Part shown: piece by piece, positions 1-64,000 of the stretch
Position numbering within the stretch: position 1 is the first letter of the stretch
How the letters are laid out: each line of letters opens with the position of its first letter
Origin: Bacillota bacterium
GTDB lineage: Bacteria; Bacillota; Sulfobacillia; DUSP01; DYEP01
Reading direction: 5' to 3'
Assembly: GCA_040755615.1 (NCBI GenBank)
Contig: JBFMAL010000010.1
Location: forward strand, 4,934-68,933
Length of the DNA: 64,000 bases
Program-made: the position numbers and the translations under genes
The notes under the pieces: model-generated
Told to the model about the DNA's origin: nothing
The model's input: the letters and a program-made list of their open reading frames with translations, nothing else
The model's database searches: none

Positions 1-416
1 CCAGTTTTATAAAGAAGTTTGGCCACGTGCTCAATTCCCCAGTGAAGAGGGTCGCGCCGTCTGTCATGAATGTATTCTTGAGATACTCATGGCCGGGCAA
101 CATCAGAGAGCTGGAACATACCATAGAAGGCGCAATGAACCTGGCGCAAGGAGAACAGATTGAGGCCGAGCACCTGCCTGCGTTTATAGCGCGGGCACAG
201 AGGGACGAAGCCTTAATCGACCTGCCCGCGCAAAAGCGTACGGGGAACGTCACAAGACCCTTAAGAGAGTTCCTTGCCGAGGTGGAGAGGGAGTACATCA
301 CTCAGGCATTGAAGACATGCAAGGGAAACGTATCGCGGGCGGCCCGATTGCTTGATATACCGAGGTCCACACTGCAGTACAGGATTTCTGTAATGAACGT
401 CGACCCGTGGCAATGA
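1..416 (+). CDS. Sigma-54-dependent transcriptional activator, C-terminal fragment (5' end lies outside the window)
   Basis: The reading frame is open from base 3. It shows the end of the AAA+ domain (YSWPGNIRELEH) and a C-terminal Fis-type HTH (GNVSRAARLLDIPRSTLQYRI). Confidence 0.85.
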   Translation, partial: SFIKKFGHVLNSPVKRVAPSVMNVFLRYSWPGNIRELEHTIEGAMNLAQGEQIEAEHLPAFIARAQRDEALIDLPAQKRTGNVTRPLREFLAEVEREYITQALKTCKGNVSRAARLLDIPRSTLQYRISVMNVDPWQ

Positions 417-440
417 GATTAAAAGAAGGAGGCCACACGG

Positions 441-1694
441 ATGAGATCCTACAAAGACATACCCCTCTGGTCTGATGTTCCGGAAGAGGATTGGAACGAC
501 TGGCATTGGCAGGTCCGTAACCGGATCACCGACGTTGAGACGCTGAAGAAGGTAATAAACCTGGTGCCTGAAGAAGAGGAAGGCGTGAAGCAATGCCTGA
601 ACACCCTGCGCATGGCCATCACCCCGTATTACGCCTCACTAATGGATCCGGACGACCCGGGCTGTCCCATAAGAAAACAGGCTGTTCCCAGCGTGAACGA
701 AATACACCGGGCGCGGAGCGATATGGACGATCCTCTTTATGAGGATATAGACTCGCCTGTACCAGGGCTCACGCACCGGTACCCGGACAGGGTGCTGCTT
801 TTGGTGACAGACCAGTGCTCCATGTACTGCAGGCACTGTACCAGGAGGAGATTCGCAGGGCAAACGGACAGGGCGCGTACCCGGGAAGAGATCGATGCGG
901 GCATCGAGTACGTGAGGAACACTCCGGTTGTGCGTGACGTGCTGCTGTCCGGCGGTGACGGCCTGCTGATCTCCGACGAGCTGCTTGAGTATACCATCGC
1001 CAAGCTGCGCGAGATCCCCCACGTCGAGTTGATCCGCATCGGTTCGCGTACCCCTGTAGTGCTCCCGCAGCGCATTACCACAAAGCTGGTAGACATGCTG
1101 AAGAAGTACCATCCCATCTTCCTGAACACGCATTTCAACCACCCGAAGGAGTTTACGGCAGAGTCGAGAGCGGCGTGCAACCGCCTGGCCGACGCCGGCA
1201 TTCCTGTGGGGAACCAGACGGTGCTGATGAGGCGGATCAACGACTGCCCTGTTACGATGAGAAAGCTCATGCAGGGCCTGCTCACAATGAGGGTTCGTCC
1301 CTATTACCTGTTCCAGTGCGATCTATCACCGGGCCTTGAGCACTTCAGGACGCCTGTCAGCCGCGGTATAGAGATGATAGAAATGTTGCGAGGACACACG
1401 TCCGGCCTCGCGGTTCCCACGTTCTGCGTGGACGCACCCGGGGGTGGCGGGAAGATCCCGGTCATGCCGCAGTACCTCATATCACAGGCGCCCGGCAAGA
1501 TTATCCTCAGGAATTACGAGGGTACAATAGCAATGTATACCGAACCTGCGAATACCGAGGCGTATGAGATGCCATGTCCCGTTTGCGGCACGAACCACCA
1601 AGAGCTGGATGTGGGAGTGGGCAGGTTGTTTTCCGAGAAGCAGATCGCGCTCGAGCCGTTAGATCTGAAACGGGCAAAGAGGCGGAAGCATTAA
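441..1694 (+). CDS. kamA: Lysine 2,3-aminomutase (radical SAM, PLP)
   Basis: GGAGG RBS 8 nt upstream. CSMYCRHCTRRR is the CxxxCxxC radical SAM motif. The length of 417 aa matches clostridial KamA. QCDLSPGLEHFRTP and VDAPGGGGKIP retain both Asp residues associated with lysine binding. Confidence 0.9.
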   Translation: MRSYKDIPLWSDVPEEDWNDWHWQVRNRITDVETLKKVINLVPEEEEGVKQCLNTLRMAITPYYASLMDPDDPGCPIRKQAVPSVNEIHRARSDMDDPLYEDIDSPVPGLTHRYPDRVLLLVTDQCSMYCRHCTRRRFAGQTDRARTREEIDAGIEYVRNTPVVRDVLLSGGDGLLISDELLEYTIAKLREIPHVELIRIGSRTPVVLPQRITTKLVDMLKKYHPIFLNTHFNHPKEFTAESRAACNRLADAGIPVGNQTVLMRRINDCPVTMRKLMQGLLTMRVRPYYLFQCDLSPGLEHFRTPVSRGIEMIEMLRGHTSGLAVPTFCVDAPGGGGKIPVMPQYLISQAPGKIILRNYEGTIAMYTEPANTEAYEMPCPVCGTNHQELDVGVGRLFSEKQIALEPLDLKRAKRRKH

Positions 1695-1788
1695 CGAAAA
1701 CCGGGCAGAATGCCCGAATATTGGCGCCGGAGAGCGGACAGCCCTGGCATATCCGGCCAGGAAGCGTGCGAAAAACCCACCACCCGAC

Positions 1789-1804
1789 TGGTACGATGCT
1801 TGCA
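1789..1804 (+). promoter_or_regulatory. Sigma-54 (-24/-12) promoter upstream of the corrinoid methyltransferase genes
   Basis: TGGTACGATGCTTGCA versus consensus TGGCACG-N4-TTGCW. GG and GC have the exact spacing and there is one mismatch. It lies about 57 nt upstream of the ATG at 1861. rpoN and a sigma-54 activator are both in the window. Confidence 0.7.
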
Positions 1805-1860
1805 CGTTGAACTTTTTGACCCTCGCTACTGCCCTAAACTTCCCCAAAAGGAGGAGCGAG

Positions 1861-2520
1861 ATGAACGAGCTGTTGAAGAGATTACGGAATGCCATTGTGG
1901 AAGGAGACGAGGATCAAGCGCTGCAGGCGACACGAGATGCTTTGGACAGCGGCATGGACCCGGTGGCCATCGTGTCCGACGGGCTTGCTGCCGCTATGAA
2001 CGAGATCGGTCGCCTCTGGAATGAGGAGGAGATCTTCCTGCCCGAAGTTGTCTTCTCCGCACAGATATTCAAAGAATGTATGGAGCTGGTAGAACCTGCG
2101 CTGCTTGAAGGCAAGAGCACCGAGCCTGCTGCCCACTTTGTGCTGGGGACCGTCAAAGGTGACCTGCACGACCTCGGTAAGAATATGGTAGGTACCATGC
2201 TGCAGACTGCGGGCTTCCGCGTGCACGACCTGGGTAAGGACGTACCAGCGGAGCGGTTTGTGGAAAAGGTGAAGGAACTCGGGTCTGCTCTGGTCGGTCT
2301 TTCCGCTCTACTCACTACTACTATGCTTGAGCAGAAGCGGGTGATCGAGGCCCTGGAGCAAGCGGGGCTGAGAGACAGGGTGAAGGTGCTCGTCGGTGGC
2401 GCACCTGTAACGGACAGCTGGGCGCGCGAAGTGGGTGCCGACGGATATGCGCCCAACGCTCCTCAGGCCACCGAAATCGCAAAAAGGCTGCTCTCTCAGA
2501 TGAAGGAGGGTAGCAACTGA
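1861..2520 (+). CDS. Corrinoid (cobalamin-binding) protein of a methyltransferase system, MtgC/MttC-like
   Basis: B12-binding DxHxxG motif (GDLHDLGKN), SALLTTT and LVGGAP motifs. AAAGGAGGAG RBS before the ATG at 1861. The TTG at 1807 in the ORF track would lie upstream of the predicted sigma-54 transcription start. Confidence 0.85.
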   Translation: MNELLKRLRNAIVEGDEDQALQATRDALDSGMDPVAIVSDGLAAAMNEIGRLWNEEEIFLPEVVFSAQIFKECMELVEPALLEGKSTEPAAHFVLGTVKGDLHDLGKNMVGTMLQTAGFRVHDLGKDVPAERFVEKVKELGSALVGLSALLTTTMLEQKRVIEALEQAGLRDRVKVLVGGAPVTDSWAREVGADGYAPNAPQATEIAKRLLSQMKEGSN

Positions 2521-3983
2521 TGAGAAACGAGGGCAAATTCCGGATACTCTCCCAGCCCGAAGTGGAACGCATACACGAAGAAGCGCTCCGTGTGCTGGAG
2601 AGGACAGGCGTGTACTTTGACTGTGATGAAGCGCTGGACGTGCTGGAAGCCGCGGGCGCCAGCGTGAACCGGGCGACCAGCGTGGTTCGATTCCCGAGGC
2701 AGCTCGTGATGGATGCGATAAAACTTGCGCCTTCCGAGATTCAACTACATGACAGGGAAGGTAACCCTTCTGTGTTGCTTGGAGGAGATCGGGTCCACTT
2801 CGATCCCGGGTCCTCCGGTGTCCGGTTCATGGAATCGGACGGAGTCACCGTGAGGGAGTCAAGAGCGGAAGACCTAAAGAAGATCGTACAGGTGACGGAC
2901 GCATTACCCCACATAGAGCTGCAGTCCACGGCGGTTGTGGCCAACGATGTTCCCAAGGAAATCGCCGACTCTTACAGGCTCTACATCGTCCTTTCGCATT
3001 CGAAAAAGCCTATCATCACAGGGGCATTCAGTGTGGACGGACTGTTCGATATGAAGGAGCTCCTGTCCGCGGTGGCGGGAGGCGATGAAGCGCTAGCCAA
3101 AAAGCCCAGGGCCGTATTTGATATCTGCCCCTCACCGCCGCTGAAATGGACGCACATCAGCGCGCGCAATATCATGGACTGCGCAAAGCTCGGGCTGCCG
3201 ATGGAGTTTGTATCTATGCCTATGCCCGGCGCCGCATCTCCCGCAACCATCGCCGGGTCAGTGGTGATTCACACGGCGGAAACCCTTAGCGGTACCACGC
3301 TCGCGCAACTGGTGAAGCCCGGCGCAGCGGTCGTCTGGGGTGGAGCCCCCGTGGTGTTTGATATGCGCTCGGGTACCACCCCCATGAGCGCGGTGGAAGC
3401 GACGATGATCGGTTGCGCCAGCACCCAGATGGGGAAATTCTACGGCCTACCCACGCACACATATACCTGCCTGTCTGACTCCAAGTGCAACGATGCGCAG
3501 GCGGGTCTTGAGACGGCAATGGGTGCGGTGATGGGGGCACTTGCAGGTATAAACGTGATATCAGGCCCCGGCATGCTGGACTTTGTAGGTACCATGAGCC
3601 TTGAGAAGCTGGTGATAGACAACGAGATATGTGGTTTGATACTGAGGCTCCTCCGGGGTATCGACGTGACCGACGATACACTTGCAACAGATCTCATCGT
3701 GGAGCTGGGACCCGGCGGAGATTACCTGAACACAAAACACACGCGGCAATGGTTTAAGAAAGAAGTGTATATACCGGGTCCTGCCATCGACCGCAAAGAC
3801 CGGAAGACTTGGGAGGCGCAGGGCTTTACCACATCCGAGCAAAGAGCGAGAAAAGTGGTCGCGGAGATTCTGAAGCAGAAGGAATTGGAAGGCCCGTGTG
3901 ACGCAAAGCTTTTGCTGGATGAAGCGATGAAGGCAGTGAAAAAGAGAGCAGGCGCGGATAATCTGCCCCTTGGCCCAAAGTAG
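2520..3983 (+). CDS. MttB-superfamily (trimethylamine methyltransferase family) methyltransferase, non-pyrrolysine type; substrate unknown
   Basis: 487-aa uninterrupted ORF with no in-frame UAG. The N-terminus (LSQPEVERIHEEALRVLERTGV) and overall length are typical of the MttB family. The start overlaps the upstream stop (TGATG). Confidence 0.85.
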   Translation: MRNEGKFRILSQPEVERIHEEALRVLERTGVYFDCDEALDVLEAAGASVNRATSVVRFPRQLVMDAIKLAPSEIQLHDREGNPSVLLGGDRVHFDPGSSGVRFMESDGVTVRESRAEDLKKIVQVTDALPHIELQSTAVVANDVPKEIADSYRLYIVLSHSKKPIITGAFSVDGLFDMKELLSAVAGGDEALAKKPRAVFDICPSPPLKWTHISARNIMDCAKLGLPMEFVSMPMPGAASPATIAGSVVIHTAETLSGTTLAQLVKPGAAVVWGGAPVVFDMRSGTTPMSAVEATMIGCASTQMGKFYGLPTHTYTCLSDSKCNDAQAGLETAMGAVMGALAGINVISGPGMLDFVGTMSLEKLVIDNEICGLILRLLRGIDVTDDTLATDLIVELGPGGDYLNTKHTRQWFKKEVYIPGPAIDRKDRKTWEAQGFTTSEQRARKVVAEILKQKELEGPCDAKLLLDEAMKAVKKRAGADNLPLGPK

Positions 3984-3993
3984 GAGGTAGGAC

Positions 3994-4797
3994 ATGTTTA
4001 TTGTCGGTGAAAAGATCAACACAAGCAGAAAGAAGATCAACCAGGCGGTTGTAGCGAGAGACGCCGATTACATTTTGAAAGTCGCCGGCGAACAGTTGGA
4101 CGCCGGAGCCGACATGATAGACGTCAATGCCGGGACTCTGGTAGACGGCGAACCTGACGCGCTGAGATGGCTTGTCCAGATCATCCAGGAGAGGTTTGAC
4201 GTACCTCTCTGCATAGACAGCCCGAACTCCGCAGCGCTTCTTGCGGCCCTGTCCGTGCATAAGGGGAGGGCCATGGTCAACTCGGTCACCATGGAAAAGG
4301 AACGCATGAGCGCGATCCTTCCAGTTGTCCTTCGCTTCGGATGCAAGGTCGTGGCGTTATGCATGGATGATAACGGCATCCCCGACACTGCCCAACAAAG
4401 GCTTGATATCGCCAGGCGGCTGGTGGCCCGCCTTGAGAGCGAGGGCATAAACAGAGAGGATATCTACCTTGACCCCCTCGTCCGGCCTATCAGCACTGGC
4501 GATAACTTCGGCATGGCCGTGCTTGATACACTAAGAGGCATCAGCGCAGAACTTCCCGGGGTCCACACTATCTGTGGTCTATCAAATGTGTCGTACGGTC
4601 TTCCCGAGCGGGCGCTGCTCAACAGGACATTCCTCGCAATGTGCATTGCGTCAGGACTTGATTCCGCCATTTTGGATCCCAACGACAATCGGCTGATGGC
4701 GTGCTTGCACTCGGCGTGGGCGCTTGCTGGCAGGGACAAGTTCTGCAGGAAATATCTGAAAGCGCACCGGGCAGGAAAACTCAGCGCGGATGTCTAA
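3994..4797 (+). CDS. Methylcorrinoid:tetrahydrofolate methyltransferase (pterin-binding domain, MtgA/AcsE-like)
   Basis: The N-terminus FIVGEKINTSRKKI...AGADMIDVNAG is typical of the pterin-binding/DHPS-like barrel methyltransferases. AGGAGG RBS. Confidence 0.8.
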   Translation: MFIVGEKINTSRKKINQAVVARDADYILKVAGEQLDAGADMIDVNAGTLVDGEPDALRWLVQIIQERFDVPLCIDSPNSAALLAALSVHKGRAMVNSVTMEKERMSAILPVVLRFGCKVVALCMDDNGIPDTAQQRLDIARRLVARLESEGINREDIYLDPLVRPISTGDNFGMAVLDTLRGISAELPGVHTICGLSNVSYGLPERALLNRTFLAMCIASGLDSAILDPNDNRLMACLHSAWALAGRDKFCRKYLKAHRAGKLSADV

Positions 4798-4915
4798 CTA
4801 TAAACACCCGTGAGTTGAACTTTATAGGGGAGGTGGTAGCACCGGCCTTTAAGAAGTTTTCTCCCGACAGATCATGGGCTCCTGAAAAAGAACGTTTTCA
4901 AGGAGGTAATCTCGG

Positions 4916-6475
4916 GTGGAACAAAACTTCGGCGCATTGTCGCTGCTGCCTCCCCTTATAGCCATCGGTCTGGCTATCTGGACGAAGCAGGTCATTCTTT
5001 CGTTGTTCATCGGTGTGGCGGTAGGTACATTCGTCTTCAACGGCTACGCGGTGCTCCCCGCTTTTTTTGACCTGATTGAGCGCATTGTGGCACAGATGAC
5101 GGATGATTGGCAGGCAAGAGTCCTAATCTTTACATGTCTTCTTGGCGGTATCGTGGGCCTGGTCCAGAAATCAGGCGGTTTTCGTTCCTTCGGCGAATGG
5201 GCCGGAAAGCGCGTGAAGACCAGAAAGGGAGCGCAGATCCTTACGTGGCTGGCTGGCGTGGTCATTTTCTTTGACGACTACTTCAACACCCTCACGGTCG
5301 GCTCCGTCATGAGGCCCCTCACCGACAGGTACAGAGTATCCCGTGAGAAACTGGCATACATCGTAGACTCCACCGCAGCACCCGTCTGCGTCCTGATCCC
5401 GATCTCGACCTGGGTCGCTTACATTGTATCCCTCATTGCAGCGGAGTTTACCAATGCGGGAATTGAAACAAGTCCGTTCCTCGCCTACATCACGTCCATT
5501 CCTTACAACCTCTACGCGCTCGCTGCTGTGGCCATGGTAGTCATGATCGCTGCGACGGACCTCGAGTTCGGCCCCATGGCCAAAGCGGAAAAGCGGGCCA
5601 TGCTTACAGGCGATGTATCAAGACCTGGAGTGACGGAAGTCCCCGGTCAGGATATCGCGTTGCTTAAGCCGGCTGAGAAGGGTTCCGCGTCTGACATGTT
5701 TCTTCCCATTATCACCCTGGTAGCCGTGACGATCATCGGCATTCTCTACACCGGCGGGTTCTTTGAGGGCGCAAGCTTCCAGGAGGCTGTTGGCGATGCA
5801 GATTCTGCTACGGCGCTCCTTTATGCGACCCTTCTGGCCAACGTTGTCGCAGTGGTATGGTATGCGATACGGAGGGTTGTGCCCATCATGGAATCCATGG
5901 AAGCCGTCGCTACCGGGATCAAGTCGATGGTGCCCGCGCTGTGCATCCTTATACTGGCATGGGCCATCGGCGGTGTCAGCTCGGACCTCGGTACCGGGGC
6001 CTACGTTGCTGAGATAGTGGGCAGCACGCTTCCCGGGTGGTCCATACCGATCATCCTCTTCATCGTGGCCTGCTTCATCTCATTTTCGACCGGTACGTCC
6101 TGGGGTACCTTCGCCATCGTCATGCCTCTCGCAGTACCGATCGGGCTTCAGACACACGCGGATCTGCTGGTGGTGATCGGGGCGGTACTGGCGGGCGGAA
6201 TCTTCGGGGACCACTGCTCGCCGATATCTGATACGACAGTTCTGTCGTCTACAGGTTCTGCGTGTAACCATATCGACCACGTGACAACCCAGATACCATA
6301 CGCGGTCGTTGCAGCTGCGTGCGCTGCTGTGGGCTTCCTCGTGGCGGGTCTTGTACCCAACGCCATACTGGCGGTAGTCGTCACTCTCGGGCTCCTCTTT
6401 GCGGTCGCATGGTATCTCCACAGGCGCGGCGAGGTATTGCCTGAGATAAAGGCAAAGAAGGCCGCCACTCACTGA
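4916..6475 (+). CDS. NhaC-family Na+/H+ antiporter-type transporter
   Basis: 519-aa polytopic membrane protein with NhaC-like segments (FDDYFNTLTVGSVMRP, GDHCSPISDTT). GTG start after AAGGAGG. Confidence 0.8.
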   Translation: MEQNFGALSLLPPLIAIGLAIWTKQVILSLFIGVAVGTFVFNGYAVLPAFFDLIERIVAQMTDDWQARVLIFTCLLGGIVGLVQKSGGFRSFGEWAGKRVKTRKGAQILTWLAGVVIFFDDYFNTLTVGSVMRPLTDRYRVSREKLAYIVDSTAAPVCVLIPISTWVAYIVSLIAAEFTNAGIETSPFLAYITSIPYNLYALAAVAMVVMIAATDLEFGPMAKAEKRAMLTGDVSRPGVTEVPGQDIALLKPAEKGSASDMFLPIITLVAVTIIGILYTGGFFEGASFQEAVGDADSATALLYATLLANVVAVVWYAIRRVVPIMESMEAVATGIKSMVPALCILILAWAIGGVSSDLGTGAYVAEIVGSTLPGWSIPIILFIVACFISFSTGTSWGTFAIVMPLAVPIGLQTHADLLVVIGAVLAGGIFGDHCSPISDTTVLSSTGSACNHIDHVTTQIPYAVVAAACAAVGFLVAGLVPNAILAVVVTLGLLFAVAWYLHRRGEVLPEIKAKKAATH

Positions 6476-6507
6476 GTGTCAGTATAGTATAGGGCTGTCT
6501 CTAAACG

Positions 6508-6550
6508 AGGGCGGAAATACCCAACAGGGTTTTCTGCCCTTTAAATGTTT
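6508..6550 (+). terminator. Probable intrinsic terminator after the transporter gene
   Basis: 10-bp stem AGGGCGGAAA/TTTCTGCCCT (one G-U pair), 13-nt loop, then TTAAATGTTT. Confidence 0.5.
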
Positions 6551-6661
6551 CGGGGCCATTTGGACAACACTAGTTTTTAAGAGAAGTCGGATGGAAAAGA
6601 AGGACATTTATGCATCAATGTATAAATGCTAGTAAGAGGACAATGAGGGGAGGGAACCCGC

Positions 6662-7699
6662 ATGCCGAGAGAAATCCGGGTTGGGTTCTGGGGTATCGGG
6701 GCCATGGGCAAAGGTATGGTCCGGTGTGTGAGCCGAAAACCCGGCATGAGAATAGTCAGCGCTATTGTGCCCGCGGGCCACGGTGAGGGCGCCGACCTCG
6801 GCCGATTGGCAGGCTTGCCTGAGGATATGGGCGTCACCTGTATGGCGGATGTAGGACGGGCGCTCGACGAGGGAAAACCGGACGTGGTGCTTCACGCCAC
6901 CGCATCCTTTGTAAGAGAGGTATACCCTCAGATCACCGAACTGCTGAAGCGCGGCATCAACGTCATCTCCATCGCGGAAGAAATGTCGTTCCCGTATATC
7001 CGGGAACCCGAGCTTGCCAGGAGCCTGGATGAACTGGCGAAGCAAAACGGCGCCACGGTCCTGGGTACCGGAATCAACCCGGGATTCGTGCTGGACACGC
7101 TCATTATCGCCCTGACCGGCATCTGTCAGGATGTAAGAATGATCAAAGCGGCGAGGATAAACGACCTGTCGCCTTTTGGGCCCACGGTCATGAAGACTCA
7201 GGGCGTGGGCACCACGCCCGAGGAGTTTGAACGCGGTCTCGAGGATGGGAGTATCGTGGGGCATGTGGGGTTTCCGGAGAGCATCTCGCTGATCGCCAGG
7301 GCGGTCGGATGGGAAATAGATGAGATACGGCAGAGCCGGGAACCCATTATCTCAAAGACGTACAGGGAGACGCCTCACGCCCGTGTCGAGCCGGGCATGG
7401 TGGCAGGATGCAGGCATACTGCCATGGGGCTGAAGAAAGGCGAACCGCTGATAACACTCGAGCACCCACAGCAGATTCTCCCTCACCTTGACGGTGTAGA
7501 TACGGGCGACTACATACAAATCGAAGGTACACCCCCGGTGAACCTCACGATCAAGCCGGAGATTCCGGGAGGGACAGGCACTGTGGCCATAGCATGCAAC
7601 ATGATCCCTGTGGTGATCGATGCGCCGCCGGGGCTTGCTACGATGGCGGATCTGCCTGTCCCCAGAGCGATCCTAGGCCAGTGGAGGAAGGGGGACTGA
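6662..7699 (+). CDS. ord: 2,4-diaminopentanoate dehydrogenase
   Basis: DapB-like N-terminal Rossmann motif (IRVGFWGIGAMGKG). It is the first gene of the ort/ora cluster. Confidence 0.8.
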   Translation: MPREIRVGFWGIGAMGKGMVRCVSRKPGMRIVSAIVPAGHGEGADLGRLAGLPEDMGVTCMADVGRALDEGKPDVVLHATASFVREVYPQITELLKRGINVISIAEEMSFPYIREPELARSLDELAKQNGATVLGTGINPGFVLDTLIIALTGICQDVRMIKAARINDLSPFGPTVMKTQGVGTTPEEFERGLEDGSIVGHVGFPESISLIARAVGWEIDEIRQSREPIISKTYRETPHARVEPGMVAGCRHTAMGLKKGEPLITLEHPQQILPHLDGVDTGDYIQIEGTPPVNLTIKPEIPGGTGTVAIACNMIPVVIDAPPGLATMADLPVPRAILGQWRKGD

Positions 7700-7704
7700 T
7701 ATTG

Positions 7705-8019
7705 ATGCCGGAAAAAGGCGCGTGGGTTGAAGTCTATAACATAGTTCTCCCAGCCGGATCGCGGGCGCCTCAGGTACCCCGGGACACGCAGGATGTACCT
7801 CTTGAGATGAGGGTGAGAGGCTTTCTTCTTGCCGAGGCAGAGCTAGGCAAAGAGTGTACAATCAGAACGCTTTCAGGCAGACAGGTCAAGGGGATTTTAG
7901 TGAACGATTCACCGCGGCACGTGCACGATTTCGGTGAACCGGTTCGGGAGCTCCTTGAAATAGGACCCGAGGTCAGACGCATGCTCTGGCCCTCGTTATG
8001 GGGTGGCAGCGATGAATAA
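7705..8019 (+). CDS. ortA: 2-amino-4-ketopentanoate thiolase, alpha subunit
   Basis: About 104 aa (WVEVYNIVLPAGSRAPQVPRDTQDVPLEMRVRGFL), immediately upstream of ortB. The internal ATG at 7705 is preferred over the ORF-track start at 7594, which overlaps ord. Confidence 0.8.
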   Translation: MPEKGAWVEVYNIVLPAGSRAPQVPRDTQDVPLEMRVRGFLLAEAELGKECTIRTLSGRQVKGILVNDSPRHVHDFGEPVRELLEIGPEVRRMLWPSLWGGSDE

Positions 8020-9430
8020 GAGCTACGAAGCGGTCATGAGCAGAAAGAACAAGATTATGATCGACGCCGTGGGGCTTGACTACACGCAGTTTGAGCGCGG
8101 GCCATTAGCATTTGATTACGAGGGTATGATGCGCTCAGCGGGCTATTCGATAGAGCGAGTAAAGCAGATCCAGGCGGAGACCTCCGTGGGAGACACCCCT
8201 TTGATCGAACTGCGCAACCTGGAAACGCTAGTGCGCAGGATGGCGCCGCCGGGCAAAGGCGCGAGAATACTGGTAAAGGACGAAGCCGCAAACCCCTCGG
8301 GGAGTTTCAAGGAGAGGCGCGCGGCGCTGTCGGTGTACCAGGCTGCAAAGCAAGGATACAAGGGCGTGATAGCTGCCACCAGCGGCAACTACGGCGCGGC
8401 AGTGGCCTCCCAGGCGGCCATGAGGGGCCTCAAATGTATAGTAGTCCAGGAAGTGTATGATAGCCGCGGCCTCGGACAGCCCGAGATTCTGGAGAAGGGC
8501 AGGCGATGCGAGGCGTACGGGGCTGAGGTACTGCAGCTCAGTGTGGGGCCTGAGCTGTTCTATGTATTCCTGCTCTTGCTTGAGGAAACGGGGTTCTTCA
8601 ACGCGTCGCTGTACACGCCGTTTGCCATCGCGGGCGTGGAGACGCTGGGGTACGAGGTGGGCAGGCAGGTGATGGAGCGCTACGGCAGGCAGCCCGATGC
8701 GGTGCTCATCACCCACGCGGGAGGCGGCAACGTCACGGGCACCGCCAGGGGCCTATTACAAGCTGGTTGCGATCGCACCAAGGTGGTGGGCGTTTCCGTG
8801 GACCTTTCGGGGCTTCACATGGCCTCTGACAGAGACTTTAACAGAAAATCGTTTACTACGGGTCACACCGGTTTCGGCGTGCCATTTGCGACCTGGCCCG
8901 ACAGGGCGGACGTGCCGAGAAACGCTGCCAGGCCCTTAAGGTATCTGGACCGGTACGTCACTGTTACCCAGGGCGAGGTGTTCTATGTGACGGAGCTGCT
9001 GGCCCAGCTCGAGGGACTCGAGCGCGGGCCCGCAGGCAACACGTCCCTGGCCGCTGCGCTGTCCATTGCTGCGGAGATGGACGAGGACCAGATCCTGGTG
9101 GTGCAGGAAACAGAGTACACCGGCGCAGGGAAGCACCCGACTGCCCAGCTCACGTTCGCCCGGCAGAACGGCATCACAGTACGGAGAGGCGACCCGGCGG
9201 AGAGCATACCGGGAGAACTCATCGTAATACCAGAGGGCCCGCATCAGGTGAAGGCAAAGGACATTGACCTGAGCGCGCTTGCCCGCTCATACATAAGGAA
9301 TGCGCTGGAACGATCGGGCGTCAGACAACCCGATGAATTTGAAATCGAGTTTCTTGCAAAAGAGGTCAAAAGAGATCGTGAGTTCGTAAAAGGCGTGATA
9401 GATGAGGTAACAGGAGGAAGGGAAAAGTGA
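8012..9430 (+). CDS. ortB: 2-amino-4-ketopentanoate thiolase, beta subunit (PLP-dependent, tryptophan-synthase-beta fold)
   Basis: PLP-lysine motif NPSGSFKERRA and the glycine loop HAGGGN. The start is ATG 8012 (ATGAATAA overlap with the ortA stop); ATG 8003 is also possible. Confidence 0.85.
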   Translation: MNKSYEAVMSRKNKIMIDAVGLDYTQFERGPLAFDYEGMMRSAGYSIERVKQIQAETSVGDTPLIELRNLETLVRRMAPPGKGARILVKDEAANPSGSFKERRAALSVYQAAKQGYKGVIAATSGNYGAAVASQAAMRGLKCIVVQEVYDSRGLGQPEILEKGRRCEAYGAEVLQLSVGPELFYVFLLLLEETGFFNASLYTPFAIAGVETLGYEVGRQVMERYGRQPDAVLITHAGGGNVTGTARGLLQAGCDRTKVVGVSVDLSGLHMASDRDFNRKSFTTGHTGFGVPFATWPDRADVPRNAARPLRYLDRYVTVTQGEVFYVTELLAQLEGLERGPAGNTSLAAALSIAAEMDEDQILVVQETEYTGAGKHPTAQLTFARQNGITVRRGDPAESIPGELIVIPEGPHQVKAKDIDLSALARSYIRNALERSGVRQPDEFEIEFLAKEVKRDREFVKGVIDEVTGGREK

Positions 9431-9825
9431 TCCAACGACCTGACGACTTTGCGAAGCGGCGAGCCGCGCTTGCAGGTCTTACGGAGGAACAGCTCAAGGA
9501 GCGATTCTGGTCCGCTGCTTTTGAAGTGGTGGCTCCTTTAGTCGAACTCGCCCGGCAGCATACGTCTCCTTCCATCGAGCGCTCGGTACTTCTGCGGATG
9601 GGCTTTTCCAGTATTGAGGCGAAGACTATAGTAGAGCTGTGCGCCGAGAGAGGGCTGCTCGGCAAAGGGGCCGGGCATGTCGTGCTGAAATATGCGGAGG
9701 CCAGAGGGCTTTCCATCAGGGCAGCAGGCGAGGAGCTATGTTCGAAAAAGGGATGGGATACAGTGCAGGATCTGTTCCAGAAAGGGGGACTGGCGCTTGA
9801 CACTCCACCCAAACAAGAAGATTGA
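9427..9825 (+). CDS. oraS: D-ornithine 4,5-aminomutase, S subunit
   Basis: SPSIERSVLLRMGFSSIEAKTIV and GKGAGHVV segments are characteristic of OraS. The GTG start overlaps the ortB stop. Confidence 0.85.
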   Translation: MIQRPDDFAKRRAALAGLTEEQLKERFWSAAFEVVAPLVELARQHTSPSIERSVLLRMGFSSIEAKTIVELCAERGLLGKGAGHVVLKYAEARGLSIRAAGEELCSKKGWDTVQDLFQKGGLALDTPPKQED

Positions 9826-11998
9826 CATAGAGGAAGTGCTGGCAGATCTCGAGCACTACAGGCCAAGACGGAAAGGCTGGTGCTGGAGAGAGGCCGATGG
9901 GCGAAAAGAAGGCGCCTTCGAGTACAGGCAGGCGTCAAAAAGGCTGGAGAGCAGCATTCCCCTGCCTGCTGCCAGGCATTTTGGGGGCATTGATCCTCAA
10001 CCCGATTGCGTGATTACCACGGAGATTGCCTCCGGAAGGTTCGAAGACGATATAAGGCGGATGCGCATGGCCGCGTGGCACGGGGCGGACCACATCATGG
10101 TCATCCGAACCGCGGGTCAGAGCCACTACGACGGCCTGATCGAAGGAACGCCGGAAGGGGTGGGCGGGGTACCCATCTCCAGGAAGCAGCTTCGGGCAAC
10201 GCGGAAGGCGCTGGACATGATAGAGGACGAGGTGGGCAGGCCCATCAACTTCCACTCGTACGTAAGCGGGGTGGCCGGGCCCGAAATCGCCGTATTGTTT
10301 GCCGAGGAAGGCGTAAACGGAGCCCACCAGGATCCACAGTATAACGTGTTGTACAGGAACGTGAACATGCACCGGTCCTTTGTGGATGCGGCCGTCGCAA
10401 AGGCGATCATGGCGTCAGCAGGCATGCTGCAGATCGACGGTGCCCACAACGCCAACGCCACTGCCCGGGAGGCCTTCAAGGTGATGCCCGAGCTTATGGT
10501 ACAACACGCAATAAACTGCGCATTTTCCGAGTCAGTGGGCATGCAAAAAGACAGTATTTGCTTGAGCACTGTTCCGCCCACGGCTCCTCCGGCCCCTGCG
10601 TTGTGGCTCGATCTCCCGTACGCTGTAGCGCTCAGGAAGATGTTTGAAGGGTACCGTTTCAGAGCCCAGGAAAACACAAGGTACATAGAATCCGACGCAC
10701 GCGAGGCGACAGTCACCCACGTGCTCAACCTGCTTGTGTCCCGGCTTACCTCAGCCCACATCCAGAGTACGATCACTCCTGATGAGGGCAGAAACGTCCC
10801 CTGGCATTACAATAATGTCGCTGCCATACAGACAGCTAAACAAGCCTTGGTAGGGATGGACGGCCTGTCCGAATTGGTGAAGCTTGACGAAGATGGGCCT
10901 CTCGGCGAGAAGGTGCGTGAGCTGATGGAACGCGCGGTGCTGTTTATGGAAGAGATAAGGGATTCCGGAGGCTATTTCGAGGCCGTCTCCCGGGGGTTCT
11001 TTGTGGACTCTGGCTTTTACCCGGAGAGAAATGGTGATGGCATCGCCCGAGATCCGAAGGGGGGCGTGGGCCACGGCACCATCGTCCCGCGCGATGCAGA
11101 CTATCTTGCTCCTGTATGCCATCACTTCGGGCACAATGCCCTGCCCGCTGGCATTGAGCGCCCGTGCGACCTGATTGGGGGTTGTACTCTGTGTGACCCG
11201 TCCAAGATCGTTTACATAGATGAACTGGATGAACAGGATAACGTCAGGGCGCGGCTTGAGCCTTTCCGGGAGCACAAGCAGAAAGGGCTCATAAGACCAG
11301 AGGTCCAGTGGTACGGAGATGGTATGATATCGATGACAATGTTTCTGCCCGTGTCTGAAACGATGGCGGAGCATGCTGCGGTCGCCATAGCAGAGAGGCT
11401 CGGCCTTGGCGATCCCGAGGTGATACACAAGGCGGTAATGCACCCCGCTGAAGGTACCCTGATTGAACTGAAAGCTATGGTGCCATTTGACATAGACCCC
11501 GGGAGTATCAGAATACCGGAGAAGCCGAGGACGCTTTCGGAAGAGGAAATCAGGCAGGCCATCTCCAGACGCCCGATGCACGCTGTGGCCGCGACTGTGG
11601 GTGAAGACGAGCACTCGGTCGGCATGCGTGAGATCATAGATATAAAGCATGGAGGGCTCGAAAAGTTCGGTATCCGGGTTACTTACCTCGGCACATCGGT
11701 TCCGGTGGAAAAGCTGGTAGACGCGGCTATTGAAACAGACGCAGATGCCATACTGATAAGTACGATCATAACTCACGCAGACATCCACAGGAAGAACATG
11801 AAGAGACTGCATGAGCTTTGCGTGGAAAAAGGCATCCGGGACAGGCTTTTGCTCATCTCGGGAGGCACCCAGGTCACTTATGACATGGCCCGGGAGTGTG
11901 GAATGGACGCTGGGTTTGGAAGGGGCACAAGGGGCATCGACGTGGCGAGTTTCCTGGTCAGAGAGAGGGAATCCAGATCGTCCGGCCGGGGAGTGTGA
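9797..11998 (+). CDS. oraE: D-ornithine 4,5-aminomutase, E subunit (PLP and B12 binding)
   Basis: About 733 aa with a C-terminal B12-binding Rossmann domain (ATVGEDEHSVGMREI, ISTIITH). The likely start is TTG 9797, preceded by AAGGGGGA. ATG 9692 in the ORF track would overlap oraS by 134 nt. Confidence 0.85.
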   Translation: MTLHPNKKIDIEEVLADLEHYRPRRKGWCWREADGRKEGAFEYRQASKRLESSIPLPAARHFGGIDPQPDCVITTEIASGRFEDDIRRMRMAAWHGADHIMVIRTAGQSHYDGLIEGTPEGVGGVPISRKQLRATRKALDMIEDEVGRPINFHSYVSGVAGPEIAVLFAEEGVNGAHQDPQYNVLYRNVNMHRSFVDAAVAKAIMASAGMLQIDGAHNANATAREAFKVMPELMVQHAINCAFSESVGMQKDSICLSTVPPTAPPAPALWLDLPYAVALRKMFEGYRFRAQENTRYIESDAREATVTHVLNLLVSRLTSAHIQSTITPDEGRNVPWHYNNVAAIQTAKQALVGMDGLSELVKLDEDGPLGEKVRELMERAVLFMEEIRDSGGYFEAVSRGFFVDSGFYPERNGDGIARDPKGGVGHGTIVPRDADYLAPVCHHFGHNALPAGIERPCDLIGGCTLCDPSKIVYIDELDEQDNVRARLEPFREHKQKGLIRPEVQWYGDGMISMTMFLPVSETMAEHAAVAIAERLGLGDPEVIHKAVMHPAEGTLIELKAMVPFDIDPGSIRIPEKPRTLSEEEIRQAISRRPMHAVAATVGEDEHSVGMREIIDIKHGGLEKFGIRVTYLGTSVPVEKLVDAAIETDADAILISTIITHADIHRKNMKRLHELCVEKGIRDRLLLISGGTQVTYDMARECGMDAGFGRGTRGIDVASFLVRERESRSSGRGV

Positions 11999-12002
11999 CC
12001 GC

Positions 12003-13445
12003 ATGCATTTTGACCTTCTTGTTGCGGAAATAGGAAGCACTACCACAACGGTATCCGCGTTCCGCGGCATATATGGACAGCAGCCGGAGTTTGGCGGTCA
12101 GGGTATTGCTCCCACCACCGTGCTGCAAGGCGACGTGACTGAAGGGCTCATGGCCGCCATAGAGGATCTGCGTGGGCAGCTGGGCGAGGAAATTACGTAT
12201 GACAGTATGTTCGCCTCTTCCAGTGCGGCAGGTGGGCTGAAGATGACAGTTCACGGCCTGGTCTATGATATGACTGTGAAGGCGGCACGGGAAGCGGCTC
12301 TGGGAGCCGGAGCAGTACTCAGGTACGTGACTTCGGGGGTCATGGACGGGGATGACCTCTCCCGGATCCTTGAGATAAAGCCCAACATCATCCTGCTTGC
12401 CGGCGGGGTGGACTATGGCGAGAAAACCACTGTCATCGCCAACGCAAGAAGCATCAGTCAGCTTGATATCGACGCGCCGGTGATATACGCTGGGAATGTG
12501 GCTGCCGGCGAAACTGTCAGATCAATCCTTGAGTCTGCCGGTAAGAAGGTAATATGCGTTGAAAACGTCTACCCAAGGATCGATGATCTCAATATTGAAC
12601 CGACCAGACGCGCCATCCAGAAGGTGTTCGAAGAGCACATTGTGGTCGCACCGGGTATGGAACGGATCAGGGCGATGGTTGATGGCAGAATCATACCGAC
12701 ACCGGGAGCAGTGATGAACGCTGCGATCCTCCTGTATGAGCAACTGGGTGACCTCATGGTGGTTGACGTGGGTGGGGCCACGACGGACGTCCACTCCGTG
12801 ACGTCCGGGTCAGAGGAGATCTCAGAGATGCTGATATCTCCGGAGCCCCTCGCGAAAAGGACTGTCGAAGGAGACCTCGGCATATTCGTCAATGCACCTA
12901 ACGTGGTTTCGATCATAGGGGAGGATACGTTAAGGGCCGAACTTGGCGAGGATCCGGCGTCGCTCCTTGCGAGGCGCAGCGTGATTCCGGCGGATGAGAC
13001 CGAGCGTCGCTTTGTGGAGCGGCTTACCGAGGAGGCCGTGACGGTGGCGGTATCAAGGCATGCGGGCAAGCTGAAGCACCTTTACGGCCCTACCGGGCGC
13101 ATCACTGTAGCAGAGGGTAAGGATTTAAGCAGAATCAGGTGGATCATTGGCACCGGCGGCGCATTGACCCGGTTGCCGGGGGGGAAAAGGATACTCGAAG
13201 GTATTCCCTCTGAAAGGAGGGGCAAGGAGCTTTACCCTAAGGACGCCCGTGCGCTGATAGACACTGATTACATCATGGCAGCGGCAGGCACGTTGGGAGT
13301 TCGATTTCCTGACGCAGCGGCCAAACTAATGCTCAGCAGTCTTGGATTGGGGGGGACAGGAAATGAAAAATCCCCGCATAGAGATTTACACAGAACGCAT
13401 CACGCAAAACGCAAGAGTTGTGGTGGACCTGTGCTCGAAGCATAA
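12003..13445 (+). CDS. GlmL/MutL-family aminomutase accessory (reactivase-like) protein
   Basis: Actin-like ATPase N-terminus (DLLVAEIGSTTTTVSAF) and VVDVGGATTDVHSV. ATG 12003 lies just after the oraE stop. The last ~28 codons overlap orr. Confidence 0.8.
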   Translation: MHFDLLVAEIGSTTTTVSAFRGIYGQQPEFGGQGIAPTTVLQGDVTEGLMAAIEDLRGQLGEEITYDSMFASSSAAGGLKMTVHGLVYDMTVKAAREAALGAGAVLRYVTSGVMDGDDLSRILEIKPNIILLAGGVDYGEKTTVIANARSISQLDIDAPVIYAGNVAAGETVRSILESAGKKVICVENVYPRIDDLNIEPTRRAIQKVFEEHIVVAPGMERIRAMVDGRIIPTPGAVMNAAILLYEQLGDLMVVDVGGATTDVHSVTSGSEEISEMLISPEPLAKRTVEGDLGIFVNAPNVVSIIGEDTLRAELGEDPASLLARRSVIPADETERRFVERLTEEAVTVAVSRHAGKLKHLYGPTGRITVAEGKDLSRIRWIIGTGGALTRLPGGKRILEGIPSERRGKELYPKDARALIDTDYIMAAAGTLGVRFPDAAAKLMLSSLGLGGTGNEKSPHRDLHRTHHAKRKSCGGPVLEA

Positions 13446-14430
13446 AGTGACGGTGACGGGCGTAACGAAAGGTGCCTGCGCCCACCCGGATGTGGCCTGG
13501 GCGATGCTCGACGGAGGAGTGGCTGGACTGGCTGATTCCCGTGTGGCGAACCTGGCGCGGCTTCGAAAGGCGGGAATCAGAGCGGAGATGATGTTGTTGC
13601 GTATTCCCATGCCGAGCGAAACCAAGAGCGTGGTAGATGTGGCAGATATCAGTCTAAACTCGGAAATCTCCACCATCAGGAGTCTTGGGGAAGCGGCAAT
13701 CAAAAAAGGCGTTATCCATAAGGTCATACTTATGGTAGATACGGGAGACCTGCGAGAAGGCGTGTGGCCGGATGACGTCGTTCGGACATGTGCCGAGATC
13801 CGGAAGGTCCCCGGCGTCACGCTGGAAGGGATCGGCACAAACCTGGGATGCTACGGAGGAGTGATCCCGACCGAAACTAACCTGGGTCAGCTCGTTCATT
13901 TGAAGACACAGGTGGAAGAGGCGACGGGCAGGAGGCTGAGGCTGGTTTCCGCCGGGACGTCCGCCACATTCAACCTGCTTCAGGAGGGAAAACTCCCGGA
14001 AGGCATCAACCACTTCAGGGTCGGGGAAGCAATACTCCTTGGGACGGAAGCCGTGAGCGGCAGGGTGCTTCCGGGCGCCACTTCCGATTGTTTTCGACTT
14101 GTGGCTGAAGTGGTAGAAGTGAAGACCAAACCGTCTTTACCCATCGGGGAGGTGGGCTGGGACGCTTTCAGGACGGTACCCCGGTTTGTGGACAGGGGCA
14201 TCAGGAAACGGGCCATTTTGTCCATAGGAAGGCAGGATATCAGGCCTGAGGCCATGGAGCCGCTGCTTGCGGGGTGCGAAATACTGGGCGCATCTTCCGA
14301 CCATCTAATCGTGGATGTGACAGACTGCCCGACGGAAGTCCGCGTCGGAGATGAAATGCCCTTCAGAATTGGTTACGGTGCGTTGCTTCAGGCCATGACC
14401 TCGGAGTATGTTGAGAAAGTTGTATTATGA
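13363..14430 (+). CDS. orr: Ornithine racemase (alanine-racemase-fold PLP enzyme)
   Basis: The GVTKG PLP-lysine context and its position at the end of the ora genes. ATG 13363 follows a GGGGGA RBS. Confidence 0.8.
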   Translation: MKNPRIEIYTERITQNARVVVDLCSKHKVTVTGVTKGACAHPDVAWAMLDGGVAGLADSRVANLARLRKAGIRAEMMLLRIPMPSETKSVVDVADISLNSEISTIRSLGEAAIKKGVIHKVILMVDTGDLREGVWPDDVVRTCAEIRKVPGVTLEGIGTNLGCYGGVIPTETNLGQLVHLKTQVEEATGRRLRLVSAGTSATFNLLQEGKLPEGINHFRVGEAILLGTEAVSGRVLPGATSDCFRLVAEVVEVKTKPSLPIGEVGWDAFRTVPRFVDRGIRKRAILSIGRQDIRPEAMEPLLAGCEILGASSDHLIVDVTDCPTEVRVGDEMPFRIGYGALLQAMTSEYVEKVVL

Positions 14431-14442
14431 GGTGGTGCAGGA

Positions 14443-15756
14443 ATGAGGGGCGTCGTTTTCGCCGGCCTTTGCCCCCACCCTCCGATTATGATACCGGAAA
14501 TCGGAGGTGCGGAGGTGAAGAAGGTATCAAAGACCGTAGAAGCCATGGAATATTTGGCACAGTCGGTTTTCCGCCTGGCACCTGGTGTCATACTGATGGT
14601 TTCGCCACACGCCAGGATCGGGATGGATGAGATGACCTTATTGGACACCTCCTCAGTTAGTGGCGATCTGGGCCGCTTCGGCCGACCGGATGTAACGATA
14701 GAACGTCCTGTTTGCAGGGATACTCTGGACCTTGTGGAGGAGGCGGCCAGGGCAGCGGGGATCGGAGTCGCCAGGGCGCCAAGAGGCGAAGGCGCGCTTG
14801 ATCACGGGTTCCTCGTCCCCCTTTATTTCCTCGATAAGGCAGGGGTAACCGCGCCCTTGGTATGCTTCTCCATGTCGCTTCTACCCCAAGAGAATCAAGT
14901 GCGCTTCGGGAGGCTTTTAGGTGAGGCATTGGACAGGCTGGATACCGGCTCCGCGTTTCTTGCATCAGGCGACCTGTCCCATCGGCTGACGAAGAATGCG
15001 CCGGCAGGATACAGCCCAAGAGGACGTGAGTTTGACACGTACATCGTGAGCGCGTTGGAGCGGACGGACCTTGATGCGCTCTTGAACATTGACCCGGGGC
15101 TCGTCGAGGCGGCTGGAGAATGTGGCCTGAGGCCTCTGTCCATGCTAGCAGGATTGTGCGCGGCAACGGGGCTCAATCTTGACCGCCTGAGCTACGAGGG
15201 CCCGTTCGGTGTAGGGTACGCAGTGGCTTCTTTCCAAAAAGGCGACCCGCTGGTGGCTTTGGCAAGAAGATCGCTTGAAACCTACATCAGGGACGGCCGC
15301 CGGGTGGCGCTGCCAAAGACCGGGATCCCCGATGCAAGAGCCGGTGTCTTCGTATCGCTCAAGGTCGGGGGCGAGCTGCGCGGCTGCATCGGGACGTTTG
15401 CGCCTACGCGTCCGAGTATTGCCGAGGAGATCAGGGAGATGGCCATCGCAGCGGGGACGCAGGACCCAAGGTTTCCCCCGGTCACCGCCAGCGAGCTGAG
15501 CACGCTTTCATACTCGGTGGACGTGCTTTCGCCTCCGGAAGCCATCAACGACGAGACCGCCCTGGACCCCAAGGTGTATGGGGTGATCGTGGAAAAAGGG
15601 CCGAAACGGGGGCTTCTGCTACCTGACCTTGAAGGTGTGGATACGGTCTCCGAACAGCTGTCCATCGCCAAACGCAAAGCCGGAATCAACCCATCTGACC
15701 GGGATGTACGCCTTTACAGGTTCAGGGTGGAGCGGCACAGGGAGGGAGCGCGATAA
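14443..15756 (+). CDS. Fusion protein: class III extradiol dioxygenase (LigB/Memo-superfamily) domain + AMMECR1 domain (AmmeMemoRadiSam system protein A-like)
   Basis: The N-terminal half shows GLCPHPPIMIPEIGG...ALDHGFLVPLYF...SGDLSHRL (LigB-type). The C-terminal half shows GVFVSLKVGGELRGCIGTF...PRFPP (AMMECR1). Confidence 0.8.
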   Translation: MRGVVFAGLCPHPPIMIPEIGGAEVKKVSKTVEAMEYLAQSVFRLAPGVILMVSPHARIGMDEMTLLDTSSVSGDLGRFGRPDVTIERPVCRDTLDLVEEAARAAGIGVARAPRGEGALDHGFLVPLYFLDKAGVTAPLVCFSMSLLPQENQVRFGRLLGEALDRLDTGSAFLASGDLSHRLTKNAPAGYSPRGREFDTYIVSALERTDLDALLNIDPGLVEAAGECGLRPLSMLAGLCAATGLNLDRLSYEGPFGVGYAVASFQKGDPLVALARRSLETYIRDGRRVALPKTGIPDARAGVFVSLKVGGELRGCIGTFAPTRPSIAEEIREMAIAAGTQDPRFPPVTASELSTLSYSVDVLSPPEAINDETALDPKVYGVIVEKGPKRGLLLPDLEGVDTVSEQLSIAKRKAGINPSDRDVRLYRFRVERHREGAR

Positions 15757-16757
15757 AAGAGGCACTTTACTGGGAAAAGCACAAGGAGGGCGTGCAGTGC
15801 AACCTCTGCCCTCAGGGCTGCTTCATAAGACCCGGCCGGACGGGTGTCTGTCGCGTCCGGAAAAACATCGACCAGACGCTTTATACCGTGAATTACGGGC
15901 AGGTTTCTTCCCTTGCAGTCGACCCGATTGAGAAGAAACCTCTGTACCACTTTTACCCTGGAACGACTATTCTGTCTGCAGGGACGATCGGCTGTAACCT
16001 GTCCTGCGGTTTTTGCCAGAACTGGCATATTTCACAGGCCGAAGCAGACACGCGCTACCTCTCACCGTCTGCCATGGTAGAGCTCGCACAAGAGCAGAGG
16101 AGAAAGAATCCGCGCATGATAGGTATCGCATATACCTACTCGGAGCCGCTCATGTGGTACGAGTGGGTGCTGGATGTCTCGAGGGAGGCAAAGGAGCGGG
16201 GGCTGCTTAATGTGCTGGTAACCAACGGCTACATCAGGCCTGAACCCCTTTCCGATCTGGCCCCGGAGATCGATGCGGCCAACGTTGATCTTAAGGCGTT
16301 CAGCGATGAATTCTATCGGCGAACGTGCGGTGGGCGGCTCGGACCGGTTATGGACACCATAGGACTACTAGTTAAGAAAGGAGTGCATGTGGAAGTCACG
16401 ACTCTGCTCATCGCTGGAGAGAACGATGGGGAGGAGGAAATTGCTGGAATCGCCAGGTGGCTGGCCGAGATTGATCCGGCCATCCCGTACCACATATCAA
16501 GGTATTTCCCCCATTACAAGTATACCAAGGCACCGACGCCTACCAAGACGTTGCTCAAGGCGTATGATATCGCCAGGGAGTACCTTTTTTACGTCTACCT
16601 TGGAAATATTGGGGGAGGACAGTGGTCGGATACACTCTGCCCGCGCTGCAAGAACACGGTGGTAGCCCGTTATCCCGCTCTCTCTATCCGCTTGGAACAG
16701 GGCAAATGCCCTGACTGCGGAGAACACATTCCAGTTAAATACCGATTGGGGGAATGA
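15753..16757 (+). CDS. AmmeMemoRadiSam-system radical SAM enzyme (PflA-like activase fold)
   Basis: GTIGCNLSCGFCQNW is the CxxxCxxC motif, and there is a C-terminal CPRC...CPDCG zinc ribbon. The ORF track starts at GTG 15792, but the in-frame upstream peptide IKEALYWEKHKEG looks like the family N-terminus. A proposed ATA start at 15753 follows GGAGGGAG, so the start is uncertain. Confidence 0.75.
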   Translation: MKEALYWEKHKEGVQCNLCPQGCFIRPGRTGVCRVRKNIDQTLYTVNYGQVSSLAVDPIEKKPLYHFYPGTTILSAGTIGCNLSCGFCQNWHISQAEADTRYLSPSAMVELAQEQRRKNPRMIGIAYTYSEPLMWYEWVLDVSREAKERGLLNVLVTNGYIRPEPLSDLAPEIDAANVDLKAFSDEFYRRTCGGRLGPVMDTIGLLVKKGVHVEVTTLLIAGENDGEEEIAGIARWLAEIDPAIPYHISRYFPHYKYTKAPTPTKTLLKAYDIAREYLFYVYLGNIGGGQWSDTLCPRCKNTVVARYPALSIRLEQGKCPDCGEHIPVKYRLGE

Positions 16758-16762
16758 TGTGA

Positions 16763-17695
16763 ATGGCTGTCAACATGAAAGGCAAGGACCTAGTGTCAGT
16801 GCATGACTTGACAACAGAGGAAGTCTACCAGATCTTAAGGACTGCTGAATACGTGAAAATGATGAATAAGACCGGCTCGAGGTTCCAGCCGCTTTCCGGT
16901 AAGACCCTCGGCATGATCTTTACCAAGCCTTCCACCAGGACCCGGATATCCTTTGAGGTTGCGATATACGAGCTGGGCGGGTACGGCTTGTTCCTGAGCG
17001 CCAACGAGCTTCAGCTGCGGCGCGGTGAGACCATCGCCGATACGGCCCGTGTGCTGTCAAGGTACATACACGGTATCATGATCCGCACCTTTGACCACAA
17101 GGACGTGGTTGACCTGGCGCACTACGCCACCATCCCTGTGATCAACGGGCTGACAGACCTTCTCCACCCGTGCCAGGCACTGGCTGATATCTTCACCATC
17201 TACGAGAAGAAAGGGCGGCTCGATGGCCTCAAACTCGCTTACGTCGGCGACGGCAACAACGTTGCCCATTCTCTGATGCATGCAGGGGCGAAGGTGGGCA
17301 TGAAGGTCGCAGTGGTCACGCCCGAAGGCTATGAACCCAACCCCGAAGTGGTGAGGACGGCCCGGGAAGATGCCGCCGCCACCGGAGCGGAGATCATCCT
17401 GACGAATGATCCCAAAGAGGGAGTCCGCGACGCGGACGTAGTCTACACCGATGTGTGGACCAGCATGGGCCAGGAGAAGGAGCATGATGACCGGGTGGCA
17501 GCGCTCACGCCCTACCAGGTGAACCCGTCACTATTGGCGCACGCGAAGCAGGATGTCATTTTCATGCACTGCCTCCCCGCTCACAGGGGTGAAGAAGTTG
17601 TGGATGAGGTTATTGACGGCCCGCGTTCTGTCGTATGGGACGAGGCGGAGAACCGGTTGCACGTGCAAAAGGCCATCTTAGCGTTGGTCATGTAG
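16763..17695 (+). CDS. argF: Ornithine carbamoyltransferase
   Basis: STRTRISFE, HPCQALAD, DVWTSMG and FMHCLPAHRGEE motifs. Whether it is anabolic or catabolic cannot be told from sequence; the context suggests catabolic. Confidence 0.9.
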   Translation: MAVNMKGKDLVSVHDLTTEEVYQILRTAEYVKMMNKTGSRFQPLSGKTLGMIFTKPSTRTRISFEVAIYELGGYGLFLSANELQLRRGETIADTARVLSRYIHGIMIRTFDHKDVVDLAHYATIPVINGLTDLLHPCQALADIFTIYEKKGRLDGLKLAYVGDGNNVAHSLMHAGAKVGMKVAVVTPEGYEPNPEVVRTAREDAAATGAEIILTNDPKEGVRDADVVYTDVWTSMGQEKEHDDRVAALTPYQVNPSLLAHAKQDVIFMHCLPAHRGEEVVDEVIDGPRSVVWDEAENRLHVQKAILALVM

Positions 17696-17734
17696 GATAA
17701 AAGATACTCCAGAAGATAGGGGAGAGGAAGCGCT

Positions 17735-19048
17735 GTGAAGAGAACCAAGGTGCTAATAATGGGAGCGGCCGGCAGGGACTTCCACAACTTCAATACGTAC
17801 TTCAGAGGAAATAAGAACTACGAGGTTGTATGTTTTACGGCCACTCAGATCCCGGATATCGAGGGGAGGGTGTATCCGGCTGAGCTTGCGGGGGATCTCT
17901 ATCCAAATGGGATACCCATTTACCCGGAAGAAGAACTGACTGGCCTGATTGAGAAGTATGGCGTGGACCAGGTGGTATTTGCTTACAGCGACGTCCCCCA
18001 TGAGTACGTCATGCACAAGGCCTCGCAGGTCCATGCAGCGGGCGCCGATTTCCGGCTGCTTGGACCCAAGTCTACCATGCTGAAATCCTCAAAACCCGTA
18101 GTGGCCGTATGCGCTGTGCGTACGGGCGCAGGCAAGTCGCAGACGACGAGAAAGGTCTGCGAGATCCTGCGGAACATGGGCAAGAAAGTGGTCGCGGTCC
18201 GGCACCCCATGCCGTACGGGGATCTGAGGAAGCAGGTGTGCCAGCGGTTCGCCACCTACGCTGACCTGGATTTCCACAAATGCACCATAGAAGAACGCGA
18301 GGAGTACGAGCCCCACATCGACATGGGGACGGTAGTGTACGCGGGAGTTGACTACGAGGCCATCCTGAGAGAGGCAGAAAAGGAAGCAGACGTGGTCGTG
18401 TGGGATGGAGGAAACAACGACTTCTCCTTCTATGTGGCGGACATCTACATCGTGGTCGCCGACCCTCATAGGCCGGGACACGAGCTGCGTTACCATCCGG
18501 GAGAGACCAACGCCCGCCTTGCCCACGTGGTGGTTATGAACAAGATGGAGACAGCGACCCCTGAGGGAATATCTCAAGTGAGGCACAACGTGGAGGCGGT
18601 AAACCCCGGCGTGACCTGGATCGATGCGGTATCCCCGCTGACTGTTGACGATCCGGATGCTGTCAGAGGAAAGCGTGTACTCGTCATCGAAGACGGACCC
18701 ACCCTTACCCACGGTGAGATGACGTACGGAGCAGGCATTATGGCGGCACGGAAGTTCGGCGCCGCCGAGATCATTGACCCCAGGCCGTACGCCGCAGGAA
18801 GCATTCGCGATACGTACGCGAAGTATACCCATATCGGTACGCTTTTGCCCGCCATGGGCTATGGAGAGCGGCAGGTCAGGGAACTGGAGCAGACCATCAA
18901 TGCGGCTGACTGCGATTTGGTGATAGCGGCTACGCCGATTGACCTCCGCAGAATCATGAAGATCAACAAGCCCGCCGTCCGGGTTCGCTACTCGTTGCAG
19001 GAGATCGGGCGTCCTACACTCGCTGACGTGCTCGAGAAACTCAGATAA
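17735..19048 (+). CDS. P-loop NTPase resembling the cyclic 2,3-diphosphoglycerate synthetase / predicted-GTPase family (copy 1); function unknown
   Basis: N-terminal Rossmann-like VLIMGAAGRDFHNF and a Walker A-like AVRTGAGKSQTT. 437 aa. The family assignment is from memory of cpgS-like proteins. Confidence 0.65.
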   Translation: MKRTKVLIMGAAGRDFHNFNTYFRGNKNYEVVCFTATQIPDIEGRVYPAELAGDLYPNGIPIYPEEELTGLIEKYGVDQVVFAYSDVPHEYVMHKASQVHAAGADFRLLGPKSTMLKSSKPVVAVCAVRTGAGKSQTTRKVCEILRNMGKKVVAVRHPMPYGDLRKQVCQRFATYADLDFHKCTIEEREEYEPHIDMGTVVYAGVDYEAILREAEKEADVVVWDGGNNDFSFYVADIYIVVADPHRPGHELRYHPGETNARLAHVVVMNKMETATPEGISQVRHNVEAVNPGVTWIDAVSPLTVDDPDAVRGKRVLVIEDGPTLTHGEMTYGAGIMAARKFGAAEIIDPRPYAAGSIRDTYAKYTHIGTLLPAMGYGERQVRELEQTINAADCDLVIAATPIDLRRIMKINKPAVRVRYSLQEIGRPTLADVLEKLR

Positions 19049-19071
19049 ACAATACCCACATACAAGATACA

Positions 19072-19110
19072 AGCAGGGGGGCCCCGGGAAAGAGCTCCCC
19101 TGCTTTTTTC
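19072..19110 (+). terminator. Rho-independent terminator closing the ord-to-P-loop operon
   Basis: AAGCAGGGG...CCCCTGCTT stem followed by TTTTT. Confidence 0.8.
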
Positions 19111-19213
19111 GGCTGCCCAACATCCCATATATTAAAGCAATCTACCAGGAGGATATCGCCCCGCATGCCTAGAATGATCGCAGCACTTGGATAAAAGGGG
19201 GCAGGCGCCGGGG

Positions 19214-20284
19214 ATGAAATGCCCGAGAATAGAGGTACGCCTTTCAGATATCACGTTCAATGCGGAACAGATAATCCGCCTCGCACAGCGGTCCGGCGTC
19301 GAGGTAGTAGGAGTCACCAAGGCGTTCCACGGCGATGTGAACATCGCCCGGGCCATGCTGGAAGGCGGAATAAAGAAGCTGGCGGATTCAAGGCTTGCAA
19401 GTATCGCTACGCTCAGGAAGGCGTTTCCGTCAGTACCCGTCATGCTGATCAGGTCTCCCGGGTACCACGAGTGCGAGGAGGCTGTCAGGCTTGCGGATGT
19501 ATCGCTCATTTCTTCAGTAAAGACCGCGGAATGGCTGGACCAGGCGGCTAAGTCCCAGGGTGTTACTCACGATGTCGTGCTCATGGTGGACCTTGGAGAT
19601 CTGCGCGAGGGCGTGCTCCCCGAGCATGCCGTAGATGTGGGAAGACAGATCTGCGCGCTTCGGAACGTCCGCCTTGTGGGACTCGGAGCTGAGCTGGGTT
19701 GCATTGCGGGTGTGCTTCCTTCTCCGCCTGCCATCCATACCCTCCGGCAGGTGAGAGCCGAACTTCAATCCATGTGCGAAGTGGAGCTCGATGTAATGTC
19801 GCCGGGAAGCTCATCAGCCCTCTTCCTGCTTGAACAAGGCGAGATGCCTGACTTTGTGAATCAGCTCAGGATCGGCTCGGTCATTTTGACAGGCACCGAC
19901 GATATGAGAGGCAGGATCATCCCCTGGCTCCGGCACCACGCGTTTATGCTGGTTGCCGAGCTGCTCGAAGTATACACCAAGCATTCGGCTCCGTTCGGTC
20001 CGCTCGGCACGAACGCGTTCGGTGAGATGCCTGTTTATGAGGATCTCGGAATGAGGAAAAGGGGGATCCTGTCGCTGGGCAGGGTGGACTGCCATGACGG
20101 TGATCTTACCCCTCTGGACGAAGGAGTCAGGCTCCTTGGTATATCTTCAGACCATGCCGCGCTTGACCTCACCGACTGTAGACGAGATTTCCAGGTGGGT
20201 GACGAGGTGGCATTTCACATCGGGTATACCTCAATTGTTCGCTGCTTTACCTCTCCCTTCGTGCACAGGTACTACATACGATGA
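19214..20284 (+). CDS. Alanine-racemase-fold PLP enzyme, Orr paralog (predicted amino-acid racemase, substrate unknown)
   Basis: It aligns along its whole length with the Orr at 13363 (MKCPRIEV vs MKNPRIEI; GVTKA vs GVTKG; MVDLGDLREG vs MVDTGDLREG; SSDHAALDLTDC vs SSDHLIVDVTDC). Roughly one third of residues are identical by eye. TTG 19187 is an alternative start. Confidence 0.75.
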   Translation: MKCPRIEVRLSDITFNAEQIIRLAQRSGVEVVGVTKAFHGDVNIARAMLEGGIKKLADSRLASIATLRKAFPSVPVMLIRSPGYHECEEAVRLADVSLISSVKTAEWLDQAAKSQGVTHDVVLMVDLGDLREGVLPEHAVDVGRQICALRNVRLVGLGAELGCIAGVLPSPPAIHTLRQVRAELQSMCEVELDVMSPGSSSALFLLEQGEMPDFVNQLRIGSVILTGTDDMRGRIIPWLRHHAFMLVAELLEVYTKHSAPFGPLGTNAFGEMPVYEDLGMRKRGILSLGRVDCHDGDLTPLDEGVRLLGISSDHAALDLTDCRRDFQVGDEVAFHIGYTSIVRCFTSPFVHRYYIR

Positions 20285-20395
20285 CTCAATTCGAAACGTG
20301 TTACGGATCTTGCCGGCACCTGGCCCGCTTTTGAATAGAAGAACCATCTCTTCTCCATCTTATTAGCGAGGGAAAGGTGGAGAGGGGTAAACGAC

Positions 20396-22027
20396 TTGAC
20401 ACTCAACCAGTGGATTTACTTCGGCGCGTGCGCAGTTTATATAGGATTCTTTCTTCTGTTTGTGAGGTTCTTTTACTGGAAGTATTATTCGACCAAGCAC
20501 TGCTGGTCAAAGCGTCCCTGGCTGTCAGATGAACCCGGGCCCGATGCGCCCTTTCTGTCCATTGTGATTCCAGCCAGAGAGGAAGCGGATGTGATCGCCC
20601 GGACCATCCGGCACCTGGCCGCGCTGGACTATCCCAAAGAACGCTACGAGGTTATCATCGCCTCCGATGATAAGGAGCAGCGCGACGCAGACCGGATCCG
20701 GCGAGACGCGGTGGCGGAGTGCGAGACCGCTCTCATTACGGGCGACATGCGGGCAACCGGGCTCGGCGTGTTTGCGCGTCAGATGCTCACCTGTCTTCTC
20801 AGGCAGGAGGCTGCATGTCATGGGGTGCATGCCTATGGCCGAAAGCAAGGGACTGCCCTGTTGAACGGGCTCGGGTACGGCGAAACCAGGAGGGTGATCA
20901 ACTACTGTCTGATTGACAGCAGTCTTCGCGATAGACTATGGTCGCTCGCCAGGATGCTCTATCCGACCACTCAGGAAGTGGTGGAAGAGACGATCTCCGC
21001 ACCAGGCTATGACAGACCCAGGGTTGTACATGTGTCGGTGCCCTGTGACTTCGACGGATTCTACCCTGGACAGTGCGTGGGGCAAGACGTCCGATCCACA
21101 AAAGGCAGGGCGCTGAACCGGGCATTATCCGCGCTCAGCCCGCACACTGAGATGATAGGATTCTTCGACGCGGAGAGCAGACCCGATCCGGGAGTCTTGC
21201 GGTATGTGGCGTACCGGTTAAGATCGGCAAGCCCGCCTTCTATCCTTCAGGGCCCCGTCTTTCAGGTCAGGAACTATTTCTCCATAAACCCCCTCTGCCG
21301 CATCGCAGCTCTTTATCAGGCGGTATCTCATGACTGGTACCTCCCGTACCTGTTCCGGGCGCTTCCTTTCGTAGGCGGAACCAACCTGTTCATCTCCCGG
21401 GACTTGCTCATTTCATCCGGCGGTTTTGATAGGGACATCCTTACCGAGGACCTTGAGTATGGTGTCAGGGCGTACCTGGTCTGGGGTGCATGGCCCGAGT
21501 ATCTACCGTACCCGTCCAGTGAACAGACCCCGCCCACCATAATGGCGTTCTTCAGGCAACGGATGCGATGGGGTACGGGGCACCTGCAGGTAATGAAGAA
21601 AGTATCCGGGATGACAGATGTAGACCCGTTGAAGCGAAGAGTTCTTTTAAGAAGGCTCTTCTTGAAAGGGCAGGCAGAATGGATCATGTATCAAACTGCC
21701 ACGCTGGTACCTCCTGCTATGATTGTGCTCTGGCACCTGGGCATGGTTGATCCTTCCGCAGCGCCGGCTATACTCCGTTACTTCCTGCACGTCATCACCT
21801 TGACCTACTTCGGGTTCACCTTCTACGTCTTCAGAAGGTATTCCGATTATATTGATAAGAATACGGCGCCCAAGACTGCGTTAGCTTGCTGCATGGCGTA
21901 CCTTGGATTGCTGCTCCTTCCTCTTGCCGCATTTCTCTTTCCATTTCCTTATACTGCAGCGCTTATACGCTATTCGATGACTGCGCGCCCGATGTCCTGG
22001 ACAAAGACGCCGCGGACTAGGGAATGA
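20396..22027 (+). CDS. Membrane-bound family 2 glycosyltransferase (processive type) with a large insertion in the catalytic domain
   Basis: N-terminal TM helix, IVIPAREE, IASDD, FFDAESRPD and the Q-x-x-RW motif (RQRMRWGTGHLQ), plus C-terminal TM helices. TTG start. Confidence 0.75.
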   Translation: MTLNQWIYFGACAVYIGFFLLFVRFFYWKYYSTKHCWSKRPWLSDEPGPDAPFLSIVIPAREEADVIARTIRHLAALDYPKERYEVIIASDDKEQRDADRIRRDAVAECETALITGDMRATGLGVFARQMLTCLLRQEAACHGVHAYGRKQGTALLNGLGYGETRRVINYCLIDSSLRDRLWSLARMLYPTTQEVVEETISAPGYDRPRVVHVSVPCDFDGFYPGQCVGQDVRSTKGRALNRALSALSPHTEMIGFFDAESRPDPGVLRYVAYRLRSASPPSILQGPVFQVRNYFSINPLCRIAALYQAVSHDWYLPYLFRALPFVGGTNLFISRDLLISSGGFDRDILTEDLEYGVRAYLVWGAWPEYLPYPSSEQTPPTIMAFFRQRMRWGTGHLQVMKKVSGMTDVDPLKRRVLLRRLFLKGQAEWIMYQTATLVPPAMIVLWHLGMVDPSAAPAILRYFLHVITLTYFGFTFYVFRRYSDYIDKNTAPKTALACCMAYLGLLLLPLAAFLFPFPYTAALIRYSMTARPMSWTKTPRTRE

Positions 22028-22064
22028 GAGTTTCAGGCACAATACTACCAGGGAGGGATGTTCC

Positions 22065-23471
22065 ATGCCGAAAAGGATTGTCATAATGGGAGCGGCAGGC
22101 AGGGATTTCCATAACTTTAACGTTTTTTTCAGGCATAACCCTGAGTACCAGGTGGTTGCGTTCACCGCCACGCAGATCCCAGATATTTCGGGGCGAGTGT
22201 ACCCGCCAGAGCTCGCCGGCCCCAACTACCCTGAGGGGATCCCCATATATCCTGAGGAAGAACTCGAAGCGCTAATAAGGAACGCCAGGATCGACCAGGT
22301 GGTATTCGCTTACAGTGACGTATCGCACCAGTACGTGATGCACAAGGCTTCAGTAGCGCTGTCATGCGGCGCTGATTTCGTCTTGATGGGCCCCAGGGCA
22401 ACCATGCTGGAATCGACCAAACCGGTGGTGTCAGTTGTGGCCGTGAGAACGGGCGTGGGGAAGAGTCAAACCACGAGGCGGGTTTCTGATATCATCAGGA
22501 GTCTCGGGCTCTCTCTGTGCGTGGTCAGGCATCCCATGCCTTACGGCGATCTTGCCCAGCAGACAGTGCAGCGTTTTGCGGCGTACGAAGACCTGGACAG
22601 GCACAGGTGTACAATAGAAGAGAGGGAGGAGTACGAACCGCACATAGACCGGGGGAACGTGGTATATGCAGGGGTGGACTACGAGCGCATCCTCAGGGAG
22701 GCCGAGAGGGAAGCAGACGTAATCCTGTGGGACGGGGGAAACAACGATATGCCCTTTTACAAGCCGGACATAAATATCGTCCTGGTTGATCCCCACAGGC
22801 CTGGTCACGAGCTGATGTATCACCCTGGTGAAACCAACCTGCGGGCGGCGGATTGTGTGGTGATAAACAAGGTAGACACGGCAGACGGCGATGACGTGGA
22901 CGAGGTAAGAGATAGTGTACATCAGGTAAACCCGAGAGCGGTGGTGATCGAGGCCGCTTCTCCCATTTTCGTCGAGACTCCTGCCCAGGTGAGGGGCAAG
23001 AGGGTTCTGGTGGTTGAGGACGGACCGACTCTCACTCACGGAGAGATGACCTATGGTGCGGGCATAATTGCAGCGAAGAAGTTTGGTGCGGCGGAGATCA
23101 TCGATCCCAGGGGAGCCGCGACGCCCGCGATCAGGGCCGTGTACGACAAGTATCCACACATAGGCCCATTACTGCCGGCAATGGGTTACGGGCAGAACCA
23201 GATCGCAGAACTCAGAGAAACCATAAACGCAGTAGACTGTGACACGGTGATCATCGCGACTCCAATAGACTTAAGGAGGGTAGCCGACTTCGTCCATCCG
23301 GCGGTACGTGTGAGATACGAGCTGCAGGAGATAGGCAAACCTGATCTTGTTGATGTGATTTCGCCGATTTTGTCCAAGTATGCCACGCACACGGAGGAAT
23401 CTGCACCCGCATCGCCCAATTACCTACTGAATCGACCCGCTATGGAATATAAGGAATATAACAGATGTTAG
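22065..23471 (+). CDS. P-loop NTPase resembling the cyclic 2,3-diphosphoglycerate synthetase / predicted-GTPase family (copy 2)
   Basis: Collinear with copy 1, and roughly two thirds of residues are identical by eye (IVIMGAAGRDFHNFN, AVRTGVGKSQTT, CTIEEREEYEPHID, EDGPTLTHGEMTYGAG). It carries an extra ~30-aa C-terminal tail. Confidence 0.65.
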   Translation: MPKRIVIMGAAGRDFHNFNVFFRHNPEYQVVAFTATQIPDISGRVYPPELAGPNYPEGIPIYPEEELEALIRNARIDQVVFAYSDVSHQYVMHKASVALSCGADFVLMGPRATMLESTKPVVSVVAVRTGVGKSQTTRRVSDIIRSLGLSLCVVRHPMPYGDLAQQTVQRFAAYEDLDRHRCTIEEREEYEPHIDRGNVVYAGVDYERILREAEREADVILWDGGNNDMPFYKPDINIVLVDPHRPGHELMYHPGETNLRAADCVVINKVDTADGDDVDEVRDSVHQVNPRAVVIEAASPIFVETPAQVRGKRVLVVEDGPTLTHGEMTYGAGIIAAKKFGAAEIIDPRGAATPAIRAVYDKYPHIGPLLPAMGYGQNQIAELRETINAVDCDTVIIATPIDLRRVADFVHPAVRVRYELQEIGKPDLVDVISPILSKYATHTEESAPASPNYLLNRPAMEYKEYNRC

Positions 23472-23492
23472 GGTCGACCGGGAGGGTAGCGA

Positions 23493-23765
23493 TTGGACCT
23501 GAAGACAGCACTGGGAACTTTTGCGTTGATCTTCTTTGCGGAACTTGGGGACAAAACACAGCTGACCACGATGATGCTGGCAGCTCAGAGCAAGGCCCCT
23601 GTGGCGGTGTTTGTGGGCGCTGCAGGGGCTCTTGTGCTCACTTCTTTGCTGGGAGTAGTCTTTGGAGAGACAGTCACACGCCTGATTCCTGTCACCTACG
23701 TGAGGACCGGTGCGGGAATTGCCTTTATCGTACTCGGAGCCCTTCTTATCTCAGGCAAGCTTTGA
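23493..23765 (+). CDS. UPF0016 (GDT1/TMEM165) family half-size membrane protein
   Basis: Signature E-x-G-D-K-T (FFAELGDKTQL) and three predicted TM helices in 90 aa. Confidence 0.75.
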   Translation: MDLKTALGTFALIFFAELGDKTQLTTMMLAAQSKAPVAVFVGAAGALVLTSLLGVVFGETVTRLIPVTYVRTGAGIAFIVLGALLISGKL

Positions 23766-24716
23766 GGGTTTACCGCAGTTCGGACAGTACTTCCTAACGA
23801 CAGGCACCAGCGCCCGGCATTCAGGACAGGCGGCCTGAAGCAGAAACCCACACGACGGGCAGTACAATTCACCCCTGACGCCGAATCCGCAGGCCGGGCA
23901 CTGCCCTTTACGGAATCGCTGGTTACGTACCCGCTCAGGATTAGTTACGTAGCGCTTCAGGGCGACCAGTGCAGCGCCCGTTGCAACCGTACCCGCAACA
24001 CTGACAGCGATCTGGGCAACGTCTCTCACGAGGTGCCATGCGTATTGAGCGGACATGACGACTGCCTGAACCGTAGAAAAGCCCAGGAAGGCGGTGCCTA
24101 GTACAAGGTGTCTTGATCTCTTTGCCCTGAGCACTTGCCATATCCAGTAGGAAAGGCCAAAGACCGGAAATACATATGCGAACCTGACCAGAAACAGTTT
24201 CAGTTCATAAACGTTCATTGCCTTTGAGTATGATGCGTTAATATCATCATGGGCGCGGTTGTAGGCTTCCTGGAGCGCCGAAAGCTCCTGCGCAAACCCG
24301 GACCTTAGGGCGGTGGCGGCATCCAATTCCACCATTGCAGATTCCATGGTCTGCCGTGACTCCTCGTACCTCTTCTCCTTGGCCGGATCGGCAAGCCCTT
24401 TCTCTAGGCTCACGCGGTATTCTTCACGCCTGAACTCGTACTCCACTTTTGCCCGCTCAAATGTTTCACGGCTTTGATGGAGGAGAGAGTCGGCGTACGA
24501 GAGCTTCCGCTGGGCCTCGAAGAGACGCTCTGATAACTCGGTAAGCCCGGCGCGTTGTTCCAGCTGGTAGTAATCCGGACGGGGCACTAACCGGGTGATA
24601 CGGTTCATAATCCAAAAACCGCCCATAAGCATGAATATAACCATGCCCAGGGCCAGGATCTTCTCGGCGCGGGAATACTCAATTAGATGGCTCTCCTCTT
24701 CAGCGTGCATCAACAT
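23751..24716 (-). CDS. Membrane protein with a coiled-coil region and a C-terminal double zinc ribbon; function unknown
   Basis: Hydrophobic helices, a long charged heptad-like segment, and CPACG...CPSCG...CPEC...CPNCG at the C-terminus. Confidence 0.55.
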   Translation of the reverse strand: MLMHAEEESHLIEYSRAEKILALGMVIFMLMGGFWIMNRITRLVPRPDYYQLEQRAGLTELSERLFEAQRKLSYADSLLHQSRETFERAKVEYEFRREEYRVSLEKGLADPAKEKRYEESRQTMESAMVELDAATALRSGFAQELSALQEAYNRAHDDINASYSKAMNVYELKLFLVRFAYVFPVFGLSYWIWQVLRAKRSRHLVLGTAFLGFSTVQAVVMSAQYAWHLVRDVAQIAVSVAGTVATGAALVALKRYVTNPERVRNQRFRKGQCPACGFGVRGELYCPSCGFLLQAACPECRALVPVVRKYCPNCGKPSKLA

Positions 24717-24950
24717 CCCTCCTCGACGATCACTTCGACGAGGACGCTCATTTACCTTGAGCTGTCACCTGGAGGATTGTGTAACTTCTTGCAGCTCGAG
24801 TTCATACTGCGCAGAAAATGGGTTGGTCGCCTCCCGTGAGTCTTACTCTGAGTCCTTTTGCTCACCTTTTTGTACCAGTCTGCCGGGCACTACCTTGAAC
24901 TATACACCCTGGTGCAAGTCGAGAGGTACTCTTTTCTTATACAACATAAT

Positions 24951-24972
24951 GAGAGGGGGCAGCGCCCCTCTC
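24951..24972 (-). terminator. Hairpin downstream of the cupin gene
   Basis: Near-perfect GC-rich inverted repeat GAGAGGGG-CAGCGC-CCCTCTC. The U-tract on the minus strand is only weak. Confidence 0.45.
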
Positions 24973-24988
24973 TCGTCGAAACCGGTAT

Positions 24989-25336
24989 TTACCTTGAGAC
25001 GCTGGAGACTGGAAGCCGGGTCACCTGTGATGCGACCAGAGGCGTTTCTTCTGTGTTGACTAGCTGGTGCCATACGCCTCGCGGGGCCAGTATAATGCTG
25101 CCCGGACCTACATCAAACGCCTCTTCCGTACCGTCATCCAGGTAGAACTTTCCGTTTCCCTGGAGCACGATGAACAACTGATCGCTTTCCGGATGCTGGT
25201 GGTAGGCAAGTACCTGTCCTGGCGAGAAATAATAGGTATCTGCGCCGATCTGGTCGGTTTTCATATTCGCAACCTTATTCACTCCGCTGTCCTGCACATG
25301 AAGCTTGGTCAGAACGTTTACACTCTGCCACTTCAT
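24989..25336 (-). CDS. Cupin-domain protein
   Basis: Cupin motifs (YHQHPESDQLFIVLQG..., GSIILAPRGVWHQLVN). Confidence 0.7.
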   Translation of the reverse strand: MKWQSVNVLTKLHVQDSGVNKVANMKTDQIGADTYYFSPGQVLAYHQHPESDQLFIVLQGNGKFYLDDGTEEAFDVGPGSIILAPRGVWHQLVNTEETPLVASQVTRLPVSSVSR

Positions 25337-25420
25337 TGGATCAACCTCCCTGGGGCTGTATTATTCTTCCCTTGCCGAGCTGTCATAACCTTGGTAAAGA
25401 CAGGAGTCGGGTAACCATTT

Positions 25421-25909
25421 TTAGGACTTTGCCAGATTGTCGAATGCTCGTGCATGTTGTTTTTCCTGCCGGCCCACGAACTCGAAATAAGTAGCGATTT
25501 CTTCAAACCCTTCACTTCGGGCGATTTGTGCAAATTCAGGGTACATGTTCTCGTTCTCATAACTTTCTCCGTCGTATGCCGCCTTTAGGTTCTCCTGAGT
25601 ATTACCGAGACCTCCGAGCCAGGCAAGCAGTGACAATGCGTGGGCGGTTTCATCATTTGCAGATTTGGCGAATGCCTTTGCAGCTTCATGGTGACCGGCG
25701 ATCTCGGCGAGTTTAGCAAAGGCAGTATATTTCCGATTCGCCTGAGACTCCCCGGCAAAGGCCTTCCACAGGTTTTGTTCGGTGGCGGTACCTTTTAGCT
25801 TTGTAGGTGGGGCAAAGGTAGAGAACTTCCGGGCGCCGCATACAGGACAGGACTCGGCGACAGTAGATCCAATGGTTACATGGTAGCATACATCACACTT
25901 CCAGAACAT
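25421..25909 (-). CDS. rbr: Reverse rubrerythrin (N-terminal rubredoxin-like CxxC...CxxC domain, C-terminal diiron ferritin-like domain)
   Basis: CDVCYH...CPVCG comes first, followed by the E..E..H-type four-helix-bundle motifs (AGESQANRKY, NDETAHA, YDGESYE, RQEKQHA). Confidence 0.85.
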   Translation of the reverse strand: MFWKCDVCYHVTIGSTVAESCPVCGARKFSTFAPPTKLKGTATEQNLWKAFAGESQANRKYTAFAKLAEIAGHHEAAKAFAKSANDETAHALSLLAWLGGLGNTQENLKAAYDGESYENENMYPEFAQIARSEGFEEIATYFEFVGRQEKQHARAFDNLAKS

Positions 25910-25940
25910 CGATGCATCCTCCTTATAATTAATACTATGT

Positions 25941-25953
25941 AGTAATAATTACT
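25941..25953. promoter_or_regulatory. Palindromic operator AGTAAT-A-ATTACT (Fur/PerR-box-like) upstream of the rubrerythrin gene
   Basis: Perfect 6-1-6 inverted repeat in the 73-bp spacer. The 15-mer CAGTAATTATTACTA recurs at 26416-26430. Confidence 0.6.
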
Positions 25954-25982
25954 GTGTCAGCCCATAAAGAGAGAGCTTGGCA

Positions 25983-26399
25983 TTATTGGAGGCACTCCGG
26001 GCAGATACCATAGAGGTTCAGCTCGATCTTGGATATTGCATATCCCGTCCTCGCCCTGATGCTGTCTGCTACATCCTTAAGGTCCACCTCAGCCTTGTGA
26101 AGATCCCTAACGCGGCCGCATCGCTCACAGCAAAGGTGGACGTGTGGGCTTATGTCGGCATCGTAATGAGCTACGTTCTCACCGACGTGCAGGCGTTGAA
26201 TCAGCCCGGTCCGTTCTAGTATCCCCAGCGTGGTATAGACGGTATTGAAACTTATGGCCGGAAACTCTTCTTTGACCTTTTCCCAGATCGTCTCCGCTGT
26301 GGGATGGGCCGTCGTCTCACAGAGCGTGCGGTAGATAGCCATACGCTGGGGAGTAACCTTGAGTCCTCTTTCTCTTAGCCTTTCTGCCAAACCCCTCAT
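25983..26399 (-). CDS. perR: Fur-family metalloregulator, PerR-like by context
   Basis: Winged helix, HVHLCCERCG and CPEC structural zinc motifs. It sits immediately upstream of rubrerythrin. Confidence 0.75.
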   Translation of the reverse strand: MRGLAERLRERGLKVTPQRMAIYRTLCETTAHPTAETIWEKVKEEFPAISFNTVYTTLGILERTGLIQRLHVGENVAHYDADISPHVHLCCERCGRVRDLHKAEVDLKDVADSIRARTGYAISKIELNLYGICPECLQ

Positions 26400-26417
26400 C
26401 AGTATTCACTCTCATAC

Positions 26418-26430
26418 AGTAATTATTACT
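26418..26430. promoter_or_regulatory. Second copy of the operator, AGTAAT-T-ATTACT, upstream of the Fur-family gene
   Basis: Perfect 6-1-6 palindrome about 20 nt upstream of the perR-like start codon. Confidence 0.6.
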
Positions 26431-26500
26431 ATCTAATCAGGATTATTACACAAGAGTGCCGAGGTGTCAAGCCCCGGTCGACAGATTTTTTAAGAAATGC

Positions 26501-26887
26501 TTACCCGTGTATGAGGTATGGCAGACATCTGACACACACCCAGACACTGTCTCCTGCGCGTCTTGCAGGAAAGAGGATTCTTTCGTCTTCCGTATTGCCG
26601 CAATTAAAGCACTTCTGGGCTATATAGGTCTTTGGCCGGTGTTTTGTATGTTCATGAACGGCCTCTTCAGAAAACGCAGGTGCTTCCCTCTCCTCGATGG
26701 AGAGAGCCCCTTCAGGGCATACGCCGATACAGAAACCGGCACCGTCGCATAGCTCCTCCCGTACCACCTTCGCTTTTCCGTCCACAATCTGTATGGCACC
26801 TTCAGCGCAAGGGCTTACACACAGCCCACAACCCGTGCAGCGATCCTCATCGATCTTTACTATCTTTCTGTACGCCAAGAACATCAC
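26501..26887 (-). CDS. 2x[4Fe-4S] ferredoxin-domain protein with an extra C-terminal Cys4 module
   Basis: CTGCGLCVSPC and CDGAGFCIGVCP cluster motifs; C-terminal CFNCG...CVRC. Confidence 0.75.
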   Translation of the reverse strand: MMFLAYRKIVKIDEDRCTGCGLCVSPCAEGAIQIVDGKAKVVREELCDGAGFCIGVCPEGALSIEEREAPAFSEEAVHEHTKHRPKTYIAQKCFNCGNTEDERILFPARRAGDSVWVCVRCLPYLIHG

Positions 26888-27127
26888 CTGGCCTTTGGCT
26901 ATTCACCCGGCCTGAGGCGACCAGGCCTTGTGATGCCATCTCCCTTTTGCCAGGTTTTCTCTCCTTTCTGAATCGTATTTGCCTGGTCTCACGGACACAG
27001 GCCAAAAAAGGGAGATCTCATCTGGAGCAGGTTGGTTCGAGTGAAAACGTGGACCTGCAGCTTAGTAGCTTGCCGGTTTAGACAAAAGCGCCCAGAGGTC
27101 CAGCTGCCGGCACAGTGCGATGGCTGT

Positions 27128-27538
27128 TTAAGCCTTTCTGACTAGATCGGCCAGCTTTAGCGCGGCTAGCGTACCGATGATGCTTTCTTGCAGCGGACGC
27201 CACGCGTCTTTCAGGGCGCATACCTCCACTCGGTCGCACTTTTCTTCCTGTTCATAGCACTGATTTATGGCAGGCCGCCCCTGCATCACTTCTACGATGT
27301 CCAGTATACTGATATCCTCAGGTTCTTTTGCAAGCAAGTATCCACCCTGGGCGCCCCTTTGAGAACATACTATACCCGCTTCGGCAAATTTCCTGAAGAT
27401 CTTCTGCAGGAAATTCAACGGAATCCCTTCAGCATCCGCAAGATAGGAAACCGAAACCGGCTTTCCGGGAGCTGCCTGGGCTAACCTGACCAGGCTACGC
27501 AGAGCGTAATCAGTATTTCGCTTGATAATTTCCATCAC
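27128..27538 (-). CDS. Rrf2-family transcriptional regulator (three-Cys cluster-ligand type)
   Basis: N-terminal wHTH (TDYALRSLVRLA) and the Cys triad in QCYEQEEKCDRVEVC. Confidence 0.85.
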   Translation of the reverse strand: MMEIIKRNTDYALRSLVRLAQAAPGKPVSVSYLADAEGIPLNFLQKIFRKFAEAGIVCSQRGAQGGYLLAKEPEDISILDIVEVMQGRPAINQCYEQEEKCDRVEVCALKDAWRPLQESIIGTLAALKLADLVRKA

Positions 27539-27710
27539 ACATCACCTTTATCATAATTTTAGTCCAATTTAGATTCGCGGTCAAGTTTGCGGATGTGGTC
27601 TAAAGCGCTGTCGGATCCTTGGCCAGATGCGCTCTTTGTTCCCGTGTTTGGGCTTTGGCGGACGCCTGGCGAAAATCGCTGGGCTAATCAATTCCGGGTC
27701 CTGCATGAAA

Positions 27711-27736
27711 CAAAAAACTCAGGGACAGGCCCTGAG
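27711..27736 (-). terminator. Intrinsic terminator after tRNA-Arg
   Basis: On the minus strand, CTCAGGG-CCTGT-CCCTGAG is followed by TTTTTTG. Confidence 0.7.
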
Positions 27737-27758
27737 TTGTCAAGTCTATTATTCAGTC

Positions 27759-27835
27759 TGGTGCGCCCGGAGGGAATCGAACCCCCGCTAACCAAGCTCC
27801 GGAGGCTTGTGCTCTATCCGCTGAGCTACGGGCGC
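27759..27835 (-). tRNA. tRNA-Arg (anticodon CCG), CCA encoded
   Basis: The reverse complement reads GCGCCCGTAGCTCAGCGGATAGAGCACAAGCCTCCGGAGCTTGGTTAGCGGGGGTTCGATTCCCTCCGGGCGCACCA. It has a 7-bp acceptor stem, a GTTCGATTC T-loop and the anticodon loop CT-CCG-GA. Confidence 0.9.
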
Positions 27836-27883
27836 ACTGGACACTAATATCTTACCACAGAGGGCGAAACTCTACAAGGCACC

Positions 27884-28633
27884 TCAGCCAACAGTAATCT
27901 CTGCCACTGACTGGATGATCACATCGGCACACTTTCGAAGTGATTCTGTGGTACCAGTGCCGCTCAAAACACCAACGCTAAGCCCAATACCCGCATTTCT
28001 CCCAAATTGCATGTCCGATGGCGAATCCCCCACCATGACAGCACTCTTTCTGGAAATGTTAAAGTATTTCAGCAGATACTCTATCATCTCAGGATCGGGC
28101 TTGCCCGCCGATACCATGTCACTAGTGACAATCGCATCGAACAGGTCTGAAAACCCCGCGATCTTAAGAGTGTTTAATGTACGTTTCTGTGAATCGGTTG
28201 TGGCTACGGCGCATTTGATTTCCGCAGCCTTCAGTGCCTTGATACAGTCGACGGCACCTTTTACTGCACGCGTCAGGGATGCCAGATCCAGCTCACTTTC
28301 CGCCTGGGCGTAAGCGTCTGCAGCGATCCGCCTGCACGTGTCGAATCCCCCCAAGCCAAGCTGGTACAACACCGTGGCAGTGACCACTTGTTCATCCCTG
28401 GATGAGGCCAGAGCGAACGGTCCGTCTGGAAGGATCCTGCCGTCCTTTACTCCAAGCGACTGGACAAGCACAGCCAGATCTTTCTCCGCCAGACCCGCCA
28501 GTTCTTTGATTGCGGATACGCGGCGCGAGCATAATTCTTTCCAGAGCGGAAACGGGTCAAGCAAGGTGCCATCTTTGTCAAATATGACGAGCCGACAGTC
28601 AAAAGAAAGGCTGCCAAAGTTTGCTACTGACAA
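27884..28633 (-). CDS. HAD-superfamily hydrolase (phosphatase-like)
   Basis: Motif I (VIFDKDGTLLD) and motif IV (MVGDSPSDMQ). Confidence 0.8.
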   Translation of the reverse strand: MSVANFGSLSFDCRLVIFDKDGTLLDPFPLWKELCSRRVSAIKELAGLAEKDLAVLVQSLGVKDGRILPDGPFALASSRDEQVVTATVLYQLGLGGFDTCRRIAADAYAQAESELDLASLTRAVKGAVDCIKALKAAEIKCAVATTDSQKRTLNTLKIAGFSDLFDAIVTSDMVSAGKPDPEMIEYLLKYFNISRKSAVMVGDSPSDMQFGRNAGIGLSVGVLSGTGTTESLRKCADVIIQSVAEITVG

Positions 28634-28791
28634 CGGAACACCTCCATGCAGATTATATCACACATTCTTTCGGAGGTTTTTGGGGGATTTTGGCGAATAG
28701 ACAAGAGATCCCGTTAGGGCAACTTAGGAGCATCGATGATGTAACCAAGGATGGCGTTCCACTGCCGGCGTTTTGGAGGGAGCGAGCGGCT

Positions 28792-29232
28792 TTGAAGATT
28801 GATGTGATGCAGGATTTGAAGACTGCACAAGAAGCGCTGGACAGGTACGTGTGTTCCCTCGCCCTCGTCCGGGGCGGCCAGGTGCTGTACACCTCCACGG
28901 GTAAAGGGATCGCACCGCTGCTTAATCTGATCAGTGAGCGGAGAGACCTTAAGGGCGCGACTCTTTCTGACCAGGTTGTGGGCTTGGCCGTGGCTGCCAT
29001 CGCGCGTGAGCACGGCATCCTTGCGGTGTTTGGAAAGGTGATGAGTATGCCCGCGAGGGCTTACCTTGAGCACGAAGGTGTGATCTTCGATTATGGAACC
29101 CTCGTCGAATCAATAAAGACGGCTGACGGCACGGCAACCTGTCCCATAGAACAGATCGCCATCGAAACCCCTGATGTCCCGGCGATGATCCGCAGGATTC
29201 AGGAATTCCGCGACAGGGCGGTGAGGAAATGA
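28792..29232 (+). CDS. DUF1893 (TM1506-like) family protein
   Basis: ALVRGGQVLYTSTGKGIAPLLNLI is typical of the family as I recall it. The start is ambiguous (TTG 28792 or ATG 28807). TTG 28621 in the ORF track gives an implausible N-terminal extension. Confidence 0.55.
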   Translation: MKIDVMQDLKTAQEALDRYVCSLALVRGGQVLYTSTGKGIAPLLNLISERRDLKGATLSDQVVGLAVAAIAREHGILAVFGKVMSMPARAYLEHEGVIFDYGTLVESIKTADGTATCPIEQIAIETPDVPAMIRRIQEFRDRAVRK

Positions 29233-30446
29233 AAGGCTTCAGCGTGGAGGAAGAGCGTCTGGACGCGCTTTCGAAGGTTACGTCCGAAGGGCCGGGAGTC
29301 ACCAGATTGCCGTACACGCCCGAGGATGCCCGAGCAAAGCGCATGGTACGCAGGTGGATGGACGAAGACGGTCTTGAATCATACGAGGATGCTATCGGTA
29401 ACTTATTCGGTCGCGCGAATGGGGAAAGGCCCGGCACCATACTGACGGGCTCGCATCTTGACACGGTCAGGAACGGGGGGGCATATGATGGTGCCTTGGG
29501 CGTGGTGTCGGCCATATCTGCTGTGTCAGCGCTAGTTGGCACAAGCTGCGACGCCAGACGAAACGTTGAAGCTTGTGCCACAGTAGGAGAAGAAGGCTCG
29601 AGGTTTTCCTGCGGTTACCTGGGCAGCCTGGCGCTCACCGGGAACGTAGATCTTAATACCACAGATCACAGCGGGATGACGCTGGCCCAGGCGCTCAGGC
29701 AGGCAGGCATGGATCCAGCTCTTGTGCATACAGCCCGGCGTAGCGACATTGCAGCATTTGTAGAGCTCCATATTGAGCAGGGACCAGTGCTTGAAGCAAG
29801 CGGCCTGGCGATCGGCCTGGTCAACCGGGTCACGGGCCTGTGGGGTGCTTCCGTCCGCTTTACAGGCAGAGCGGACCATGCTGGCACGACGCCGATGGAT
29901 GCGAGGCTCGATGCGCTCGTTGCTGCTTCTTCGCTGATCTCGCGCCTGCCAGCGCTTGCTGTAGCCTTATCCCGCCAGGCAAGAGCGACGGTGGGAATGA
30001 TCAATGTCACTCCGGGTTCAAGCAACGTGGTCCCGAGTGAATGCCAGTTTTCTCTGGATGTCCGAGCGCTTTACGATGCCGATCTCATAAGGCTGTCCGA
30101 GACCATTGAGGCGGAGGTACGGCGCATAAGCCAGGAAACGGGCTGCGCCGGCACGGTAAAGTGGCTGTACAAGGAACCGCCTGTGGGTATGGACTATCGG
30201 ATGCTCGAGCTTGCTGCAGAGGTGGCGGACCGGATGCAGCTGCCTTACCGCGTCATGGAAAGCGGCGCAGGTCACGATGCCCAGATCATTTCAAGGCTCG
30301 CGCCGTCGCTTATAGTCTTTATCCCCTGTGTCGGCGGACGGAGCCACTGTCCTGACGAAGCGGTGAAACCCGAGCACATCCGGAAGGGGACGGTTTTTCT
30401 CACTGAGTTCGTAAGAAGAATAAGCTTTGATGCCCATTTGTGCTAA
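29229..30446 (+). CDS. M20-family amidohydrolase of the allantoate amidohydrolase / N-carbamoyl-L-amino-acid hydrolase type
   Basis: GSHLDTVRNGGAYDGALGV, EEGSRF and the GAGHDAQ metal and substrate motifs. ATGA overlap with the upstream gene. Confidence 0.85.
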   Translation: MKGFSVEEERLDALSKVTSEGPGVTRLPYTPEDARAKRMVRRWMDEDGLESYEDAIGNLFGRANGERPGTILTGSHLDTVRNGGAYDGALGVVSAISAVSALVGTSCDARRNVEACATVGEEGSRFSCGYLGSLALTGNVDLNTTDHSGMTLAQALRQAGMDPALVHTARRSDIAAFVELHIEQGPVLEASGLAIGLVNRVTGLWGASVRFTGRADHAGTTPMDARLDALVAASSLISRLPALAVALSRQARATVGMINVTPGSSNVVPSECQFSLDVRALYDADLIRLSETIEAEVRRISQETGCAGTVKWLYKEPPVGMDYRMLELAAEVADRMQLPYRVMESGAGHDAQIISRLAPSLIVFIPCVGGRSHCPDEAVKPEHIRKGTVFLTEFVRRISFDAHLC

Positions 30447-30487
30447 TACGCAATTTCTGAATGCAGTAACCCTGGGGAGGGGTAAGC

Positions 30488-31012
30488 TTGGCGACACTCT
30501 TTGGTTATCTATTTATCTTCTTTGCAAGAGTCATCGATGTGACCTTTGCCACCCTGAGATTGCTGATGGTTGTGAGGGGCAAGAAGCTCGAGGCCGCAGC
30601 TTTGGGCTTTTTCGAGGTGATGATCTACATCCTTGCGCTGAGCAGGGTTGTGGGAGCTTTGAACAATCCTATCAACCTGATAGTCTACGCGGCCGGGTTC
30701 GCCACGGGCTCCATCGTTGGCAGCTGGGTCGAAGAGCGGCTCGCCCTCGGCTACCTCACTGTTGAGGCAATACCCAGTTGCGGGCATGCGGAAATCCTCT
30801 CCGAAGATCTGCGCGACCGCGGGTTCGGAGTCACGGTCATAAACGGTGAGGGGCGCGAGGGCATTCGCAAGATCCTCTTCATCACTGTGCCCAGGCGCAA
30901 CCTCCCCGAGGTGTTTAAGATCATGCAAAAGAATGACCCAGCTGCGTTCATCACTGTACTTGACACTCGCCGGACCCGCGGCGGTGTATTTCCCTACCGC
31001 AAGAGCAAGTGA
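30488..31012 (+). CDS. UPF0316/DUF2179-family membrane protein
   Basis: N-terminal TM helices (IFFARVIDVTFATLRLLMVVRG) plus a C-terminal soluble domain. TTG start. Confidence 0.65.
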   Translation: MATLFGYLFIFFARVIDVTFATLRLLMVVRGKKLEAAALGFFEVMIYILALSRVVGALNNPINLIVYAAGFATGSIVGSWVEERLALGYLTVEAIPSCGHAEILSEDLRDRGFGVTVINGEGREGIRKILFITVPRRNLPEVFKIMQKNDPAAFITVLDTRRTRGGVFPYRKSK

Positions 31013-32280
31013 GCATCCCAAGACGAGATTAACTTAATAACGAATTCCGAGGCCCGGGCGAGGTTGCCCGGGTCTACGTTCTCCCACGTGTCAGTAGGCC
31101 AGTGCCAATTGGGCAAGATGCCTTCGTTATCAAAGGCCATCACGCAAAGAGCGGGGTAGCCCCTCACCATAGCGGCCAGGGAGTCCGTGGTAAGCGCGCG
31201 GTACTCCATGGGTGCGATCTTCAGATGGGGGTTTTCCGACGATACGATCTCTGCCTGTGACAGGAGGTCAGGAGACGAGCGGTAGGTATGGAGCATCCCT
31301 TCCGCCGTAATATACTTCAGGTTGCCAGTACCAAGGTTGTCGAGATTGATGACCTGGGCACCTTTGATCGAGGCTTTGTATGCTTCCAGAAACCGTATCA
31401 TCCCGACGGTTCCGGCCTCTTCCGCTCCTGTCGCGACCAGCCACACCTCGGTATGCCGGGGCGGCTCGGCCGACAGTCTGTCCGCCACTTCGAGCAGCAC
31501 AGCCACTCCTGAAGCGTTGTCGTTGGCGCCCGGAGTCACTTTCCCGAAGAACTCACGGTGCACAAAGAGAAGGACTGCGAACGCGATGTAAATCACGGTG
31601 GGAGCTGCCAGGTAAGCGATGCCCGGTCTCCCGGATAGGGTCGACGCTACGGCTATCACTGAGTTCACTGCCAGGCTTATGGCCATGAGGATGTAGGAGG
31701 TTCTCAGACCTTTGACCATCTTGGGGTGGAAAGACAGCCCAGATCTCGAACTGTCGTAATGGGCTGATACGATCAGCGTGCCGAGTTTTTGACTTGCTGC
31801 AGGAATCACGCCGATCACGTTCTTGCTGGGAAACTTGGGTACGAGGCGGGCAAAGACCTCACGCGTGTTCGACTCGGCATAAAAGCTCAGTATGGATACG
31901 ACACCAAAGAACAGTGCGACATACCTAGCGGAGTAAAGCGCGGCTATCGGAGCGATGAGATTGAGCGCATAGATACAGGCAAAGACCCAGGAGAAAGTGT
32001 GTTGGGCCCAGAAAGGCTGAAGGGTTACGTCGATGCCCGCCTGTTTCATTCTCGAGGCCACGTACTCGGCTGCCCGGGCCTCCTCCGCACTGGCCGATCG
32101 CCGGGGAAAAGACAGCTGCTTGACCGTTTCAAGTCGTTTATCCACGGCACACCCTGGTCCTAAATGCGAAATCCGGCCTCCCCTGACCAGGCCTTCCGCT
32201 CCTTTTTCATCAGACTTGCCCACTCCCTTGAAGTGGGCCAATGGCAGGGAGACCTCTTGGGGCATAGCGCTCGGCCCCAA
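30994..32280 (-). CDS. Membrane-anchored M28-family metallopeptidase
   Basis: AHYDS, NDNASGVAVLLE and TGAEEAGTVG zinc-ligand motifs, with internal TM helices. The start is uncertain. Confidence 0.7.
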   Translation of the reverse strand: MGPSAMPQEVSLPLAHFKGVGKSDEKGAEGLVRGGRISHLGPGCAVDKRLETVKQLSFPRRSASAEEARAAEYVASRMKQAGIDVTLQPFWAQHTFSWVFACIYALNLIAPIAALYSARYVALFFGVVSILSFYAESNTREVFARLVPKFPSKNVIGVIPAASQKLGTLIVSAHYDSSRSGLSFHPKMVKGLRTSYILMAISLAVNSVIAVASTLSGRPGIAYLAAPTVIYIAFAVLLFVHREFFGKVTPGANDNASGVAVLLEVADRLSAEPPRHTEVWLVATGAEEAGTVGMIRFLEAYKASIKGAQVINLDNLGTGNLKYITAEGMLHTYRSSPDLLSQAEIVSSENPHLKIAPMEYRALTTDSLAAMVRGYPALCVMAFDNEGILPNWHWPTDTWENVDPGNLARASEFVIKLISSWDAHLLLR

Positions 32281-32381
32281 GGCCTCTTGGCTTGGGCCAT
32301 GCCAGTTGATTCTAGACCAAAAGCGGCAATTCCTTTCCGCTTCCCGGTTACCTGGCAGGCCGAATGAAAGAATAAACCATA

Positions 32382-33077
32382 TCAGAGGAACATGCCAGTC
32401 AGCAGGTCTGAGATGCCCAAAGGCCCGGGAGCGACGATGGGCTCCCCGTACCGTGTGCCGATCAGGGATCCGTAGTACCTGTCACGGCTCTCGACGAAAT
32501 AGAAGAAGCCTGGGTCGTTCACCTCGGTCCTGTGGCCATGGTGTTCGACCTGGGAGCGGTGGGCGCGGATGCTTTCCAGCTTTGTACTGTAGTATTCGGA
32601 CGTATCTACAATGAACGTGGGGATCGCAAGGCCCCGTAATAGGTAGTACAGCAGCCTCCTGGGTCTGTGTGGCGGCTGTCCGGTGTCCCTTTTGATAAGA
32701 CCGGACTCAAAACAGGCCTCCTGCACAAGATTACTGCAATCGATGTGGTCTGGATGCCTGTCTATATAGTAGGGGGCTACGACCAGCCTCGGCCGGAACT
32801 CGCGTATCACTCTCACGACCTTTGTCAGGTGATCATGGGCATTCTTGAGGCCCCTGTCCGGGAGCCCTAAATTAACCCTGTGCTGGGCGCCGAGGATCCG
32901 GCGCGCAGTCTCCGATTCGGCAATGCGCTCATCCGGAGTGCCGTTGGATCCCATTTCACCGGCGGACAGGTCTACCAGGCACACGCTGTGCCCCATGGCG
33001 ACCTGGCGGGCCACTGTACCACCCGCCCCGATCTCGATGTCATCAGGATGAGCGCCGAAGAACATAATGTCGACCAT
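32382..33077 (-). CDS. bshB1: LmbE/PIG-L-family deacetylase, bacillithiol biosynthesis BshB1-like
   Basis: MFFGAHPDDIEIGAGGT and HPDH motifs. ATG 33077 is preceded by AAGGAG. Divergent from bshA. Confidence 0.75.
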   Translation of the reverse strand: MVDIMFFGAHPDDIEIGAGGTVARQVAMGHSVCLVDLSAGEMGSNGTPDERIAESETARRILGAQHRVNLGLPDRGLKNAHDHLTKVVRVIREFRPRLVVAPYYIDRHPDHIDCSNLVQEACFESGLIKRDTGQPPHRPRRLLYYLLRGLAIPTFIVDTSEYYSTKLESIRAHRSQVEHHGHRTEVNDPGFFYFVESRDRYYGSLIGTRYGEPIVAPGPLGISDLLTGMFL

Positions 33078-33150
33078 CTTGTGCACTCCTTTTTTGGTTT
33101 GAAGGTTTTTCTGGCTGGTCATGGAATACCGGAAATTGGAGGGTGAAATC

Positions 33151-34263
33151 GTGAAGATTGGTATCATATGCTATCCAACCACCGGGGGGAGCGGGGTCGT
33201 CGCCGCTGAACTGGGCAAAGGTCTTGCCCGAATGGGACATGAAGTCCACTTCATCGCATACGCGATGCCGTTCAGGCTACAGCAGTCTTCCGACACCGTT
33301 CATTTCCATAAAGTGAACGTCCCCAGGTACCCACTTTTCAGGTTTCCCCCATATGATTCTGCCCTTGCGAGCATTGCAGCAGAAATCGCTGAGTCCTACG
33401 GACTTCAGATCCTGCACGTACATTACGCGGTTCCTCACGCTATAAGCGCCTATCTTACAAAGCAGATGGTGGGCCCAGGGCTTCGTACCGTGACAACCCT
33501 GCACGGTACAGATATCACCCTTACCGGCGTGAACCCGTCGCTGTGCCGCATCGTGTCTTTTAGTATCAACATGAGCGACGCCGTTACCGCCGTATCCTGG
33601 TACCTGGTCCGCGCCATGAACGAGCGGTTTTCGCTTGGACGCGAGGTGTCCATGATACACAACTTCATTGACACAGGTTACTACAAACGTGAACGGAAAC
33701 CCTTCCTGATGCCATGCCTTGCGCCAAATGGGGAGAGACTCGTGGTACATATGTCAAACTTCAGGCCTGTCAAGCGGACTCCGCTGGTTGTGGAGATCTT
33801 CAGCAGGATCCGAAAGCACCTGCCCGCGAAGCTGGTCATGGTAGGGTCAGGACCTGATTTGCGCAAGGCAGAGGCCGCAGCCGAACGCCTTGGGGTGCAT
33901 GACGATGTGCTGCTTGTGGGTACTCAGAACAATATCGTACCGCTGCTTTCCGTTGCAGATTTGTTTCTTCTTCCGTCATCCGAGGAGAGTTTCGGCCTCT
34001 CTGCGCTTGAGGCGATGTCGTGCGAGGTACCTGTCGTCGCTTCCAGGGTTGGAGGGTTACCTGAAGTGGTGACGCATGGAGTAACGGGATACTTGCTGGA
34101 CAAAGATGACCTTGACGGCATGGTCGAGGCATGCCTTGAGATCCTGTGCGACCCAGAACGGGGCCGCGCAATGGGTTATGCGGGGAGGCAATCCGCGATC
34201 CGGCGATTCGATGCCTCCGTCCTGCTTCCGAAATATGAACAGCTTTACAGGGAATTGCTCTAG
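33151..34263 (+). CDS. bshA: GT4 glycosyltransferase, N-acetyl-alpha-D-glucosaminyl L-malate synthase BshA-like
   Basis: The KIGIICYPTTGGSGVVAAELGKGLARMGHEVHFI N-terminus closely resembles BshA, and there is an EESFGLSALEAM motif. GTG 33151 follows GGAGG. Confidence 0.8.
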   Translation: MKIGIICYPTTGGSGVVAAELGKGLARMGHEVHFIAYAMPFRLQQSSDTVHFHKVNVPRYPLFRFPPYDSALASIAAEIAESYGLQILHVHYAVPHAISAYLTKQMVGPGLRTVTTLHGTDITLTGVNPSLCRIVSFSINMSDAVTAVSWYLVRAMNERFSLGREVSMIHNFIDTGYYKRERKPFLMPCLAPNGERLVVHMSNFRPVKRTPLVVEIFSRIRKHLPAKLVMVGSGPDLRKAEAAAERLGVHDDVLLVGTQNNIVPLLSVADLFLLPSSEESFGLSALEAMSCEVPVVASRVGGLPEVVTHGVTGYLLDKDDLDGMVEACLEILCDPERGRAMGYAGRQSAIRRFDASVLLPKYEQLYRELL

Positions 34264-35177
34264 CTTTTCGTCCTCTGAAGCAGGCGCAGTGCGTTATCCC
34301 GGAAGATCTTCTTTATGTCGTCTTCTCGGATCCCCAGCCACCTGCACGCCCTGAGCTGGTCCTCAAGGTACCGGCGGGTGAAACCGCGTGGGAACCAGCT
34401 TGAATCCGTGCCGAATATGATGCGGTCGGGCCCTATAGTCTCATAGAACTTTCGAAACAGGTCTTCAAGCGTTAGGGGGTAGGGCATCCATCTCATCCAC
34501 TGGTTGGAGCCTGAGGTATCTACGTAGATATTCGGACAGCTCCAGCAAAGGTGAAGCAGTTCCTGCGGGTAACCGCAGCCAAAATGAGGTATAACGAACG
34601 GTATATCGGGGTACTTATGTGCGACGGGCGCGAGAGTCAGCGGGCTCATCCTCGGGTGGTAGACCACTCCTCCTGCCTTTCTCAGAAGGCCAAAGTGGAT
34701 CAGCACCGGGATGCCCGCCCTTTCAATGTACTGCCAGATTGGGTCGAGAGAGGGGTCTTCAAAGGGTATGTGAAGCCTCGGGCCATGCATCTTAAAACCG
34801 CACAGCCCCAGTTCTTCCACTGCCCGGCGGAGCTCGTCGAGCGCCCCGGGAGAACAGATGTGATGATGGGCAAACCCTCGGAAATACCGGGGGTACTGTC
34901 TAACGGCGTCAGCTAGAGTGTCGTTGCCTCCCCCGGTTACGAACACCACACACTCAAGGTCATTATCGATCACTTGCTGCGCCCATCTTCTTACCGTGGA
35001 CTGTATCTCGTCCGGCGTTTCGGCGAAGGGTTCCGCCTCCGGGAAACACCATTCGCGGGCCATGGCCAAAGAGCGCTCCCGGCTGTACTTCCGAAGGGTC
35101 GGGTGGAGGTTTGCAGGCCAGCTTCCGACTGGCAGGTGAGAGTGAAAGTCCACAATCTTAAAGCCCGCACAGTCCAA
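34260..35177 (-). CDS. Amidohydrolase-2 (TIM-barrel metal-dependent hydrolase) family protein
   Basis: The IVDFHSHLP metal motif. TTG 35177, preceded by GGGGTGAG, avoids a 71-nt overlap with the upstream gene; the ORF-track start is 35264. Confidence 0.65.
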   Translation of the reverse strand: MDCAGFKIVDFHSHLPVGSWPANLHPTLRKYSRERSLAMAREWCFPEAEPFAETPDEIQSTVRRWAQQVIDNDLECVVFVTGGGNDTLADAVRQYPRYFRGFAHHHICSPGALDELRRAVEELGLCGFKMHGPRLHIPFEDPSLDPIWQYIERAGIPVLIHFGLLRKAGGVVYHPRMSPLTLAPVAHKYPDIPFVIPHFGCGYPQELLHLCWSCPNIYVDTSGSNQWMRWMPYPLTLEDLFRKFYETIGPDRIIFGTDSSWFPRGFTRRYLEDQLRACRWLGIREDDIKKIFRDNALRLLQRTKS

Positions 35178-35193
35178 CGAGGTCTCACCCCGG

Positions 35194-35940
35194 TCAGTCG
35201 AGAATGTATATGCGGACGCGCTTTCTTCCCCATGCCAGTGCCTCTTCATGGGTATCGTAGGCAACGTCGATGCGCAACCCCTTTATTGCTGAGCCTACGT
35301 CGCCTGCAATCGCGTAGCCGTACCCTTCGACGTAAACGCGGCTGCCAAGCCGGATAACGCGCGGGTCTACTGCTATAACGCCACGGGTTACCTTAAGTCC
35401 CGTTGCAGTGACGCCGTCGGCCCACTTCCCGTTGCATTTCTCGCAAGGGCAATAGGCGGTGGCCGTCACGTCTAAGGCCCTTGTGTAGCGGAATGTGGCC
35501 CCGTCTCGGGAAAGGCTTCCCGCGGGATGTGCGATACCTACTGCTACCACCTCCGCCTTGGGCGGCACGACTACCTGTCTTCCCACAACGCTTGCGCGCA
35601 CAAATTGGCCGTCCACTACTTTCACGTTATATGTAATCTCCTCAACGCCTGGCTGCCCCGGCTCGACCACTTTCCTCATTCCCCGTTCAAGCCATGGATC
35701 GTCCCTGTACCTGGTATCAAACTCCACGGGGACTAGCCGCGACACCTGGTGTAACTCCTTGACCGGGGAGATGAACGGTTCGTCAGTTAGAAAGGGAAGC
35801 GTTGCGGTGTCCGCTTCTGGTTCAGCAGCCTCTGTATGGCTTGTCCAGTTCTGCCACAACAGGAAAGTGGCAGCGACCATCGATATACACACGACGGCAA
35901 CTACAAGCAACAGCCCGGTTCTTATCGATGATTTCCTCAT
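35194..35940 (-). CDS. Secreted G5-domain + 3D-domain (YabE/RpfB-like) cell-wall protein
   Basis: Signal/anchor helix, a G5-like segment, and a C-terminal 3D domain (TATAYCPCEKCNGKWADGVTATG...GDVGSAIKGLRIDV). ATG 35940 follows GGAGGA. Confidence 0.8.
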   Translation of the reverse strand: MRKSSIRTGLLLVVAVVCISMVAATFLLWQNWTSHTEAAEPEADTATLPFLTDEPFISPVKELHQVSRLVPVEFDTRYRDDPWLERGMRKVVEPGQPGVEEITYNVKVVDGQFVRASVVGRQVVVPPKAEVVAVGIAHPAGSLSRDGATFRYTRALDVTATAYCPCEKCNGKWADGVTATGLKVTRGVIAVDPRVIRLGSRVYVEGYGYAIAGDVGSAIKGLRIDVAYDTHEEALAWGRKRVRIYILD

Positions 35941-36039
35941 ACCACGGTCCTCCGACAAGGAGTGGCCTGACAGCACAAGTATAGCAGGAGCAGGGAAAGA
36001 ATGTCAACCTAACCTGCCCGGCAATCGGGTATTTTAAGC

Positions 36040-36480
36040 CTATGCCTTATGTAATAGGATACATGCTCCCGCTGCAAGAAACACCACTCCGAAGATTTTC
36101 CACCACGCAAAAGGTATGCGCTCAAGGCCAAACAGGCCGAAGTTGTCGATAATGGCCGCTGTGAGCACTTGCCCGACAATTATTGAGGCTGTGGCAGGCG
36201 CCGCGCCAGTTCTGGCTATGCTCGCTGCCACCCCGTAAACGATAGGAACCCCCAGTAGCCCTCCAAGCAGTACATACCACGGGGCCTTTGGTATCCTCAA
36301 GAGATCGCCGTTTCCGAGCCTGCCTGCAAGGAGAAGCACCGTGACCGTCGCGGTGCCTATCCAATGTACCACAAACGTAGTTTCGAGCAAGCCGATGATC
36401 TTGGAGAGGGCGCCGTTCAATCCACCCTGGAGCGCCATGAGGATGCCTGCTGCTGCTGCGAGTCCCAGTGCCAGGAGCAA
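36040..36480 (-). CDS. DMT-superfamily small transporter (YdcZ/DUF606-like)
   Basis: 146 aa with five hydrophobic helices and a glycine-rich pattern typical of the family. Confidence 0.65.
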   Translation of the reverse strand: MLLALGLAAAAGILMALQGGLNGALSKIIGLLETTFVVHWIGTATVTVLLLAGRLGNGDLLRIPKAPWYVLLGGLLGVPIVYGVAASIARTGAAPATASIIVGQVLTAAIIDNFGLFGLERIPFAWWKIFGVVFLAAGACILLHKA

Positions 36481-36653
36481 CTAGTCCACCTCCTCAAATA
36501 CTGTTAAATTATGCGCAACAGTGCGGCGACCTATTCCTCCGGGCCCGGGCATTTGCGCTCCGGCGGCCTTTTCCGAGCACATGGCAGGTATGAAGGATGA
36601 AGAAGCGAAGTATGGAGTGAATACTGGCGGTGAGGAAAGAGGTGTAGGTGTTG

Positions 36654-37637
36654 ATGAAGCCTCCGCTGGTCTTGGTTTTCTCCCCGGACGTTACGGGGGA
36701 GATGCGGCAATCGCTCATAAGTTGCCTGGCTTCCAGTTTCAGCCTCATTACCCGGCAGGTGGACTCCCCGGTGTTTGTCGGAGACGACGTGATACCGGGA
36801 ACCCGGCTGCTGAAGGAACTATGCTTTACATTGGGCCCGTCAGCAATGGAGCCTGACCGACTCAAGAGCCTTCTTATCACCCGACGCCATCTTGTTGACA
36901 GCTGCGGAAACAGGCTGTACGGCTTGTCTGAGCTGGGGGGCAACGTTGGGGTCGTGAGTATTGCCGGACTTGATTCCAAGGAGGCCTGCGCTGAGTCTTG
37001 GCACGAAGTAGGGCACCTGTGGGGTCTTGACCACTGCCAGGATCCTGCCTGCGCCATGGCTTTTTCCTCGGGTGAAGCGGGACTGTTGCAGAAAGCCGGC
37101 GGCCTTTGCAGAGCGTGTATGAACGAGCTGGAATTCTTCATGGAGCCGGAGGGCGCGCTCGGAGTGAGCAAGTGTCTGCTTGGAGAGAATTGCAGGTTTG
37201 ACGGGAAGAACTGCAAGGACCCGGACGTACTGAAGTACGTTCGGGGCAAGAAAGTGGTAGGCATCTGTCCCGAGGAAATGGGAGGGCTGTCAACCCCCAG
37301 GGAGCGGTCAGAAATTGTTTCGGAATATCCGGTACGGGTAGAGACTGCGACAGGGAAAGACGTGACGGAGGCGTTCAAACAGGGTGCGTTGGCTGCGCTG
37401 GACACGCTCATTAATGCGGGCGTAAGACGCTGCATCCTGAAGGAAGGCAGCCCGTCCTGCGGCAGCCGATTGATTCATTCAGGGAAGTTTGACGGAAAAC
37501 GTATACCTGGCAGAGGGCTGACGACAAGGCTTCTTGATGAGCATGGGGTTAGAGTTGTGAGCGAAGAGGCGGTTCGGAGGAGGGGTTACGTTGGCATCGA
37601 ACAGGCAGAAGATAAGCGACCTGAAGATCGGGGATAA
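36654..37637 (+). CDS. Fusion ORF: archaemetzincin (peptidase M54) domain + DUF523 (TudS-like Fe-S) domain
   Basis: HEVGHLWGLDHCQDPACAM...CRAC matches the archaemetzincin HExxHxxGxxHC...CxM...CxxC signature. The C-terminal half (SKCLLGENCRFDGKNC...GICPEEMGGL...KEGSPSCGS) matches DUF523. Confidence 0.75.
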   Translation: MKPPLVLVFSPDVTGEMRQSLISCLASSFSLITRQVDSPVFVGDDVIPGTRLLKELCFTLGPSAMEPDRLKSLLITRRHLVDSCGNRLYGLSELGGNVGVVSIAGLDSKEACAESWHEVGHLWGLDHCQDPACAMAFSSGEAGLLQKAGGLCRACMNELEFFMEPEGALGVSKCLLGENCRFDGKNCKDPDVLKYVRGKKVVGICPEEMGGLSTPRERSEIVSEYPVRVETATGKDVTEAFKQGALAALDTLINAGVRRCILKEGSPSCGSRLIHSGKFDGKRIPGRGLTTRLLDEHGVRVVSEEAVRRRGYVGIEQAEDKRPEDRG

Positions 37638-38586
37638 AGTCCGATCAGTTTTTGCCGTAAGCCAGATCAATCTTGCCCCGTACAATACACCGAGTCGTGC
37701 GGGAGAGTATTATCTACGGTTGGTGCTGGTGGACGCTTCGGGGTCCCTTGAAGCGAGGCTCTGGGATGGCGCGCAGGAGGCATACAGACAGTTGTCCGTA
37801 GATGACTACGTGTATGTCGAGGGGCAGGTCGTGGGATTTCGGGGATTGCAGCTGAACATATCTTCGTTCAGGAAGCAGGCACCGGAGGAAGTCGATCTGG
37901 CGGAGTTTCAACCGTGTTCGTCAGTGCCTGCAGACGCACTTTTGCACGATTTTCTGACTTGCGTGGAGTCCGTAGCGGATCCTCACCTGGCTGCATTGCT
38001 TGGGGCGTTCGCTAATGACGATTCCTTCAGGAACCTTCTCCTCCGGGCACCCGGCGGCAGACTTGTACACCATGCGTACTCGGGGGGCTTGCTTGAGCAT
38101 ACGCTCGAAGTGGTGAGCATTGCGCGGGCTCTCTGCCGGCTGTACCCATCCATCGCTGACCCCGATCTACTTTTGACCTGCGCTCTTTTGCACGATATAG
38201 GGAAGGTCAAGGAGTATAACGTATTCTCACCCTCCTTTAACCCGACAGACGCCGGTCGCCTGCTCGGCCACATCGTATTGGGCCACAGCATGGTAGTGGA
38301 GAAGATTGAGGCGATAGCCGGATTTCCGCCCGTTCTCAAAATGGAAGTGGAACACGCAATCCTGACCCACCATGGTCAGAGGGAGTGGGGTTCCCCGGAA
38401 GTACCCAAGACCGCCACTGCTTTCTTGGTGTTTCACGCGGACCTCGTCAGTGCCCGCTGCAACCAATTTTCTGCCCTGGTTTCAGGGCATGTGTCAGACA
38501 GCCCCTGGACCCACTATGACAAATACCTGGAAAGGCATGTATTCATTCCATCGCTGGTAAAAGGGTTTGATAATTGGGAGGATTGA
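37591..38586 (+). CDS. yhaM: OB-fold + HD-domain 3'-5' exoribonuclease, YhaM-like
   Basis: N-terminal OB segment (YLRLVLVDASGSLEARLWDG) and HD-domain motifs (HHAYSGGLLEHT, ALLHDIGK, HHG). TTG start after GGAGGAGG. Confidence 0.7.
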   Translation: MASNRQKISDLKIGDKVRSVFAVSQINLAPYNTPSRAGEYYLRLVLVDASGSLEARLWDGAQEAYRQLSVDDYVYVEGQVVGFRGLQLNISSFRKQAPEEVDLAEFQPCSSVPADALLHDFLTCVESVADPHLAALLGAFANDDSFRNLLLRAPGGRLVHHAYSGGLLEHTLEVVSIARALCRLYPSIADPDLLLTCALLHDIGKVKEYNVFSPSFNPTDAGRLLGHIVLGHSMVVEKIEAIAGFPPVLKMEVEHAILTHHGQREWGSPEVPKTATAFLVFHADLVSARCNQFSALVSGHVSDSPWTHYDKYLERHVFIPSLVKGFDNWED

Positions 38587-38752
38587 CTGCTTAAGGGAAT
38601 GAAGGAATCTAACGGTTACAGGTAGAATACACACAAGTACTGTTGGGCTTTGGCCGGTAAGCTCCCCGGTTGCTTGCTGCGCCCGGGGAGGAATAGCCGA
38701 CAAAAGAACCCGGTCGAAAGGCCCAAAAAACAAACAAGGGGGTAAAGACTGA

Positions 38753-40387
38753 ATGTTCAGCCGCAAGTGGATCCTTCCAGTGGTACTGATGGTCACCCTG
38801 GCAATGCTGCTGAGCGCCTGCGGGCAGAAGCCTGCAACGCCGCCGCCGCCGGAAAAGCCGGCAGAAGTTGCGGAAGAGAAGAAGCCGTCGGGAATAGTCA
38901 GGGTGGGCTCCATCGGTGACGCCCAGAACCTGATTCCCATCCTCGTGACTGACTCGGCCTCTGCAGACATAGTATCCTGGCTGTTTTCGCCTCTCTTGAC
39001 GACACACAGCAAGACCCTGGAACCCACTCCTGAAATTGCAGAGAAGTGGGATATCTCTCCCGACAATTTGGTCTACACGTTTTATCTGAACAAGAATGCC
39101 AAATGGTCTGATGGGAAACCCATCACCACAAAAGACGTGGCGTTCACCATTGAGGCGATCTGCCATCCTGAGTCTCCGAGCGACTGGTTCTCTGACTTCT
39201 CCCGGATCAAGGGAGCGAGAGCCTTCAAGGATGGTAAGGCTGACAAGATTGAAGGTCTTAAGATCATTGATGATCATACCATCGAGGTCACACTCGAGGA
39301 GGTCTACGCTCCGTTCATCCTGAGCATGGCCTTTGCGCCCATGCCTGCTCACGTGTATGAAGGCGCGTCGATCAAGGACCTGAAGACCCACCCGCAGAAC
39401 TCCAAGCCGACAGTGACAAGCGGACCGTTTGTGCTTGAGGAGTGGGCGAGGGACCAGTATATCATGGTCAAGGCCAACCCCAACTTCTGGGGAGAAGGAC
39501 CGGGCCTCGAGAGAATCATCTACCGCATCATCCCCGATCAGACTGCGGAGGTCATCGAGCTTCGTACGGGAGGCCTGGACCTGATCCCCACTGCAGTGAA
39601 GATCGAGGAAGTACCTGAACTGCAGAAAAGCCCGTTCCTTGAGGTCGTTACCAACCAGCGCCTCGTATATGACTATATAGGTTTCAACATGAAGAAAGAA
39701 GGCCCGCTCAAGGATAAGAGAGTCCGTCAGGCGCTTACCATGGTGTTCGATCCGACGCCGCTCGTCAGGGACGTGCTGAAGGGCTACGGGGTTGTGGTCA
39801 ACGGGCCGCTTCCTCCGCTGTCCTGGGCGTTTGATCCCGACCTAAAGAGGTTGCAGGGAACCGTTGAAGAGGCCAAGGCGCTGCTCGCCCAGGCCGGATA
39901 CCCGAACGGCTTTAAGATGACCCTCTTCACCAACGAGGGGAACGAAGTGCGCGAGAACGCAGGCCTGCTCTTTAAAGAGGCTGTGGCGAAGCTCGGAGTC
40001 GAGGTGGAATTCCAGCCGATGGAATGGGGCGCATTCCTCCAGTTACTGATGGCGCCGGAGCCCACCTATGATGCTATGGTTCTCGGCGTTGGAACAGGCG
40101 TAGACCCCGACCTGGAGTATTCCTGGCACAGCAAGAGCGCGGGCAACAGGTACGGCTACTCCAACCCCGAGGTTGATGCACTCATTGAGGAAGGTCTGCG
40201 TGTGACTGATCTGGCCAAACGTAAGGAGATCTATCAAAAGGCGCAAAGAATCCTTGTCGACGACGCACCGTTCATCTTCCTGTATGTACGCGAAGCGTTG
40301 CACGCAAAGAACAAGAACTTCCAGGGGTTTGACCCGCACCCCAGCACACCCATGTACAGGGTTGACAGGTGGCACAGAGTCGACTGA
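38753..40387 (+). CDS. ABC transporter substrate-binding lipoprotein, family 5 (peptide/nickel/opine type)
   Basis: Lipobox LLSACG and typical family-5 segments (KWSDGKPITTKDV, NPNFWGE). Confidence 0.85.
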   Translation: MFSRKWILPVVLMVTLAMLLSACGQKPATPPPPEKPAEVAEEKKPSGIVRVGSIGDAQNLIPILVTDSASADIVSWLFSPLLTTHSKTLEPTPEIAEKWDISPDNLVYTFYLNKNAKWSDGKPITTKDVAFTIEAICHPESPSDWFSDFSRIKGARAFKDGKADKIEGLKIIDDHTIEVTLEEVYAPFILSMAFAPMPAHVYEGASIKDLKTHPQNSKPTVTSGPFVLEEWARDQYIMVKANPNFWGEGPGLERIIYRIIPDQTAEVIELRTGGLDLIPTAVKIEEVPELQKSPFLEVVTNQRLVYDYIGFNMKKEGPLKDKRVRQALTMVFDPTPLVRDVLKGYGVVVNGPLPPLSWAFDPDLKRLQGTVEEAKALLAQAGYPNGFKMTLFTNEGNEVRENAGLLFKEAVAKLGVEVEFQPMEWGAFLQLLMAPEPTYDAMVLGVGTGVDPDLEYSWHSKSAGNRYGYSNPEVDALIEEGLRVTDLAKRKEIYQKAQRILVDDAPFIFLYVREALHAKNKNFQGFDPHPSTPMYRVDRWHRVD

Positions 40388-40401
40388 GCGAAAATTAAAA
40401 C

Positions 40402-40443
40402 GGGTTTGTGTGGCTCATCTAGGGGCCACACAAACCCATTTTG
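40402..40443 (+). terminator. Strong hairpin with U-tract between the binding-protein and permease genes (intra-operon attenuator)
   Basis: Perfect 13-bp stem GGGTTTGTGTGGC/GCCACACAAACCC followed by ATTTTG. Confidence 0.75.
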
Positions 40444-40467
40444 CTGTTCAGCCGGCCATGGCAAATA

Positions 40468-41445
40468 ATGGCAAAGAGGGAGTGGCGGCTCTTGAGGAAG
40501 TATCTTGTGCGCCGTGTGCTGCAGGCTCTACCCATACTGTTAGGCATTACCCTCATTTCCTTTTTCATTATTCACCTCGCACCGGGCGATCCTCTAGCCA
40601 TGGATATCGAAGGTACAAAGATCAGCCCGGAAGCCATACAGATACGTCGGGAGCAGATGAACCTCGACAAGCCTATTCCCGTACAGTACTGGATCTGGGT
40701 CAAAGGCTTAGTAAGAGGTGATTTCGGCTGGTCGTTTCAAGACGGCCGGCCCATTGTGGAGCATCTGAAGGAGCGCATACCCATCACCCTTCTTATTATG
40801 GGGATTCCTATGCTTATAGCGGTTTTGGTTTCAATACCGCTAGGTATTATCTCTGCCACGCGGCAATATTCTCTCGCGGACCAGTGTGCTACGGTCTTTG
40901 CTTTCCTTGGCATCTCCATTCCGAACTTTTGGTTCGGCATAGTCCTCATGATGATCTTCTCATTGTGGCTCGGATGGTTACCCGCGACCGGGCTTAAGAC
41001 CATCGGGGCGCCCTTTTCCATTGCTGACCGGGCCAAATACCTAATTATGCCTACAATAGTCCTGGCAACCGGCCAGATGGCGAGCTTGGTCCGGTATGTC
41101 CGGTCCAGCATGCTGGAAGTCATCCGGCAGGATTACGTTAGGACAGCGCGGGCCAAGGGCGTGTCCGAACGGCTCGTCATATACAAGCACGCGCTCAAGA
41201 ATGCTATGATTCCTGTTGTGACCATCCTTGCGCTGATGATGCCAGGACTCCTGGGCGGCGCCCTGATGACAGAAAACGTGTTTGCACTTCCGGGGATGGG
41301 GAGATGGACGGTTCGGGCGGTGTTTTATCGCGACTACCCGGCCGTCATGGCGTCGCTTACCGTAAGCTCTGTTATGATTGTTGCGTTTAACCTAATTGCA
41401 GATATTCTCTACGGGTTTCTCGACCCCAGGATAAAGTACGACTGA
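40468..41445 (+). CDS. ABC transporter permease (DppB/OppB-like)
   Basis: BPD-transport EAA-type loop (YVRTARAKGVSERLVIYKHALKNA). The start is ATG 40468 or TTG 40492. TTG 40441 lies within the terminator tail. Confidence 0.85.
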   Translation: MAKREWRLLRKYLVRRVLQALPILLGITLISFFIIHLAPGDPLAMDIEGTKISPEAIQIRREQMNLDKPIPVQYWIWVKGLVRGDFGWSFQDGRPIVEHLKERIPITLLIMGIPMLIAVLVSIPLGIISATRQYSLADQCATVFAFLGISIPNFWFGIVLMMIFSLWLGWLPATGLKTIGAPFSIADRAKYLIMPTIVLATGQMASLVRYVRSSMLEVIRQDYVRTARAKGVSERLVIYKHALKNAMIPVVTILALMMPGLLGGALMTENVFALPGMGRWTVRAVFYRDYPAVMASLTVSSVMIVAFNLIADILYGFLDPRIKYD

Positions 41446-41464
41446 TAAGTCTCGGCGGGAAGGA

Positions 41465-42373
41465 GTGAGTGCGTTGACGGAGAAACAAAAGTCTGCCTCA
41501 AGAAACGTGGGGTATGAGCAGACCGTAGAGATAGAGTCCTTTTTGAAGATCGTCATACGAAGGTTCAAGAAGAACAGGCTGGCGATGCTCGGAGCCGTAG
41601 TAGTCATTTTCCTTTACCTGGTGGCAGTGTTTGCGCCTTTTATCGCCACACACGACCCGAACGCGACGAATACCATTATGAGGCTGAAACCTCCGAGCAG
41701 GGAGAACTACTTTGGCACAGACAGGCTTGGACGGGATGTATTCAGCAGGGTGGTGTATGGCTCGCGCATTTCTCTATCAGTGGGGCTTGTTGCTGTGGGC
41801 ATTGCCGTCACCATCGGTACGCTCATAGGGTCTGTCTCCGGTTATTATGGCGGTACGGTGGACAACGTGCTCATGAGGTTCACTGACATTATGATGTCCA
41901 TCCCCACGCTGTTCCTTGTCATCACCATAGTCGCAATGTTCGGCGGAAACATTTGGTATACCATGCTTGCCATAGGCCTTACGGGCTGGACGGGCGTGGC
42001 GCGCCTGGTCCGTGGGTCCTTTCTCTCGCTGAAGGAGCAGGAGTTTGCAGAGGCATGCAGGGCGATCGGTGCCAGCGACTTCCGAATCATGTTCCGGCAC
42101 CTTCTTCCCAACGCCATGGCGCCCATCATAGTAGCGGCTACACTGGGTGTGGCCAGCGCCATCCTGACGGAGACTTCTCTCAGCTACCTGGGCCTTGGAG
42201 TGCAGCCACCCACACCCACATGGGGGAACATTCTACGCGAGGGTTACCAGTACATCAAGTACGCGTGGTGGTACGGCACGTTTCCGGGTATTGCCATCTT
42301 CATCACTATGATGGCCTTTAACATGCTGGGCGACGGACTCAGGGATGCGCTTGATCCAAGATTGAAGGAATAA
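41465..42373 (+). CDS. ABC transporter permease (DppC/OppC-like)
   Basis: N-terminal OppC-type extension and the conserved loop (EACRAIGASDFRIMFRHLLPN). Confidence 0.85.
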   Translation: MSALTEKQKSASRNVGYEQTVEIESFLKIVIRRFKKNRLAMLGAVVVIFLYLVAVFAPFIATHDPNATNTIMRLKPPSRENYFGTDRLGRDVFSRVVYGSRISLSVGLVAVGIAVTIGTLIGSVSGYYGGTVDNVLMRFTDIMMSIPTLFLVITIVAMFGGNIWYTMLAIGLTGWTGVARLVRGSFLSLKEQEFAEACRAIGASDFRIMFRHLLPNAMAPIIVAATLGVASAILTETSLSYLGLGVQPPTPTWGNILREGYQYIKYAWWYGTFPGIAIFITMMAFNMLGDGLRDALDPRLKE

Positions 42374-42402
42374 TTACACAGAAGCTAGCATTGCGTTATT
42401 CA

Positions 42403-42434
42403 ACGGCCCTCGACCAATGGGCCGTTTAAATTTT
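42403..42434 (+). terminator. Intrinsic terminator after the permease genes
   Basis: ACGGCCC-N9-GGGCCGT followed by TTAAATTTT. Confidence 0.6.
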
Positions 42435-42463
42435 GCGACTTCTCCCTGTGCGGCAACTTTTGC

Positions 42464-42492
42464 TTGCATATTCATACAGTCACGCTTATAAT
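42464..42492 (+). promoter_or_regulatory. SigA-type promoter for argGH (TTGCAT-N17-TATAAT)
   Basis: Near-consensus hexamers with 17-nt spacing, about 43 nt upstream of the argG ATG. Confidence 0.6.
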
Positions 42493-42534
42493 ATGTACTA
42501 TCACTGATCCAACACATAAAGAGGAGGCCGCATC

Positions 42535-43767
42535 ATGGGTAAGGTCGTCTTAGCGTATTCGGGAGGACTTGATACGTCTGTCTGTATTAAGTGGCTCGAG
42601 GACAAGTACGGGATGGAAGTCATCGCGCTCACCGCGGATGTTGGTGAGGGCAAAGACCTCGAGCTGATCAGGCAGAAAGCGCTGCAGGTGGGCGCCACCA
42701 GGTGCCACGTTGTAGACGCCAAGGCCGACCTGGCGAAGAACTACATCGCTCCCAGCCTCAAGGCCAATGCGCTCTACCAGAATGTGTATCCGCTGGCTTC
42801 AGCTCTGTCAAGGCCCCTGATCTCCAGACTCCTCGTCCAGGTGGCTGAAATGGAAGGCGCCTCCGCCGTCGCCCACGGGTGCACAGGCAAGGGTAACGAC
42901 CAGGTGCGATTTGACGTTTCGGTATCAGCGCTCAACCCAAGGCTGAAGGTGATTGCTCCCGTGCGGGAATGGCCCATGTCCAGGGAGGAAGAGATAGAGT
43001 ATGCTCGTGAGAAGGGAATTCCTGTGCCCGTCGGCAAGAAGAATCCATACAGCATTGACGAAAATCTATGGGGCCGGAGTATAGAGTGCGGCGTCCTGGA
43101 GGACCCGTGGATGGAGCCTCCATCCGAGGTGTATAAGTGGACTGTGGACGTGGATAAGGCACCGAATACTCCAGAGTATGTCGAGATCGGATTTGAGAAA
43201 GGGCTGCCCGTCAGCTTAAACGGCGAGCCCTACGACCTGGTGGAACTCATCTCTGAGCTGCAGGCCATCGGCGGAGCACACGGCGTAGGGCGTATCGACC
43301 ACATCGAAGACCGCCTGGTTGGGATAAAGTCCAGGGAAGTCTATGAGGCTCCGGCCGCCACCATTCTCATTAATGCGCACAGACAGCTGGAGAATTTCAC
43401 GCTGCCGAGAGAGGTACTTCAGTTCAAGCCTGCGGTGGAGCAGAAATTCTCGGAGCTCGTCTATTTTGGCCTATGGTATTCCCCGTTGAAGCAGGCCATT
43501 GACGCGTTCATTGACTCTACACAGCAGGTCGTGACGGGTACCATCCGGGTAAAGCTCTTCAAGGGCACGTGCACGGTAGTGGGCCGCAAGTCGCCGCATG
43601 CGATGTACGACCTGTCGCTAGCCACTTACGACAAGCACGATGTGTTCGATCACAAGGCGGCAAAAGGGTTCATTGACCTGTGGGGGCTCCCCACGAAGGT
43701 GTTCGCTTCGATCCATGACAACAAGGGAAAAATGAGTCAGGAGATGCAGATCGCGGGAGGTAAATAG
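42535..43767 (+). CDS. argG: Argininosuccinate synthase
   Basis: [16 protein letters not shown]-PPase motif and [13 protein letters not shown]. Confidence 0.95.
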
Positions 43768-43769
43768 AG

Positions 43770-45149
43770 TTGTCCAAACTATGGGGCGGACGCTTTTCTG
43801 CAGACGGTGGCCAGAGAGCGGAGGAGTTCACCTCCTCCCTTTCTTTTGACAAAAGGCTCTACAGGCAGGACATCCAGGGGAGCGAAGCTCACGCGAGGAT
43901 GCTTGCACGGCAGGGCATTATATCGGAAGAGGAGTGCGCGCTCATCATCGGCGGGCTGAGACAATGCCTCTCAGAGATCGAGCGCGGAGAATTTCCTTTC
44001 AGGCAGGAGTTTGAGGATATACACCTGAACATTGAGCAACGACTTACAGAGATCATAGGACCTGCAGGCAGAAAGCTTCATACAGGCAGGAGCAGGAACG
44101 ACCAGGTGACGCTGGACATGCACCTTTATATCCGTTCCGAGTGCCAGGAAGTCCTGCTGCGTTTACGTTCATTGCAGCAAGCGCTGGTGGACAGGGCGGC
44201 GGAACACCTGGGAGTGATTATGCCTGGATTTACCCATTTCCAGCACGCACAGCCTGTCCTCTTTTCCCATTACCTTATGGCCTACTTCTGGATGTTTCAA
44301 CGGGACGCAGAGAGACTTGCTTTCTGTCTTAACCAGGTGGATCGACTCCCTCTCGGCGCGGCTGCACTGGCAGGCACTACCTACCCGCTGGACCCATCCA
44401 GTGTTGCCAGGGAACTTGGGTTCACAAGGCTTTACGACAACAGCATTGATGCGGTGTCGGATCGCGACTATCTACTTGAATTCCTGTTTTCCGCCGCTGT
44501 TATGGGAATGCACATGAGCAGGCTGGCGGAGGAACTCGTCGTAGGCTCATCACGAGAGTTTTCCTTCTACGAAATGGATGACGCGTTTGCGACCGGCTCG
44601 AGCATTATGCCACAGAAGAAGAACCCGGATGTATGCGAGCTTTTAAGGGGCAAGTCAGGCAGGCTTATTGGCAACCTGGTCTCGCTGCTTGTGGTCTTAA
44701 AGGGACTACCTCTCGCATACAACTCGGACATGCAGGAGGACAAGGAAGCAGTCTTCGATAGCGTTGATACTGTGAAGGCGTGCCTATCCATGCTTACCGG
44801 CGTGATTTCTACGATGAAACTGAACCCGGAGAGGATGCGGGAATCGATGTACCGGGACTTCTGCCTGGCCACTGAACTCGCGGACTACCTGGCTCAAAAA
44901 GGTATTGCGTTCAGGGATGCCCACCATATCGCCGGAAGGGCTGTAGCCTTTGCTGTGAATAAAGGCGTGGACATCTGGGAACTGACCCTCTCTGAATTAA
45001 GGGCGTTTTCGGACGTCATTGACGAGGACGTGTACGATTGCCTGAACTACGAGGTCGCTATACAAAGGCGCACAACACCAGGAGGTACCTCCAGGGAGAA
45101 CGTAGAACAACAGATCGCAAAAGCCCGGGCGCTACTTGAGGCGAAGTGA
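43770..45149 (+). CDS. argH: Argininosuccinate lyase
   Basis: LWGGRF N-terminus, TGRSRNDQV, and the GSSIMPQKKNPD signature loop. TTG start. Confidence 0.95.
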   Translation: MSKLWGGRFSADGGQRAEEFTSSLSFDKRLYRQDIQGSEAHARMLARQGIISEEECALIIGGLRQCLSEIERGEFPFRQEFEDIHLNIEQRLTEIIGPAGRKLHTGRSRNDQVTLDMHLYIRSECQEVLLRLRSLQQALVDRAAEHLGVIMPGFTHFQHAQPVLFSHYLMAYFWMFQRDAERLAFCLNQVDRLPLGAAALAGTTYPLDPSSVARELGFTRLYDNSIDAVSDRDYLLEFLFSAAVMGMHMSRLAEELVVGSSREFSFYEMDDAFATGSSIMPQKKNPDVCELLRGKSGRLIGNLVSLLVVLKGLPLAYNSDMQEDKEAVFDSVDTVKACLSMLTGVISTMKLNPERMRESMYRDFCLATELADYLAQKGIAFRDAHHIAGRAVAFAVNKGVDIWELTLSELRAFSDVIDEDVYDCLNYEVAIQRRTTPGGTSRENVEQQIAKARALLEAK

Positions 45150-45691
45150 TGGCCCGGCGCCAATGGGAAAGGGAGGGTAGCTGGGTGGGCGATGGTTCAA
45201 GCAGCCGGGACATTGAGCTCTGGCTGGATGACGCAGCTCGACTGTGGCTGGCCCATGATGGGATCTGGTTCCAGGCGGTCGAAAGCGAGTTCGGGCTTGC
45301 CACAGCGATAAAGCTGGACGAAATTGCGATGAAACGCTTTACGGTCATCGAAGCACAACGCATCAAGAAGCGGCTTGGTCTTGAGCAGGGAGGCGGGCTG
45401 AACGTGCTCAGGCGGGCGCTGGAGGCCAGGCTCTACGCCAGGCTTAATGAACAGGTGTTTGAGGAGTACGAGGACAGGCTCGTGTTTTCTATGAAGACCT
45501 GCCGTGTGCAAGCAGCGAGGAAACGGGCCAATCTACCTGATTTTCCGTGTAAATCGGTGGGTATCATTGAATATGAAGAATTTGCAAGAGAAATTGATCC
45601 TCGTATAAAGACTCGTTGCCTGTCGTGCCCTCCGGAGAGATCCGATATGAATGTATGGTGCAAATGGGAGTTTATACTCGATGGCTCCTGA
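45149..45691 (+). CDS. Conserved hypothetical protein (possibly DUF6125-like), translationally coupled to argH
   Basis: 180-aa ORF whose ATG overlaps the argH TGA. The WLAHDGIWFQAVE segment and Cys residues near the C-terminus are notable. The family assignment is from memory only. Confidence 0.55.
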   Translation: MARRQWEREGSWVGDGSSSRDIELWLDDAARLWLAHDGIWFQAVESEFGLATAIKLDEIAMKRFTVIEAQRIKKRLGLEQGGGLNVLRRALEARLYARLNEQVFEEYEDRLVFSMKTCRVQAARKRANLPDFPCKSVGIIEYEEFAREIDPRIKTRCLSCPPERSDMNVWCKWEFILDGS

Positions 45692-45760
45692 GCTTGGCAC
45701 AAATAATCAGCTCTGTTTGAGAGACAATAATGCTAAAGCAGTATTCTTGGAGGTGATATT

Positions 45761-45913
45761 ATGCCCAAGCAGCCCGGACCGACATTAGACCTGAACAGGT
45801 TTCAATATGAAGTCGCGGAAGAGATAAACCTGGACCTGCAGAGATTAAGACAGAAGAAGAACGCGCCCGGCTCCCCTCCTCCGCAAGGAACTCCGCCCCA
45901 ACCCAGGCAATAG
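45761..45913 (+). CDS. Small ORF (50 aa) not in the ORF track; Pro-rich tail, with a helix faintly resembling alpha/beta-type SASP helix 1
   Basis: GGAGGTGA RBS 5 nt upstream of the ATG. Product: MPKQPGPTLDLNRFQYEVAEEINLDLQRLRQKKNAPGSPPPQGTPPQPRQ. It is followed by a clean terminator. Confidence 0.5.
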   Translation: MPKQPGPTLDLNRFQYEVAEEINLDLQRLRQKKNAPGSPPPQGTPPQPRQ

Positions 45914-45932
45914 CAGAAAGAGATTTGAGATG

Positions 45933-45957
45933 ACCGGCCCGACGGGCCGGTATTTTC
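45933..45957 (+). terminator. Rho-independent terminator after the small ORF
   Basis: ACCGGCCC-GAC-GGGCCGGT followed by ATTTTCT. Confidence 0.75.
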
Positions 45958-46018
45958 TATGCAAATACAGGCAATGACAACCTGTAGGCACAATTATTGT
46001 TCAAAGCAGATCAAAGGA

Positions 46019-46921
46019 ATGGACAAGGGAATAGTAGAACTATATGTAGGGTTGGGAGGTAGTGCTGTTTTGTTGCATTTGCCGGAAGGAATTCCGGGAC
46101 AACCTACGGTATTTGGACTTTATGGCCGATCCGGCACAGGGAAAAGCCACAAAGCTCTTTTGCTTGCAAACGAGCTCGGTATCGACCTTCTGGTGGACGA
46201 TGGCCTGATTATCAAGGAGAGCAAGATCCTGGCGGGTAGATCGGCCAAGAGAGAGGATACCCGAGTAGGTGCAGTTCGGCGTGCCATTTTCTTTGACCCT
46301 GATGATGCCAGGGCTGCCCGGGAAGCGATACAGTCCGCAAAGCCCGAACGTGTGCTGATCCTCGGTACATCTGAGGCCATGATACACAGGATAGCAAAGG
46401 CGCTGTCGCTGCCTGACCCTGAGCGGTTAATCGCCATCGAGGAAGTCGCCAGCCGGGAAGAGATCGCGAAGGCACAACGCATAAGAAAAGAACAAGGGAA
46501 GCACGTGATTCCCGCACCTACACTCGAGGTGAAAAAGACTTTTTCCGGTTATCTGGTAGACCCTTTGCGCCTGCTCTTGGCGAGGAGGGGTGGTTCAAAG
46601 CCCGATCTGGTGGTTGAGAAGTCAGTTGTAAAACCCACCTACAGCTCTCTCGGAAGGTTCTACGTAGCTGATACTGTGGTCTTGACCATCGTTGCCTGTG
46701 AGGCTACAAAAGTGAAAGACCTCACAAGTGCGTCCAAGATCACGGTACAGGGCAGAGAAGACGGAGTGATCATCGCGTTCGAGGCTGTTGTACGGTACGG
46801 GGTCAATGTGATACAGGTATTGGCAGAAGTGCAAAAATGCGTCAAGGAAGCGGTCGAGTACATGACTGCCTTAAACGTTCTCTCAGTAAATATCACTGCA
46901 AGGCGGGTAAGCCTGGAGTAG
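46019..46921 (+). CDS. Two-domain protein: HPr-kinase-C-like P-loop domain + Asp23/Gls24 (DUF322) domain
   Basis: GLYGRSGTGKSHKALLLANELGIDLLVDDGLII resembles the HprK Walker A region. The C-terminal ~110 aa (YVADTVVLTIVACEATKV...GVNVIQVLAEVQKCVKEAVEYMTALNV) resembles Asp23. The start is uncertain (ATG 46019 or TTG 46070). ATG 45959 abuts the terminator. Confidence 0.6.
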   Translation: MDKGIVELYVGLGGSAVLLHLPEGIPGQPTVFGLYGRSGTGKSHKALLLANELGIDLLVDDGLIIKESKILAGRSAKREDTRVGAVRRAIFFDPDDARAAREAIQSAKPERVLILGTSEAMIHRIAKALSLPDPERLIAIEEVASREEIAKAQRIRKEQGKHVIPAPTLEVKKTFSGYLVDPLRLLLARRGGSKPDLVVEKSVVKPTYSSLGRFYVADTVVLTIVACEATKVKDLTSASKITVQGREDGVIIAFEAVVRYGVNVIQVLAEVQKCVKEAVEYMTALNVLSVNITARRVSLE

Positions 46922-46947
46922 AGGCTGTGGGAGGTGGGCTTTTAGTC

Positions 46948-48552
46948 TTGGACAGAGCAATGGTGTTCGGTCTCATAGGTGGCCTGGGTCTTTTCATTTT
47001 TGGCATGCGTACAATGGGAGAAGGCCTGCAAAGAGCTGCGGGTGACAGGATGCGGAAGATTCTCGAAGCACTTACCGCCAATCCTTTTATGGGAGTGATC
47101 ATGGGAACCTTTGTAACCGCCCTGGTTCAGTCTTCGAGCGCTACTACAGTCATGGTAGTGGGCTTTGTTAACGCGGGGCTGATGAGCCTTCACCAGGCAG
47201 CCGGGGTCATCATGGGGGCGAATATAGGGACAACGTTCACCGCGCAGCTGATCGCGTTCAAATTGACGGACTACGCCCTGCCCTCGCTCGGTACCGGTGT
47301 CGGGATGTACCTTTTCGCCAAGCGCAAGTCTACTAAGAACCTGGGTTATGCTCTGGCAGGGTTCGGCATGTTGTTCTTGGGTATGGGAATTATGACGAGC
47401 GCGCTAAAACCCCTGGGTTCGATGCCTGCATTCGTCAATCTCACCGCCGAGCTCGCCACCCATCCTATACTCGGCGTATTGGTCGGCGTGGCTTTCACCA
47501 GTCTAATACAGTCATCGACCGCGACTATAGGTATTCTCCAGGGCCTTGCGGCAGGGGGCGTGGTCAGCCTAAATGCAGCCCTCCCGGTGCTGTTCGGGGA
47601 TAACATCGGTACGTGCATTACGGCGCTTCTTGCCAGCATTGGTGCAAGCGTCACTGCCAGGCGTGCCGCCGGTATACACCTTCTGTTCAATCTTATCGGG
47701 ACTGTGATCTTCCTTATTTTGCTTCCGGTGGTAGCCCCTTTGGTACGTTTGACCTCGTCAGACCCTGTCAGACAAATTGCCAACGCGCACACCCTCTTCA
47801 ACGTTAGCAATACGCTGTTCCAGCTACCCTTCATCGCGTTGCTGGTAGCCGTTGTTACCAAGATTGTGCCGGGAAGCGATCCCATGGTAGAACGCGGCGT
47901 AAAGTACTTGGACAAGCGCTTGCTCGAGACTCCCACCATTGCTTTAGCACAGGCGGAGAAAGAAGTCTTACGTATGGGGCTTCTTGCCAGAGAGACGCTG
48001 CATGACGCTTTTACAGGCTTTCTCCGCTGTGATGACAGATCCATAGCCAGTGCATATGCGAAGGAAGAGGTTGTTAACGAGTTGGAAAGGGAAACTGTGG
48101 TATATCTCGTATCGCTCTCTCAGAAGCTGTTATCCGAGAAAGAATCGGCACGTTTGAACTTAATCTACAACGTGATCAATGATGCAGAGAGAGTTGGCGA
48201 TCATGCTGAGAACATCGCTGAGCTGGGTGAGTACAGGATGGAACACAACCTCCCCTTCTCGCCGGAAGCCCAAGCAGGTTTGACCCGGATGTACACCAAG
48301 GTGATGGACACGTTAAACAATGCACTGGAGGCTTTCCGGACGGGCAACCCGGGTCTTGCCGAACAGGCCATTCAGGGAGAAGACATCATTGACGCCATGG
48401 AAAAAGAGATGCGACGCGCCCATATTCGACGCCTCAACGAAGGCAGGTGCTTCCCCGGGTCCGGCGTGGTGTTCCTCGATGTTATCAGCAACCTGGAACG
48501 AATCGGGGACCATGCCTCTTCAATTGCCCATGGCGTGCTGGGAGGCACATGA
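46948..48552 (+). CDS. Na/Pi-cotransporter-family protein with C-terminal PhoU-like repeats
   Basis: GMRTMGEGLQ, QSSSATT and QSSTAT repeats, and PhoU-like ERVGDHAENI / ERIGDHASSI. The start is TTG 46948 or ATG 46960, after GGAGGTGGG. Confidence 0.8.
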   Translation: MDRAMVFGLIGGLGLFIFGMRTMGEGLQRAAGDRMRKILEALTANPFMGVIMGTFVTALVQSSSATTVMVVGFVNAGLMSLHQAAGVIMGANIGTTFTAQLIAFKLTDYALPSLGTGVGMYLFAKRKSTKNLGYALAGFGMLFLGMGIMTSALKPLGSMPAFVNLTAELATHPILGVLVGVAFTSLIQSSTATIGILQGLAAGGVVSLNAALPVLFGDNIGTCITALLASIGASVTARRAAGIHLLFNLIGTVIFLILLPVVAPLVRLTSSDPVRQIANAHTLFNVSNTLFQLPFIALLVAVVTKIVPGSDPMVERGVKYLDKRLLETPTIALAQAEKEVLRMGLLARETLHDAFTGFLRCDDRSIASAYAKEEVVNELERETVVYLVSLSQKLLSEKESARLNLIYNVINDAERVGDHAENIAELGEYRMEHNLPFSPEAQAGLTRMYTKVMDTLNNALEAFRTGNPGLAEQAIQGEDIIDAMEKEMRRAHIRRLNEGRCFPGSGVVFLDVISNLERIGDHASSIAHGVLGGT

Positions 48553-48630
48553 TCGTGAAAGGAAAGTGCTGAGTACGAGTAGAATATGATATTTTGAAAA
48601 GTGAGTCACTGACTGTGGAGGTATCCGGTT

Positions 48631-49998
48631 GTGAGGATGCAGTACGGGCTCAGCCTTCAGCAAACTCAAAAGCTGATAATGACGCCGCAACTCAGGCAGG
48701 CCATCACCATATTACAGCTTGGGGCGCTTGAGCTTTCCCAGTACATCCTCGAACAGATATATGAAAACCCACTGTTGGAGCTTGGAGACGACCCAGCTCA
48801 GAGCAATCACGAACGAGACATAGAGGAGCTTATGAGCGAGCCGGAATGGCTTCAATACTTTGATGACTCAAGCGACTTGGGCTACGTGTCATCCTATTCA
48901 GACGACCCTCCTCCCTATGAGAGCGTGATTTCGCAATCCCCTACCTTGCAGGAGCACATGCTTTTCCAGGTGCACCTTCTCTCTCTTACGCCTGAAGAAT
49001 TGAGAATTGCCGAGTACTTTATAGGCAATCTGGACCGTTTCGGGTATTTGAAGGTTGGAGTGCCGGACGTCTGCCGTGACCTTGGTGTCAGTGAAGGCTC
49101 TGCCGAGAAAGTGCTCATGGTGCTGCAATCGCTGGATCCTCCCGGCGTGTGCGCCCGGGACCTGCAGGAGTGTTTGCTCATCCAGGCCGCGGCCAGAGGC
49201 GAGGGGCCTCTCGTGATGCGGATCATCCGCGAACACCTCGAGGATCTGGGTATGGGCAAGTACTGCAGGATCGGAGAGAAACTCGGGGTGCCCGTGACCG
49301 AGGTCCAGAAAGCAGCAGACAGGATAAAAACGTTGAACCCGCGACCCGGCAATGGTTTTGGCGGAGGCCAGGATACCCGCTACATTATTCCGGACGTGAC
49401 CGTGCATCGAGTAGACGGGGAGTATGTTGTGCAAGTGAACGATTCTGCAGTGCCGAGGCTTGGAATCAGCAGGACGTACCGCAAGATCCTTTCGGAGCGC
49501 GGTGAAGAGGAAACTCGAAAGTTCGTTGAAGCGAAACTCTCCTCTGCGCTCTGGGTGTTAAGGAGTATCGAGCAGAGGCGTATAACGCTGTACAGAGTTG
49601 TTGAGAGTATCGTGAAGGTACAGCGTGATTTCTTCGACCGGGGGATCCGGCATTTAAAGCCTATGACGCTTAAGGACATCGCAGGTCTCATCGGTATGCA
49701 CGAATCCACGATCTCGCGGGCGACCGCCAACAAGTATGTTCAGACCCCCCACGGCGTTTTTGAATTGAGGTTCTTTTTTTCAAGCGGAGTGGACAGTCAA
49801 AAGGGAAAGGTCTCTGCCCAAAGCGTCAAGAAGCACATAAGGGAAATGATCATGAGGGAAGATCCGAAGGAGCCACTGAGTGACCATCGCATCGCGGAGA
49901 TCCTGGCCAGCCGGGGTATATATATCTCAAGAAGGACAGTTGCGAAATATCGGACCGACGCAGGTATTTTGCCATCGTGTCAGAGGAAACGCTATTAG
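48631..49998 (+). CDS. rpoN: RNA polymerase sigma-54 factor
   Basis: Region I (LSLQQTQKLIMTPQLRQAITILQL), an HTH, and the RpoN box (ISRRTVAKYR). Confidence 0.9.
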   Translation: MRMQYGLSLQQTQKLIMTPQLRQAITILQLGALELSQYILEQIYENPLLELGDDPAQSNHERDIEELMSEPEWLQYFDDSSDLGYVSSYSDDPPPYESVISQSPTLQEHMLFQVHLLSLTPEELRIAEYFIGNLDRFGYLKVGVPDVCRDLGVSEGSAEKVLMVLQSLDPPGVCARDLQECLLIQAAARGEGPLVMRIIREHLEDLGMGKYCRIGEKLGVPVTEVQKAADRIKTLNPRPGNGFGGGQDTRYIIPDVTVHRVDGEYVVQVNDSAVPRLGISRTYRKILSERGEEETRKFVEAKLSSALWVLRSIEQRRITLYRVVESIVKVQRDFFDRGIRHLKPMTLKDIAGLIGMHESTISRATANKYVQTPHGVFELRFFFSSGVDSQKGKVSAQSVKKHIREMIMREDPKEPLSDHRIAEILASRGIYISRRTVAKYRTDAGILPSCQRKRY

Positions 49999-50071
49999 AT
50001 GATTGAATATGACAGGAGCGGCCGGCCTGCCTCGGGCAGAGCTGGCGCAATTGTTTCAGGGGGGCTGTTTG

Positions 50072-50560
50072 TTGAGAATTAGCCTGATCAGAGTGGACGA
50101 TCGACTGGTTCACGGGCAGGTACTCGCAGGATGGGCCAGGATACTCGGAGTACAGACAATCGTGGTTGCAGATGACGAAGCGTATGGCGATACGCTTACC
50201 AGGAGCCTCATGGAAGCAGCCGCTCCGCCCGGAATGAAGATAATCGTGTGCACCGTGGACGAAATCTCCCGGATCGTCCATGCCGCCGACGACCGGTCGT
50301 GCGCTCTGGTGCTTGTTCGCGACCCAGCAGCAGCGTTGAGGCTTCGCGAGATACTCCCATACGACAGGCTTAACCTCGGAGGTGTAGGTCTTGCACCCGG
50401 CCGCTCTCCCTTTTTTAGGAACATCTATTTGTCCGACCAGGAGCGCGGGATGCTGAAAGCACTATGCGATAGGGGCGTGGAAGTGAAAGTACAGGTTGTA
50501 CCGTCTGACGCGCCTGTTGATTTCTCCCAGTTGAATGCAAAGAGGAGCGAGACCTGTTGA
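50072..50560 (+). CDS. PTS mannose/sorbose-family EIIB component
   Basis: The IRVDDRLVHGQV phospho-His motif. TTG 50072 follows a G-rich RBS. The ORF-track start at 50003 adds an atypical extension. Confidence 0.8.
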   Translation: MRISLIRVDDRLVHGQVLAGWARILGVQTIVVADDEAYGDTLTRSLMEAAAPPGMKIIVCTVDEISRIVHAADDRSCALVLVRDPAAALRLREILPYDRLNLGGVGLAPGRSPFFRNIYLSDQERGMLKALCDRGVEVKVQVVPSDAPVDFSQLNAKRSETC

Positions 50561-51282
50561 GCTGGGTGCAAATCCTTGCCGTATCCGTCGTATACTATTT
50601 GGCCCAGAGCCCATGGCTTGCGGGCGCGGCCTACTGGACCATTTATCGCCCATTAGTCGCAGGTTTCGTTACTGGCATGATCCTTGGGGACCCAGTGCTT
50701 GGGCTGATGCTCGGGGCCGGCATCAACCTCATCTATCTTGGTTTCATTGCCGCAGGAGGAGCGATCCCCGGCGACCCTGCAGCTGCAGGGTACATCGCCG
50801 TGGCAGTCGCCCTGGCGCACGGCCTGAGCCGAGGTCAGGCGTTTGCTCTATCTTTAGTAGTAGGCCTTGCGGGGGCCTACCTCTGGCACACGCGCCTCAA
50901 GATATGCAATTTCATCGCCGAAAGGGCCGCGTGCGCCGCGGAAAGCGGCGACATGAGGACGCTCGCACTACTGAATGCCGGAGCTCAGATACCCGTATTC
51001 TTGCTTTACTTTCTATCTGCAGCGCTGGTACTCACACTGAGCGAACAGGTTGCCGGCGCGATCACAGGCCTTGACCGTGCAGTAAACGGAGGTATTTCGC
51101 TTTTTGGCTCACTCCTGCCCTACCTGGGGATATCGTCGGTGGTGGTTTCCCGCATGCATTATGCCCTGCCTTCAGCGCTTTTGGCTTTTCTCACACACAG
51201 ATACCTCGGCTTTCCAGCTGTTCTTGCTCTCATCCCTTTTTTATTGATGCTGCAACTGAGGGGGGTCCGCCGTGCCAGATAA
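50557..51282 (+). CDS. PTS mannose/sorbose-family EIIC component
   Basis: 241-aa polytopic protein with a ManY/AgaC-like N-terminal pattern (RPLVAGFVTGMILGDPVLGLMLGAGINLIYLG). Confidence 0.8.
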   Translation: MSWVQILAVSVVYYLAQSPWLAGAAYWTIYRPLVAGFVTGMILGDPVLGLMLGAGINLIYLGFIAAGGAIPGDPAAAGYIAVAVALAHGLSRGQAFALSLVVGLAGAYLWHTRLKICNFIAERAACAAESGDMRTLALLNAGAQIPVFLLYFLSAALVLTLSEQVAGAITGLDRAVNGGISLFGSLLPYLGISSVVVSRMHYALPSALLAFLTHRYLGFPAVLALIPFLLMLQLRGVRRAR

Positions 51283-51988
51283 AGCGACGCATTCGGCATT
51301 CCGCACGTGGCTCATCTGGACCTTCCTTTCTCACTCGTGCTACAGTTACGCGCGATTCCAGGGGGTTGGGCTTGCCCACTCCATGATCCCCGTACTCAGC
51401 CAACTGCCCGAAGAAGAAAGGCGGCGCGCGCTTTCCGAGTACGTCGAGCCGTTTAACTGTGAACCTAACCTTGCGCAGGTGCTTGTTGGAGCAATGGCGC
51501 GCATGGAACAGGCCGGTGGCGGTACGAAGGCGCGCCGGCTCAAATCCACCGCTTCTGCTTCTCTTTCAGGGGTGGGGGACAGCTTGACCCAGGCAGGAGT
51601 CGGGCCCTTTGCTCTGTCTGTTGCGCTGATGTGTGCCTTGTCCGGGTACGTCCAGTCCGCCTTCTGGTACGCGGTCTTCATGTCGCTGGCGGTATGGTGC
51701 CTTGGAGGGTTTCTCTTCTCGTTCGGCTACAGGCACGGGGTAGGCGCCATACGGCGTGTGATGAACGGAAGCGTTCAGGCGGTTATATCCGCTGGGTCTG
51801 CGGCTGGAGCCCTAGTTGTGAGCGGTGCTCTTGCATCGAGGTACACGGAGGTATCAAGCTTTCACCCGGCGGTTGCACTCAGCGTGCTGGCGTTTAGCTA
51901 CATATGCCTCCGGCGTGGACTGAGGCCTGCCCAGGTGGCAGCAGTAATCTTCGGTGCATCGGTCATCGCTTCATCCTTGCTACACTAA
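51272..51988 (+). CDS. PTS mannose/sorbose-family EIID component (divergent, short)
   Basis: Its position after EIIC, the pattern FRTWLIW...SYARFQGVGLAHSMIPVL...EPFNCEPNLAQVLVGAMARME, and C-terminal TM helices. Confidence 0.7.
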   Translation: MPDKATHSAFRTWLIWTFLSHSCYSYARFQGVGLAHSMIPVLSQLPEEERRRALSEYVEPFNCEPNLAQVLVGAMARMEQAGGGTKARRLKSTASASLSGVGDSLTQAGVGPFALSVALMCALSGYVQSAFWYAVFMSLAVWCLGGFLFSFGYRHGVGAIRRVMNGSVQAVISAGSAAGALVVSGALASRYTEVSSFHPAVALSVLAFSYICLRRGLRPAQVAAVIFGASVIASSLLH

Positions 51989-52035
51989 ATCGTTGAAGAT
52001 GGGGAAAATAGATTTGGCAAGACCCGCCCATTTAC

Positions 52036-52044
52036 TGGTATAAT
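52036..52044 (+). promoter_or_regulatory. Extended -10 element (TGGTATAAT) upstream of gap
   Basis: TGnTATAAT lies 32 nt upstream of the gap start. A TTGGCA is present upstream but at non-optimal 19-nt spacing. Confidence 0.45.
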
Positions 52045-52075
52045 GTACCTAGTTGATTGTTAGGAGGGAACGTTC

Positions 52076-53086
52076 TTGGTCAGGGTTGGTATTAACGGAT
52101 TCGGTCGGATTGGAAGGCTTTTCTTCAGGTGGGCATTGGAGGCGCCCAACGACATTCAGTTATGCGCGGTCAACGATCTGTGGGATCCCAAGACCCTTGC
52201 ACATCTGTTAAAATATGACTCGAATTACGGTATTCTTGACGCGGATGTGAAAGCAGGCGACGGGTGTATCATTGTCAACGGGCATCGGGTGGCAGTAACT
52301 GCGGAGAAGAACCCCGCGGACATTCCATGGAATGAACTGGGCGCACAGATCGTGGTGGAATCAACGGGAAGGTTCGTGGACAGGGATACGGCCGCGCTTC
52401 ATATGGCCCGAGGCGGGGTATCCAAGGTGATCATCTCAGCGCCAGGCAAGAAGGAAGACCTTACAGTGGTCATAGGCGTGAACGACCACATCTATGACCC
52501 AGAAAAGCATCACGTAATCTCGAACGCGTCCTGCACCACGAACTGCCTTGCGCCATGTGTCAAGGTATTGCATGATGCGTTTACGGTAAAACGGGGTCTG
52601 ATGACCACAGTCCACGCATATACCAACGACCAGCAGATCCTGGATCTGGCCCATAAGGACCTCAGGCGGGCACGGGCGGCCGCGATGTCCATCATACCGA
52701 CGACCACCGGGGCGGCGAAGGCAGTGAGCCTGGTGTTGCCTGAACTGAAGGGCAAACTGAACGGGTTTGCGCTGCGTGTGCCCACTTCAACAGTATCCAT
52801 TGTGGACTTCGTCGCCGAGGTCGAAAAACAGGTGACTAGGGAAGAGGTCAACGACAAAATGAAAGAGGCCTCGGAGGGTGCGCTCCGCGGCATACTTGGT
52901 TACTCTGAAGAGCCGCTGGTGAGCGTGGACTACAAGGGTTGCAGGCTCTCCGCCGTTATCGATGCAGAATCCACCATGGTGATGGAAGGAAACCTGGTAA
53001 AGGTGATCGCATGGTACGACAACGAAGCAGGGTACTCCTCCAGACTGCTTGATCTGGTGAAACTCGTCGCCTCAAAAGGGCTTTAG
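52076..53086 (+). CDS. gap: Glyceraldehyde-3-phosphate dehydrogenase
   Basis: INGFGRIGR and the ASCTTNCLAP active site. Confidence 0.95.
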   Translation: MVRVGINGFGRIGRLFFRWALEAPNDIQLCAVNDLWDPKTLAHLLKYDSNYGILDADVKAGDGCIIVNGHRVAVTAEKNPADIPWNELGAQIVVESTGRFVDRDTAALHMARGGVSKVIISAPGKKEDLTVVIGVNDHIYDPEKHHVISNASCTTNCLAPCVKVLHDAFTVKRGLMTTVHAYTNDQQILDLAHKDLRRARAAAMSIIPTTTGAAKAVSLVLPELKGKLNGFALRVPTSTVSIVDFVAEVEKQVTREEVNDKMKEASEGALRGILGYSEEPLVSVDYKGCRLSAVIDAESTMVMEGNLVKVIAWYDNEAGYSSRLLDLVKLVASKGL

Positions 53087-53122
53087 ACGGCAGGGGGCTC
53101 TTTTTCGCCCCCCGTCTTTTTT
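53086..53122 (+). terminator. Hairpin with T6 tract between gap and pgk (partial terminator/attenuator)
   Basis: GACGGCAGGGGGC...GCCCCCCGTC followed by TTTTTT. Confidence 0.6.
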
Positions 53123-53139
53123 GAAATGGAGGGACTTTC

Positions 53140-54309
53140 TTGAGAACCGTTCGCGATTGTGACGTTAGGGACAAAAAGATCTTGGTCAGGGTGGATTTCA
53201 ACGTTCCCATAGAGGCTGGCGCCGTGACCGATAACACCCGAATCCGCGCATCGCTTCCGACGCTGCAGTATCTGCTGGAAAAGGGGGCGCGGCTTTCGTG
53301 CATCTCCCATCTCGGAAGACCCAAAGGCAAGGTCGTGGACGCATATCGCATGGACCCAGTAGCTCTTGAACTGTCAAAGCTGCTTGGCCGGAAGGTGGTC
53401 AAGCTCGATGACTGCGTGGGCGACATGGTGAAGGAGGCGGTAGAGTCTGCAGAGCCGGGGACGGTCATACTCCTTGAAAACGTCAGGTTCCATTCGGAAG
53501 AAGAGAAGAACGACCCTGGATTCGCTGCCGAGCTGGCGCGAGGGTTTGACCTGTTTGTGAACGACGCATTTGGTGCGGCACACAGGGCGCATGCGTCCAC
53601 AGAAGGTGTGACGCACTACCTGCCCTCCTATGCCGGATTCCTTCTTGAGAAGGAAGTCTCTGTACTAAGCGAGCTGCTCAATGCCCCCAGGAGACCGTTC
53701 GCTGCCATCATAGGAGGAGCTAAGGTCTCCGACAAGATAGAGGTCATTACAAACCTGCTTCAGAGAGTGGATCTCATGCTTCTTGGCGGCGGGATGGCCA
53801 ATACGTTCTTAATGGCCAAAGGCATCGACGTGGGCCGGAGCCTTGCCGAAGCTGACAAAGTGGGCCTGGCCGGGGAGATACTCGCGCGCCACGCGCAGGT
53901 AGTACTGCCCATAGACTGCGTGGTGGCGCCTTCTCTCGATGCTGGGGAAGAGGCGAAGGTCGTTGCAGCAGACCAGGTGCCCCCAGGCTTTATGATACTG
54001 GACATCGGGCCGGAGACGGTGAAGCTGTTCGCCGACAGACTGGCCGGGGCCGGCACAGTGTTCTGGAATGGTCCTATGGGGGTATTCGAAAAGGAGGCCT
54101 TCGCTGCGGGCACCCGCGGAGTCGCCCGGGCGGTGGCCGGGCTTGGAGCGAGGACAGTGGTAGGCGGGGGCGACTCAATAGCAGCCTTGCAACAGTCAGG
54201 CCTTTCCGATAGGATATGGCATATTTCTACTGGGGGTGGGGCTTCACTTGAATTCCTCGAAGGGAAAGTGCTGCCCGGCATCGCCCGCCTGGAGGATGAG
54301 CAGTCATGA
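53140..54309 (+). CDS. pgk: Phosphoglycerate kinase
   Basis: RVDFNVP, LSHLGRPKG and GGGDS motifs. Confidence 0.95.
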   Translation: MRTVRDCDVRDKKILVRVDFNVPIEAGAVTDNTRIRASLPTLQYLLEKGARLSCISHLGRPKGKVVDAYRMDPVALELSKLLGRKVVKLDDCVGDMVKEAVESAEPGTVILLENVRFHSEEEKNDPGFAAELARGFDLFVNDAFGAAHRAHASTEGVTHYLPSYAGFLLEKEVSVLSELLNAPRRPFAAIIGGAKVSDKIEVITNLLQRVDLMLLGGGMANTFLMAKGIDVGRSLAEADKVGLAGEILARHAQVVLPIDCVVAPSLDAGEEAKVVAADQVPPGFMILDIGPETVKLFADRLAGAGTVFWNGPMGVFEKEAFAAGTRGVARAVAGLGARTVVGGGDSIAALQQSGLSDRIWHISTGGGASLEFLEGKVLPGIARLEDEQS

Positions 54310-55064
54310 GAAAGCTCATGATGGCTGCGAACTGGAAGATGAACAAGACTTCAGAGGAAGCGCTGCAGTTTGTCAGGGATTTCTTGCGCATGTCGCCACC
54401 CGTCAGCGAAGTCGATGTGGTGATTTTTCCGCCGTTCACGGCGATTTACCCGCTGTCCCGGGCGCTTGACAAGACCGGTGTGTACTTAGGTGCCCAGAAC
54501 ATGTACTATGAGACCTCGGGCGCTTTCACAGGGGAGATTTCGGGGGATATGCTTGCGGCCGAGGGGGTAACTTACGTTATCATTGGTCATTCAGAGCGCC
54601 GGCACATCCTGGGTGAATCCGACGCCGTGATTGCAAAAAAGATTCGTGCGGCGCTTAAGAGTGGACTGACGCCGGTGCTGTGCGTGGGGGAAACCCTGCA
54701 GGAGAGGGAAGCGGGCGATGCCGCTGCCGTGGTCACCCGCCAGCTGAAGGCCGCTCTCTCGGGCATGGGCGGGGATCTGCCGCTGGTTGTGGCATACGAA
54801 CCGGTCTGGGCCATAGGGACTGGCAAGACGGCGAGTGAAGCGGATGCCCAGGAGATGGCGGCGCTGATACGGAAAGAGCTCGCTTCCATCACGGCAGCGG
54901 CGGAGTGCATGCGCATCCTGTACGGCGGAAGCGTGACACCTGACAATGTAGGGCTGTTCTTGCAAAGCCGGGACATTGATGGCGCTCTTGTAGGCGGCGC
55001 AAGCCTGGATCCTGGTTCATTCTACAGACTCTCCGTGGCGGCGAAGGCCGAGGGGAGGACATAG
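54306..55064 (+). CDS. tpiA: Triosephosphate isomerase
   Basis: ANWKMN, IGHSERR and AYEPVWAIGTG motifs. Confidence 0.95.
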   Translation: MRKLMMAANWKMNKTSEEALQFVRDFLRMSPPVSEVDVVIFPPFTAIYPLSRALDKTGVYLGAQNMYYETSGAFTGEISGDMLAAEGVTYVIIGHSERRHILGESDAVIAKKIRAALKSGLTPVLCVGETLQEREAGDAAAVVTRQLKAALSGMGGDLPLVVAYEPVWAIGTGKTASEADAQEMAALIRKELASITAAAECMRILYGGSVTPDNVGLFLQSRDIDGALVGGASLDPGSFYRLSVAAKAEGRT

Positions 55065-55271
55065 ACGCTGCGGCCGCTGGTGTAAACCAGCAGCAGGACT
55101 TAACAACGGCTCAATGTGTAGGATGTCAGCACGGGCTGGCCGTGTGGCCAAACTGCTGTCTTGGATAGATACGGTACCGTCAGGCGGATACTCTGGTTGG
55201 TGTACAAGAAACTGGCGGGCGGACGCCCGCATACGTTTCTTCCGCGACGGCCAAAAGAGAAGGAATCGGTG

Positions 55272-58108
<2,837 letters not shown>

Positions 58109-58165
58109 ATTGTTTTTTGCATATACCTATGCTACAATAACCATCGTTGAAAGGAGGTTATCCAT

Positions 58166-58396
58166 GTGCTCACTTCCGTTGTGATTGCGTTTCATGCCCT
58201 TTTAACTGTAGGTCTTATCGCGGTCATTCTCATGCAGTCCGGAAAATCTGCCGGACTGGGTTCGCTGGGAGGTGGCGGCGAAACCATATTCGGCAAGAAG
58301 AGAAAGGGATTTGATCAGATGCTCTCCAGGGCGACTGTATGGCTCGCGGCGTTCTTTATGATATCCGCCCTCCTGGTTTCCATCATCAGAGGCTAA
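58166..58396 (+). CDS. secG: Preprotein translocase subunit SecG
   Basis: 76 aa with two TM helices and LMQSGKSAGLG. GTG start 8 nt after AAGGAGG. Confidence 0.85.
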   Translation: MLTSVVIAFHALLTVGLIAVILMQSGKSAGLGSLGGGGETIFGKKRKGFDQMLSRATVWLAAFFMISALLVSIIRG

Positions 58397-58466
58397 ATCC
58401 TTTGAACACGTGCTGCGACGTCTCCAACTGTCGCAAATGTTATAAGGACTGGAGGTCAAGGAATAC

Positions 58467-60467
58467 ATGCAACAGTTCTTCCCACTAATCCCCGCAGCGG
58501 GCCTTTTGGCACTGCTGTTTGCCTACGTCCTGTCAGCCCGGATAAACCGTGCGGAAGCCGGAACCGCCAGGATGATTGAGATCTCCGACGCGATCCACGA
58601 GGGAGCCATGGCGTTCCTCCGCCGGGAGTACCGTTCCCTCTTTGTCTTCGTGATAGTAGTGACGCTCGCCATTTTGGCCGCGGGCCTCATCACCCCGGCG
58701 GAGAGCATGCAGCCCGAGACGGCGCTTGCGTTTGCTGCCGGTGCATTTGCGTCTGCGCTTGCCGGTTACATAGGCATGAAGGTGGCCACTCGCGCTAACG
58801 TCCGCACCGCAAACGCGGCCCGCAAGGGGCTGAACCAGGCGCTGAGCATTGCGTTTTCGGGCGGCGCAGTGATGGGAATGACGGTGGTGGGCCTCGGGCT
58901 GTTTGGGCTCGCCGCCATGTACTACCTCTTTGGCGATCCGTCAGACCTGAACAGCTTTAAGATCATCAACGGCTTTGCCTTCGGCGCCAGTTCCATTGCG
59001 CTGTTCGCCCGCGTGGGCGGAGGGATATACACAAAGGCGGCTGACGTCGGTGCGGACCTTGTAGGCAAGGTCGAGGCAGGAATACCGGAGGACGACCCGA
59101 GGAATCCTGCTGTCATCGCCGATAACGTCGGGGACAACGTGGGCGATGTAGCCGGAATGGGCGCTGACCTCTTCGAATCATACGTGGGGTCTATCATTGC
59201 CGCCATGGGCATTGGCGCGGCGCTCCACGGGCTGCAGGGTGTGATCTTCCCCATGCTCGTCGCCGCGGCTGGCATCCTATCTGCAATCGTCGGCACATTC
59301 TTTGTGAGAACGGGCCCGGGCGCAGACCCTGCCGGCGCGTTGCGGATGGGAACCTACAGCGCAGGGTTGCTTGCGGTTCTGGCGACACTTGGCCTCTCGT
59401 GGTTGTTCATGAACTCGCTCACTCTGTTCTATGCGACTGCTGCCGGGCTCATCGCCGGTATCCTTATCGGAGTCCTCACGGAGTACTACACGTCGGGGGA
59501 CAGGCCGCCGGTCCGGAGCATTGCCGAAGCGTCTCAGACCGGCCCCGCCACCAACATCATCGCAGGACTCGCTGTGGGGATGAAGAGCACCGCGTGGCCC
59601 ATCATCGTAATAGCTATCGCGATCCTTATCGCCTACAAGTTCGCAGGCCTTTACGGTATCGCGCTTGCAGCGGTAGGTATGCTTTCCACAGCGGGTATGA
59701 CGGTATCCGTTGATGCCTACGGTCCCATCGCGGATAACGCGGGAGGCATATCGGAGATGTCAGGACTGCCGAAAGACGTCAGGAAGATCACCGATACCCT
59801 GGATGCGGTCGGCAATACAACGGCAGCGATCGGCAAGGGGTTTGCGATCGGATCTGCAGCACTGACAGCACTCGCTCTGTTCTCCGCATACAGCCAAGCT
59901 GCTGACCTGACCGCCATCAACATACTGTCTCCTGCTGTGATCGCGGGCGTATTCATCGGTGGCATGCTTCCGTTCCTGTTCTCTTCCATGGCCATGCAGG
60001 CAGTGGGTAAGGCTGCCTTTGAGATGATCGGTGAGGTCCGGAGGCAGTTTAAGGAGATCGTCGGCTTGATGGACGGAAAAGCGAGACCGGACTACGCCAG
60101 GTGCGTCGATATCAGCACGGGAGCAGCGCTGAAACAGATGATCGTGCCCGGCCTCCTGGCAGTGGTCACGCCGCTTGTCATAGGTTTGGTGCTAGGCCGG
60201 GAAGCGCTCGGAGGCCTGCTAGCAGGCACACTGGTGACGGGCGTGCTGGTAGCCATCCAGATGGCGAATTCAGGCGGGGCGTGGGACAATGCGAAGAAAT
60301 ACATTGAAGCGGGAAACTATGGAGGGAAGGGGACTGCGACCCACTCGGCTGCCGTAGTGGGCGATACGGTGGGTGACCCGTTCAAGGATACCGCAGGACC
60401 GTCACTGAACATCCTCATAAAGCTCATGAGCATCGTGGCGCTGGTATTCGCACCCCTGTTCCGGTAA
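58467..60467 (+). CDS. hppA: Membrane-bound ion-translocating pyrophosphatase (K+-dependent type by the GNTTAA motif)
   Basis: DNVGDNVGD and [16 protein letters not shown] (Ala rather than Lys at the K+-dependence position). About 16 TM helices. Confidence 0.9.
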
Positions 60468-60489
60468 GCGGGGAGGTATTGTTCAGGAA

Positions 60490-61041
60490 GTGAACAGAGA
60501 AGAAGCGCTTACTCTGGTGAGGCAACGGATCAAGAACAAGAACCTGGTAAAGCACATCCTGGCCGTAGAAGCTGTGATGCGGGCACTTGCGAACAGGTTT
60601 GGGGAAGACCCTGAACGCTGGGGCCTCGCCGGACTTTTGCATGATATCGATTATGAGGAAACGGCGGAAGACCCGCAGCGCCACTCCAAGGTGGGTGCGG
60701 ACTTCATACACTCCCTTGGCGTGGAAGAGGAAATTGTTGATGCAGTGAGGTCCCACAACGAGGCCCATGGCATACCTCGGGAGACTCTGATGCAAAAAGC
60801 GCTTTATAGTGCGGATCCACTTACGGGACTGATCGTGGCATGTGCTCTCGTGCATCCCGAAAAGAGGCTTGAGCCTTTAACCGCAGAATTCGTGATGAAA
60901 AGGTTCGGAGAGAAGGCGTTTGCAAGGGGTGCGAGCAGACACGTGATCAGCGCGTGTGCAGATATGGGACTTGCGCTTGAGGAGTTTATCAGTATCGGTC
61001 TTGATGCCATGAAGCATATCCACACCGAACTCGGGCTGTAA
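60490..61041 (+). CDS. HD-domain metal-dependent phosphohydrolase
   Basis: H...HD motif (KHILAVE...GLLHDIDYE). Confidence 0.75.
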
Positions 61042-63218
61042 TGGACAGACAGAAGATCATCGCGTTCATGACGGATAAGAAGTACAAACCCATGACCCTG
61101 GAGGAGCTCCAGTATGAATTCGGAGTTTTAGCCGACAGGGCTTCTTTCTTTCAGAAGGTGCTAAAGAGTCTCGAACACGAGGGGAAAGTGGTCCGCACGA
61201 GGACCGGCAAGTATGCCGTACCCGAGAGGCTGAATCTGATTGCAGGAACGTACAGGGGCCATCCCCGGGGATTCGGGTTCCTGGTGTGCGATGCGGGCGG
61301 GAATGACGTTTTCATTCCCCAGAAGGATTCGCTAGGGGCCATGAACAACGATCGCGTCCTGGTACGCGTTAGGCGACTGCCAGGGAGGTACGACTCAGCC
61401 GAGGGTGAAGTGGTTCGTATAGTGAAACGCGCCAACCGCACTGTTGTCGGGACATACGAGGGCGGAAAGCACTTCGGCTACGTCCAGCCGGACGAAAGAA
61501 GGCTTCCATTTGACATCTATGTGCCAAAAGGCGCGGAGCGCAACGCCCGTTCAGGCGACAAAGTGATCGTATCCATCACCAGGTGGCCCGAGGTACACCG
61601 CAATCCCGAGGGAGAAGTCATCGAGGTTCTGGGGCAGAGGGACGATCCCGGGGTGCAGACGCGTATGACCATGGAGAAATTCGGCCTTTCGCCAGAATTT
61701 GATAAAGAAGTTCTGTTCTGGGCCTCCTCTTTGCCTTCAGATATTCGGGCTGAGGACGTACGCGGGAGAGAGGATTTCCGGGATACGCCTACCGTCACCA
61801 TTGATGGCGAGGACGCCAGAGATTTTGATGACGCCGTGTCAATCCGAAAAACCCATTCCGGCTGGGAACTGTCGGTGCATATCGCTGACGTCTCCCATTA
61901 CGTTACTGAGGGTTCGCCTGCAGACAGTGAGGCTGCGCGACGGGGATGTACGGTCTACCTGGTCGAAAAAGCCTTGCATATGCTGCCCGAACAGCTGGCA
62001 ACTGATCTTTGCAGCCTGAAGGAAGGCCAGGACCGGCTGACGGTCTCAGTGATCATGGAGATTGACTTTTCCGGGGATGTACTGTCTTACCGGTTTGCCG
62101 AGAGCGTGATCACAAACAAGAAGCGCCTTACCTACACTGAGGTGCAGGATGCGTTTGAGGGGAGGTCCGCACATCTCCCCGGAGATCTCCGTGGGATGCT
62201 CTGGCAGATGAAGACCCTGGCCGAGATCCTGAGGGAGAAGAGGATGGCGCGCGGAAGCCTGGATTTGGACTTTCAGGAAGAGAAGGTCATAATGGACGAG
62301 GACGGCAGGGTGACGGGTATCGAGGTGCGTAGACGGACATGGGCGGAACAGGTGATCGAGGAGTTCATGATCAAAGCGAATGAGGTAGTAGCCGAGCACT
62401 GCTACCGGTCGGGAATTCCTTTCATCTACCGCGTTCACGAAGAACCGGAGCCCGAGAAGATGCAGAAACTGCTATATGTATTGTCTTCGATGGGGATACG
62501 GCTGGAGGCGGGCAGGAAGGTCCGCCCGGGCATGCTGCAGAAGACCATCGAGAAGGCGAAGGGCACCCCGGCTGAACTGCCGGTGAGCCAGATGTGCCTC
62601 AGGTCGCTGAAGAAGGCAAGGTACTCGGCAGAACACGGAAAGCACTACGGGCTCGCATCGGATTACTACACGCACTTCACCTCCCCGATAAGGAGGTACC
62701 CCGATCTATGGGCTCACAGATTGCTCAAAGAGATGCTGCATACAAAGCGCTGGTCGGCACAAAGAATAGACTATCTTGAAAAGGTACTGCCCGAGATCGC
62801 GCACCAGTCGTCGATCATGGAGAGGGTGGCCGAGGAAGCGGAAAGGGACAGCCTGGAGCAGAAGAAGCTCGAATACATCAAGGGATTTGTAGGTTGCACG
62901 TTTAATGGTATAATTGTCGGGGTTGTCGACTACGGCCTTTACGTGAGGCTGGAAAACTCGGTAGAAGGGCTGGTACATGCCAGCACGCTCATGGACGATT
63001 TGTACTCTTTCGATACCGAGCGAATGATCGCTTTCGGTGAGATGACGCGAAAGAAACTCAGACTGGGGGACAAGGTGGTCGTTAAGCTGCTTGATGTCGA
63101 CGTGGATGAACGCCGTGTCGATCTGTCGCTCGTAAGGGGAAGCAGCGAAAGGGCAATGGGGGTCGCACGCAGTGAAAAGGCCGGGAAGAAAAATCGTGTG
63201 CGAAAACAGAAAAGCTAG
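61041..63218 (+). CDS. rnr: Ribonuclease R
   Basis: Cold-shock/OB N-terminal domains, the RNB catalytic domain (TIDGEDARDFDDAVS, HFTSPIRRYPD), and a C-terminal S1 domain with a basic tail. Confidence 0.9.
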   Translation: MDRQKIIAFMTDKKYKPMTLEELQYEFGVLADRASFFQKVLKSLEHEGKVVRTRTGKYAVPERLNLIAGTYRGHPRGFGFLVCDAGGNDVFIPQKDSLGAMNNDRVLVRVRRLPGRYDSAEGEVVRIVKRANRTVVGTYEGGKHFGYVQPDERRLPFDIYVPKGAERNARSGDKVIVSITRWPEVHRNPEGEVIEVLGQRDDPGVQTRMTMEKFGLSPEFDKEVLFWASSLPSDIRAEDVRGREDFRDTPTVTIDGEDARDFDDAVSIRKTHSGWELSVHIADVSHYVTEGSPADSEAARRGCTVYLVEKALHMLPEQLATDLCSLKEGQDRLTVSVIMEIDFSGDVLSYRFAESVITNKKRLTYTEVQDAFEGRSAHLPGDLRGMLWQMKTLAEILREKRMARGSLDLDFQEEKVIMDEDGRVTGIEVRRRTWAEQVIEEFMIKANEVVAEHCYRSGIPFIYRVHEEPEPEKMQKLLYVLSSMGIRLEAGRKVRPGMLQKTIEKAKGTPAELPVSQMCLRSLKKARYSAEHGKHYGLASDYYTHFTSPIRRYPDLWAHRLLKEMLHTKRWSAQRIDYLEKVLPEIAHQSSIMERVAEEAERDSLEQKKLEYIKGFVGCTFNGIIVGVVDYGLYVRLENSVEGLVHASTLMDDLYSFDTERMIAFGEMTRKKLRLGDKVVVKLLDVDVDERRVDLSLVRGSSERAMGVARSEKAGKKNRVRKQKS

Positions 63219-63642
63219 GCACGATTACTTTCTCGAGGATTTCTACGAGGCGGGTATATCGTTGACGGGCACGGAGGTGAAATCCCTCCGCGAGGGCAGG
63301 GCGAATTTGCGGGACAGTTACTGCGAATTCAGAGGGAACGGCGTCTATCTGGTTAATATGCATATCAGCCCTTACAGCAAGGCATCGTTCCGGGATAACC
63401 ATGAACCTTTAAGGCCACGACGGCTGCTGTTGCACAAGTACGAAATACTGAAACTGGCAAACCGAGTGAGGGAAAAGGGATATACACTTATCCCCGTCAC
63501 GATATATTTCAACGAACGCGGTTACGCCAAGGCGGAAATCGCGCTGGCAAAAGGGAAGAGGCAGTACGACAAGAGAGACGATATGCTTGAGAGAGACGCC
63601 AAGAGACGCATCGACCGTGCCCTGAAGGAAAGATACAGGTAG
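63172..63642 (+). CDS. smpB: SsrA-binding protein SmpB
   Basis: ENRKARHDYF, GTEVKSLR and LLLHK motifs. The start is GTG 63172 or GTG 63196. Confidence 0.9.
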   Translation: MKRPGRKIVCENRKARHDYFLEDFYEAGISLTGTEVKSLREGRANLRDSYCEFRGNGVYLVNMHISPYSKASFRDNHEPLRPRRLLLHKYEILKLANRVREKGYTLIPVTIYFNERGYAKAEIALAKGKRQYDKRDDMLERDAKRRIDRALKERYR

Positions 63643-63727
63643 GGTTGGTCTCCTCTGATCTTTCATGAACTACCAGTATCATAAAGAGGTGCCAAGAGAC
63701 AATACTATCCTTAAGGGAGTGGTCAGG

Positions 63728-64000
63728 TTGCTTAAAATTAAGGATAGAATTGTTCTTGGCATTATCGCGGGCTTATCCGGGAACCTCGTCAAGATGGGCA
63801 TTGATGAGTTGTGGATGCGGATTAAGATACCCAAGCGCTCCTTTCGAGAGACAGCGGCCGGGGCTTGGGTATGGAATAGAGGAGAAGCGCGGAGCCTGAA
63901 GGGTCAAGCCTTCGGATTGATACTTGATTCTTGGATGGCTTCGCTCGGTGGAATCGGTGCAGTCTATATGCTTTCAAAGACGGGAAAAGATCAGCTTCTA
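63728..64000 (+). CDS. Partial ORF (5' part), hypothetical membrane protein; runs off the window
   Basis: 91 open codons from a TTG preceded by GGGAG, with hydrophobic segments (IVLGIIAGLSGNLV, ASLGGIGAVYML). No recognisable family. Confidence 0.35.
   Translation, partial: MLKIKDRIVLGIIAGLSGNLVKMGIDELWMRIKIPKRSFRETAAGAWVWNRGEARSLKGQAFGLILDSWMASLGGIGAVYMLSKTGKDQLL

Follow-up and report, generated by a model that had tools for sequence, protein, structure and literature searches.

What does a corrinoid methyltransferase system act on when it lies between a lysine 2,3-aminomutase gene and an ornithine fermentation operon? The question was raised by an initial annotation of a 64,000-nucleotide stretch of a Bacillota bacterium contig (GCA_040755615.1, JBFMAL010000010.1, positions 4,934 to 68,933; hereafter the window), which described a complete three-component methyl-transfer set of unknown substrate. 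We find that the observation is correct: all of the open reading frames (ORFs) exist where they were described and the source assembly calls the same genes. The interpretation is supported only in part, because the module boundaries were drawn wrongly and the substrate is still an inference.

Gene content of the locus

All features given here with window coordinates are on the forward strand. Positions 3-416 encode the C-terminal 137 aa of a sigma-54 enhancer-binding protein (AAA_lid_14, 72 bits; HTH_8, 59.6 bits). The full protein of 472 aa, comprising a PAS domain, a sigma-54 AAA+ domain and HTH_8, starts upstream of the window and is encoded at 3931-5349 of the source contig (L001; similar labels denote the other fetched loci). 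Twenty-four nucleotides downstream, positions 441-1694 encode lysine 2,3-aminomutase (KamA; TIGR03820, 607 bits against a cut-off of 525.4). It aligns over its full length to the Clostridium subterminale enzyme (2A5H, 629.6 bits), with the CxxxCxxC motif and the epsilon-ammonium ligands D293 and D330 conserved.

The methyl-transfer set follows. Positions 1861-2520 encode a corrinoid protein of 219 aa (Cor-1; TIGR02370, 222.8 bits against a cut-off of 215.3) with B12-binding and B12-binding_2 domains (PF02310 and PF02607) and a DxHxxG motif (GDLHDLG), and its stop codon overlaps the start codon of the next gene. That gene, at 2520-3983, is a single uninterrupted ORF of 487 codons in the MttB family (MttB-1; PF06253, 318 bits) and is the predicted substrate:corrinoid methyltransferase. 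It scores below the equivalog cut-off for pyrrolysine (Pyl)-containing MttB (TIGR02369, 427 against 525 bits), and Leu318 occupies the pyrrolysine position. Positions 3994-4797 encode a pterin-binding methylcorrinoid:tetrahydrofolate (THF) methyltransferase of 267 aa (PtMT-1; NF005719, 352.8 bits against a cut-off of 259; PF00809), and 4916-6475 encodes an NhaC-superfamily transporter of 519 aa (PF03553, 224 bits), the probable substrate importer or substrate/product exchanger. The ornithine fermentation operon lies at 6662-14430; ord, ortA, ortB, oraS, oraE and a GlmL-like gene all score above their NCBIfam cut-offs, while orr scores just below its own. No RamA-type activase was found among the large ORFs of the window that were scanned, although the smaller ORFs were not all included. 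Beyond the window, the source contig continues upstream with a second full set consisting of an MttB-family methyltransferase (MttB-2), a corrinoid protein (Cor-2, to which Cor-1 is 46% identical) and a pterin methyltransferase, which the initial annotation could not see.

Conservation of the gene neighborhood

How widely this neighborhood is conserved had been put forward as a test of the original proposal. KamA, MttB-2, a corrinoid protein and MttB-1 are clustered, in varying order, in about 13 fetched loci (L001-L003, L018, L019, L026, L027, L030/L038, L032, L034, L035, L036 and L045), and the module is found in many uncultured anaerobes. KamA orthologs at 65-71% identity lie next to MttB-2/MttB-1 in L018, L019, L026, L027, L030, L032, L034-L036, L038 and L045. 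KamA is a conserved member of the module and not a mere neighbor. Most loci also carry the sigma-54 activator, transporters of the NhaC, EamA, APC or OpuA type, and a small GNAT. Activator orthologs at 50-54% identity are present in L018, L019, L026, L030, L038 and L045, and PtMT-1 orthologs at 52-57% identity in L018, L019, L030, L043 and L045. Homologs of the NhaC-type transporter sit next to MttB-1 orthologs in loci that lack the ornithine operon: L017 (72%), L018 (50%), L026 with two copies, L030, L038 and L036 with a partial copy. By contrast, the ornithine operon is adjacent in only two lineages, that of the window (L001-L003) and, after an insertion, L045, and is a neighbor rather than a conserved part of the module.

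The MttB-1 and MttB-2 subtrees are congruent, and at least 15 top hits of the two protein searches report longest contigs of identical size, which suggests that they share contigs. Three other kinds of lysine enzyme are found next to the same clades. A homolog of L-lysine 6-dehydrogenase (LysDH; best PDB match 3ABI, 177 bits) sits beside MttB-1 in L017, L033 and L043; Kce, Kal, KamE and KamD, all above their NCBIfam cut-offs, lie 4 kb from an MttB-2/MttB-1 pair in L047; and a KamA remnant lies next to an MttB-1 homolog in L044. The association is not universal, as about half of the MttB-1-clade relatives examined at 55-60% identity have no lysine gene nearby (for example L020, and L021, which has three other MttB genes, an Opp transporter and a peptidase). 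The GNAT lies directly upstream of KamA in 7 or more loci but is missing from the window lineage and from L019. It is about 150 aa long, most resembles diamine, polyamine and thialysine N-acetyltransferases, and gave only generic GNAT hits and no beta-lysine acetyltransferase hit in NCBIfam.

Predicted sigma-54 regulation

A sigma-54 -24/-12 promoter-like element, TGGTACGATGCTTGCA, is located at 1789-1804 in the intergenic region between KamA and the corrinoid gene, 57 nt upstream of the corrinoid start codon. The same class of motif sits in front of methyltransferase or KamA operons in other module loci, with 16 hits on the module strand against 1 on the other strand in 224 kb, and in front of both divergent operons in L045. 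No such motif was found upstream of ord. The trans-acting factor needed for the predicted promoters, RpoN (sigma-54), is encoded in the window at 48631-49998 and has the Sigma54_AID, Sigma54_CBD and Sigma54_DBD domains. The module appears to be sigma-54 controlled, as the initial annotation proposed.

Relationship to characterized MttB-family enzymes

The original proposal would have failed had MttB-1 fallen inside the MtgB (glycine betaine) clade with its substrate-binding residues conserved; neither is the case. MttB-1 is about equally distant from MtgB (9YCE, 248.6 bits) and Pyl-MttB (7XCL, 238.8 bits), forms its own clade and lies outside the MtgB branch, whereas an MtgB-like protein included as a control (L042) groups with MtgB and keeps Y, R and H. 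The MtgB ligands Y97, R312, H348 and F356 are replaced in MttB-1 by S, H, G/S and V, and all four are replaced in MttB-2 as well. Arg312 is conserved in every characterized non-Pyl member, namely MtgB, MtcB, MtpB, MtyB and MthB (PMC13080624); the position is His in MttB-1 and Ser or Ala in MttB-2. The Eubacterium limosum enzymes were not included in our tree, so separation from them rests on this published criterion. All four positions carry smaller residues, which is compatible with a longer substrate.

The absence of RamA, the non-BCCT transporter and the sigma-54-type control, which the initial annotation noted, are not unusual for this family. In E. limosum, MtyB and MtcB sit next to MFS transporters and RocR-like regulators, the choline cluster carries an EamA transporter, and the activase RamQ is encoded elsewhere (PMC8604678, PMC12155760).

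A proposed pathway for N-methylated lysine

The core idea that this is a non-Pyl MttB system, that it is not a glycine-betaine enzyme, and that its context points to an N-methylated basic amino acid holds. Our preferred reading, which we consider about as likely as not, is that the window holds the downstream half of a conserved catabolic module for an N-methylated lysine, most probably N-epsilon-mono-, di- or trimethyl-lysine released from proteins or algae. This substrate has not yet been assigned to the enzyme family, and no paper in the library we searched links the family to lysine or methyl-lysine. In this view, the PAS-containing activator, together with RpoN, switches on two methyltransferase operons; the promoter motifs and rpoN are observed, while the inducer is inferred. 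The substrate would enter through the NhaC-type carrier, with EamA, APC or OpuA-type ABC transporters serving instead in other lineages, a step that is inferred in full. The transporters fit a cationic, methyl-ammonium amino acid, and the NhaC superfamily contains the candidate lysine transporter LysW (PMC5584792). The two divergent MttB paralogs would each transfer an N-methyl group to the Co(I) form of a cognate corrinoid protein; their family membership is demonstrated, but their substrate is inferred, as is a division of labor in which MttB-1 performs the last step that frees the amine. Transfer of the methyl group to THF by the pterin-binding methyltransferase follows from family membership. 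The lysine released would then be isomerized by KamA, whose identity is well supported, to beta-lysine. Reactivation of the corrinoid would rely on an activase encoded elsewhere in the genome.

No biochemical or expression data exist for the module, and the assignment of the substrate rests entirely on guilt by association. Characterized non-Pyl MttB enzymes remove only one methyl group, from quaternary amines, whereas releasing free lysine from trimethyl-lysine needs three demethylations, including those of secondary and tertiary amines, which is unprecedented without pyrrolysine. The window contig lacks kamDE, kdd, kce and kal, so the genes present do not reveal what becomes of beta-lysine; in other lineages it could be N-acetylated by the module's GNAT or fermented through KamDE, Kdd, Kce and Kal encoded elsewhere.

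Alternative explanations

A much less likely but possible alternative is that the methyl donor is another lysine-derived compound, such as a methylated beta-lysine or a lysine betaine, in which case KamA would act before or between the two demethylations, or run in the beta-to-alpha direction, rather than after them. KamA sits between the two methyltransferase sets in the window, L018 and L019; there are two distinct MttB paralogs, each with its own corrinoid protein; the GNAT-KamA pairing recalls beta-lysine N-acetylation; and the lysine 2,3-aminomutase reaction is reversible. However, the KamA residues that bind a free epsilon-NH3+ are conserved, MttB-1 orthologs also pair with L-lysine 6-dehydrogenase homologs that act on alpha-lysine, and methylated beta-lysines are not known as abundant natural compounds.

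Slightly less probable is a methylated ornithine or arginine-derived compound, such as N-delta-methyl- or trimethyl-ornithine, whose demethylated product would feed the adjacent ornithine operon. In its favor are the adjacency of that operon in the window lineage and again in L045, the Orr-like racemases inside the module in L045 and L043, a DDAH-like gene near MttB-1 in L043 and an ornithine carbamoyltransferase gene in the window; the recurrence of the operon and the racemases leaves room for another basic amino acid. On the other hand, the ornithine genes are absent from about 10 other module loci, ord has no sigma-54 motif, the Orr-like racemases score below the Orr cut-off, and the conserved partners KamA, LysDH and KamDE/Kce/Kal are lysine-specific families that score above their equivalog cut-offs.

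We also consider it doubtful that this is an osmolyte-handling module, in which KamA and the GNAT would synthesize N-epsilon-acetyl-beta-lysine in the manner of AblA/AblB while the methyltransferase sets demethylate an imported betaine-type solute, with both functions co-regulated. The position of the GNAT upstream of KamA, the OpuA-type ABC transporter with an OpuAC binding protein in L019, the origin of several loci from soda-lake sediment contigs and the AblA name of TIGR03820 are in its favor. Against it stand the small and generic GNAT and its absence from some loci, the loss of the betaine-binding residues of MtgB, including the carboxylate-binding Arg, from both MttB paralogs, and the catabolic nature of the links to LysDH and KamDE/Kce/Kal.

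Ordinary demethylation of glycine betaine or another known quaternary amine, placed next to amino-acid genes by chance, is very unlikely: the corrinoid proteins score fairly well against the MtgC models (217-232 bits, below cut-off) and three-component sets of this kind are common, but the tree, the four replaced ligands and the recurrence of KamA in several gene orders across lineages argue against it. Equally unlikely is a biosynthetic module running in reverse, using methyl-THF and the corrinoid proteins to N-methylate lysine or beta-lysine made by KamA into a solute for export; KamA and the GNAT resemble a biosynthetic pair and methyl transfer to and from corrinoids is reversible in principle, but no MttB-family member is known to work as an N-methylase, and the sigma-54 PAS activator, the uptake-type systems (an OpuA binding protein and APC permeases) and the proximity to lysine fermentation genes fit catabolism better.

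Comparison with known systems

The MtgB/MtgC/MtgA glycine betaine:THF methyltransferase system of Desulfitobacterium hafniense (2QNE and 9YCE) has the same three-component logic of a non-Pyl MttB-family TIM-barrel methyltransferase, a B12-binding corrinoid protein and a pterin-binding methyltransferase, and MttB-1 aligns to MtgB over its full length. It differs in that the present module is duplicated and contains KamA, and in that both paralogs form separate clades. The MtpB, MtcB, MtyB and MthB systems of E. limosum (proline betaine, carnitine, gamma-butyrobetaine, phosphocholine) are likewise non-Pyl MttB paralogs specialized for different methyl-ammonium substrates, and the choline cluster also contains an accessory enzyme, MthK (PMC12155760). 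Those enzymes remove one methyl group and the product is excreted, whereas here two paralogs are coupled to enzymes that metabolize the predicted demethylated product.

The module's KamA is a close homolog of the enzyme of the lysine fermentation pathway (KamA, KamDE, Kdd, Kce, Kal) of Clostridium and Fusobacterium, but in the window and in most module loci only KamA is present. The pairing of a lysine 2,3-aminomutase with a GNAT in most versions of the module resembles AblA/AblB N-epsilon-acetyl-beta-lysine synthesis in methanogens and some bacteria, although AblAB operons are not known to contain corrinoid methyltransferases. Finally, the Pyl-dependent trimethylamine methyltransferase MttB of Methanosarcina barkeri, which acts with MttC, shares the fold and family, and MttB-2 scores slightly higher against it (7XCL, 250 bits) than against MtgB (234 bits). 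There is no in-frame UAG here, the Pyl position is Ala in MttB-2, and MttB-2, like MttB-1, scores below the TIGR02369 cut-off.

Gene content of the window

ORF listing and profile searches confirmed every gene described in the initial annotation, at the stated coordinates, so the observation itself holds. The window opens at 3-416 with the C-terminus of a sigma-54 enhancer-binding protein (AAA_lid_14 and HTH_8 domains), followed at 441-1694 by the lysine 2,3-aminomutase KamA (TIGR03820, 607 bits against a cut-off of 525.4). A corrinoid protein, Cor-1, lies at 1861-2520 (TIGR02370, above cut-off) and carries the DxHxxG B12-binding motif as GDLHDLG. It is followed at 2520-3983 by MttB-1, an uninterrupted ORF of 487 codons in the MttB family (PF06253, 318 bits over residues 5-455), and at 3994-4797 by a pterin-binding methyltransferase, PtMT-1 (NF005719, 352.8 bits against a cut-off of 259). 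An NhaC-family transporter (PF03553, 224 bits) occupies 4916-6475, and the ornithine genes ord, ortA, ortB, oraS, oraE, a GlmL-like gene and orr run from 6662 onward. MttB-1 thus belongs to the non-pyrrolysine branch of the MttB superfamily, with a corrinoid protein and a methylcorrinoid:THF methyltransferase as immediate neighbors, although substrate-dependent methylation of the Co(I)-corrinoid was not assayed. An ORF of 104 aa at 1710-2024 has no family hit and overlaps both the promoter and Cor-1, and was treated as spurious. The G+C content is even across the region (0.55-0.60). No RamA-type activase was found among the larger ORFs of the 64 kb that were scanned.

The module extends beyond the window

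MttB-1 was located on its source contig in NCBI assembly GCA_049320785.1 (locus L001), and a 93-94% identical locus occurs in a JGI metagenome and in a MAG labelled Symbiobacterium sp. The contig shows that the window cuts the module in half. Upstream of window position 1, at L001 892-3876, lies a second complete set consisting of MttB-2 (491 aa, 32% identical to MttB-1), a corrinoid protein, Cor-2 (214 aa, 46% identical to Cor-1), and a diverged pterin-binding methyltransferase (278 aa; NF005719, 170 bits, below the cut-off of 259). Next comes the full-length activator (472 aa, with PAS, sigma-54 AAA+ and HTH_8 domains), with KamA following 24 nt downstream. The real unit is therefore MttB-2, Cor-2 and PtMT-2, then the activator and KamA, then Cor-1, MttB-1 and PtMT-1, and finally NhaC.

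Conserved gene neighborhood

The contexts of homologs were fetched by protein-identity look-up and by an alignment-based metagenome scan, and the window's proteins were mapped onto these loci (each denoted by L and a number) with tblastn. Exact-peptide scans of genome contigs with a single protein had found only one close relative. Orthologs of both paralogs (61-73% identity for MttB-2 and 54-64% for MttB-1) lie together with a corrinoid gene in L018, L019, L023, L025-L028, L030, L032, L034-L036, L038, L045 and L047. KamA (65-71% identity) is in the same cluster in 12 of the 14 such loci whose flanks extend far enough to tell, with L001-L003 counted as one locus. The two exceptions are L025, which lacks KamA in its 12.7 kb, and L047, which has no KamA in the 21.5 kb fetched. 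The position of KamA varies: it is upstream of MttB-2 in L026, L027, L030, L032, L034-L036 and L038, between the two sets in the window, L018 and L019, and downstream of MttB-1 in L045. Varying order with constant membership argues for selection on the linkage rather than simple shared ancestry. The NJ subtrees of MttB-1 and MttB-2 are congruent, and at least 15 top hits of the two protein searches report longest contigs of identical size, which suggests that they lie on the same contigs.

Other members of the module recur as well. The activator is found at 50-54% identity. NhaC-type carriers are present in two copies each in L026, L030 and L038, one copy in L018 and a partial copy in L036, and a copy at 72% identity sits next to an MttB-1 ortholog in L017. 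Alternative transporters include EamA in L018 and L045, an APC permease in L036, and an OpuA-type ABC system with an OpuAC binding protein in L019. A GNAT of about 150 aa lies immediately upstream of KamA in seven loci and is also present in L018 and L045, but is absent from the window lineage. In contrast to KamA, which belongs to the module, the ornithine operon mostly does not: Ord, OrtB and OraE homologs occur only in L001-L003, while in L045 ord-ortA-ortB follow the module after an inserted SMC-like/HicA block.

An Actinomycetota/Thermoleophilia-type contig, L046, places an MttB-2 homolog (56%), further MttB genes, KamA (58%), a RamA-type activase and four tandem EamA transporter genes together. 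At L046 11555-15859, one long open frame, followed by the activase and the EamA genes, spans two MttB-like segments and KamA and was called as a 1320-aa product, raising the possibility of a Rosetta-stone MttB-KamA fusion. We did not accept this reading, because the MttB-like segments fall in three reading frames in a high-GC contig and frameshifts or run-on ORFs are likely; only the adjacency is used as evidence.

Links to lysine metabolism

MttB-1 orthologs that lack KamA and MttB-2 sit next to a saccharopine-dehydrogenase-family protein in L017, L033 and L043. Its best solved relative by far is 3ABI (177 bits, against 54 bits for saccharopine dehydrogenase), the L-lysine 6-dehydrogenase of Pyrococcus horikoshii (PMC10413350). 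L043 adds an APC permease, an Orr-like racemase and EtfBA. On its minus strand at 2926-3849, 3 kb from the locus that holds Cor, MttB-1, the racemase, the LysDH-like gene and EtfBA, there is a DDAH/arginine-deiminase-family protein (dimethylargininase model, 107 bits, below cut-off).

In L047, a string of Cor, MttB-2 (65%) and MttB-1 (53%, with the PTHTY...LSD motif) lies 4 kb from kce, kal, kamE and kamD, all four of which score above their NCBIfam equivalog cut-offs. The complete lysine fermentation pathway is not present alongside kamA in the window: kamDE, kdd, kce and kal were not found among the window ORFs scanned or in the 5 kb upstream (the rest of the genome was not searched), and kce, kal, kamE and kamD were seen only near the MttB pair in L047. 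In L044, at 9410-15281, a 164-aa C-terminal remnant of KamA precedes an MttB-1 homolog, followed by dimethylamine and trimethylamine methyltransferase genes, each of which is split in two, as expected for in-frame amber (pyrrolysine) codons. A corrinoid protein, a proline-racemase-family gene and an ornithine-cyclodeaminase-family gene are also present there.

The KamA of the module is canonical. It scores 629.6 bits full length to the C. subterminale LAM (2A5H), with which CSMYCRHC, QCDLS and VDAPGGGG align; the radical-SAM CxxxCxxC motif and the epsilon-ammonium ligands D293 and D330 are conserved. The best structural relatives of the GNAT by sequence are polyamine, diamine and thialysine N-acetyltransferases. 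We considered whether the GNAT is AblB, but it gave only generic GNAT hits. The NhaC superfamily contains LysW, the candidate lysine transporter controlled by a lysine riboswitch (PMC5584792).

Relationship to characterized MttB-family enzymes

Neither paralog is a known enzyme. In full-length alignments MttB-1 is about equally distant from MtgB (9yce, 248.6 bits) and the pyrrolysine-dependent MttB (7xcl, 238.8 bits), while MttB-2 is marginally closer to Pyl-MttB (250 against 234 bits). Neither is the Pyl-dependent trimethylamine methyltransferase: on TIGR02369, MttB-1 scores 427 bits and MttB-2 451 bits against an equivalog cut-off of 525, and there is no UAG. Leu318 of MttB-1 aligns with the pyrrolysine of 7xcl, and the corresponding residue of MttB-2 is Ala.

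The 2026 structure paper on MtgB defines the glycine-betaine ligands as Y97, R312, H348 and F356, and states that R312, which binds the acidic group, is conserved in MtcB, MtpB, MthB and MtyB (PMC13080624). In a MAFFT alignment of 60 or so sequences, these four positions are S, H, G/S and V in the MttB-1 clade, whose motif P-T/C-H-T-Y...L-S/T-D is nearly invariant, and G, S/A, G and S in the MttB-2 clade, and this holds across the orthologs. The Arg312 equivalent is thus His313 in MttB-1 and Ser or Ala in MttB-2. The MtpB, MtcB, MtyB and MthB sequences themselves were not compared directly, nor was a full phylogeny with all characterized members built. All four positions carry smaller side chains, from which we infer compatibility with a deeper pocket for a longer substrate. 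No structure prediction was made.

The initial annotation had stated what would overturn its view, namely a firm placement within the MtgB (glycine betaine) clade with conserved substrate-binding residues. This was examined and was not found. In the NJ tree, which is a rough distance tree, MtgB groups only with an unrelated MtgB-like protein from L042, whereas MttB-1 and MttB-2 form separate clades. The L042 protein keeps Y, R and H, and serves as a positive control.

Regulation

The strict sigma-54 motif TGGYAY-N5-TTGCW occurs at window 1789-1804, in the KamA/Cor-1 spacer 57 nt before the Cor-1 start, and at L001 839-854, 38 nt before MttB-2. Across 224 kb of module loci there are 16 hits on the module strand and 1 on the opposite strand, where about 0.4 per strand would be expected for equal base frequencies. 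The hits lie in front of Cor-1, MttB-2, KamA/GNAT or transporter genes, and in L045 one motif precedes each of the two divergent methyltransferase operons. The overall count of sigma-54-like matches with 2 mismatches in L001 is no higher than chance, so that only the strict motif and its positions are informative. Together with the full-length activator on L001 and rpoN (sigma-54), which lies on the same contig at window 48631-49998, these sites fit a sigma-54 regulon; transcription was not examined. No such motif lies before ord, either in the window or in L045, and no Rfam family (lysine or cobalamin riboswitch) was detected in the window or in four module loci.

Control by a sigma-54-type regulator is not new for this family. 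In E. limosum, mtyB and mtcB are divergently transcribed from RocR homologs, the activase RamQ is encoded elsewhere, and the transporters are of MFS or EamA types (PMC8604678; PMC12155760). The arguments that the initial annotation drew from the missing RamA and from a transporter that is not of the BCCT type therefore carry little weight.

Predicted substrate of the module

The initial annotation proposed that the substrate could be an N-methylated amine or amino acid not yet assigned to this superfamily, and our analysis bears this out in part. What the sequences establish is a duplicated three-component corrinoid methyl-transfer system, a canonical lysine 2,3-aminomutase as a conserved module member, promoter-like sigma-54 sites with rpoN in the window, a recurrent association of the same MttB clades with three independent kinds of lysine enzyme, and the absence of the ligand residues of every characterized non-Pyl member. 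That the methyl donor is an N-methylated lysine, and that its demethylated product, lysine, is handed to KamA, is our inference. In other lineages the product would go to lysine 6-dehydrogenase or to the KamDE/Kce/Kal pathway. MttB-1 occurs alone with enzymes that need a free amine, so it probably performs the last demethylation, and MttB-2 would then act on a more highly methylated form; this is speculation. Known non-Pyl MttB enzymes demethylate only quaternary amines, and neither the fate of beta-lysine on this contig nor the role of the GNAT has been assigned. The recurrence of ornithine genes and Orr-like racemases keeps a methylated ornithine or other basic amino acid possible.

About half of the more distant MttB-1-clade relatives examined have other contexts. 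In the Desulfitibacter-type contigs L021/L022 (6994-21482), for example, an MttB-1-clade member (57% identity) sits in a cluster of four MttB paralogs with an Opp-type peptide ABC transporter and a 1051-aa C25-like peptidase, with a PucR-type regulator upstream, which hints at methylated peptides as a source of substrate.

A further-reaching possibility, which we regard as doubtful but which the evidence leaves standing, is that MttB-1, alone or together with MttB-2, is the first corrinoid-dependent, pyrrolysine-independent N-demethylase acting on free methyl-lysines, including secondary and tertiary amines, down to lysine. That would define an anaerobic catabolic route for methyl-lysine and trimethyl-lysine that yields methyl-THF instead of trimethylamine, and would extend MttB-family chemistry beyond quaternary amines.

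Only a handful of substrates are assigned to the very large non-Pyl MttB superfamily, and all are small quaternary amines. Full-text searches found no paper that connects MttB or corrinoid methyltransferases with trimethyl- or methyl-lysine, or with an aminomutase. All close homologs come from MAGs or metagenomes and are annotated only as "trimethylamine methyltransferase family protein", and our results show that context-based annotation of these genes as "trimethylamine methyltransferase" is misleading. The machinery is of a kind already described; what is new is the architecture and probably the substrate class. A conserved module that couples two uncharacterized MttB clades to lysine-specific enzymes gives a concrete hypothesis for such a class, testable with commercially available compounds. 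Methyl-lysines are ubiquitous products of protein turnover, and trimethyl-lysine is a carnitine precursor and a reported precursor of TMA and TMAO. If correct, the hypothesis would add an anaerobic sink for methyl-lysines and a new source of C1 units in digesters, sediments and soda lakes, and would raise the mechanistic question of how a secondary or tertiary amine is activated without pyrrolysine.

Other genes in the window

Between orr and the ornithine carbamoyltransferase gene, at 14443-16757, there are a LigB/AMMECR1 fusion protein and a radical SAM protein, resembling an AmmeMemoRadiSam-type pair. At 17735-19048 and 19187-20284, a 437-aa ORF without any Pfam or NCBIfam hit is followed by a second Orr-like racemase paralog, which scores 341 bits on the Orr model (cut-off 480). 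On the same model the operon's own orr scores 441 bits, and the racemases inside the module in L043 and L045 score 346-362 bits. The rest of the window (42535-45149, 52076-58108, 58467-63218 and 27762-27835) is filled with housekeeping genes, namely argG and argH, a glycolytic block that includes gap, pgk, gpmI and eno, an H+-pyrophosphatase, RNase R, and one tRNA on the minus strand.

Follow-up and report, generated by a model that had tools for sequence, protein, structure and literature searches.

A fused-type AmmeMemoRadiSam gene pair between ornithine-degradation and arginine genes in a Bacillota genome

From archaea to humans, AMMECR1 and MEMO1 are conserved proteins with links to human disease, and a reliable metabolic context for them would be valuable. 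Our literature search, which had the main comparative Memo-AMMECR1 study outside its reach, turned up no study of what the AmmeMemoRadiSam system does biochemically. The abstract of Burroughs et al. (JBC, 2019) reportedly connects nucleotide-base and isoprenoid modification with the Memo clade. The system is described by three protein models, AmrA (TIGR04335), AmrB (TIGR04336) and AmrS (TIGR04337). Loci of the same kind were described by Balaji and Aravind in 2007 (PMC2034487), who reported gene neighbourhoods combining AMMECR1, a radical SAM enzyme and a ring-opening dioxygenase, including AMMECR1-dioxygenase gene fusions, and predicted a shared pathway in which the conserved cysteine is in use.

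We analysed a window of 64 kb, meaning the whole stretch of DNA under study, in which a fusion gene and a radical SAM gene lie between genes of ornithine and arginine metabolism (Table 1). [quoted passage not shown] The architecture is identical to that in PMC2034487, whereas the operon context of ornithine cluster and ornithine carbamoyltransferase (OTC) gene is specific to the window's lineage. In contrast to the three-protein system, A and B form here a single polypeptide. Altogether, we consider it likely that the pair is a standard two-gene, fused-type AmmeMemoRadiSam module in its usual Bacillota slot, upstream of which the ornithine operon has been placed, and not a dedicated part of ornithine fermentation.

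Table 1. Positions of the gene pair, its domains and its neighbours in the window
Feature	Position	Strand	Description
Ornithine oxidative-degradation genes	6662..14430	+	ord, ortA, ortB, oraS, oraE, Or-4 (GlmL-like), orr-like racemase; context, not inferred to be part of amr
Orr-like racemase	13342-14430	+	directly behind oraS, oraE, Or-4; NF040742 440.6 bits, just under the 480 cut-off
amrAB-type fusion gene	14443..15756	+	437 aa; N-terminal LigB/Memo-superfamily metallo-domain and C-terminal AMMECR1 domain; Pfam/NCBIfam, AF2, Foldseek
LigB-type domain	14467..15225	+	residues 9-261; PF02900
AMMECR1 domain	15253..15735	+	residues 271-431; PF01871, TIGR04335; LRGCIG motif, Cys315 at nt 15385-15387
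amrS radical SAM gene	15753..16757	+	probable start ATA 15753; TIGR04337; CxxxCxxC at nt 15993-16016
OTC gene	16763..17695	+	context; 5 bp past the amrS stop

Domain make-up of the fusion protein

Profile searches with AMMECR1, LigB, Memo and TIGRFAM models, proposed as a check in the first-pass annotation, placed LigB, AMMECR1 and AmrS above their cut-offs and Memo and AmrB below. The earlier reading of the protein as a LigB-type half followed by an AMMECR1 half was thereby borne out, with E 9.8e-32 for PF02900 (110.5 bits against a gathering score of 26.3) and E 1.4e-45 for PF01871. The C-terminal domain also matches TIGR04335 (AmmeMemoSam_A) at 128.9 bits against a cut-off of 99 over residues 270-431, which identifies it as AmrA. 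In the LRGCIG motif, L312, R313, G314, C315 and G317 are invariant among 22 sequences and I316 is nearly invariant (at least 90%), C315 being the conserved cysteine expected of an AMMECR1 domain. Profile matches in the PDB were PH0010, MM0484 and ST0229, and Foldseek with the AF2 model of the fusion protein (mean pLDDT 91) also matched PH0010.

The N-terminal domain belongs to the LigB family by its profile score and by the conservation of its metal ligands and catalytic His, for which an alignment of 22 orthologues shows H12, H56 and H180 without variation and E226 almost without. D120, H121 and C227 are likewise invariant in this alignment. In Foldseek the domain matched best, with E 1e-20 and a target TM-score of 0.88, TK2203 from Thermococcus kodakarensis (PDB 5hee); class III extradiol dioxygenases of the LigB type reached target TM-scores of 0.70-0.78. 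Nevertheless, identity to TK2203 and to the LigB-type enzymes is just 15-24%, and here the domain is joined to AMMECR1. As had been proposed from the sequence, it shares a fold superfamily with Memo, since Foldseek matched it to MEMO1 (PDB 3bcz, 7kq8) with E 6e-9 (for 3bcz) and a probability of 1.0. A further point of likeness is the invariant Cys227 that adjoins the Glu ligand position in the fusion. The two differ in that the target TM-score is 0.57 and the identity 13-14%. Moreover, the Pfam Memo model (PF01875) reached 12.1 bits on this domain (E 0.11), under its 27-bit gathering score; judged from the predicted structure, the Memo likeness is structural only. The AmrB model TIGR04336 likewise gave 15.2 bits (E 0.009), under its 26-bit cut-off. 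Orthologous fusions (P0005, P0031, P0033 and P0078) score 26.0-38.8 bits, and thus the domain family straddles this cut-off. The B-equivalent therefore scores as LigB and not as Memo, in a fused variant that is itself widespread. The window holds no second LigB, Memo or AMMECR1 copy over its 64 kb, in agreement with the earlier remark that no separate Memo protein accompanies the pair.

The PF02900 match (E 1e-31), the preserved His/His/Glu ligands and catalytic His, and the nearest folds (TK2203 and dioxygenases of aminophenol, HPCA and DOPA) could suggest that the domain is a true O2-dependent extradiol ring-cleavage dioxygenase and that the pair acts in aromatic-compound catabolism. In the HMMER alignment to HpaD (8iq8), SGDLSHR and GECG of the fusion stand opposite SGSLSHR and GEGG of the enzyme. 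We nevertheless regard this reading as very improbable: all curated dioxygenase equivalog models scored far under their cut-offs (e.g., HpaD, 27-28 bits against 316), the domain is always joined to AMMECR1 and partnered with an oxygen-sensitive radical SAM enzyme, the host context is one of anaerobic fermentation (B12 aminomutases, KamA and MttB-type genes), and no aromatic-pathway genes were found nearby.

The first-pass annotation had implied that this architecture is rare, which did not hold. The homologue search for the fusion returned at least 8000 candidates, both domains were present in all of the best 120 of these, and the fusion is encoded in at least 593 species genomes, in addition to having been reported in 2007 (PMC2034487). 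In public records, many copies of the fusion already carry the name "AmmeMemoRadiSam system protein A" or "A/B". The LigB-AMMECR1 architecture is shared by thousands of proteins and is neither rare nor new.

The radical SAM partner

The partner gene encodes the radical SAM enzyme of the system, as first proposed, with TIGR04337 (AmmeMemoSam_rS) at 322 bits against a cut-off of 220 over residues 6-330 of the ATA-started translation. Its CxxxCxxC motif, which is that of AmrS, reads CNLSCGFC; a Cys-rich C-x2-C-x3-C-x9-C motif lies at the N-terminus and a zinc-ribbon-like CxxC...CxxC tail at the C-terminus. In 71-73 of 85 loci the fusion has this gene as its immediate neighbour, and in the window the two abut. 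Compared with a 90%-identical relative (locus L001), dN/dS is 0.10 for the fusion gene and 0.16 for amrS, and on this comparison both genes are under purifying selection.

Weak similarity to YjjW (65.9 bits), PflA (53.1) and NrdG (48.6) could argue for a PFL-AE-type activase of a glycyl radical enzyme encoded elsewhere. These scores lie far under the cut-offs of 131-250 at which such enzymes are called, in contrast to the TIGR04337 match; no glycyl radical enzyme was found in the neighbourhood, and the constant partner across the 71-73 loci is the AMMECR1 fusion. The identities PflA, YjjW and NrdG were rejected on profile scores, and an activase function of this kind seems to us hardly conceivable.

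The first canonical start of amrS is a GTG at 15792, located 36 nt past the fusion stop. The start is probably the non-canonical ATA at 15753 (cgATAAaa), which shares bases with the TAA stop of the fusion gene; it is favoured because the N-termini of homologues and the conservation in L001 agree with it. Hence, the earlier statement that the radical SAM gene overlaps the fusion stop is right as to adjacency and holds for the overlap solely if ATA 15753 is the start. The fusion gene and amrS appear, from this arrangement, to be translationally coupled. If used, the ATA start is one that gene callers would overlook.

Genomic slot and ornithine clusters

Directly upstream of the pair lies a complete set of the conserved ornithine oxidative-degradation cluster (ord, ortAB, oraSE, Or-4, orr), in which NF040740, NF040741, NF040743 and NF040744 are above their cut-offs and the Pfam models OrtA and OAM_alpha match. 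Downstream, the OTC gene is over both of its cut-offs, NF001986 with 461 bits (cut-off 306) and TIGR00658 with 451 bits. The pair is therefore embedded between orr and argF as described earlier, with gaps of 12 bp to the orr-like gene and 5 bp to OTC. No carbamate kinase gene was found in the 64-kb window. A scan of positions 4600-24500 for sigma-70 promoters and intrinsic terminators gave nothing over the shuffled background, the sigma-54 promoter pattern had 4 matches against 8.6 expected and none upstream of ord or of the pair, and Rfam models returned a single tRNA over the whole window, with no riboswitch or leader near the operon. The sequencing runs that contain the window sequence are DNA only and come from groundwater, subsurface and biofilm metagenomes. 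With the genes so closely spaced and no promoter or terminator signal rising over background, co-transcription with orr and argF is probable.

The neighbourhood survey that the first-pass annotation had called for showed that in Bacillota the pair sits in a conserved gene order, rplM-rpsI-cwlD-fusion-rSAM, with arginine genes coming next. Apart from the radical SAM gene, the commonest neighbour of the fusion is cwlD (Amidase_3), found in 25 of the 85 loci and within 5 kb in 22; next come ecfA/T, rpsI, truA and rplM. The genes downstream of the pair are argC-J-B-D(-F), OTC alone, or cdaA-cdaR-glmM, and OTC or other arginine genes come after the pair in many Bacillota loci. In one sublineage the ornithine cluster separates cwlD from the pair, an arrangement seen in L074, in L085 and, in part, in L003.

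Viewed from the side of the ornithine cluster, the pair is not a regular or recurrent member. Of the closest OraE relatives, 35 have informative loci and a single one of these loci carries the pair. Three loci (L092, L115 and L149) lack it although slot and ornithine cluster are retained there, together with carbamate kinase, OTC and the P-loop gene. In a neighbour-joining tree of OraE, built without support values, 8 of the 9 slot-located ornithine clusters, whether accompanied by the pair or not, group in a single subclade, and the ninth (L095) falls in the neighbouring basal group. Slot-located clusters thus essentially share one OraE subclade, in keeping with a single insertion. The neighbour-joining tree of the fusion proteins, also without support values, is star-like, and monophyly of the ornithine-linked loci is not resolvable from such a tree.

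The orr/argF context had been put forward in the first-pass annotation as a rare functional clue. It is largely explained by inherited synteny, given the conserved slot, the single occurrence in 35 loci and the three loci without the pair. The place of the pair in the ornithine operon seems to be a matter of gene order inherited within one group of Firmicutes and not a hint at the system's function. A module in a conserved slot, with the ornithine operon placed just upstream, would probably be co-transcribed with orr and argF without being a dedicated component of ornithine fermentation.

A tie to arginine and ornithine metabolism?

Nevertheless, an arginine or ornithine gene lies within 5 kb of the fusion in 24 of 85 loci (28%). 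Arginase is directly upstream in L008, L012, L034 and L074, the ornithine cluster or orr is upstream in further loci, argC starts 76-106 bp past the radical SAM gene in L028, L054 and L068, and OTC is the very next gene in several loci. Such repeated adjacency might stem from shared regulation or a functional link and not from neutral synteny. The Bacillota pair might then mature, repair or modify an enzyme or cofactor of the pathway, or belong to the same regulon, which would explain its retention inside arginine and ornithine operons. The diversity of the arrangements (arginase, orr, ornithine cluster, argCJBD, OTC and carB), the gaps of only a few base pairs on both sides in the window, and the same arrangement at 41-53% fusion identity in L003, L074, L085 and L095 all speak for this proposal. 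Against it stand the near absence of the pair from ornithine loci, the three loci with the same slot and ornithine-arcC-OTC genes that lack it, and the single OraE subclade already described. Moreover, outside Bacillota, loci labelled Chloroflexota or Pyrinomonadaceae (Acidobacteriota) have no arginine or ornithine gene within 5 kb of the fusion, cwlD, a gene without obvious functional connection, is equally often conserved beside the pair, and the system is distributed far wider than ornithine fermentation (as also in PMC2034487). We hold a tie of this kind to be unlikely, and the combined claim that the Bacillota pair shares a transcript with genes of arginine/ornithine metabolism and has a functional connection to it as well, for example through enzyme modification or repair or through cofactor synthesis, to be distinctly unlikely.

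We therefore return to the standard module in its inherited slot, for which we propose the following model. The module would occupy the chromosomal position that it has in many Bacillota, downstream of rplM-rpsI-cwlD and upstream of arginine-metabolism genes, and the ornithine oxidative-degradation operon would have been placed just upstream of it in the window's lineage. AmrS would cleave SAM by means of a [4Fe-4S] cluster held by its CxxxCxxC motif, and the 5'-deoxyadenosyl radical so formed would then react with a substrate, or with a residue, that the AMMECR1 domain presents; Cys315 in the LRGCIG motif of this domain is invariant. The LigB-like domain, having kept the His/His/Glu(Cys) metal site and the catalytic His, may carry out a metal-dependent step that needs no oxygen, since the host appears to be strictly anaerobic. 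The target would most likely be a housekeeping molecule, an RNA base according to published predictions, and probably not an ornithine-pathway enzyme. An isoprenoid target is also said to have been predicted in one paper.

Our analysis mostly dissolves the arginine/ornithine context of this pair: the fused variant is common and annotated, its slot is inherited, and ornithine clusters manage without it. Two modest leads remain, namely the varied adjacency to arginine and ornithine genes across Bacillota and the probable ATA start of amrS. If true, a connection to arginine/ornithine metabolism would be the first metabolic handle on the biochemistry of the AMMECR1/MEMO1 family.

Domain identity and start codon of the pair

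The first-pass annotation had proposed an AmmeMemoRadiSam-type pair in which a LigB-like domain is fused to AMMECR1, the latter forming the C-terminal half of a 437-aa protein, and our analysis shows this pair to be real and rightly named. The fusion carries both Pfam domains, its N-terminal half being related to LigB, and scored 128.9 bits on the NCBIfam model AmmeMemoSam_A (TIGR04335; cut-off, 99), while the following open reading frame (ORF) scored 322 bits on AmmeMemoSam_rS (TIGR04337; cut-off, 220). The latter, amrS, encodes a radical SAM motif (CNLSCGFC), an N-terminal Cys-rich motif, and a C-terminal CxxC...CxxC tail. A glycyl-radical activase identity was rejected, as all such models gave 49 to 66 bits versus cut-offs of 131 to 250, which excludes a PFL-type activase. 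Compared with a 90%-identical relative (L001), the fusion has a dN/dS of 0.10 and amrS one of 0.16; both genes are thus under purifying selection and functional by the usual criterion.

Genes are densely packed on the forward strand from 6.6 to 23.5 kb. Upstream of the fusion lie ord, ortA, ortB, oraS, oraE, a GlmL-like Or-4, and an Orr-like racemase gene, and the ornithine carbamoyltransferase (OTC) gene argF directly follows amrS (Pfam, NCBIfam); orr and the fusion are 12 bp apart, amrS and the OTC gene 5 bp. The racemase scored 440.6 bits, slightly under the strict NCBIfam cut-off of 480, and its gene context makes the Orr-like assignment convincing. Two pairs of longest ORFs overlap, and profile matches suggest true starts further in, at residue 38 of OraE and about residue 10 of Orr.

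Features of the window
Feature	Position	Strand	Remarks
Fusion gene	14443-15756	+	ORF, 437 aa
LigB domain, PF02900	fusion residues 9-261		Pfam, E 9.8e-32
AMMECR1 domain, PF01871	fusion residues 271-431		Pfam, E 1.4e-45
Likely ATA start of amrS	15753		overlaps fusion TAA stop (cgATAAaa)
First canonical start of amrS (GTG)	15792		36 nt past fusion stop; chosen by gene callers
oraS/oraE ORF overlap	9692-9825		about 130 nt
Or-4/orr ORF overlap	13342-13445		about 100 nt
Aminomutase/methyltransferase genes	27-4797		upstream of transporter gene
Na+/H+-antiporter-family transporter gene	4916-6475
P-loop paralogue 1	17735-19048		437 aa
Second Orr-like racemase gene	19187-20284		NF040742, 340.8 bits (cut-off 480)
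P-loop paralogue 2	22065-23471		468 aa
tRNA gene	27762-27835	-	sole Rfam match in the window
argG and argH	42535-45149		argininosuccinate synthase, lyase

The start of amrS deserves comment. Most homologues have the motif M-[KRQ]-E-A-[LM]-[FY]-[YW]-E-K at their N terminus, 15 to 16 residues ahead of the first cysteine; in that frame the window encodes IKEALYWEKHKEGVQC, with an ATA codon at the exact position of the homologues' Met and a Shine-Dalgarno-like run, GGGAGGGAG, shortly 5' of it. Both are kept in L001, where two synonymous substitutions and a conservative one fall in the 13 codons ahead of the GTG, and the TIGR04337 alignment starts at residue 6 of the ATA-initiated translation. Altogether, homologue N termini, conservation in L001, and the profile alignment point to a likely noncanonical ATA start, with translational coupling to the fusion. 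The overlap of amrS with the fusion stop codon, as first described, holds with this start and is lost with the GTG.

An AlphaFold2 model of the fusion, built from 22 orthologues (mean pLDDT, 91), was compared with the PDB using Foldseek. The closest match was TK2203 (5hee; E 1e-20, target TM-score 0.88), followed by LigB-type dioxygenases (aminophenol, HPCA, LigAB, and DOPA; E about 1e-10 to 1e-16, 0.70 to 0.78) and MEMO1 (3bcz; E 6e-9, 0.57), and the C-terminal half matched PH0010 (1vaj; E 3e-17, 0.74). Sequence profile searches concur. Pfam Memo gave just 12.1 bits. The AmrB model TIGR04336 gave 15.2 bits, under its 26-bit cut-off; orthologous fusions reach 26.0 to 38.8 bits, which is why some public records name them "protein A/B." All 22 sequences keep H12, H56, D120, H121, H180, and C227, and nearly all keep E226; the AMMECR1 motif LRGCIG is likewise invariant save for I316 (at least 90%). 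Moreover, in an alignment with HpaD, the SGDLSHR and GECG motifs fall on its catalytic His and its Glu ligand region. Fold matches, profiles, and motifs thus argue for an intact LigB/Memo-superfamily metal site, which would fill the Memo role in the system.

Prior description and proposed chemistry

The fused architecture is very common and already known, as homologue counts, existing names, and a 2007 paper establish. A homologue search (E ≤ 1e-10) gave at least 8000 candidates; among the matches listed, 120 of 120 fusion homologues carry both PF02900 and PF01871, and many already bear the name AmmeMemoRadiSam system protein A or A/B. Species-representative genomes hold at least 593 confirmed fusion loci, labelled Bacillota, Chloroflexota, Pyrinomonadaceae, and other groups. 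The best match to the fusion in that collection is only 48% identical, the organism being thinly represented; the exact sequence was present only in metagenome runs from groundwater, the subsurface, and biofilms, and a single JGI metagenome (3300002733) is the source of both the 90% relative and a 52% relative.

Our literature search found no experimental function for the AmmeMemoRadiSam system. Balaji and Aravind (2007; PMC2034487) described the same three components, with AMMECR1 neighboring a radical SAM enzyme and a ring-opening dioxygenase, dioxygenase fusions included, and proposed a shared pathway via a conserved cysteine, possibly RNA base modification. As for chemistry and target, we infer that AmrS would reductively cleave SAM and that the resulting 5'-deoxyadenosyl radical may react with a substrate or a residue that the AMMECR1 domain presents (Cys315). 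Because the host looks like a strict anaerobic fermenter, the LigB-like metal site would serve an oxygen-independent step. Host genes include B12-dependent aminomutases, a KamA-type radical SAM aminomutase, and MttB-family/corrinoid genes. Upstream of the transporter gene, a sigma-54-type activator C terminus, a corrinoid protein, MttB-family and pterin-binding methyltransferases, and a lysine 2,3-aminomutase (TIGR03820, 607 bits) resemble a second anaerobic module, for amino acids or methylamines.

Gene neighborhood and the ornithine context

The position between orr and argF had been read as a rare functional clue to the pair. We clustered all neighbors at 85 fusion loci without preselecting gene families. 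AmrS adjoins the fusion in 71 to 73 of them, 3' in Bacillota and 5' in Chloroflexota; the next commonest neighbors across the 85 loci are cwlD-type Amidase_3 (25 loci, 22 within 5 kb), ecfA/ecfT, rpsI, truA, and rplM, which define the Bacillota backbone as rpoA-rplQ-ecfAA'T-truA-rplM-rpsI-cwlD-fusion-amrS. Genes 3' of the pair differ among loci: argC-argJ-argB-argD with argF, carB, or argG (L028, L036, L040, L043, L068, and L070), the OTC gene directly (the window, L001 to L005, L007, and L019), or cdaA-cdaR-glmM (other loci). In L074 and L085, cwlD and the fusion are separated by the ornithine cluster; in L003 part of the cluster is in between, and in L013 and L029 orr alone.

A true functional link of the pair to arginine/ornithine metabolism would accord with the 24 of 85 loci bearing such genes within 5 kb of the fusion, in differing arrangements. 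They include an arginase-family gene 4 to 91 bp 5' of the fusion in four Bacillota loci from separate parts of the fusion tree (L008, L012, L034, and L074; about 9.0 to 10.0 kb in each locus), argC 76 to 106 bp past amrS (L028, L054, and L068), and carB nearby (L048 and L049). However, all 24 are Bacillota or carry Bacillota-type backbone genes, and in loci labelled Chloroflexota or Pyrinomonadaceae no arginine/ornithine gene lies within 5 kb. Moreover, cwlD, whose function has no evident tie to the pair, is kept beside it just as persistently; we therefore regard the arginine adjacency as synteny of a slowly evolving backbone and consider a functional link improbable. Arginine genes may nevertheless be coregulated with the pair. 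In Desulforamulus-type loci, arginine genes follow the pair, whereas in the window argG and argH lie about 25 kb downstream, and arginine genes are therefore dispersed in this genome.

In the reverse direction, metagenomes scanned with an OraE alignment gave 80 loci (66 to 75% identity), 35 of them informative, with at least 6 kb 3' of oraE. Only one of the 35 holds the pair (L095; orr-fusion-amrS-arcC-OTC). In L092, L115, and L149, cwlD or rplM-rpsI is followed by the ornithine cluster, a carbamate-kinase homologue, the OTC gene, and a P-loop gene; the cluster occupies the slot of the pair, which is absent. In the OraE neighbor-joining tree, a single subclade holds eight of the nine slot-located clusters, whether or not they have the pair, and the ninth (L095) falls in the neighboring basal group. 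The simplest history would be a single placement of the ornithine cluster beside a resident pair, then vertical descent with the pair lost now and then.

The window has two such P-loop genes, 68% identical and encoding soluble proteins (motif RTGAGKSQT), which have no family assignment in Pfam or NCBIfam, faint CobW/HypB matches, and weak similarity to cyclic 2,3-diphosphoglycerate synthetase (9sxb, E 6e-4). A homologue follows OTC/arcC in ornithine clusters, including the three that lack the pair, and thus accompanies the catabolic OTC more consistently than the pair does. The second Orr-like gene, between a P-loop gene and a GT2 gene, is absent from the same place in L001, which makes it a recent insertion or duplication.

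The setting between orr and argF is therefore a weak clue, the Bacillota slot rplM-rpsI-cwlD-fusion-amrS largely explaining the adjacency of a very common fusion. The ornithine cluster, arcC, and the OTC gene would form the functional unit, for citrulline and ornithine catabolism, with the pair a bystander probably cotranscribed with it. The pair itself is a real, correctly named, and ordinary member of a known, widespread kind.

Follow-up and report, generated by a model that had tools for sequence, protein, structure and literature searches.

Two paralogous genes, most likely of the ArcE arginine synthetase family, in an uncultured bacterium of the Bacillota, one of them closing a probable arginine/ornithine fermentation operon

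Two closely related genes of a Bacillota bacterium are most likely, as judged from their sequences, copies of the ArcE (arginine synthetase) family: arcE1 (17735..19048, + strand; 437 aa, GTG start), the final gene of an arginine/ornithine fermentation operon, and arcE2 (22065..23471, + strand; 468 aa), which carries a non-conserved C-terminal tail of ~30 aa. Both lie in a window of 64,000 nucleotides, the whole stretch of contig JBFMAL010000010.1 that was analysed, in which positions are given unless stated otherwise. We consider it probable that this explanation holds as a whole, with both genes coding for ArcE, arcE1 acting in arginine fermentation and arcE2 representing an old paralog that likely performs the same reaction.

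The two products align collinearly with 295 of 432 residues identical (68%), 79% positives and no gaps (BLASTP, 613 bits), and the genes are 64% identical in DNA across the 432 aligned codons. A whole-genome search found these as the only ArcE-type genes of the genome. Both translations contain the Walker A motif VRTG(A/V)GKSQTT, as GAGKSQTT and GVGKSQTT, in which G131, G133 and K134 show little or no variation among homologues. Thus, the first-pass annotation of this DNA, which had described true, collinear paralogs sharing about two thirds of their residues, a likeness visible in the DNA and a Walker A-like motif in each, is borne out in all these respects. Judged by the N-termini of its homologues, arcE1 starts more plausibly with the GTG at 17735 than with the internal Met9, as the latter start would cost it the conserved column I8.

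The founding member of the family is the arginine synthetase TK2200 of Thermococcus kodakarensis, which catalyses the reaction Arg + ADP + Pi <-> Cit + ATP + NH3 (Michimori, Yokooji and Atomi 2024, PMC11032458), and for which biochemical and genetic work was published in that study and in 2026 (Michimori et al., PMC13260591). The genera holding arcE according to PMC11032458 include Hyperthermus, Pyrodictium, Thermosediminibacter and Caldisericum, and both copies were assigned through homologues from genera named there, not through TK2200 itself; no Thermococcales name appeared among the ten distant family representatives in a cluster look-up. The arcE1 product aligns end to end with the Hyperthermus butylicus ArcE-family protein (P0386; 48%, 208/432, one gap), and the arcE2 product does so with the Pyrodictium occultum homologue (P0422; 49%, 211/432, one gap). 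Furthermore, the arcE1 product is 73-75% identical to the Thermosediminibacter (73%) and Koleobacter homologues and 69% identical to a Caldisericum protein. As genomic context for ArcE we took a neighbouring arcB (ornithine carbamoyltransferase, OTC) and/or arcC (carbamate kinase), and an arcC-holding genome devoid of arcA. Pfam and NCBIfam, which hold no model for ArcE proteins, gave no family model for either copy, and a protein atlas offered generic names only for ArcE and for the glycosyltransferase discussed below. The family had initially been taken as essentially uncharacterised in bacteria, and assignment to a well-characterised one as an argument against the original reading. The former view is outdated and, with the assignment to ArcE, the latter situation largely applies, although no bacterial ArcE member is characterised or assayed in the searchable papers; nothing was found in the literature on COG2403, and sll0572 is mentioned in proteomics only.

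The arcE1 operon comprises 11 genes in the order ord-ortAB-oraSE-glmL-orr, amrAB-amrS, OTC and arcE1. Its first seven genes (ord, ortA, ortB, oraS, oraE, a glmL-related gene and orr; 6662..14430, + strand) correspond to the oxidative ornithine pathway. Ord, OrtA, OrtB, OraE and the GlmL-related ornithine degradation protein exceed their NCBIfam equivalog cut-offs, orr (orr1) falls below its own (441 bits, cut-off 480), and oraS was assigned from its position alone, so that six of the seven genes are above or near these cut-offs. An AmmeMemoRadiSam pair, formed by an AMMECR1/LigB fusion (amrAB) and a radical SAM gene (amrS; 14443..16757, + strand; Pfam AMMECR1, LigB and Radical_SAM), sits between orr and OTC. 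The OTC gene, of the arcB/argF type (16763..17695, + strand; TIGR00658, 451 bits, cut-off 281), is immediately upstream of arcE1, as had been noted at first. The operon is followed by an intrinsic terminator (19072..19109, + strand), a G+C-rich stem and TTTTTT, which was read by eye from the sequence, a consensus terminator scan having missed it on the + strand, and which is kept at the corresponding locus of a sister genome (L003). An Rfam scan of positions 6000-24500 gave no match.

This operon reads as a route from arginine through citrulline and ornithine to acetyl-CoA and alanine. On its P-loop kinase scaffold, ArcE1 would convert arginine, ADP and phosphate reversibly into citrulline, ATP and NH3, and together with the adjacent OTC it would turn arginine into ornithine and carbamoyl phosphate, from which the unlinked carbamate kinase would draw a second ATP. 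Ornithine would then pass through the racemase, D-ornithine aminomutase, 2,4-diaminopentanoate dehydrogenase and the OrtAB thiolase, with acetyl-CoA and alanine as the expected end products of this branch.

The gene content of the remaining genome speaks in part for and in part against such a pathway. A carbamate kinase gene is present (arcC; 433 bits, above cut-off) but lies outside the operon, on a different contig with a hydantoinase-like gene and pyrB as neighbours. No true arcA was found in the genome (90% complete): the arcA model reached at best 44 bits in the genome search (cut-off 489), and the top candidate, scored as a whole 308-aa ORF, 127 bits; none above cut-off was found in five relatives either. 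The genome does hold four arginine-deiminase-like proteins of ~300 aa from the guanidino-modifying superfamily, which could provide an alternative arginine-to-citrulline route. Carbamoyl phosphate synthetase was apparently not found in this genus. Besides that, argG and argH, the canonical citrulline-to-arginine route, lie 19 kb downstream (42541..45137, + strand; contig positions G000:C10:47474-50070; TIGR00032, 563 bits, and TIGR00838, 601 bits), and because of their presence the direction of ArcE is not readable from gene content alone; we infer the catabolic one.

Neighbourhoods in other genomes, obtained from related-locus and genome searches followed by our own ORF calling and clustering (which called some spurious antisense ORFs), show that the association with amino acid genes claimed at first is conserved. 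OTC adjoins arcE in 12 of 80 loci from Bacillota, Caldisericota, Aminicenantes, Actinomycetota and Chloroflexota, and the pair occurs in most loci of the same class, where carbamate kinase, OTC and arcE are contiguous in 11 of 40 and the order amrAB-amrS-(carbamate kinase)-OTC-arcE recurs across many genomes. In 35 Chloroflexota loci, mostly of the Anaerolineae type, arcE directly follows the arginyl-tRNA synthetase gene.

The second copy belongs to a separate unit behind the terminator, consisting of a membrane glycosyltransferase (GT2), arcE2 and a half-size GDT1, here with orr2 in front, and adjoins neither OTC nor carbamate kinase. The Orr-like PLP racemase gene orr2 (19187..20284, + strand) is 41% identical to orr1 in its product (NF040742, 341 bits, cut-off 480). 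The GT2 gene (20396..22027, + strand; Pfam Glyco_trans_2_3), directly upstream of arcE2, codes for DAE, TED and QRMRW motifs of the processive type and has weak PgaC/BcsA-type matches. The half-size GDT1/UPF0016 membrane protein gene (23493..23765, + strand; PF01169, 83 bits) follows arcE2; such a gene lies 3' of arcE in about ten same-class loci, often together with a Fur-family gene. The position of copy 2 behind a racemase and a GT2, as originally described, is correct here, but the racemase is missing from the sister genome, in which the arcE1 terminator runs directly into the conserved GT2 leader.

The duplication that gave rise to the pair is not recent, contrary to the initial proposal, as judged from the saturation of synonymous sites between arcE1 and arcE2 (pS 0.80) and from the retention of both copies in the sister species, from which the genome is separated by a dS of ~0.5. 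Homologues from other phyla, at 72-75% identity, are as close as or closer than the paralog (68%). Compared with the sister genome, arcE1 and arcE2 have omega values of 0.034 and 0.036, respectively, which indicates strong purifying selection on each. The family tree is star-like, and the quick and the careful trees both separate the two copies, the careful one placing copy 2 with second or GT2-linked copies of five other families (support 83/79 and 96/70). A genus-specific duplication was not rejected by the AU test under LG+G4 (p 0.535) or under LG+C20 (p 0.225, with a lnL lower by 25.8).

The sub-functionalisation that had been proposed finds no support in the sequences, as hardly any residue conserved in the family has been lost from either copy: at 83 such columns, copy 1 deviates once and copy 2 never. 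Nevertheless, a diverged role is conceivable for copy 2, and possibly for a broader lineage of second copies in the class, which may use a different guanidino or ureido compound (agmatine, homoarginine or a D-isomer supplied by orr2) as substrate, run in the synthetic direction, or act with the neighbouring membrane GT2. The selective constraint on both genes and the grouping in the careful tree can be counted for such a divergence, as can the maintenance of two copies, 57-70% identical, in 16 of 61 same-class genomes, the GT2 found beside arcE in nine further same-class loci and the C-terminal tails frequent on second copies. However, the intact conserved columns of copy 2 argue against it, the clade has moderate support only, no column sets this putative clade apart from the remaining family, and the tails of long or second copies, that of arcE2 included, share no common motif. 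Moreover, orr2 is absent at this site in the sister genome, and in four genomes (G012, G039, G055 and G035) the GT2-linked arcE is the sole copy, so that linkage to GT2 is no mark of a special enzyme. We therefore regard a diverged role as rather unlikely. Somewhat less likely still is the more specific proposal that copy 2 belongs to an old, class-wide and often GT2-linked 'ArcE-II' lineage with a distinct job and not that of a redundant isoenzyme, be it another guanidino or ureido substrate, the production of arginine from citrulline and ammonia, or a constitutive supply of carbamoyl phosphate in a genus apparently without carbamoyl phosphate synthetase. As an old paralog with a transcription unit to itself, arcE2 most likely catalyses the same reaction as arcE1, under different regulation.

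Membership of the ArcE family is supported at the structural level as well. The AF2 model of the arcE1 product (pLDDT 94.5) finds its best PDB fold match (Foldseek) in the archaeal cyclic 2,3-diphosphoglycerate (cDPG) synthetase 8oru (E 2.8e-17, 15-16% identity), followed by LpxK (4ehx, E 2.1e-9, and 4ehy), which matches on the P-loop core and to which TK2200 had also been likened (PMC11032458). No ArcE structure is deposited in the PDB, where the cDPG synthetase was also the sole match of the sequence search, over a partial stretch (phmmer E 5.7e-4). The original description of the pair as cDPG-synthetase-like P-loop proteins holds insofar as this enzyme has the nearest solved fold, although its low identity makes it a remote relative only. 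That the two proteins might themselves be cDPG-synthetase-like enzymes acting on a phosphorylated metabolite (2,3-BPG, acyl phosphates or carbamoyl phosphate) would agree with these two matches and with the name 'cyclic 2,3-diphosphoglycerate synthase' given to homologues in many database records, but the 15-16% identity in the structural alignment compares with 48-49% to the ArcE clade, cDPG synthetase homologues were placed outside ArcE as an outgroup (PMC11032458), and the neighbours are OTC, carbamate kinase and argS, with no glycolytic genes, all of which renders this reading very improbable. A G3E-type (MeaB/CobW-like) NTPase chaperone loading or repairing the B12 of the neighbouring D-ornithine aminomutase, suggested by a weak CobW/HypB match on copy 2 (PF02492, 23 bits, restricted to 63 residues at the profile end; copy 1 has no Pfam match at all, and the NCBIfam HypB and CobW models score far under cut-off), by HypB and MeaB among the remote fold matches, and by the presence of oraSE and a GlmL-like reactivase in the arcE1 operon, was dropped as highly unlikely in view of the full-length homology to the ArcE clade, a fold that matches MeaB (E 2e-3) far less closely than the kinases cDPG synthetase and LpxK (E 1e-17 to 1e-9), and an OTC/carbamate kinase link that persists without the aminomutase in Caldisericota, Aminicenantes and Chloroflexota.

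The ArcE assignment can be compared with several known systems. With T. kodakarensis ArcE, the proteins described here share the family, by full-length homology through the named crenarchaeal members, the P-loop kinase fold resembling LpxK, the OTC and carbamate kinase partners, the lack of arcA and a carbamoyl phosphate synthetase that was not found; they differ in their bacterial host, the presence of two paralogs and an unlinked carbamate kinase. In addition, arcE is here joined to an oxidative (Stickland-type) ornithine operon, which implies that ornithine would be burned and not used for proline. The cDPG synthetase of Methanothermus fervidus (8ORK/8ORU; PMC10690619) shares with them, as the best structure match over the whole length, a layout of an N-terminal beta/alpha domain plus P-loop kinase core and ATP-dependent phosphoryl chemistry; it binds 2,3-DPG through E45, K145 and R146. 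In contrast to them, it catalyses a different reaction on a different substrate and is confined to hyperthermophilic methanogens. The kinship with LpxK, the membrane-associated tetraacyldisaccharide 4'-kinase of lipid A (4EHX/4EHY; E about 1e-9), is by fold only, as it has 12% identity and lacks the N-terminal domain. The ArcA-ArcB-ArcC arginine deiminase pathway likewise leads from arginine via citrulline to ornithine, carbamoyl phosphate and ATP, with OTC and carbamate kinase in common, but its first step is hydrolytic, performed by ArcA with an unrelated fold, and each arginine brings in one ATP where the ArcE route would give two. Finally, the operon contains all seven genes of the Clostridium sticklandii ornithine cluster, here extended by amrAB-amrS, OTC and arcE, which makes arginine, not free ornithine, the likely input.

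Since arcE1 completes an operon fermenting arginine through ornithine, the metabolism described is sensible and largely known, and it constitutes no new kind of system. The recurrence of ArcE paralog pairs in the class and the apparent absence of carbamoyl phosphate synthetase from the genus are small questions that it raises. At the level of annotation, the assignment corrects a widespread label, as ArcE proteins are entered in many records under 'cyclic 2,3-diphosphoglycerate synthase' or 'GTPase'; for the two proteins described here, the former name, which NCBI took over from the cDPG enzyme, is probably a misnomer. At the level of physiology, it lets the 11 genes of the operon be read as a coherent whole, in which arginine would yield two ATP by substrate-level phosphorylation before ornithine goes into the oxidative Stickland branch, and would extend the arginine synthetase pathway described in 2024 to uncultured anaerobic Bacillota.

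The ORFs at 17735-19048 (arcE1, plus strand, 437 aa, GTG start) and 22065-23471 (arcE2, plus strand, 468 aa) are collinear paralogs, as the first-pass annotation had recognised: their gapless BLASTP alignment spans 432 residues, of which 295 (68%) are identical and 79% score as positives, the DNA identity of the aligned codons is 64%, and each ORF contains a Walker A motif. When the whole assembly (2.45 Mb, 64 contigs, 90% complete) was searched in six frames, no further copy of the family was recovered. The interpretation initially given to the pair was supported in part.

Each copy has thousands of full-length relatives, the best of them 72-75% identical and from Bacillota and Chloroflexota, and a scan of species genomes identified 66-73% identical proteins in Caldisericota, Aminicenantes, Calditrichota, Thermoplasmatota, Bathyarchaeota and Heimdallarchaeota. 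The family is very large and evolves slowly. Pfam-A and NCBIfam release 20 hold no model for it; in profile searches arcE1 had no match at all and arcE2 a single partial one, to CobW (23 bits). Homologues are named in databases as 'predicted GTPase' or 'cyclic 2,3-diphosphoglycerate synthase', the latter being the NCBI record name of many family members. Neither a G3E-GTPase nor a cyclic 2,3-diphosphoglycerate (cDPG) synthetase label passed the sequence tests for the two copies. The proposed likeness to cDPG synthetase held in structure but not as a family assignment: this enzyme was the sole match in a PDB sequence search (E 5.7e-4) and, as 8oru, the best solved structure for the AlphaFold2 model of the arcE1 product (pLDDT 94.5, pTM 0.92), with E 2.8e-17 but only 15% identity, followed by LpxK (E about 1e-9), with HypB and MeaB far lower.

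The amino-acid-related context of the genes was confirmed in other genomes, ornithine carbamoyltransferase (OTC) adjoining an arcE homologue in 12 of 80 loci from five phyla. In 35 Chloroflexota loci, mostly Anaerolineae-type, the homologue lies directly 3' of the arginyl-tRNA synthetase gene, an association with arginine distinct from that through OTC or carbamate kinase (CK). Chloroflexota loci of this type (L005-L082) show a housekeeping string, rpsT-argS-arcE-obg-nadD, without OTC or CK. Such arginine-themed neighbourhoods led us to ArcE, the arginine synthetase characterised as TK2200 of Thermococcus kodakarensis, formerly a 'hypothetical protein/putative GTPase', which catalyses Arg + ADP + Pi <-> Cit + ATP + NH3 (Michimori et al. 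2024, PMC11032458). According to the same study, ArcE homologues are found near arcB and arcC and take the place of arcA in genomes that have arcC; their predicted structure is similar to that of LpxK, and their relationship to cDPG synthetase is only distant. Thermosediminibacter, Caldisericum, Synechocystis, Hyperthermus and Pyrodictium are among the many taxa that possess them.

Membership was judged through homologues from genera named in that study, standing in for TK2200; the Hyperthermus butylicus and Pyrodictium occultum proteins were retrieved with a crenarchaeal representative. arcE1 shares 73% identity with the Thermosediminibacter protein and 48% with that of H. butylicus (432 residues, one gap), and arcE2 shares 49% with that of P. 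occultum (one gap). CK was detected above cut-off in the genome, and a profile search found no arcA above cut-off either there (90% complete) or in five relatives. With every testable defining feature present, both genes most likely encode ArcE-family proteins. The family, first taken to be essentially uncharacterised in bacteria, has already been described in archaea (2024, 2026); we found no paper on a bacterial ArcE enzyme or on ArcE paralogs in the searchable literature, and the two copies would be new bacterial members.

Upstream of arcE1 lie genes for Ord, OrtA, OrtB, OraS, OraE, a GlmL-related protein and Orr, all NCBIfam equivalogs above cut-off except OraS and Orr, followed by the AMMECR1/LigB fusion (amrAB), its radical SAM partner (amrS), OTC and arcE1; a G+C-rich hairpin with a T-run (19072-19109) closes the unit. 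Many same-class families show the order amrAB-amrS-(CK)-OTC-arcE, often with the ornithine genes ahead of it; CK lies directly within the string in 11 of 40 same-class loci, and an Actinomycetota locus carries oraE-glmL-orr-arcE-OTC. We infer a catabolic direction, in which ArcE would convert arginine to citrulline with ATP formation, OTC would yield ornithine and carbamoyl phosphate, and the unlinked CK would draw a second ATP from the latter; ornithine would proceed through D-ornithine, 2,4-diaminopentanoate and 2-amino-4-oxopentanoate to acetyl-CoA and alanine. An anabolic role would not be needed, because argG and argH are present 19 kb downstream.

Past the terminator, the second string comprises orr2 (41% identical to orr1), a membrane glycosyltransferase (GT2; 20396-22027) with the processive-type motifs DAE, TED and QRMRW, arcE2, and a half-size GDT1/UPF0016 gene (23493-23765). 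In the sister genome, a MAG labelled Symbiobacterium sp. whose arcE1 and arcE2 are 96% and 94% identical to ours, the arcE1 terminator leads straight into a conserved GT2 leader of ~80 nt (window 19048-20396 versus sister locus L003:10400-10633). orr2 is an insertion/deletion difference from this 96%-identical sister, and because it is missing there, the racemase context ascribed to arcE2 is not conserved. A membrane GT2 with processive-type motifs (QRMRW) adjoins arcE in nine other same-class loci from several families (L130, L137, L143, L145, L151, L159, L161, L168, L169) and lies between OTC and arcE in genomes G030 and G051. Since the GT2-linked arcE is the only one in four of the genomes concerned, GT2 looks like a habitual operon neighbour rather than the marker of a special enzyme; no functional link between GT2 and arginine metabolism was found. 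Half-size GDT1 genes, often with a Fur-family regulator, lie 3' of arcE in about 10 same-class loci (e.g. L136:6148-6965, L157, L163), so that this apparent singleton half gene is a conserved neighbourhood feature.

The supposedly recent date of the duplication was not supported. Synonymous sites between the copies are saturated (pS 0.80; dN 0.27), dS to the sister species is about 0.5, and both copies are older than that split. Proteins of other phyla match each copy at least as closely as its paralog does. Two full-length copies, 57-70% identical, occur in 16 of 61 same-class genomes, and for every one of these copies the best outside match is at least as close as the paralog. In an LG+C20 tree, arcE2 grouped with the sole copy of a related genome, G018 (96/86), and then with a clade from five further families that consists of second copies or GT2-linked ones (83/79, 96/70), arcE1 being placed elsewhere; the family backbone is star-like, and a duplication confined to the genus was not rejected by AU tests (p 0.535; p 0.225).

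Sub-functionalisation found no sequence support either. Of the 83 columns whose conservation reaches 85% or more across 34 diverse homologues, arcE2 deviates at none and arcE1 at one; no column sets a putative second-copy clade apart, and the C-terminal tails of the long copies share no motif. Purifying selection is equally strong on both copies (omega versus the sister genome 0.034 and 0.036; OTC, 0.042).

Four arginine-deiminase-like ORFs of ~290-330 aa (contigs C19:26289-27137, C7:1469-2314, C41:22217-22840 and C8:34499-35113) gave weak model matches (127 bits against a cut-off of 489 for one ORF scanned whole) and belong to the guanidino-modifying-enzyme superfamily. The sole CK (C26:22000-38000) neighbours a dihydropyrimidinase/hydantoinase-like gene, a branched-chain-type ABC transporter, a nitrilase-family amidase, pyrB and histidine ammonia-lyase, a context that suggests a second carbamoyl-compound pathway. 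The large subunit of carbamoyl phosphate synthetase (TIGR01369) was not found in this genome (90% complete) or its sister (99% complete), which contain pyrB, argG, argH, two OTCs and CK; carB is present in two relatives (G002, G043). As in T. kodakarensis (PMC13260591), carbamoyl phosphate in both organisms may derive from arginine through the action of ArcE and OTC, or be supplied by carbamate kinase.
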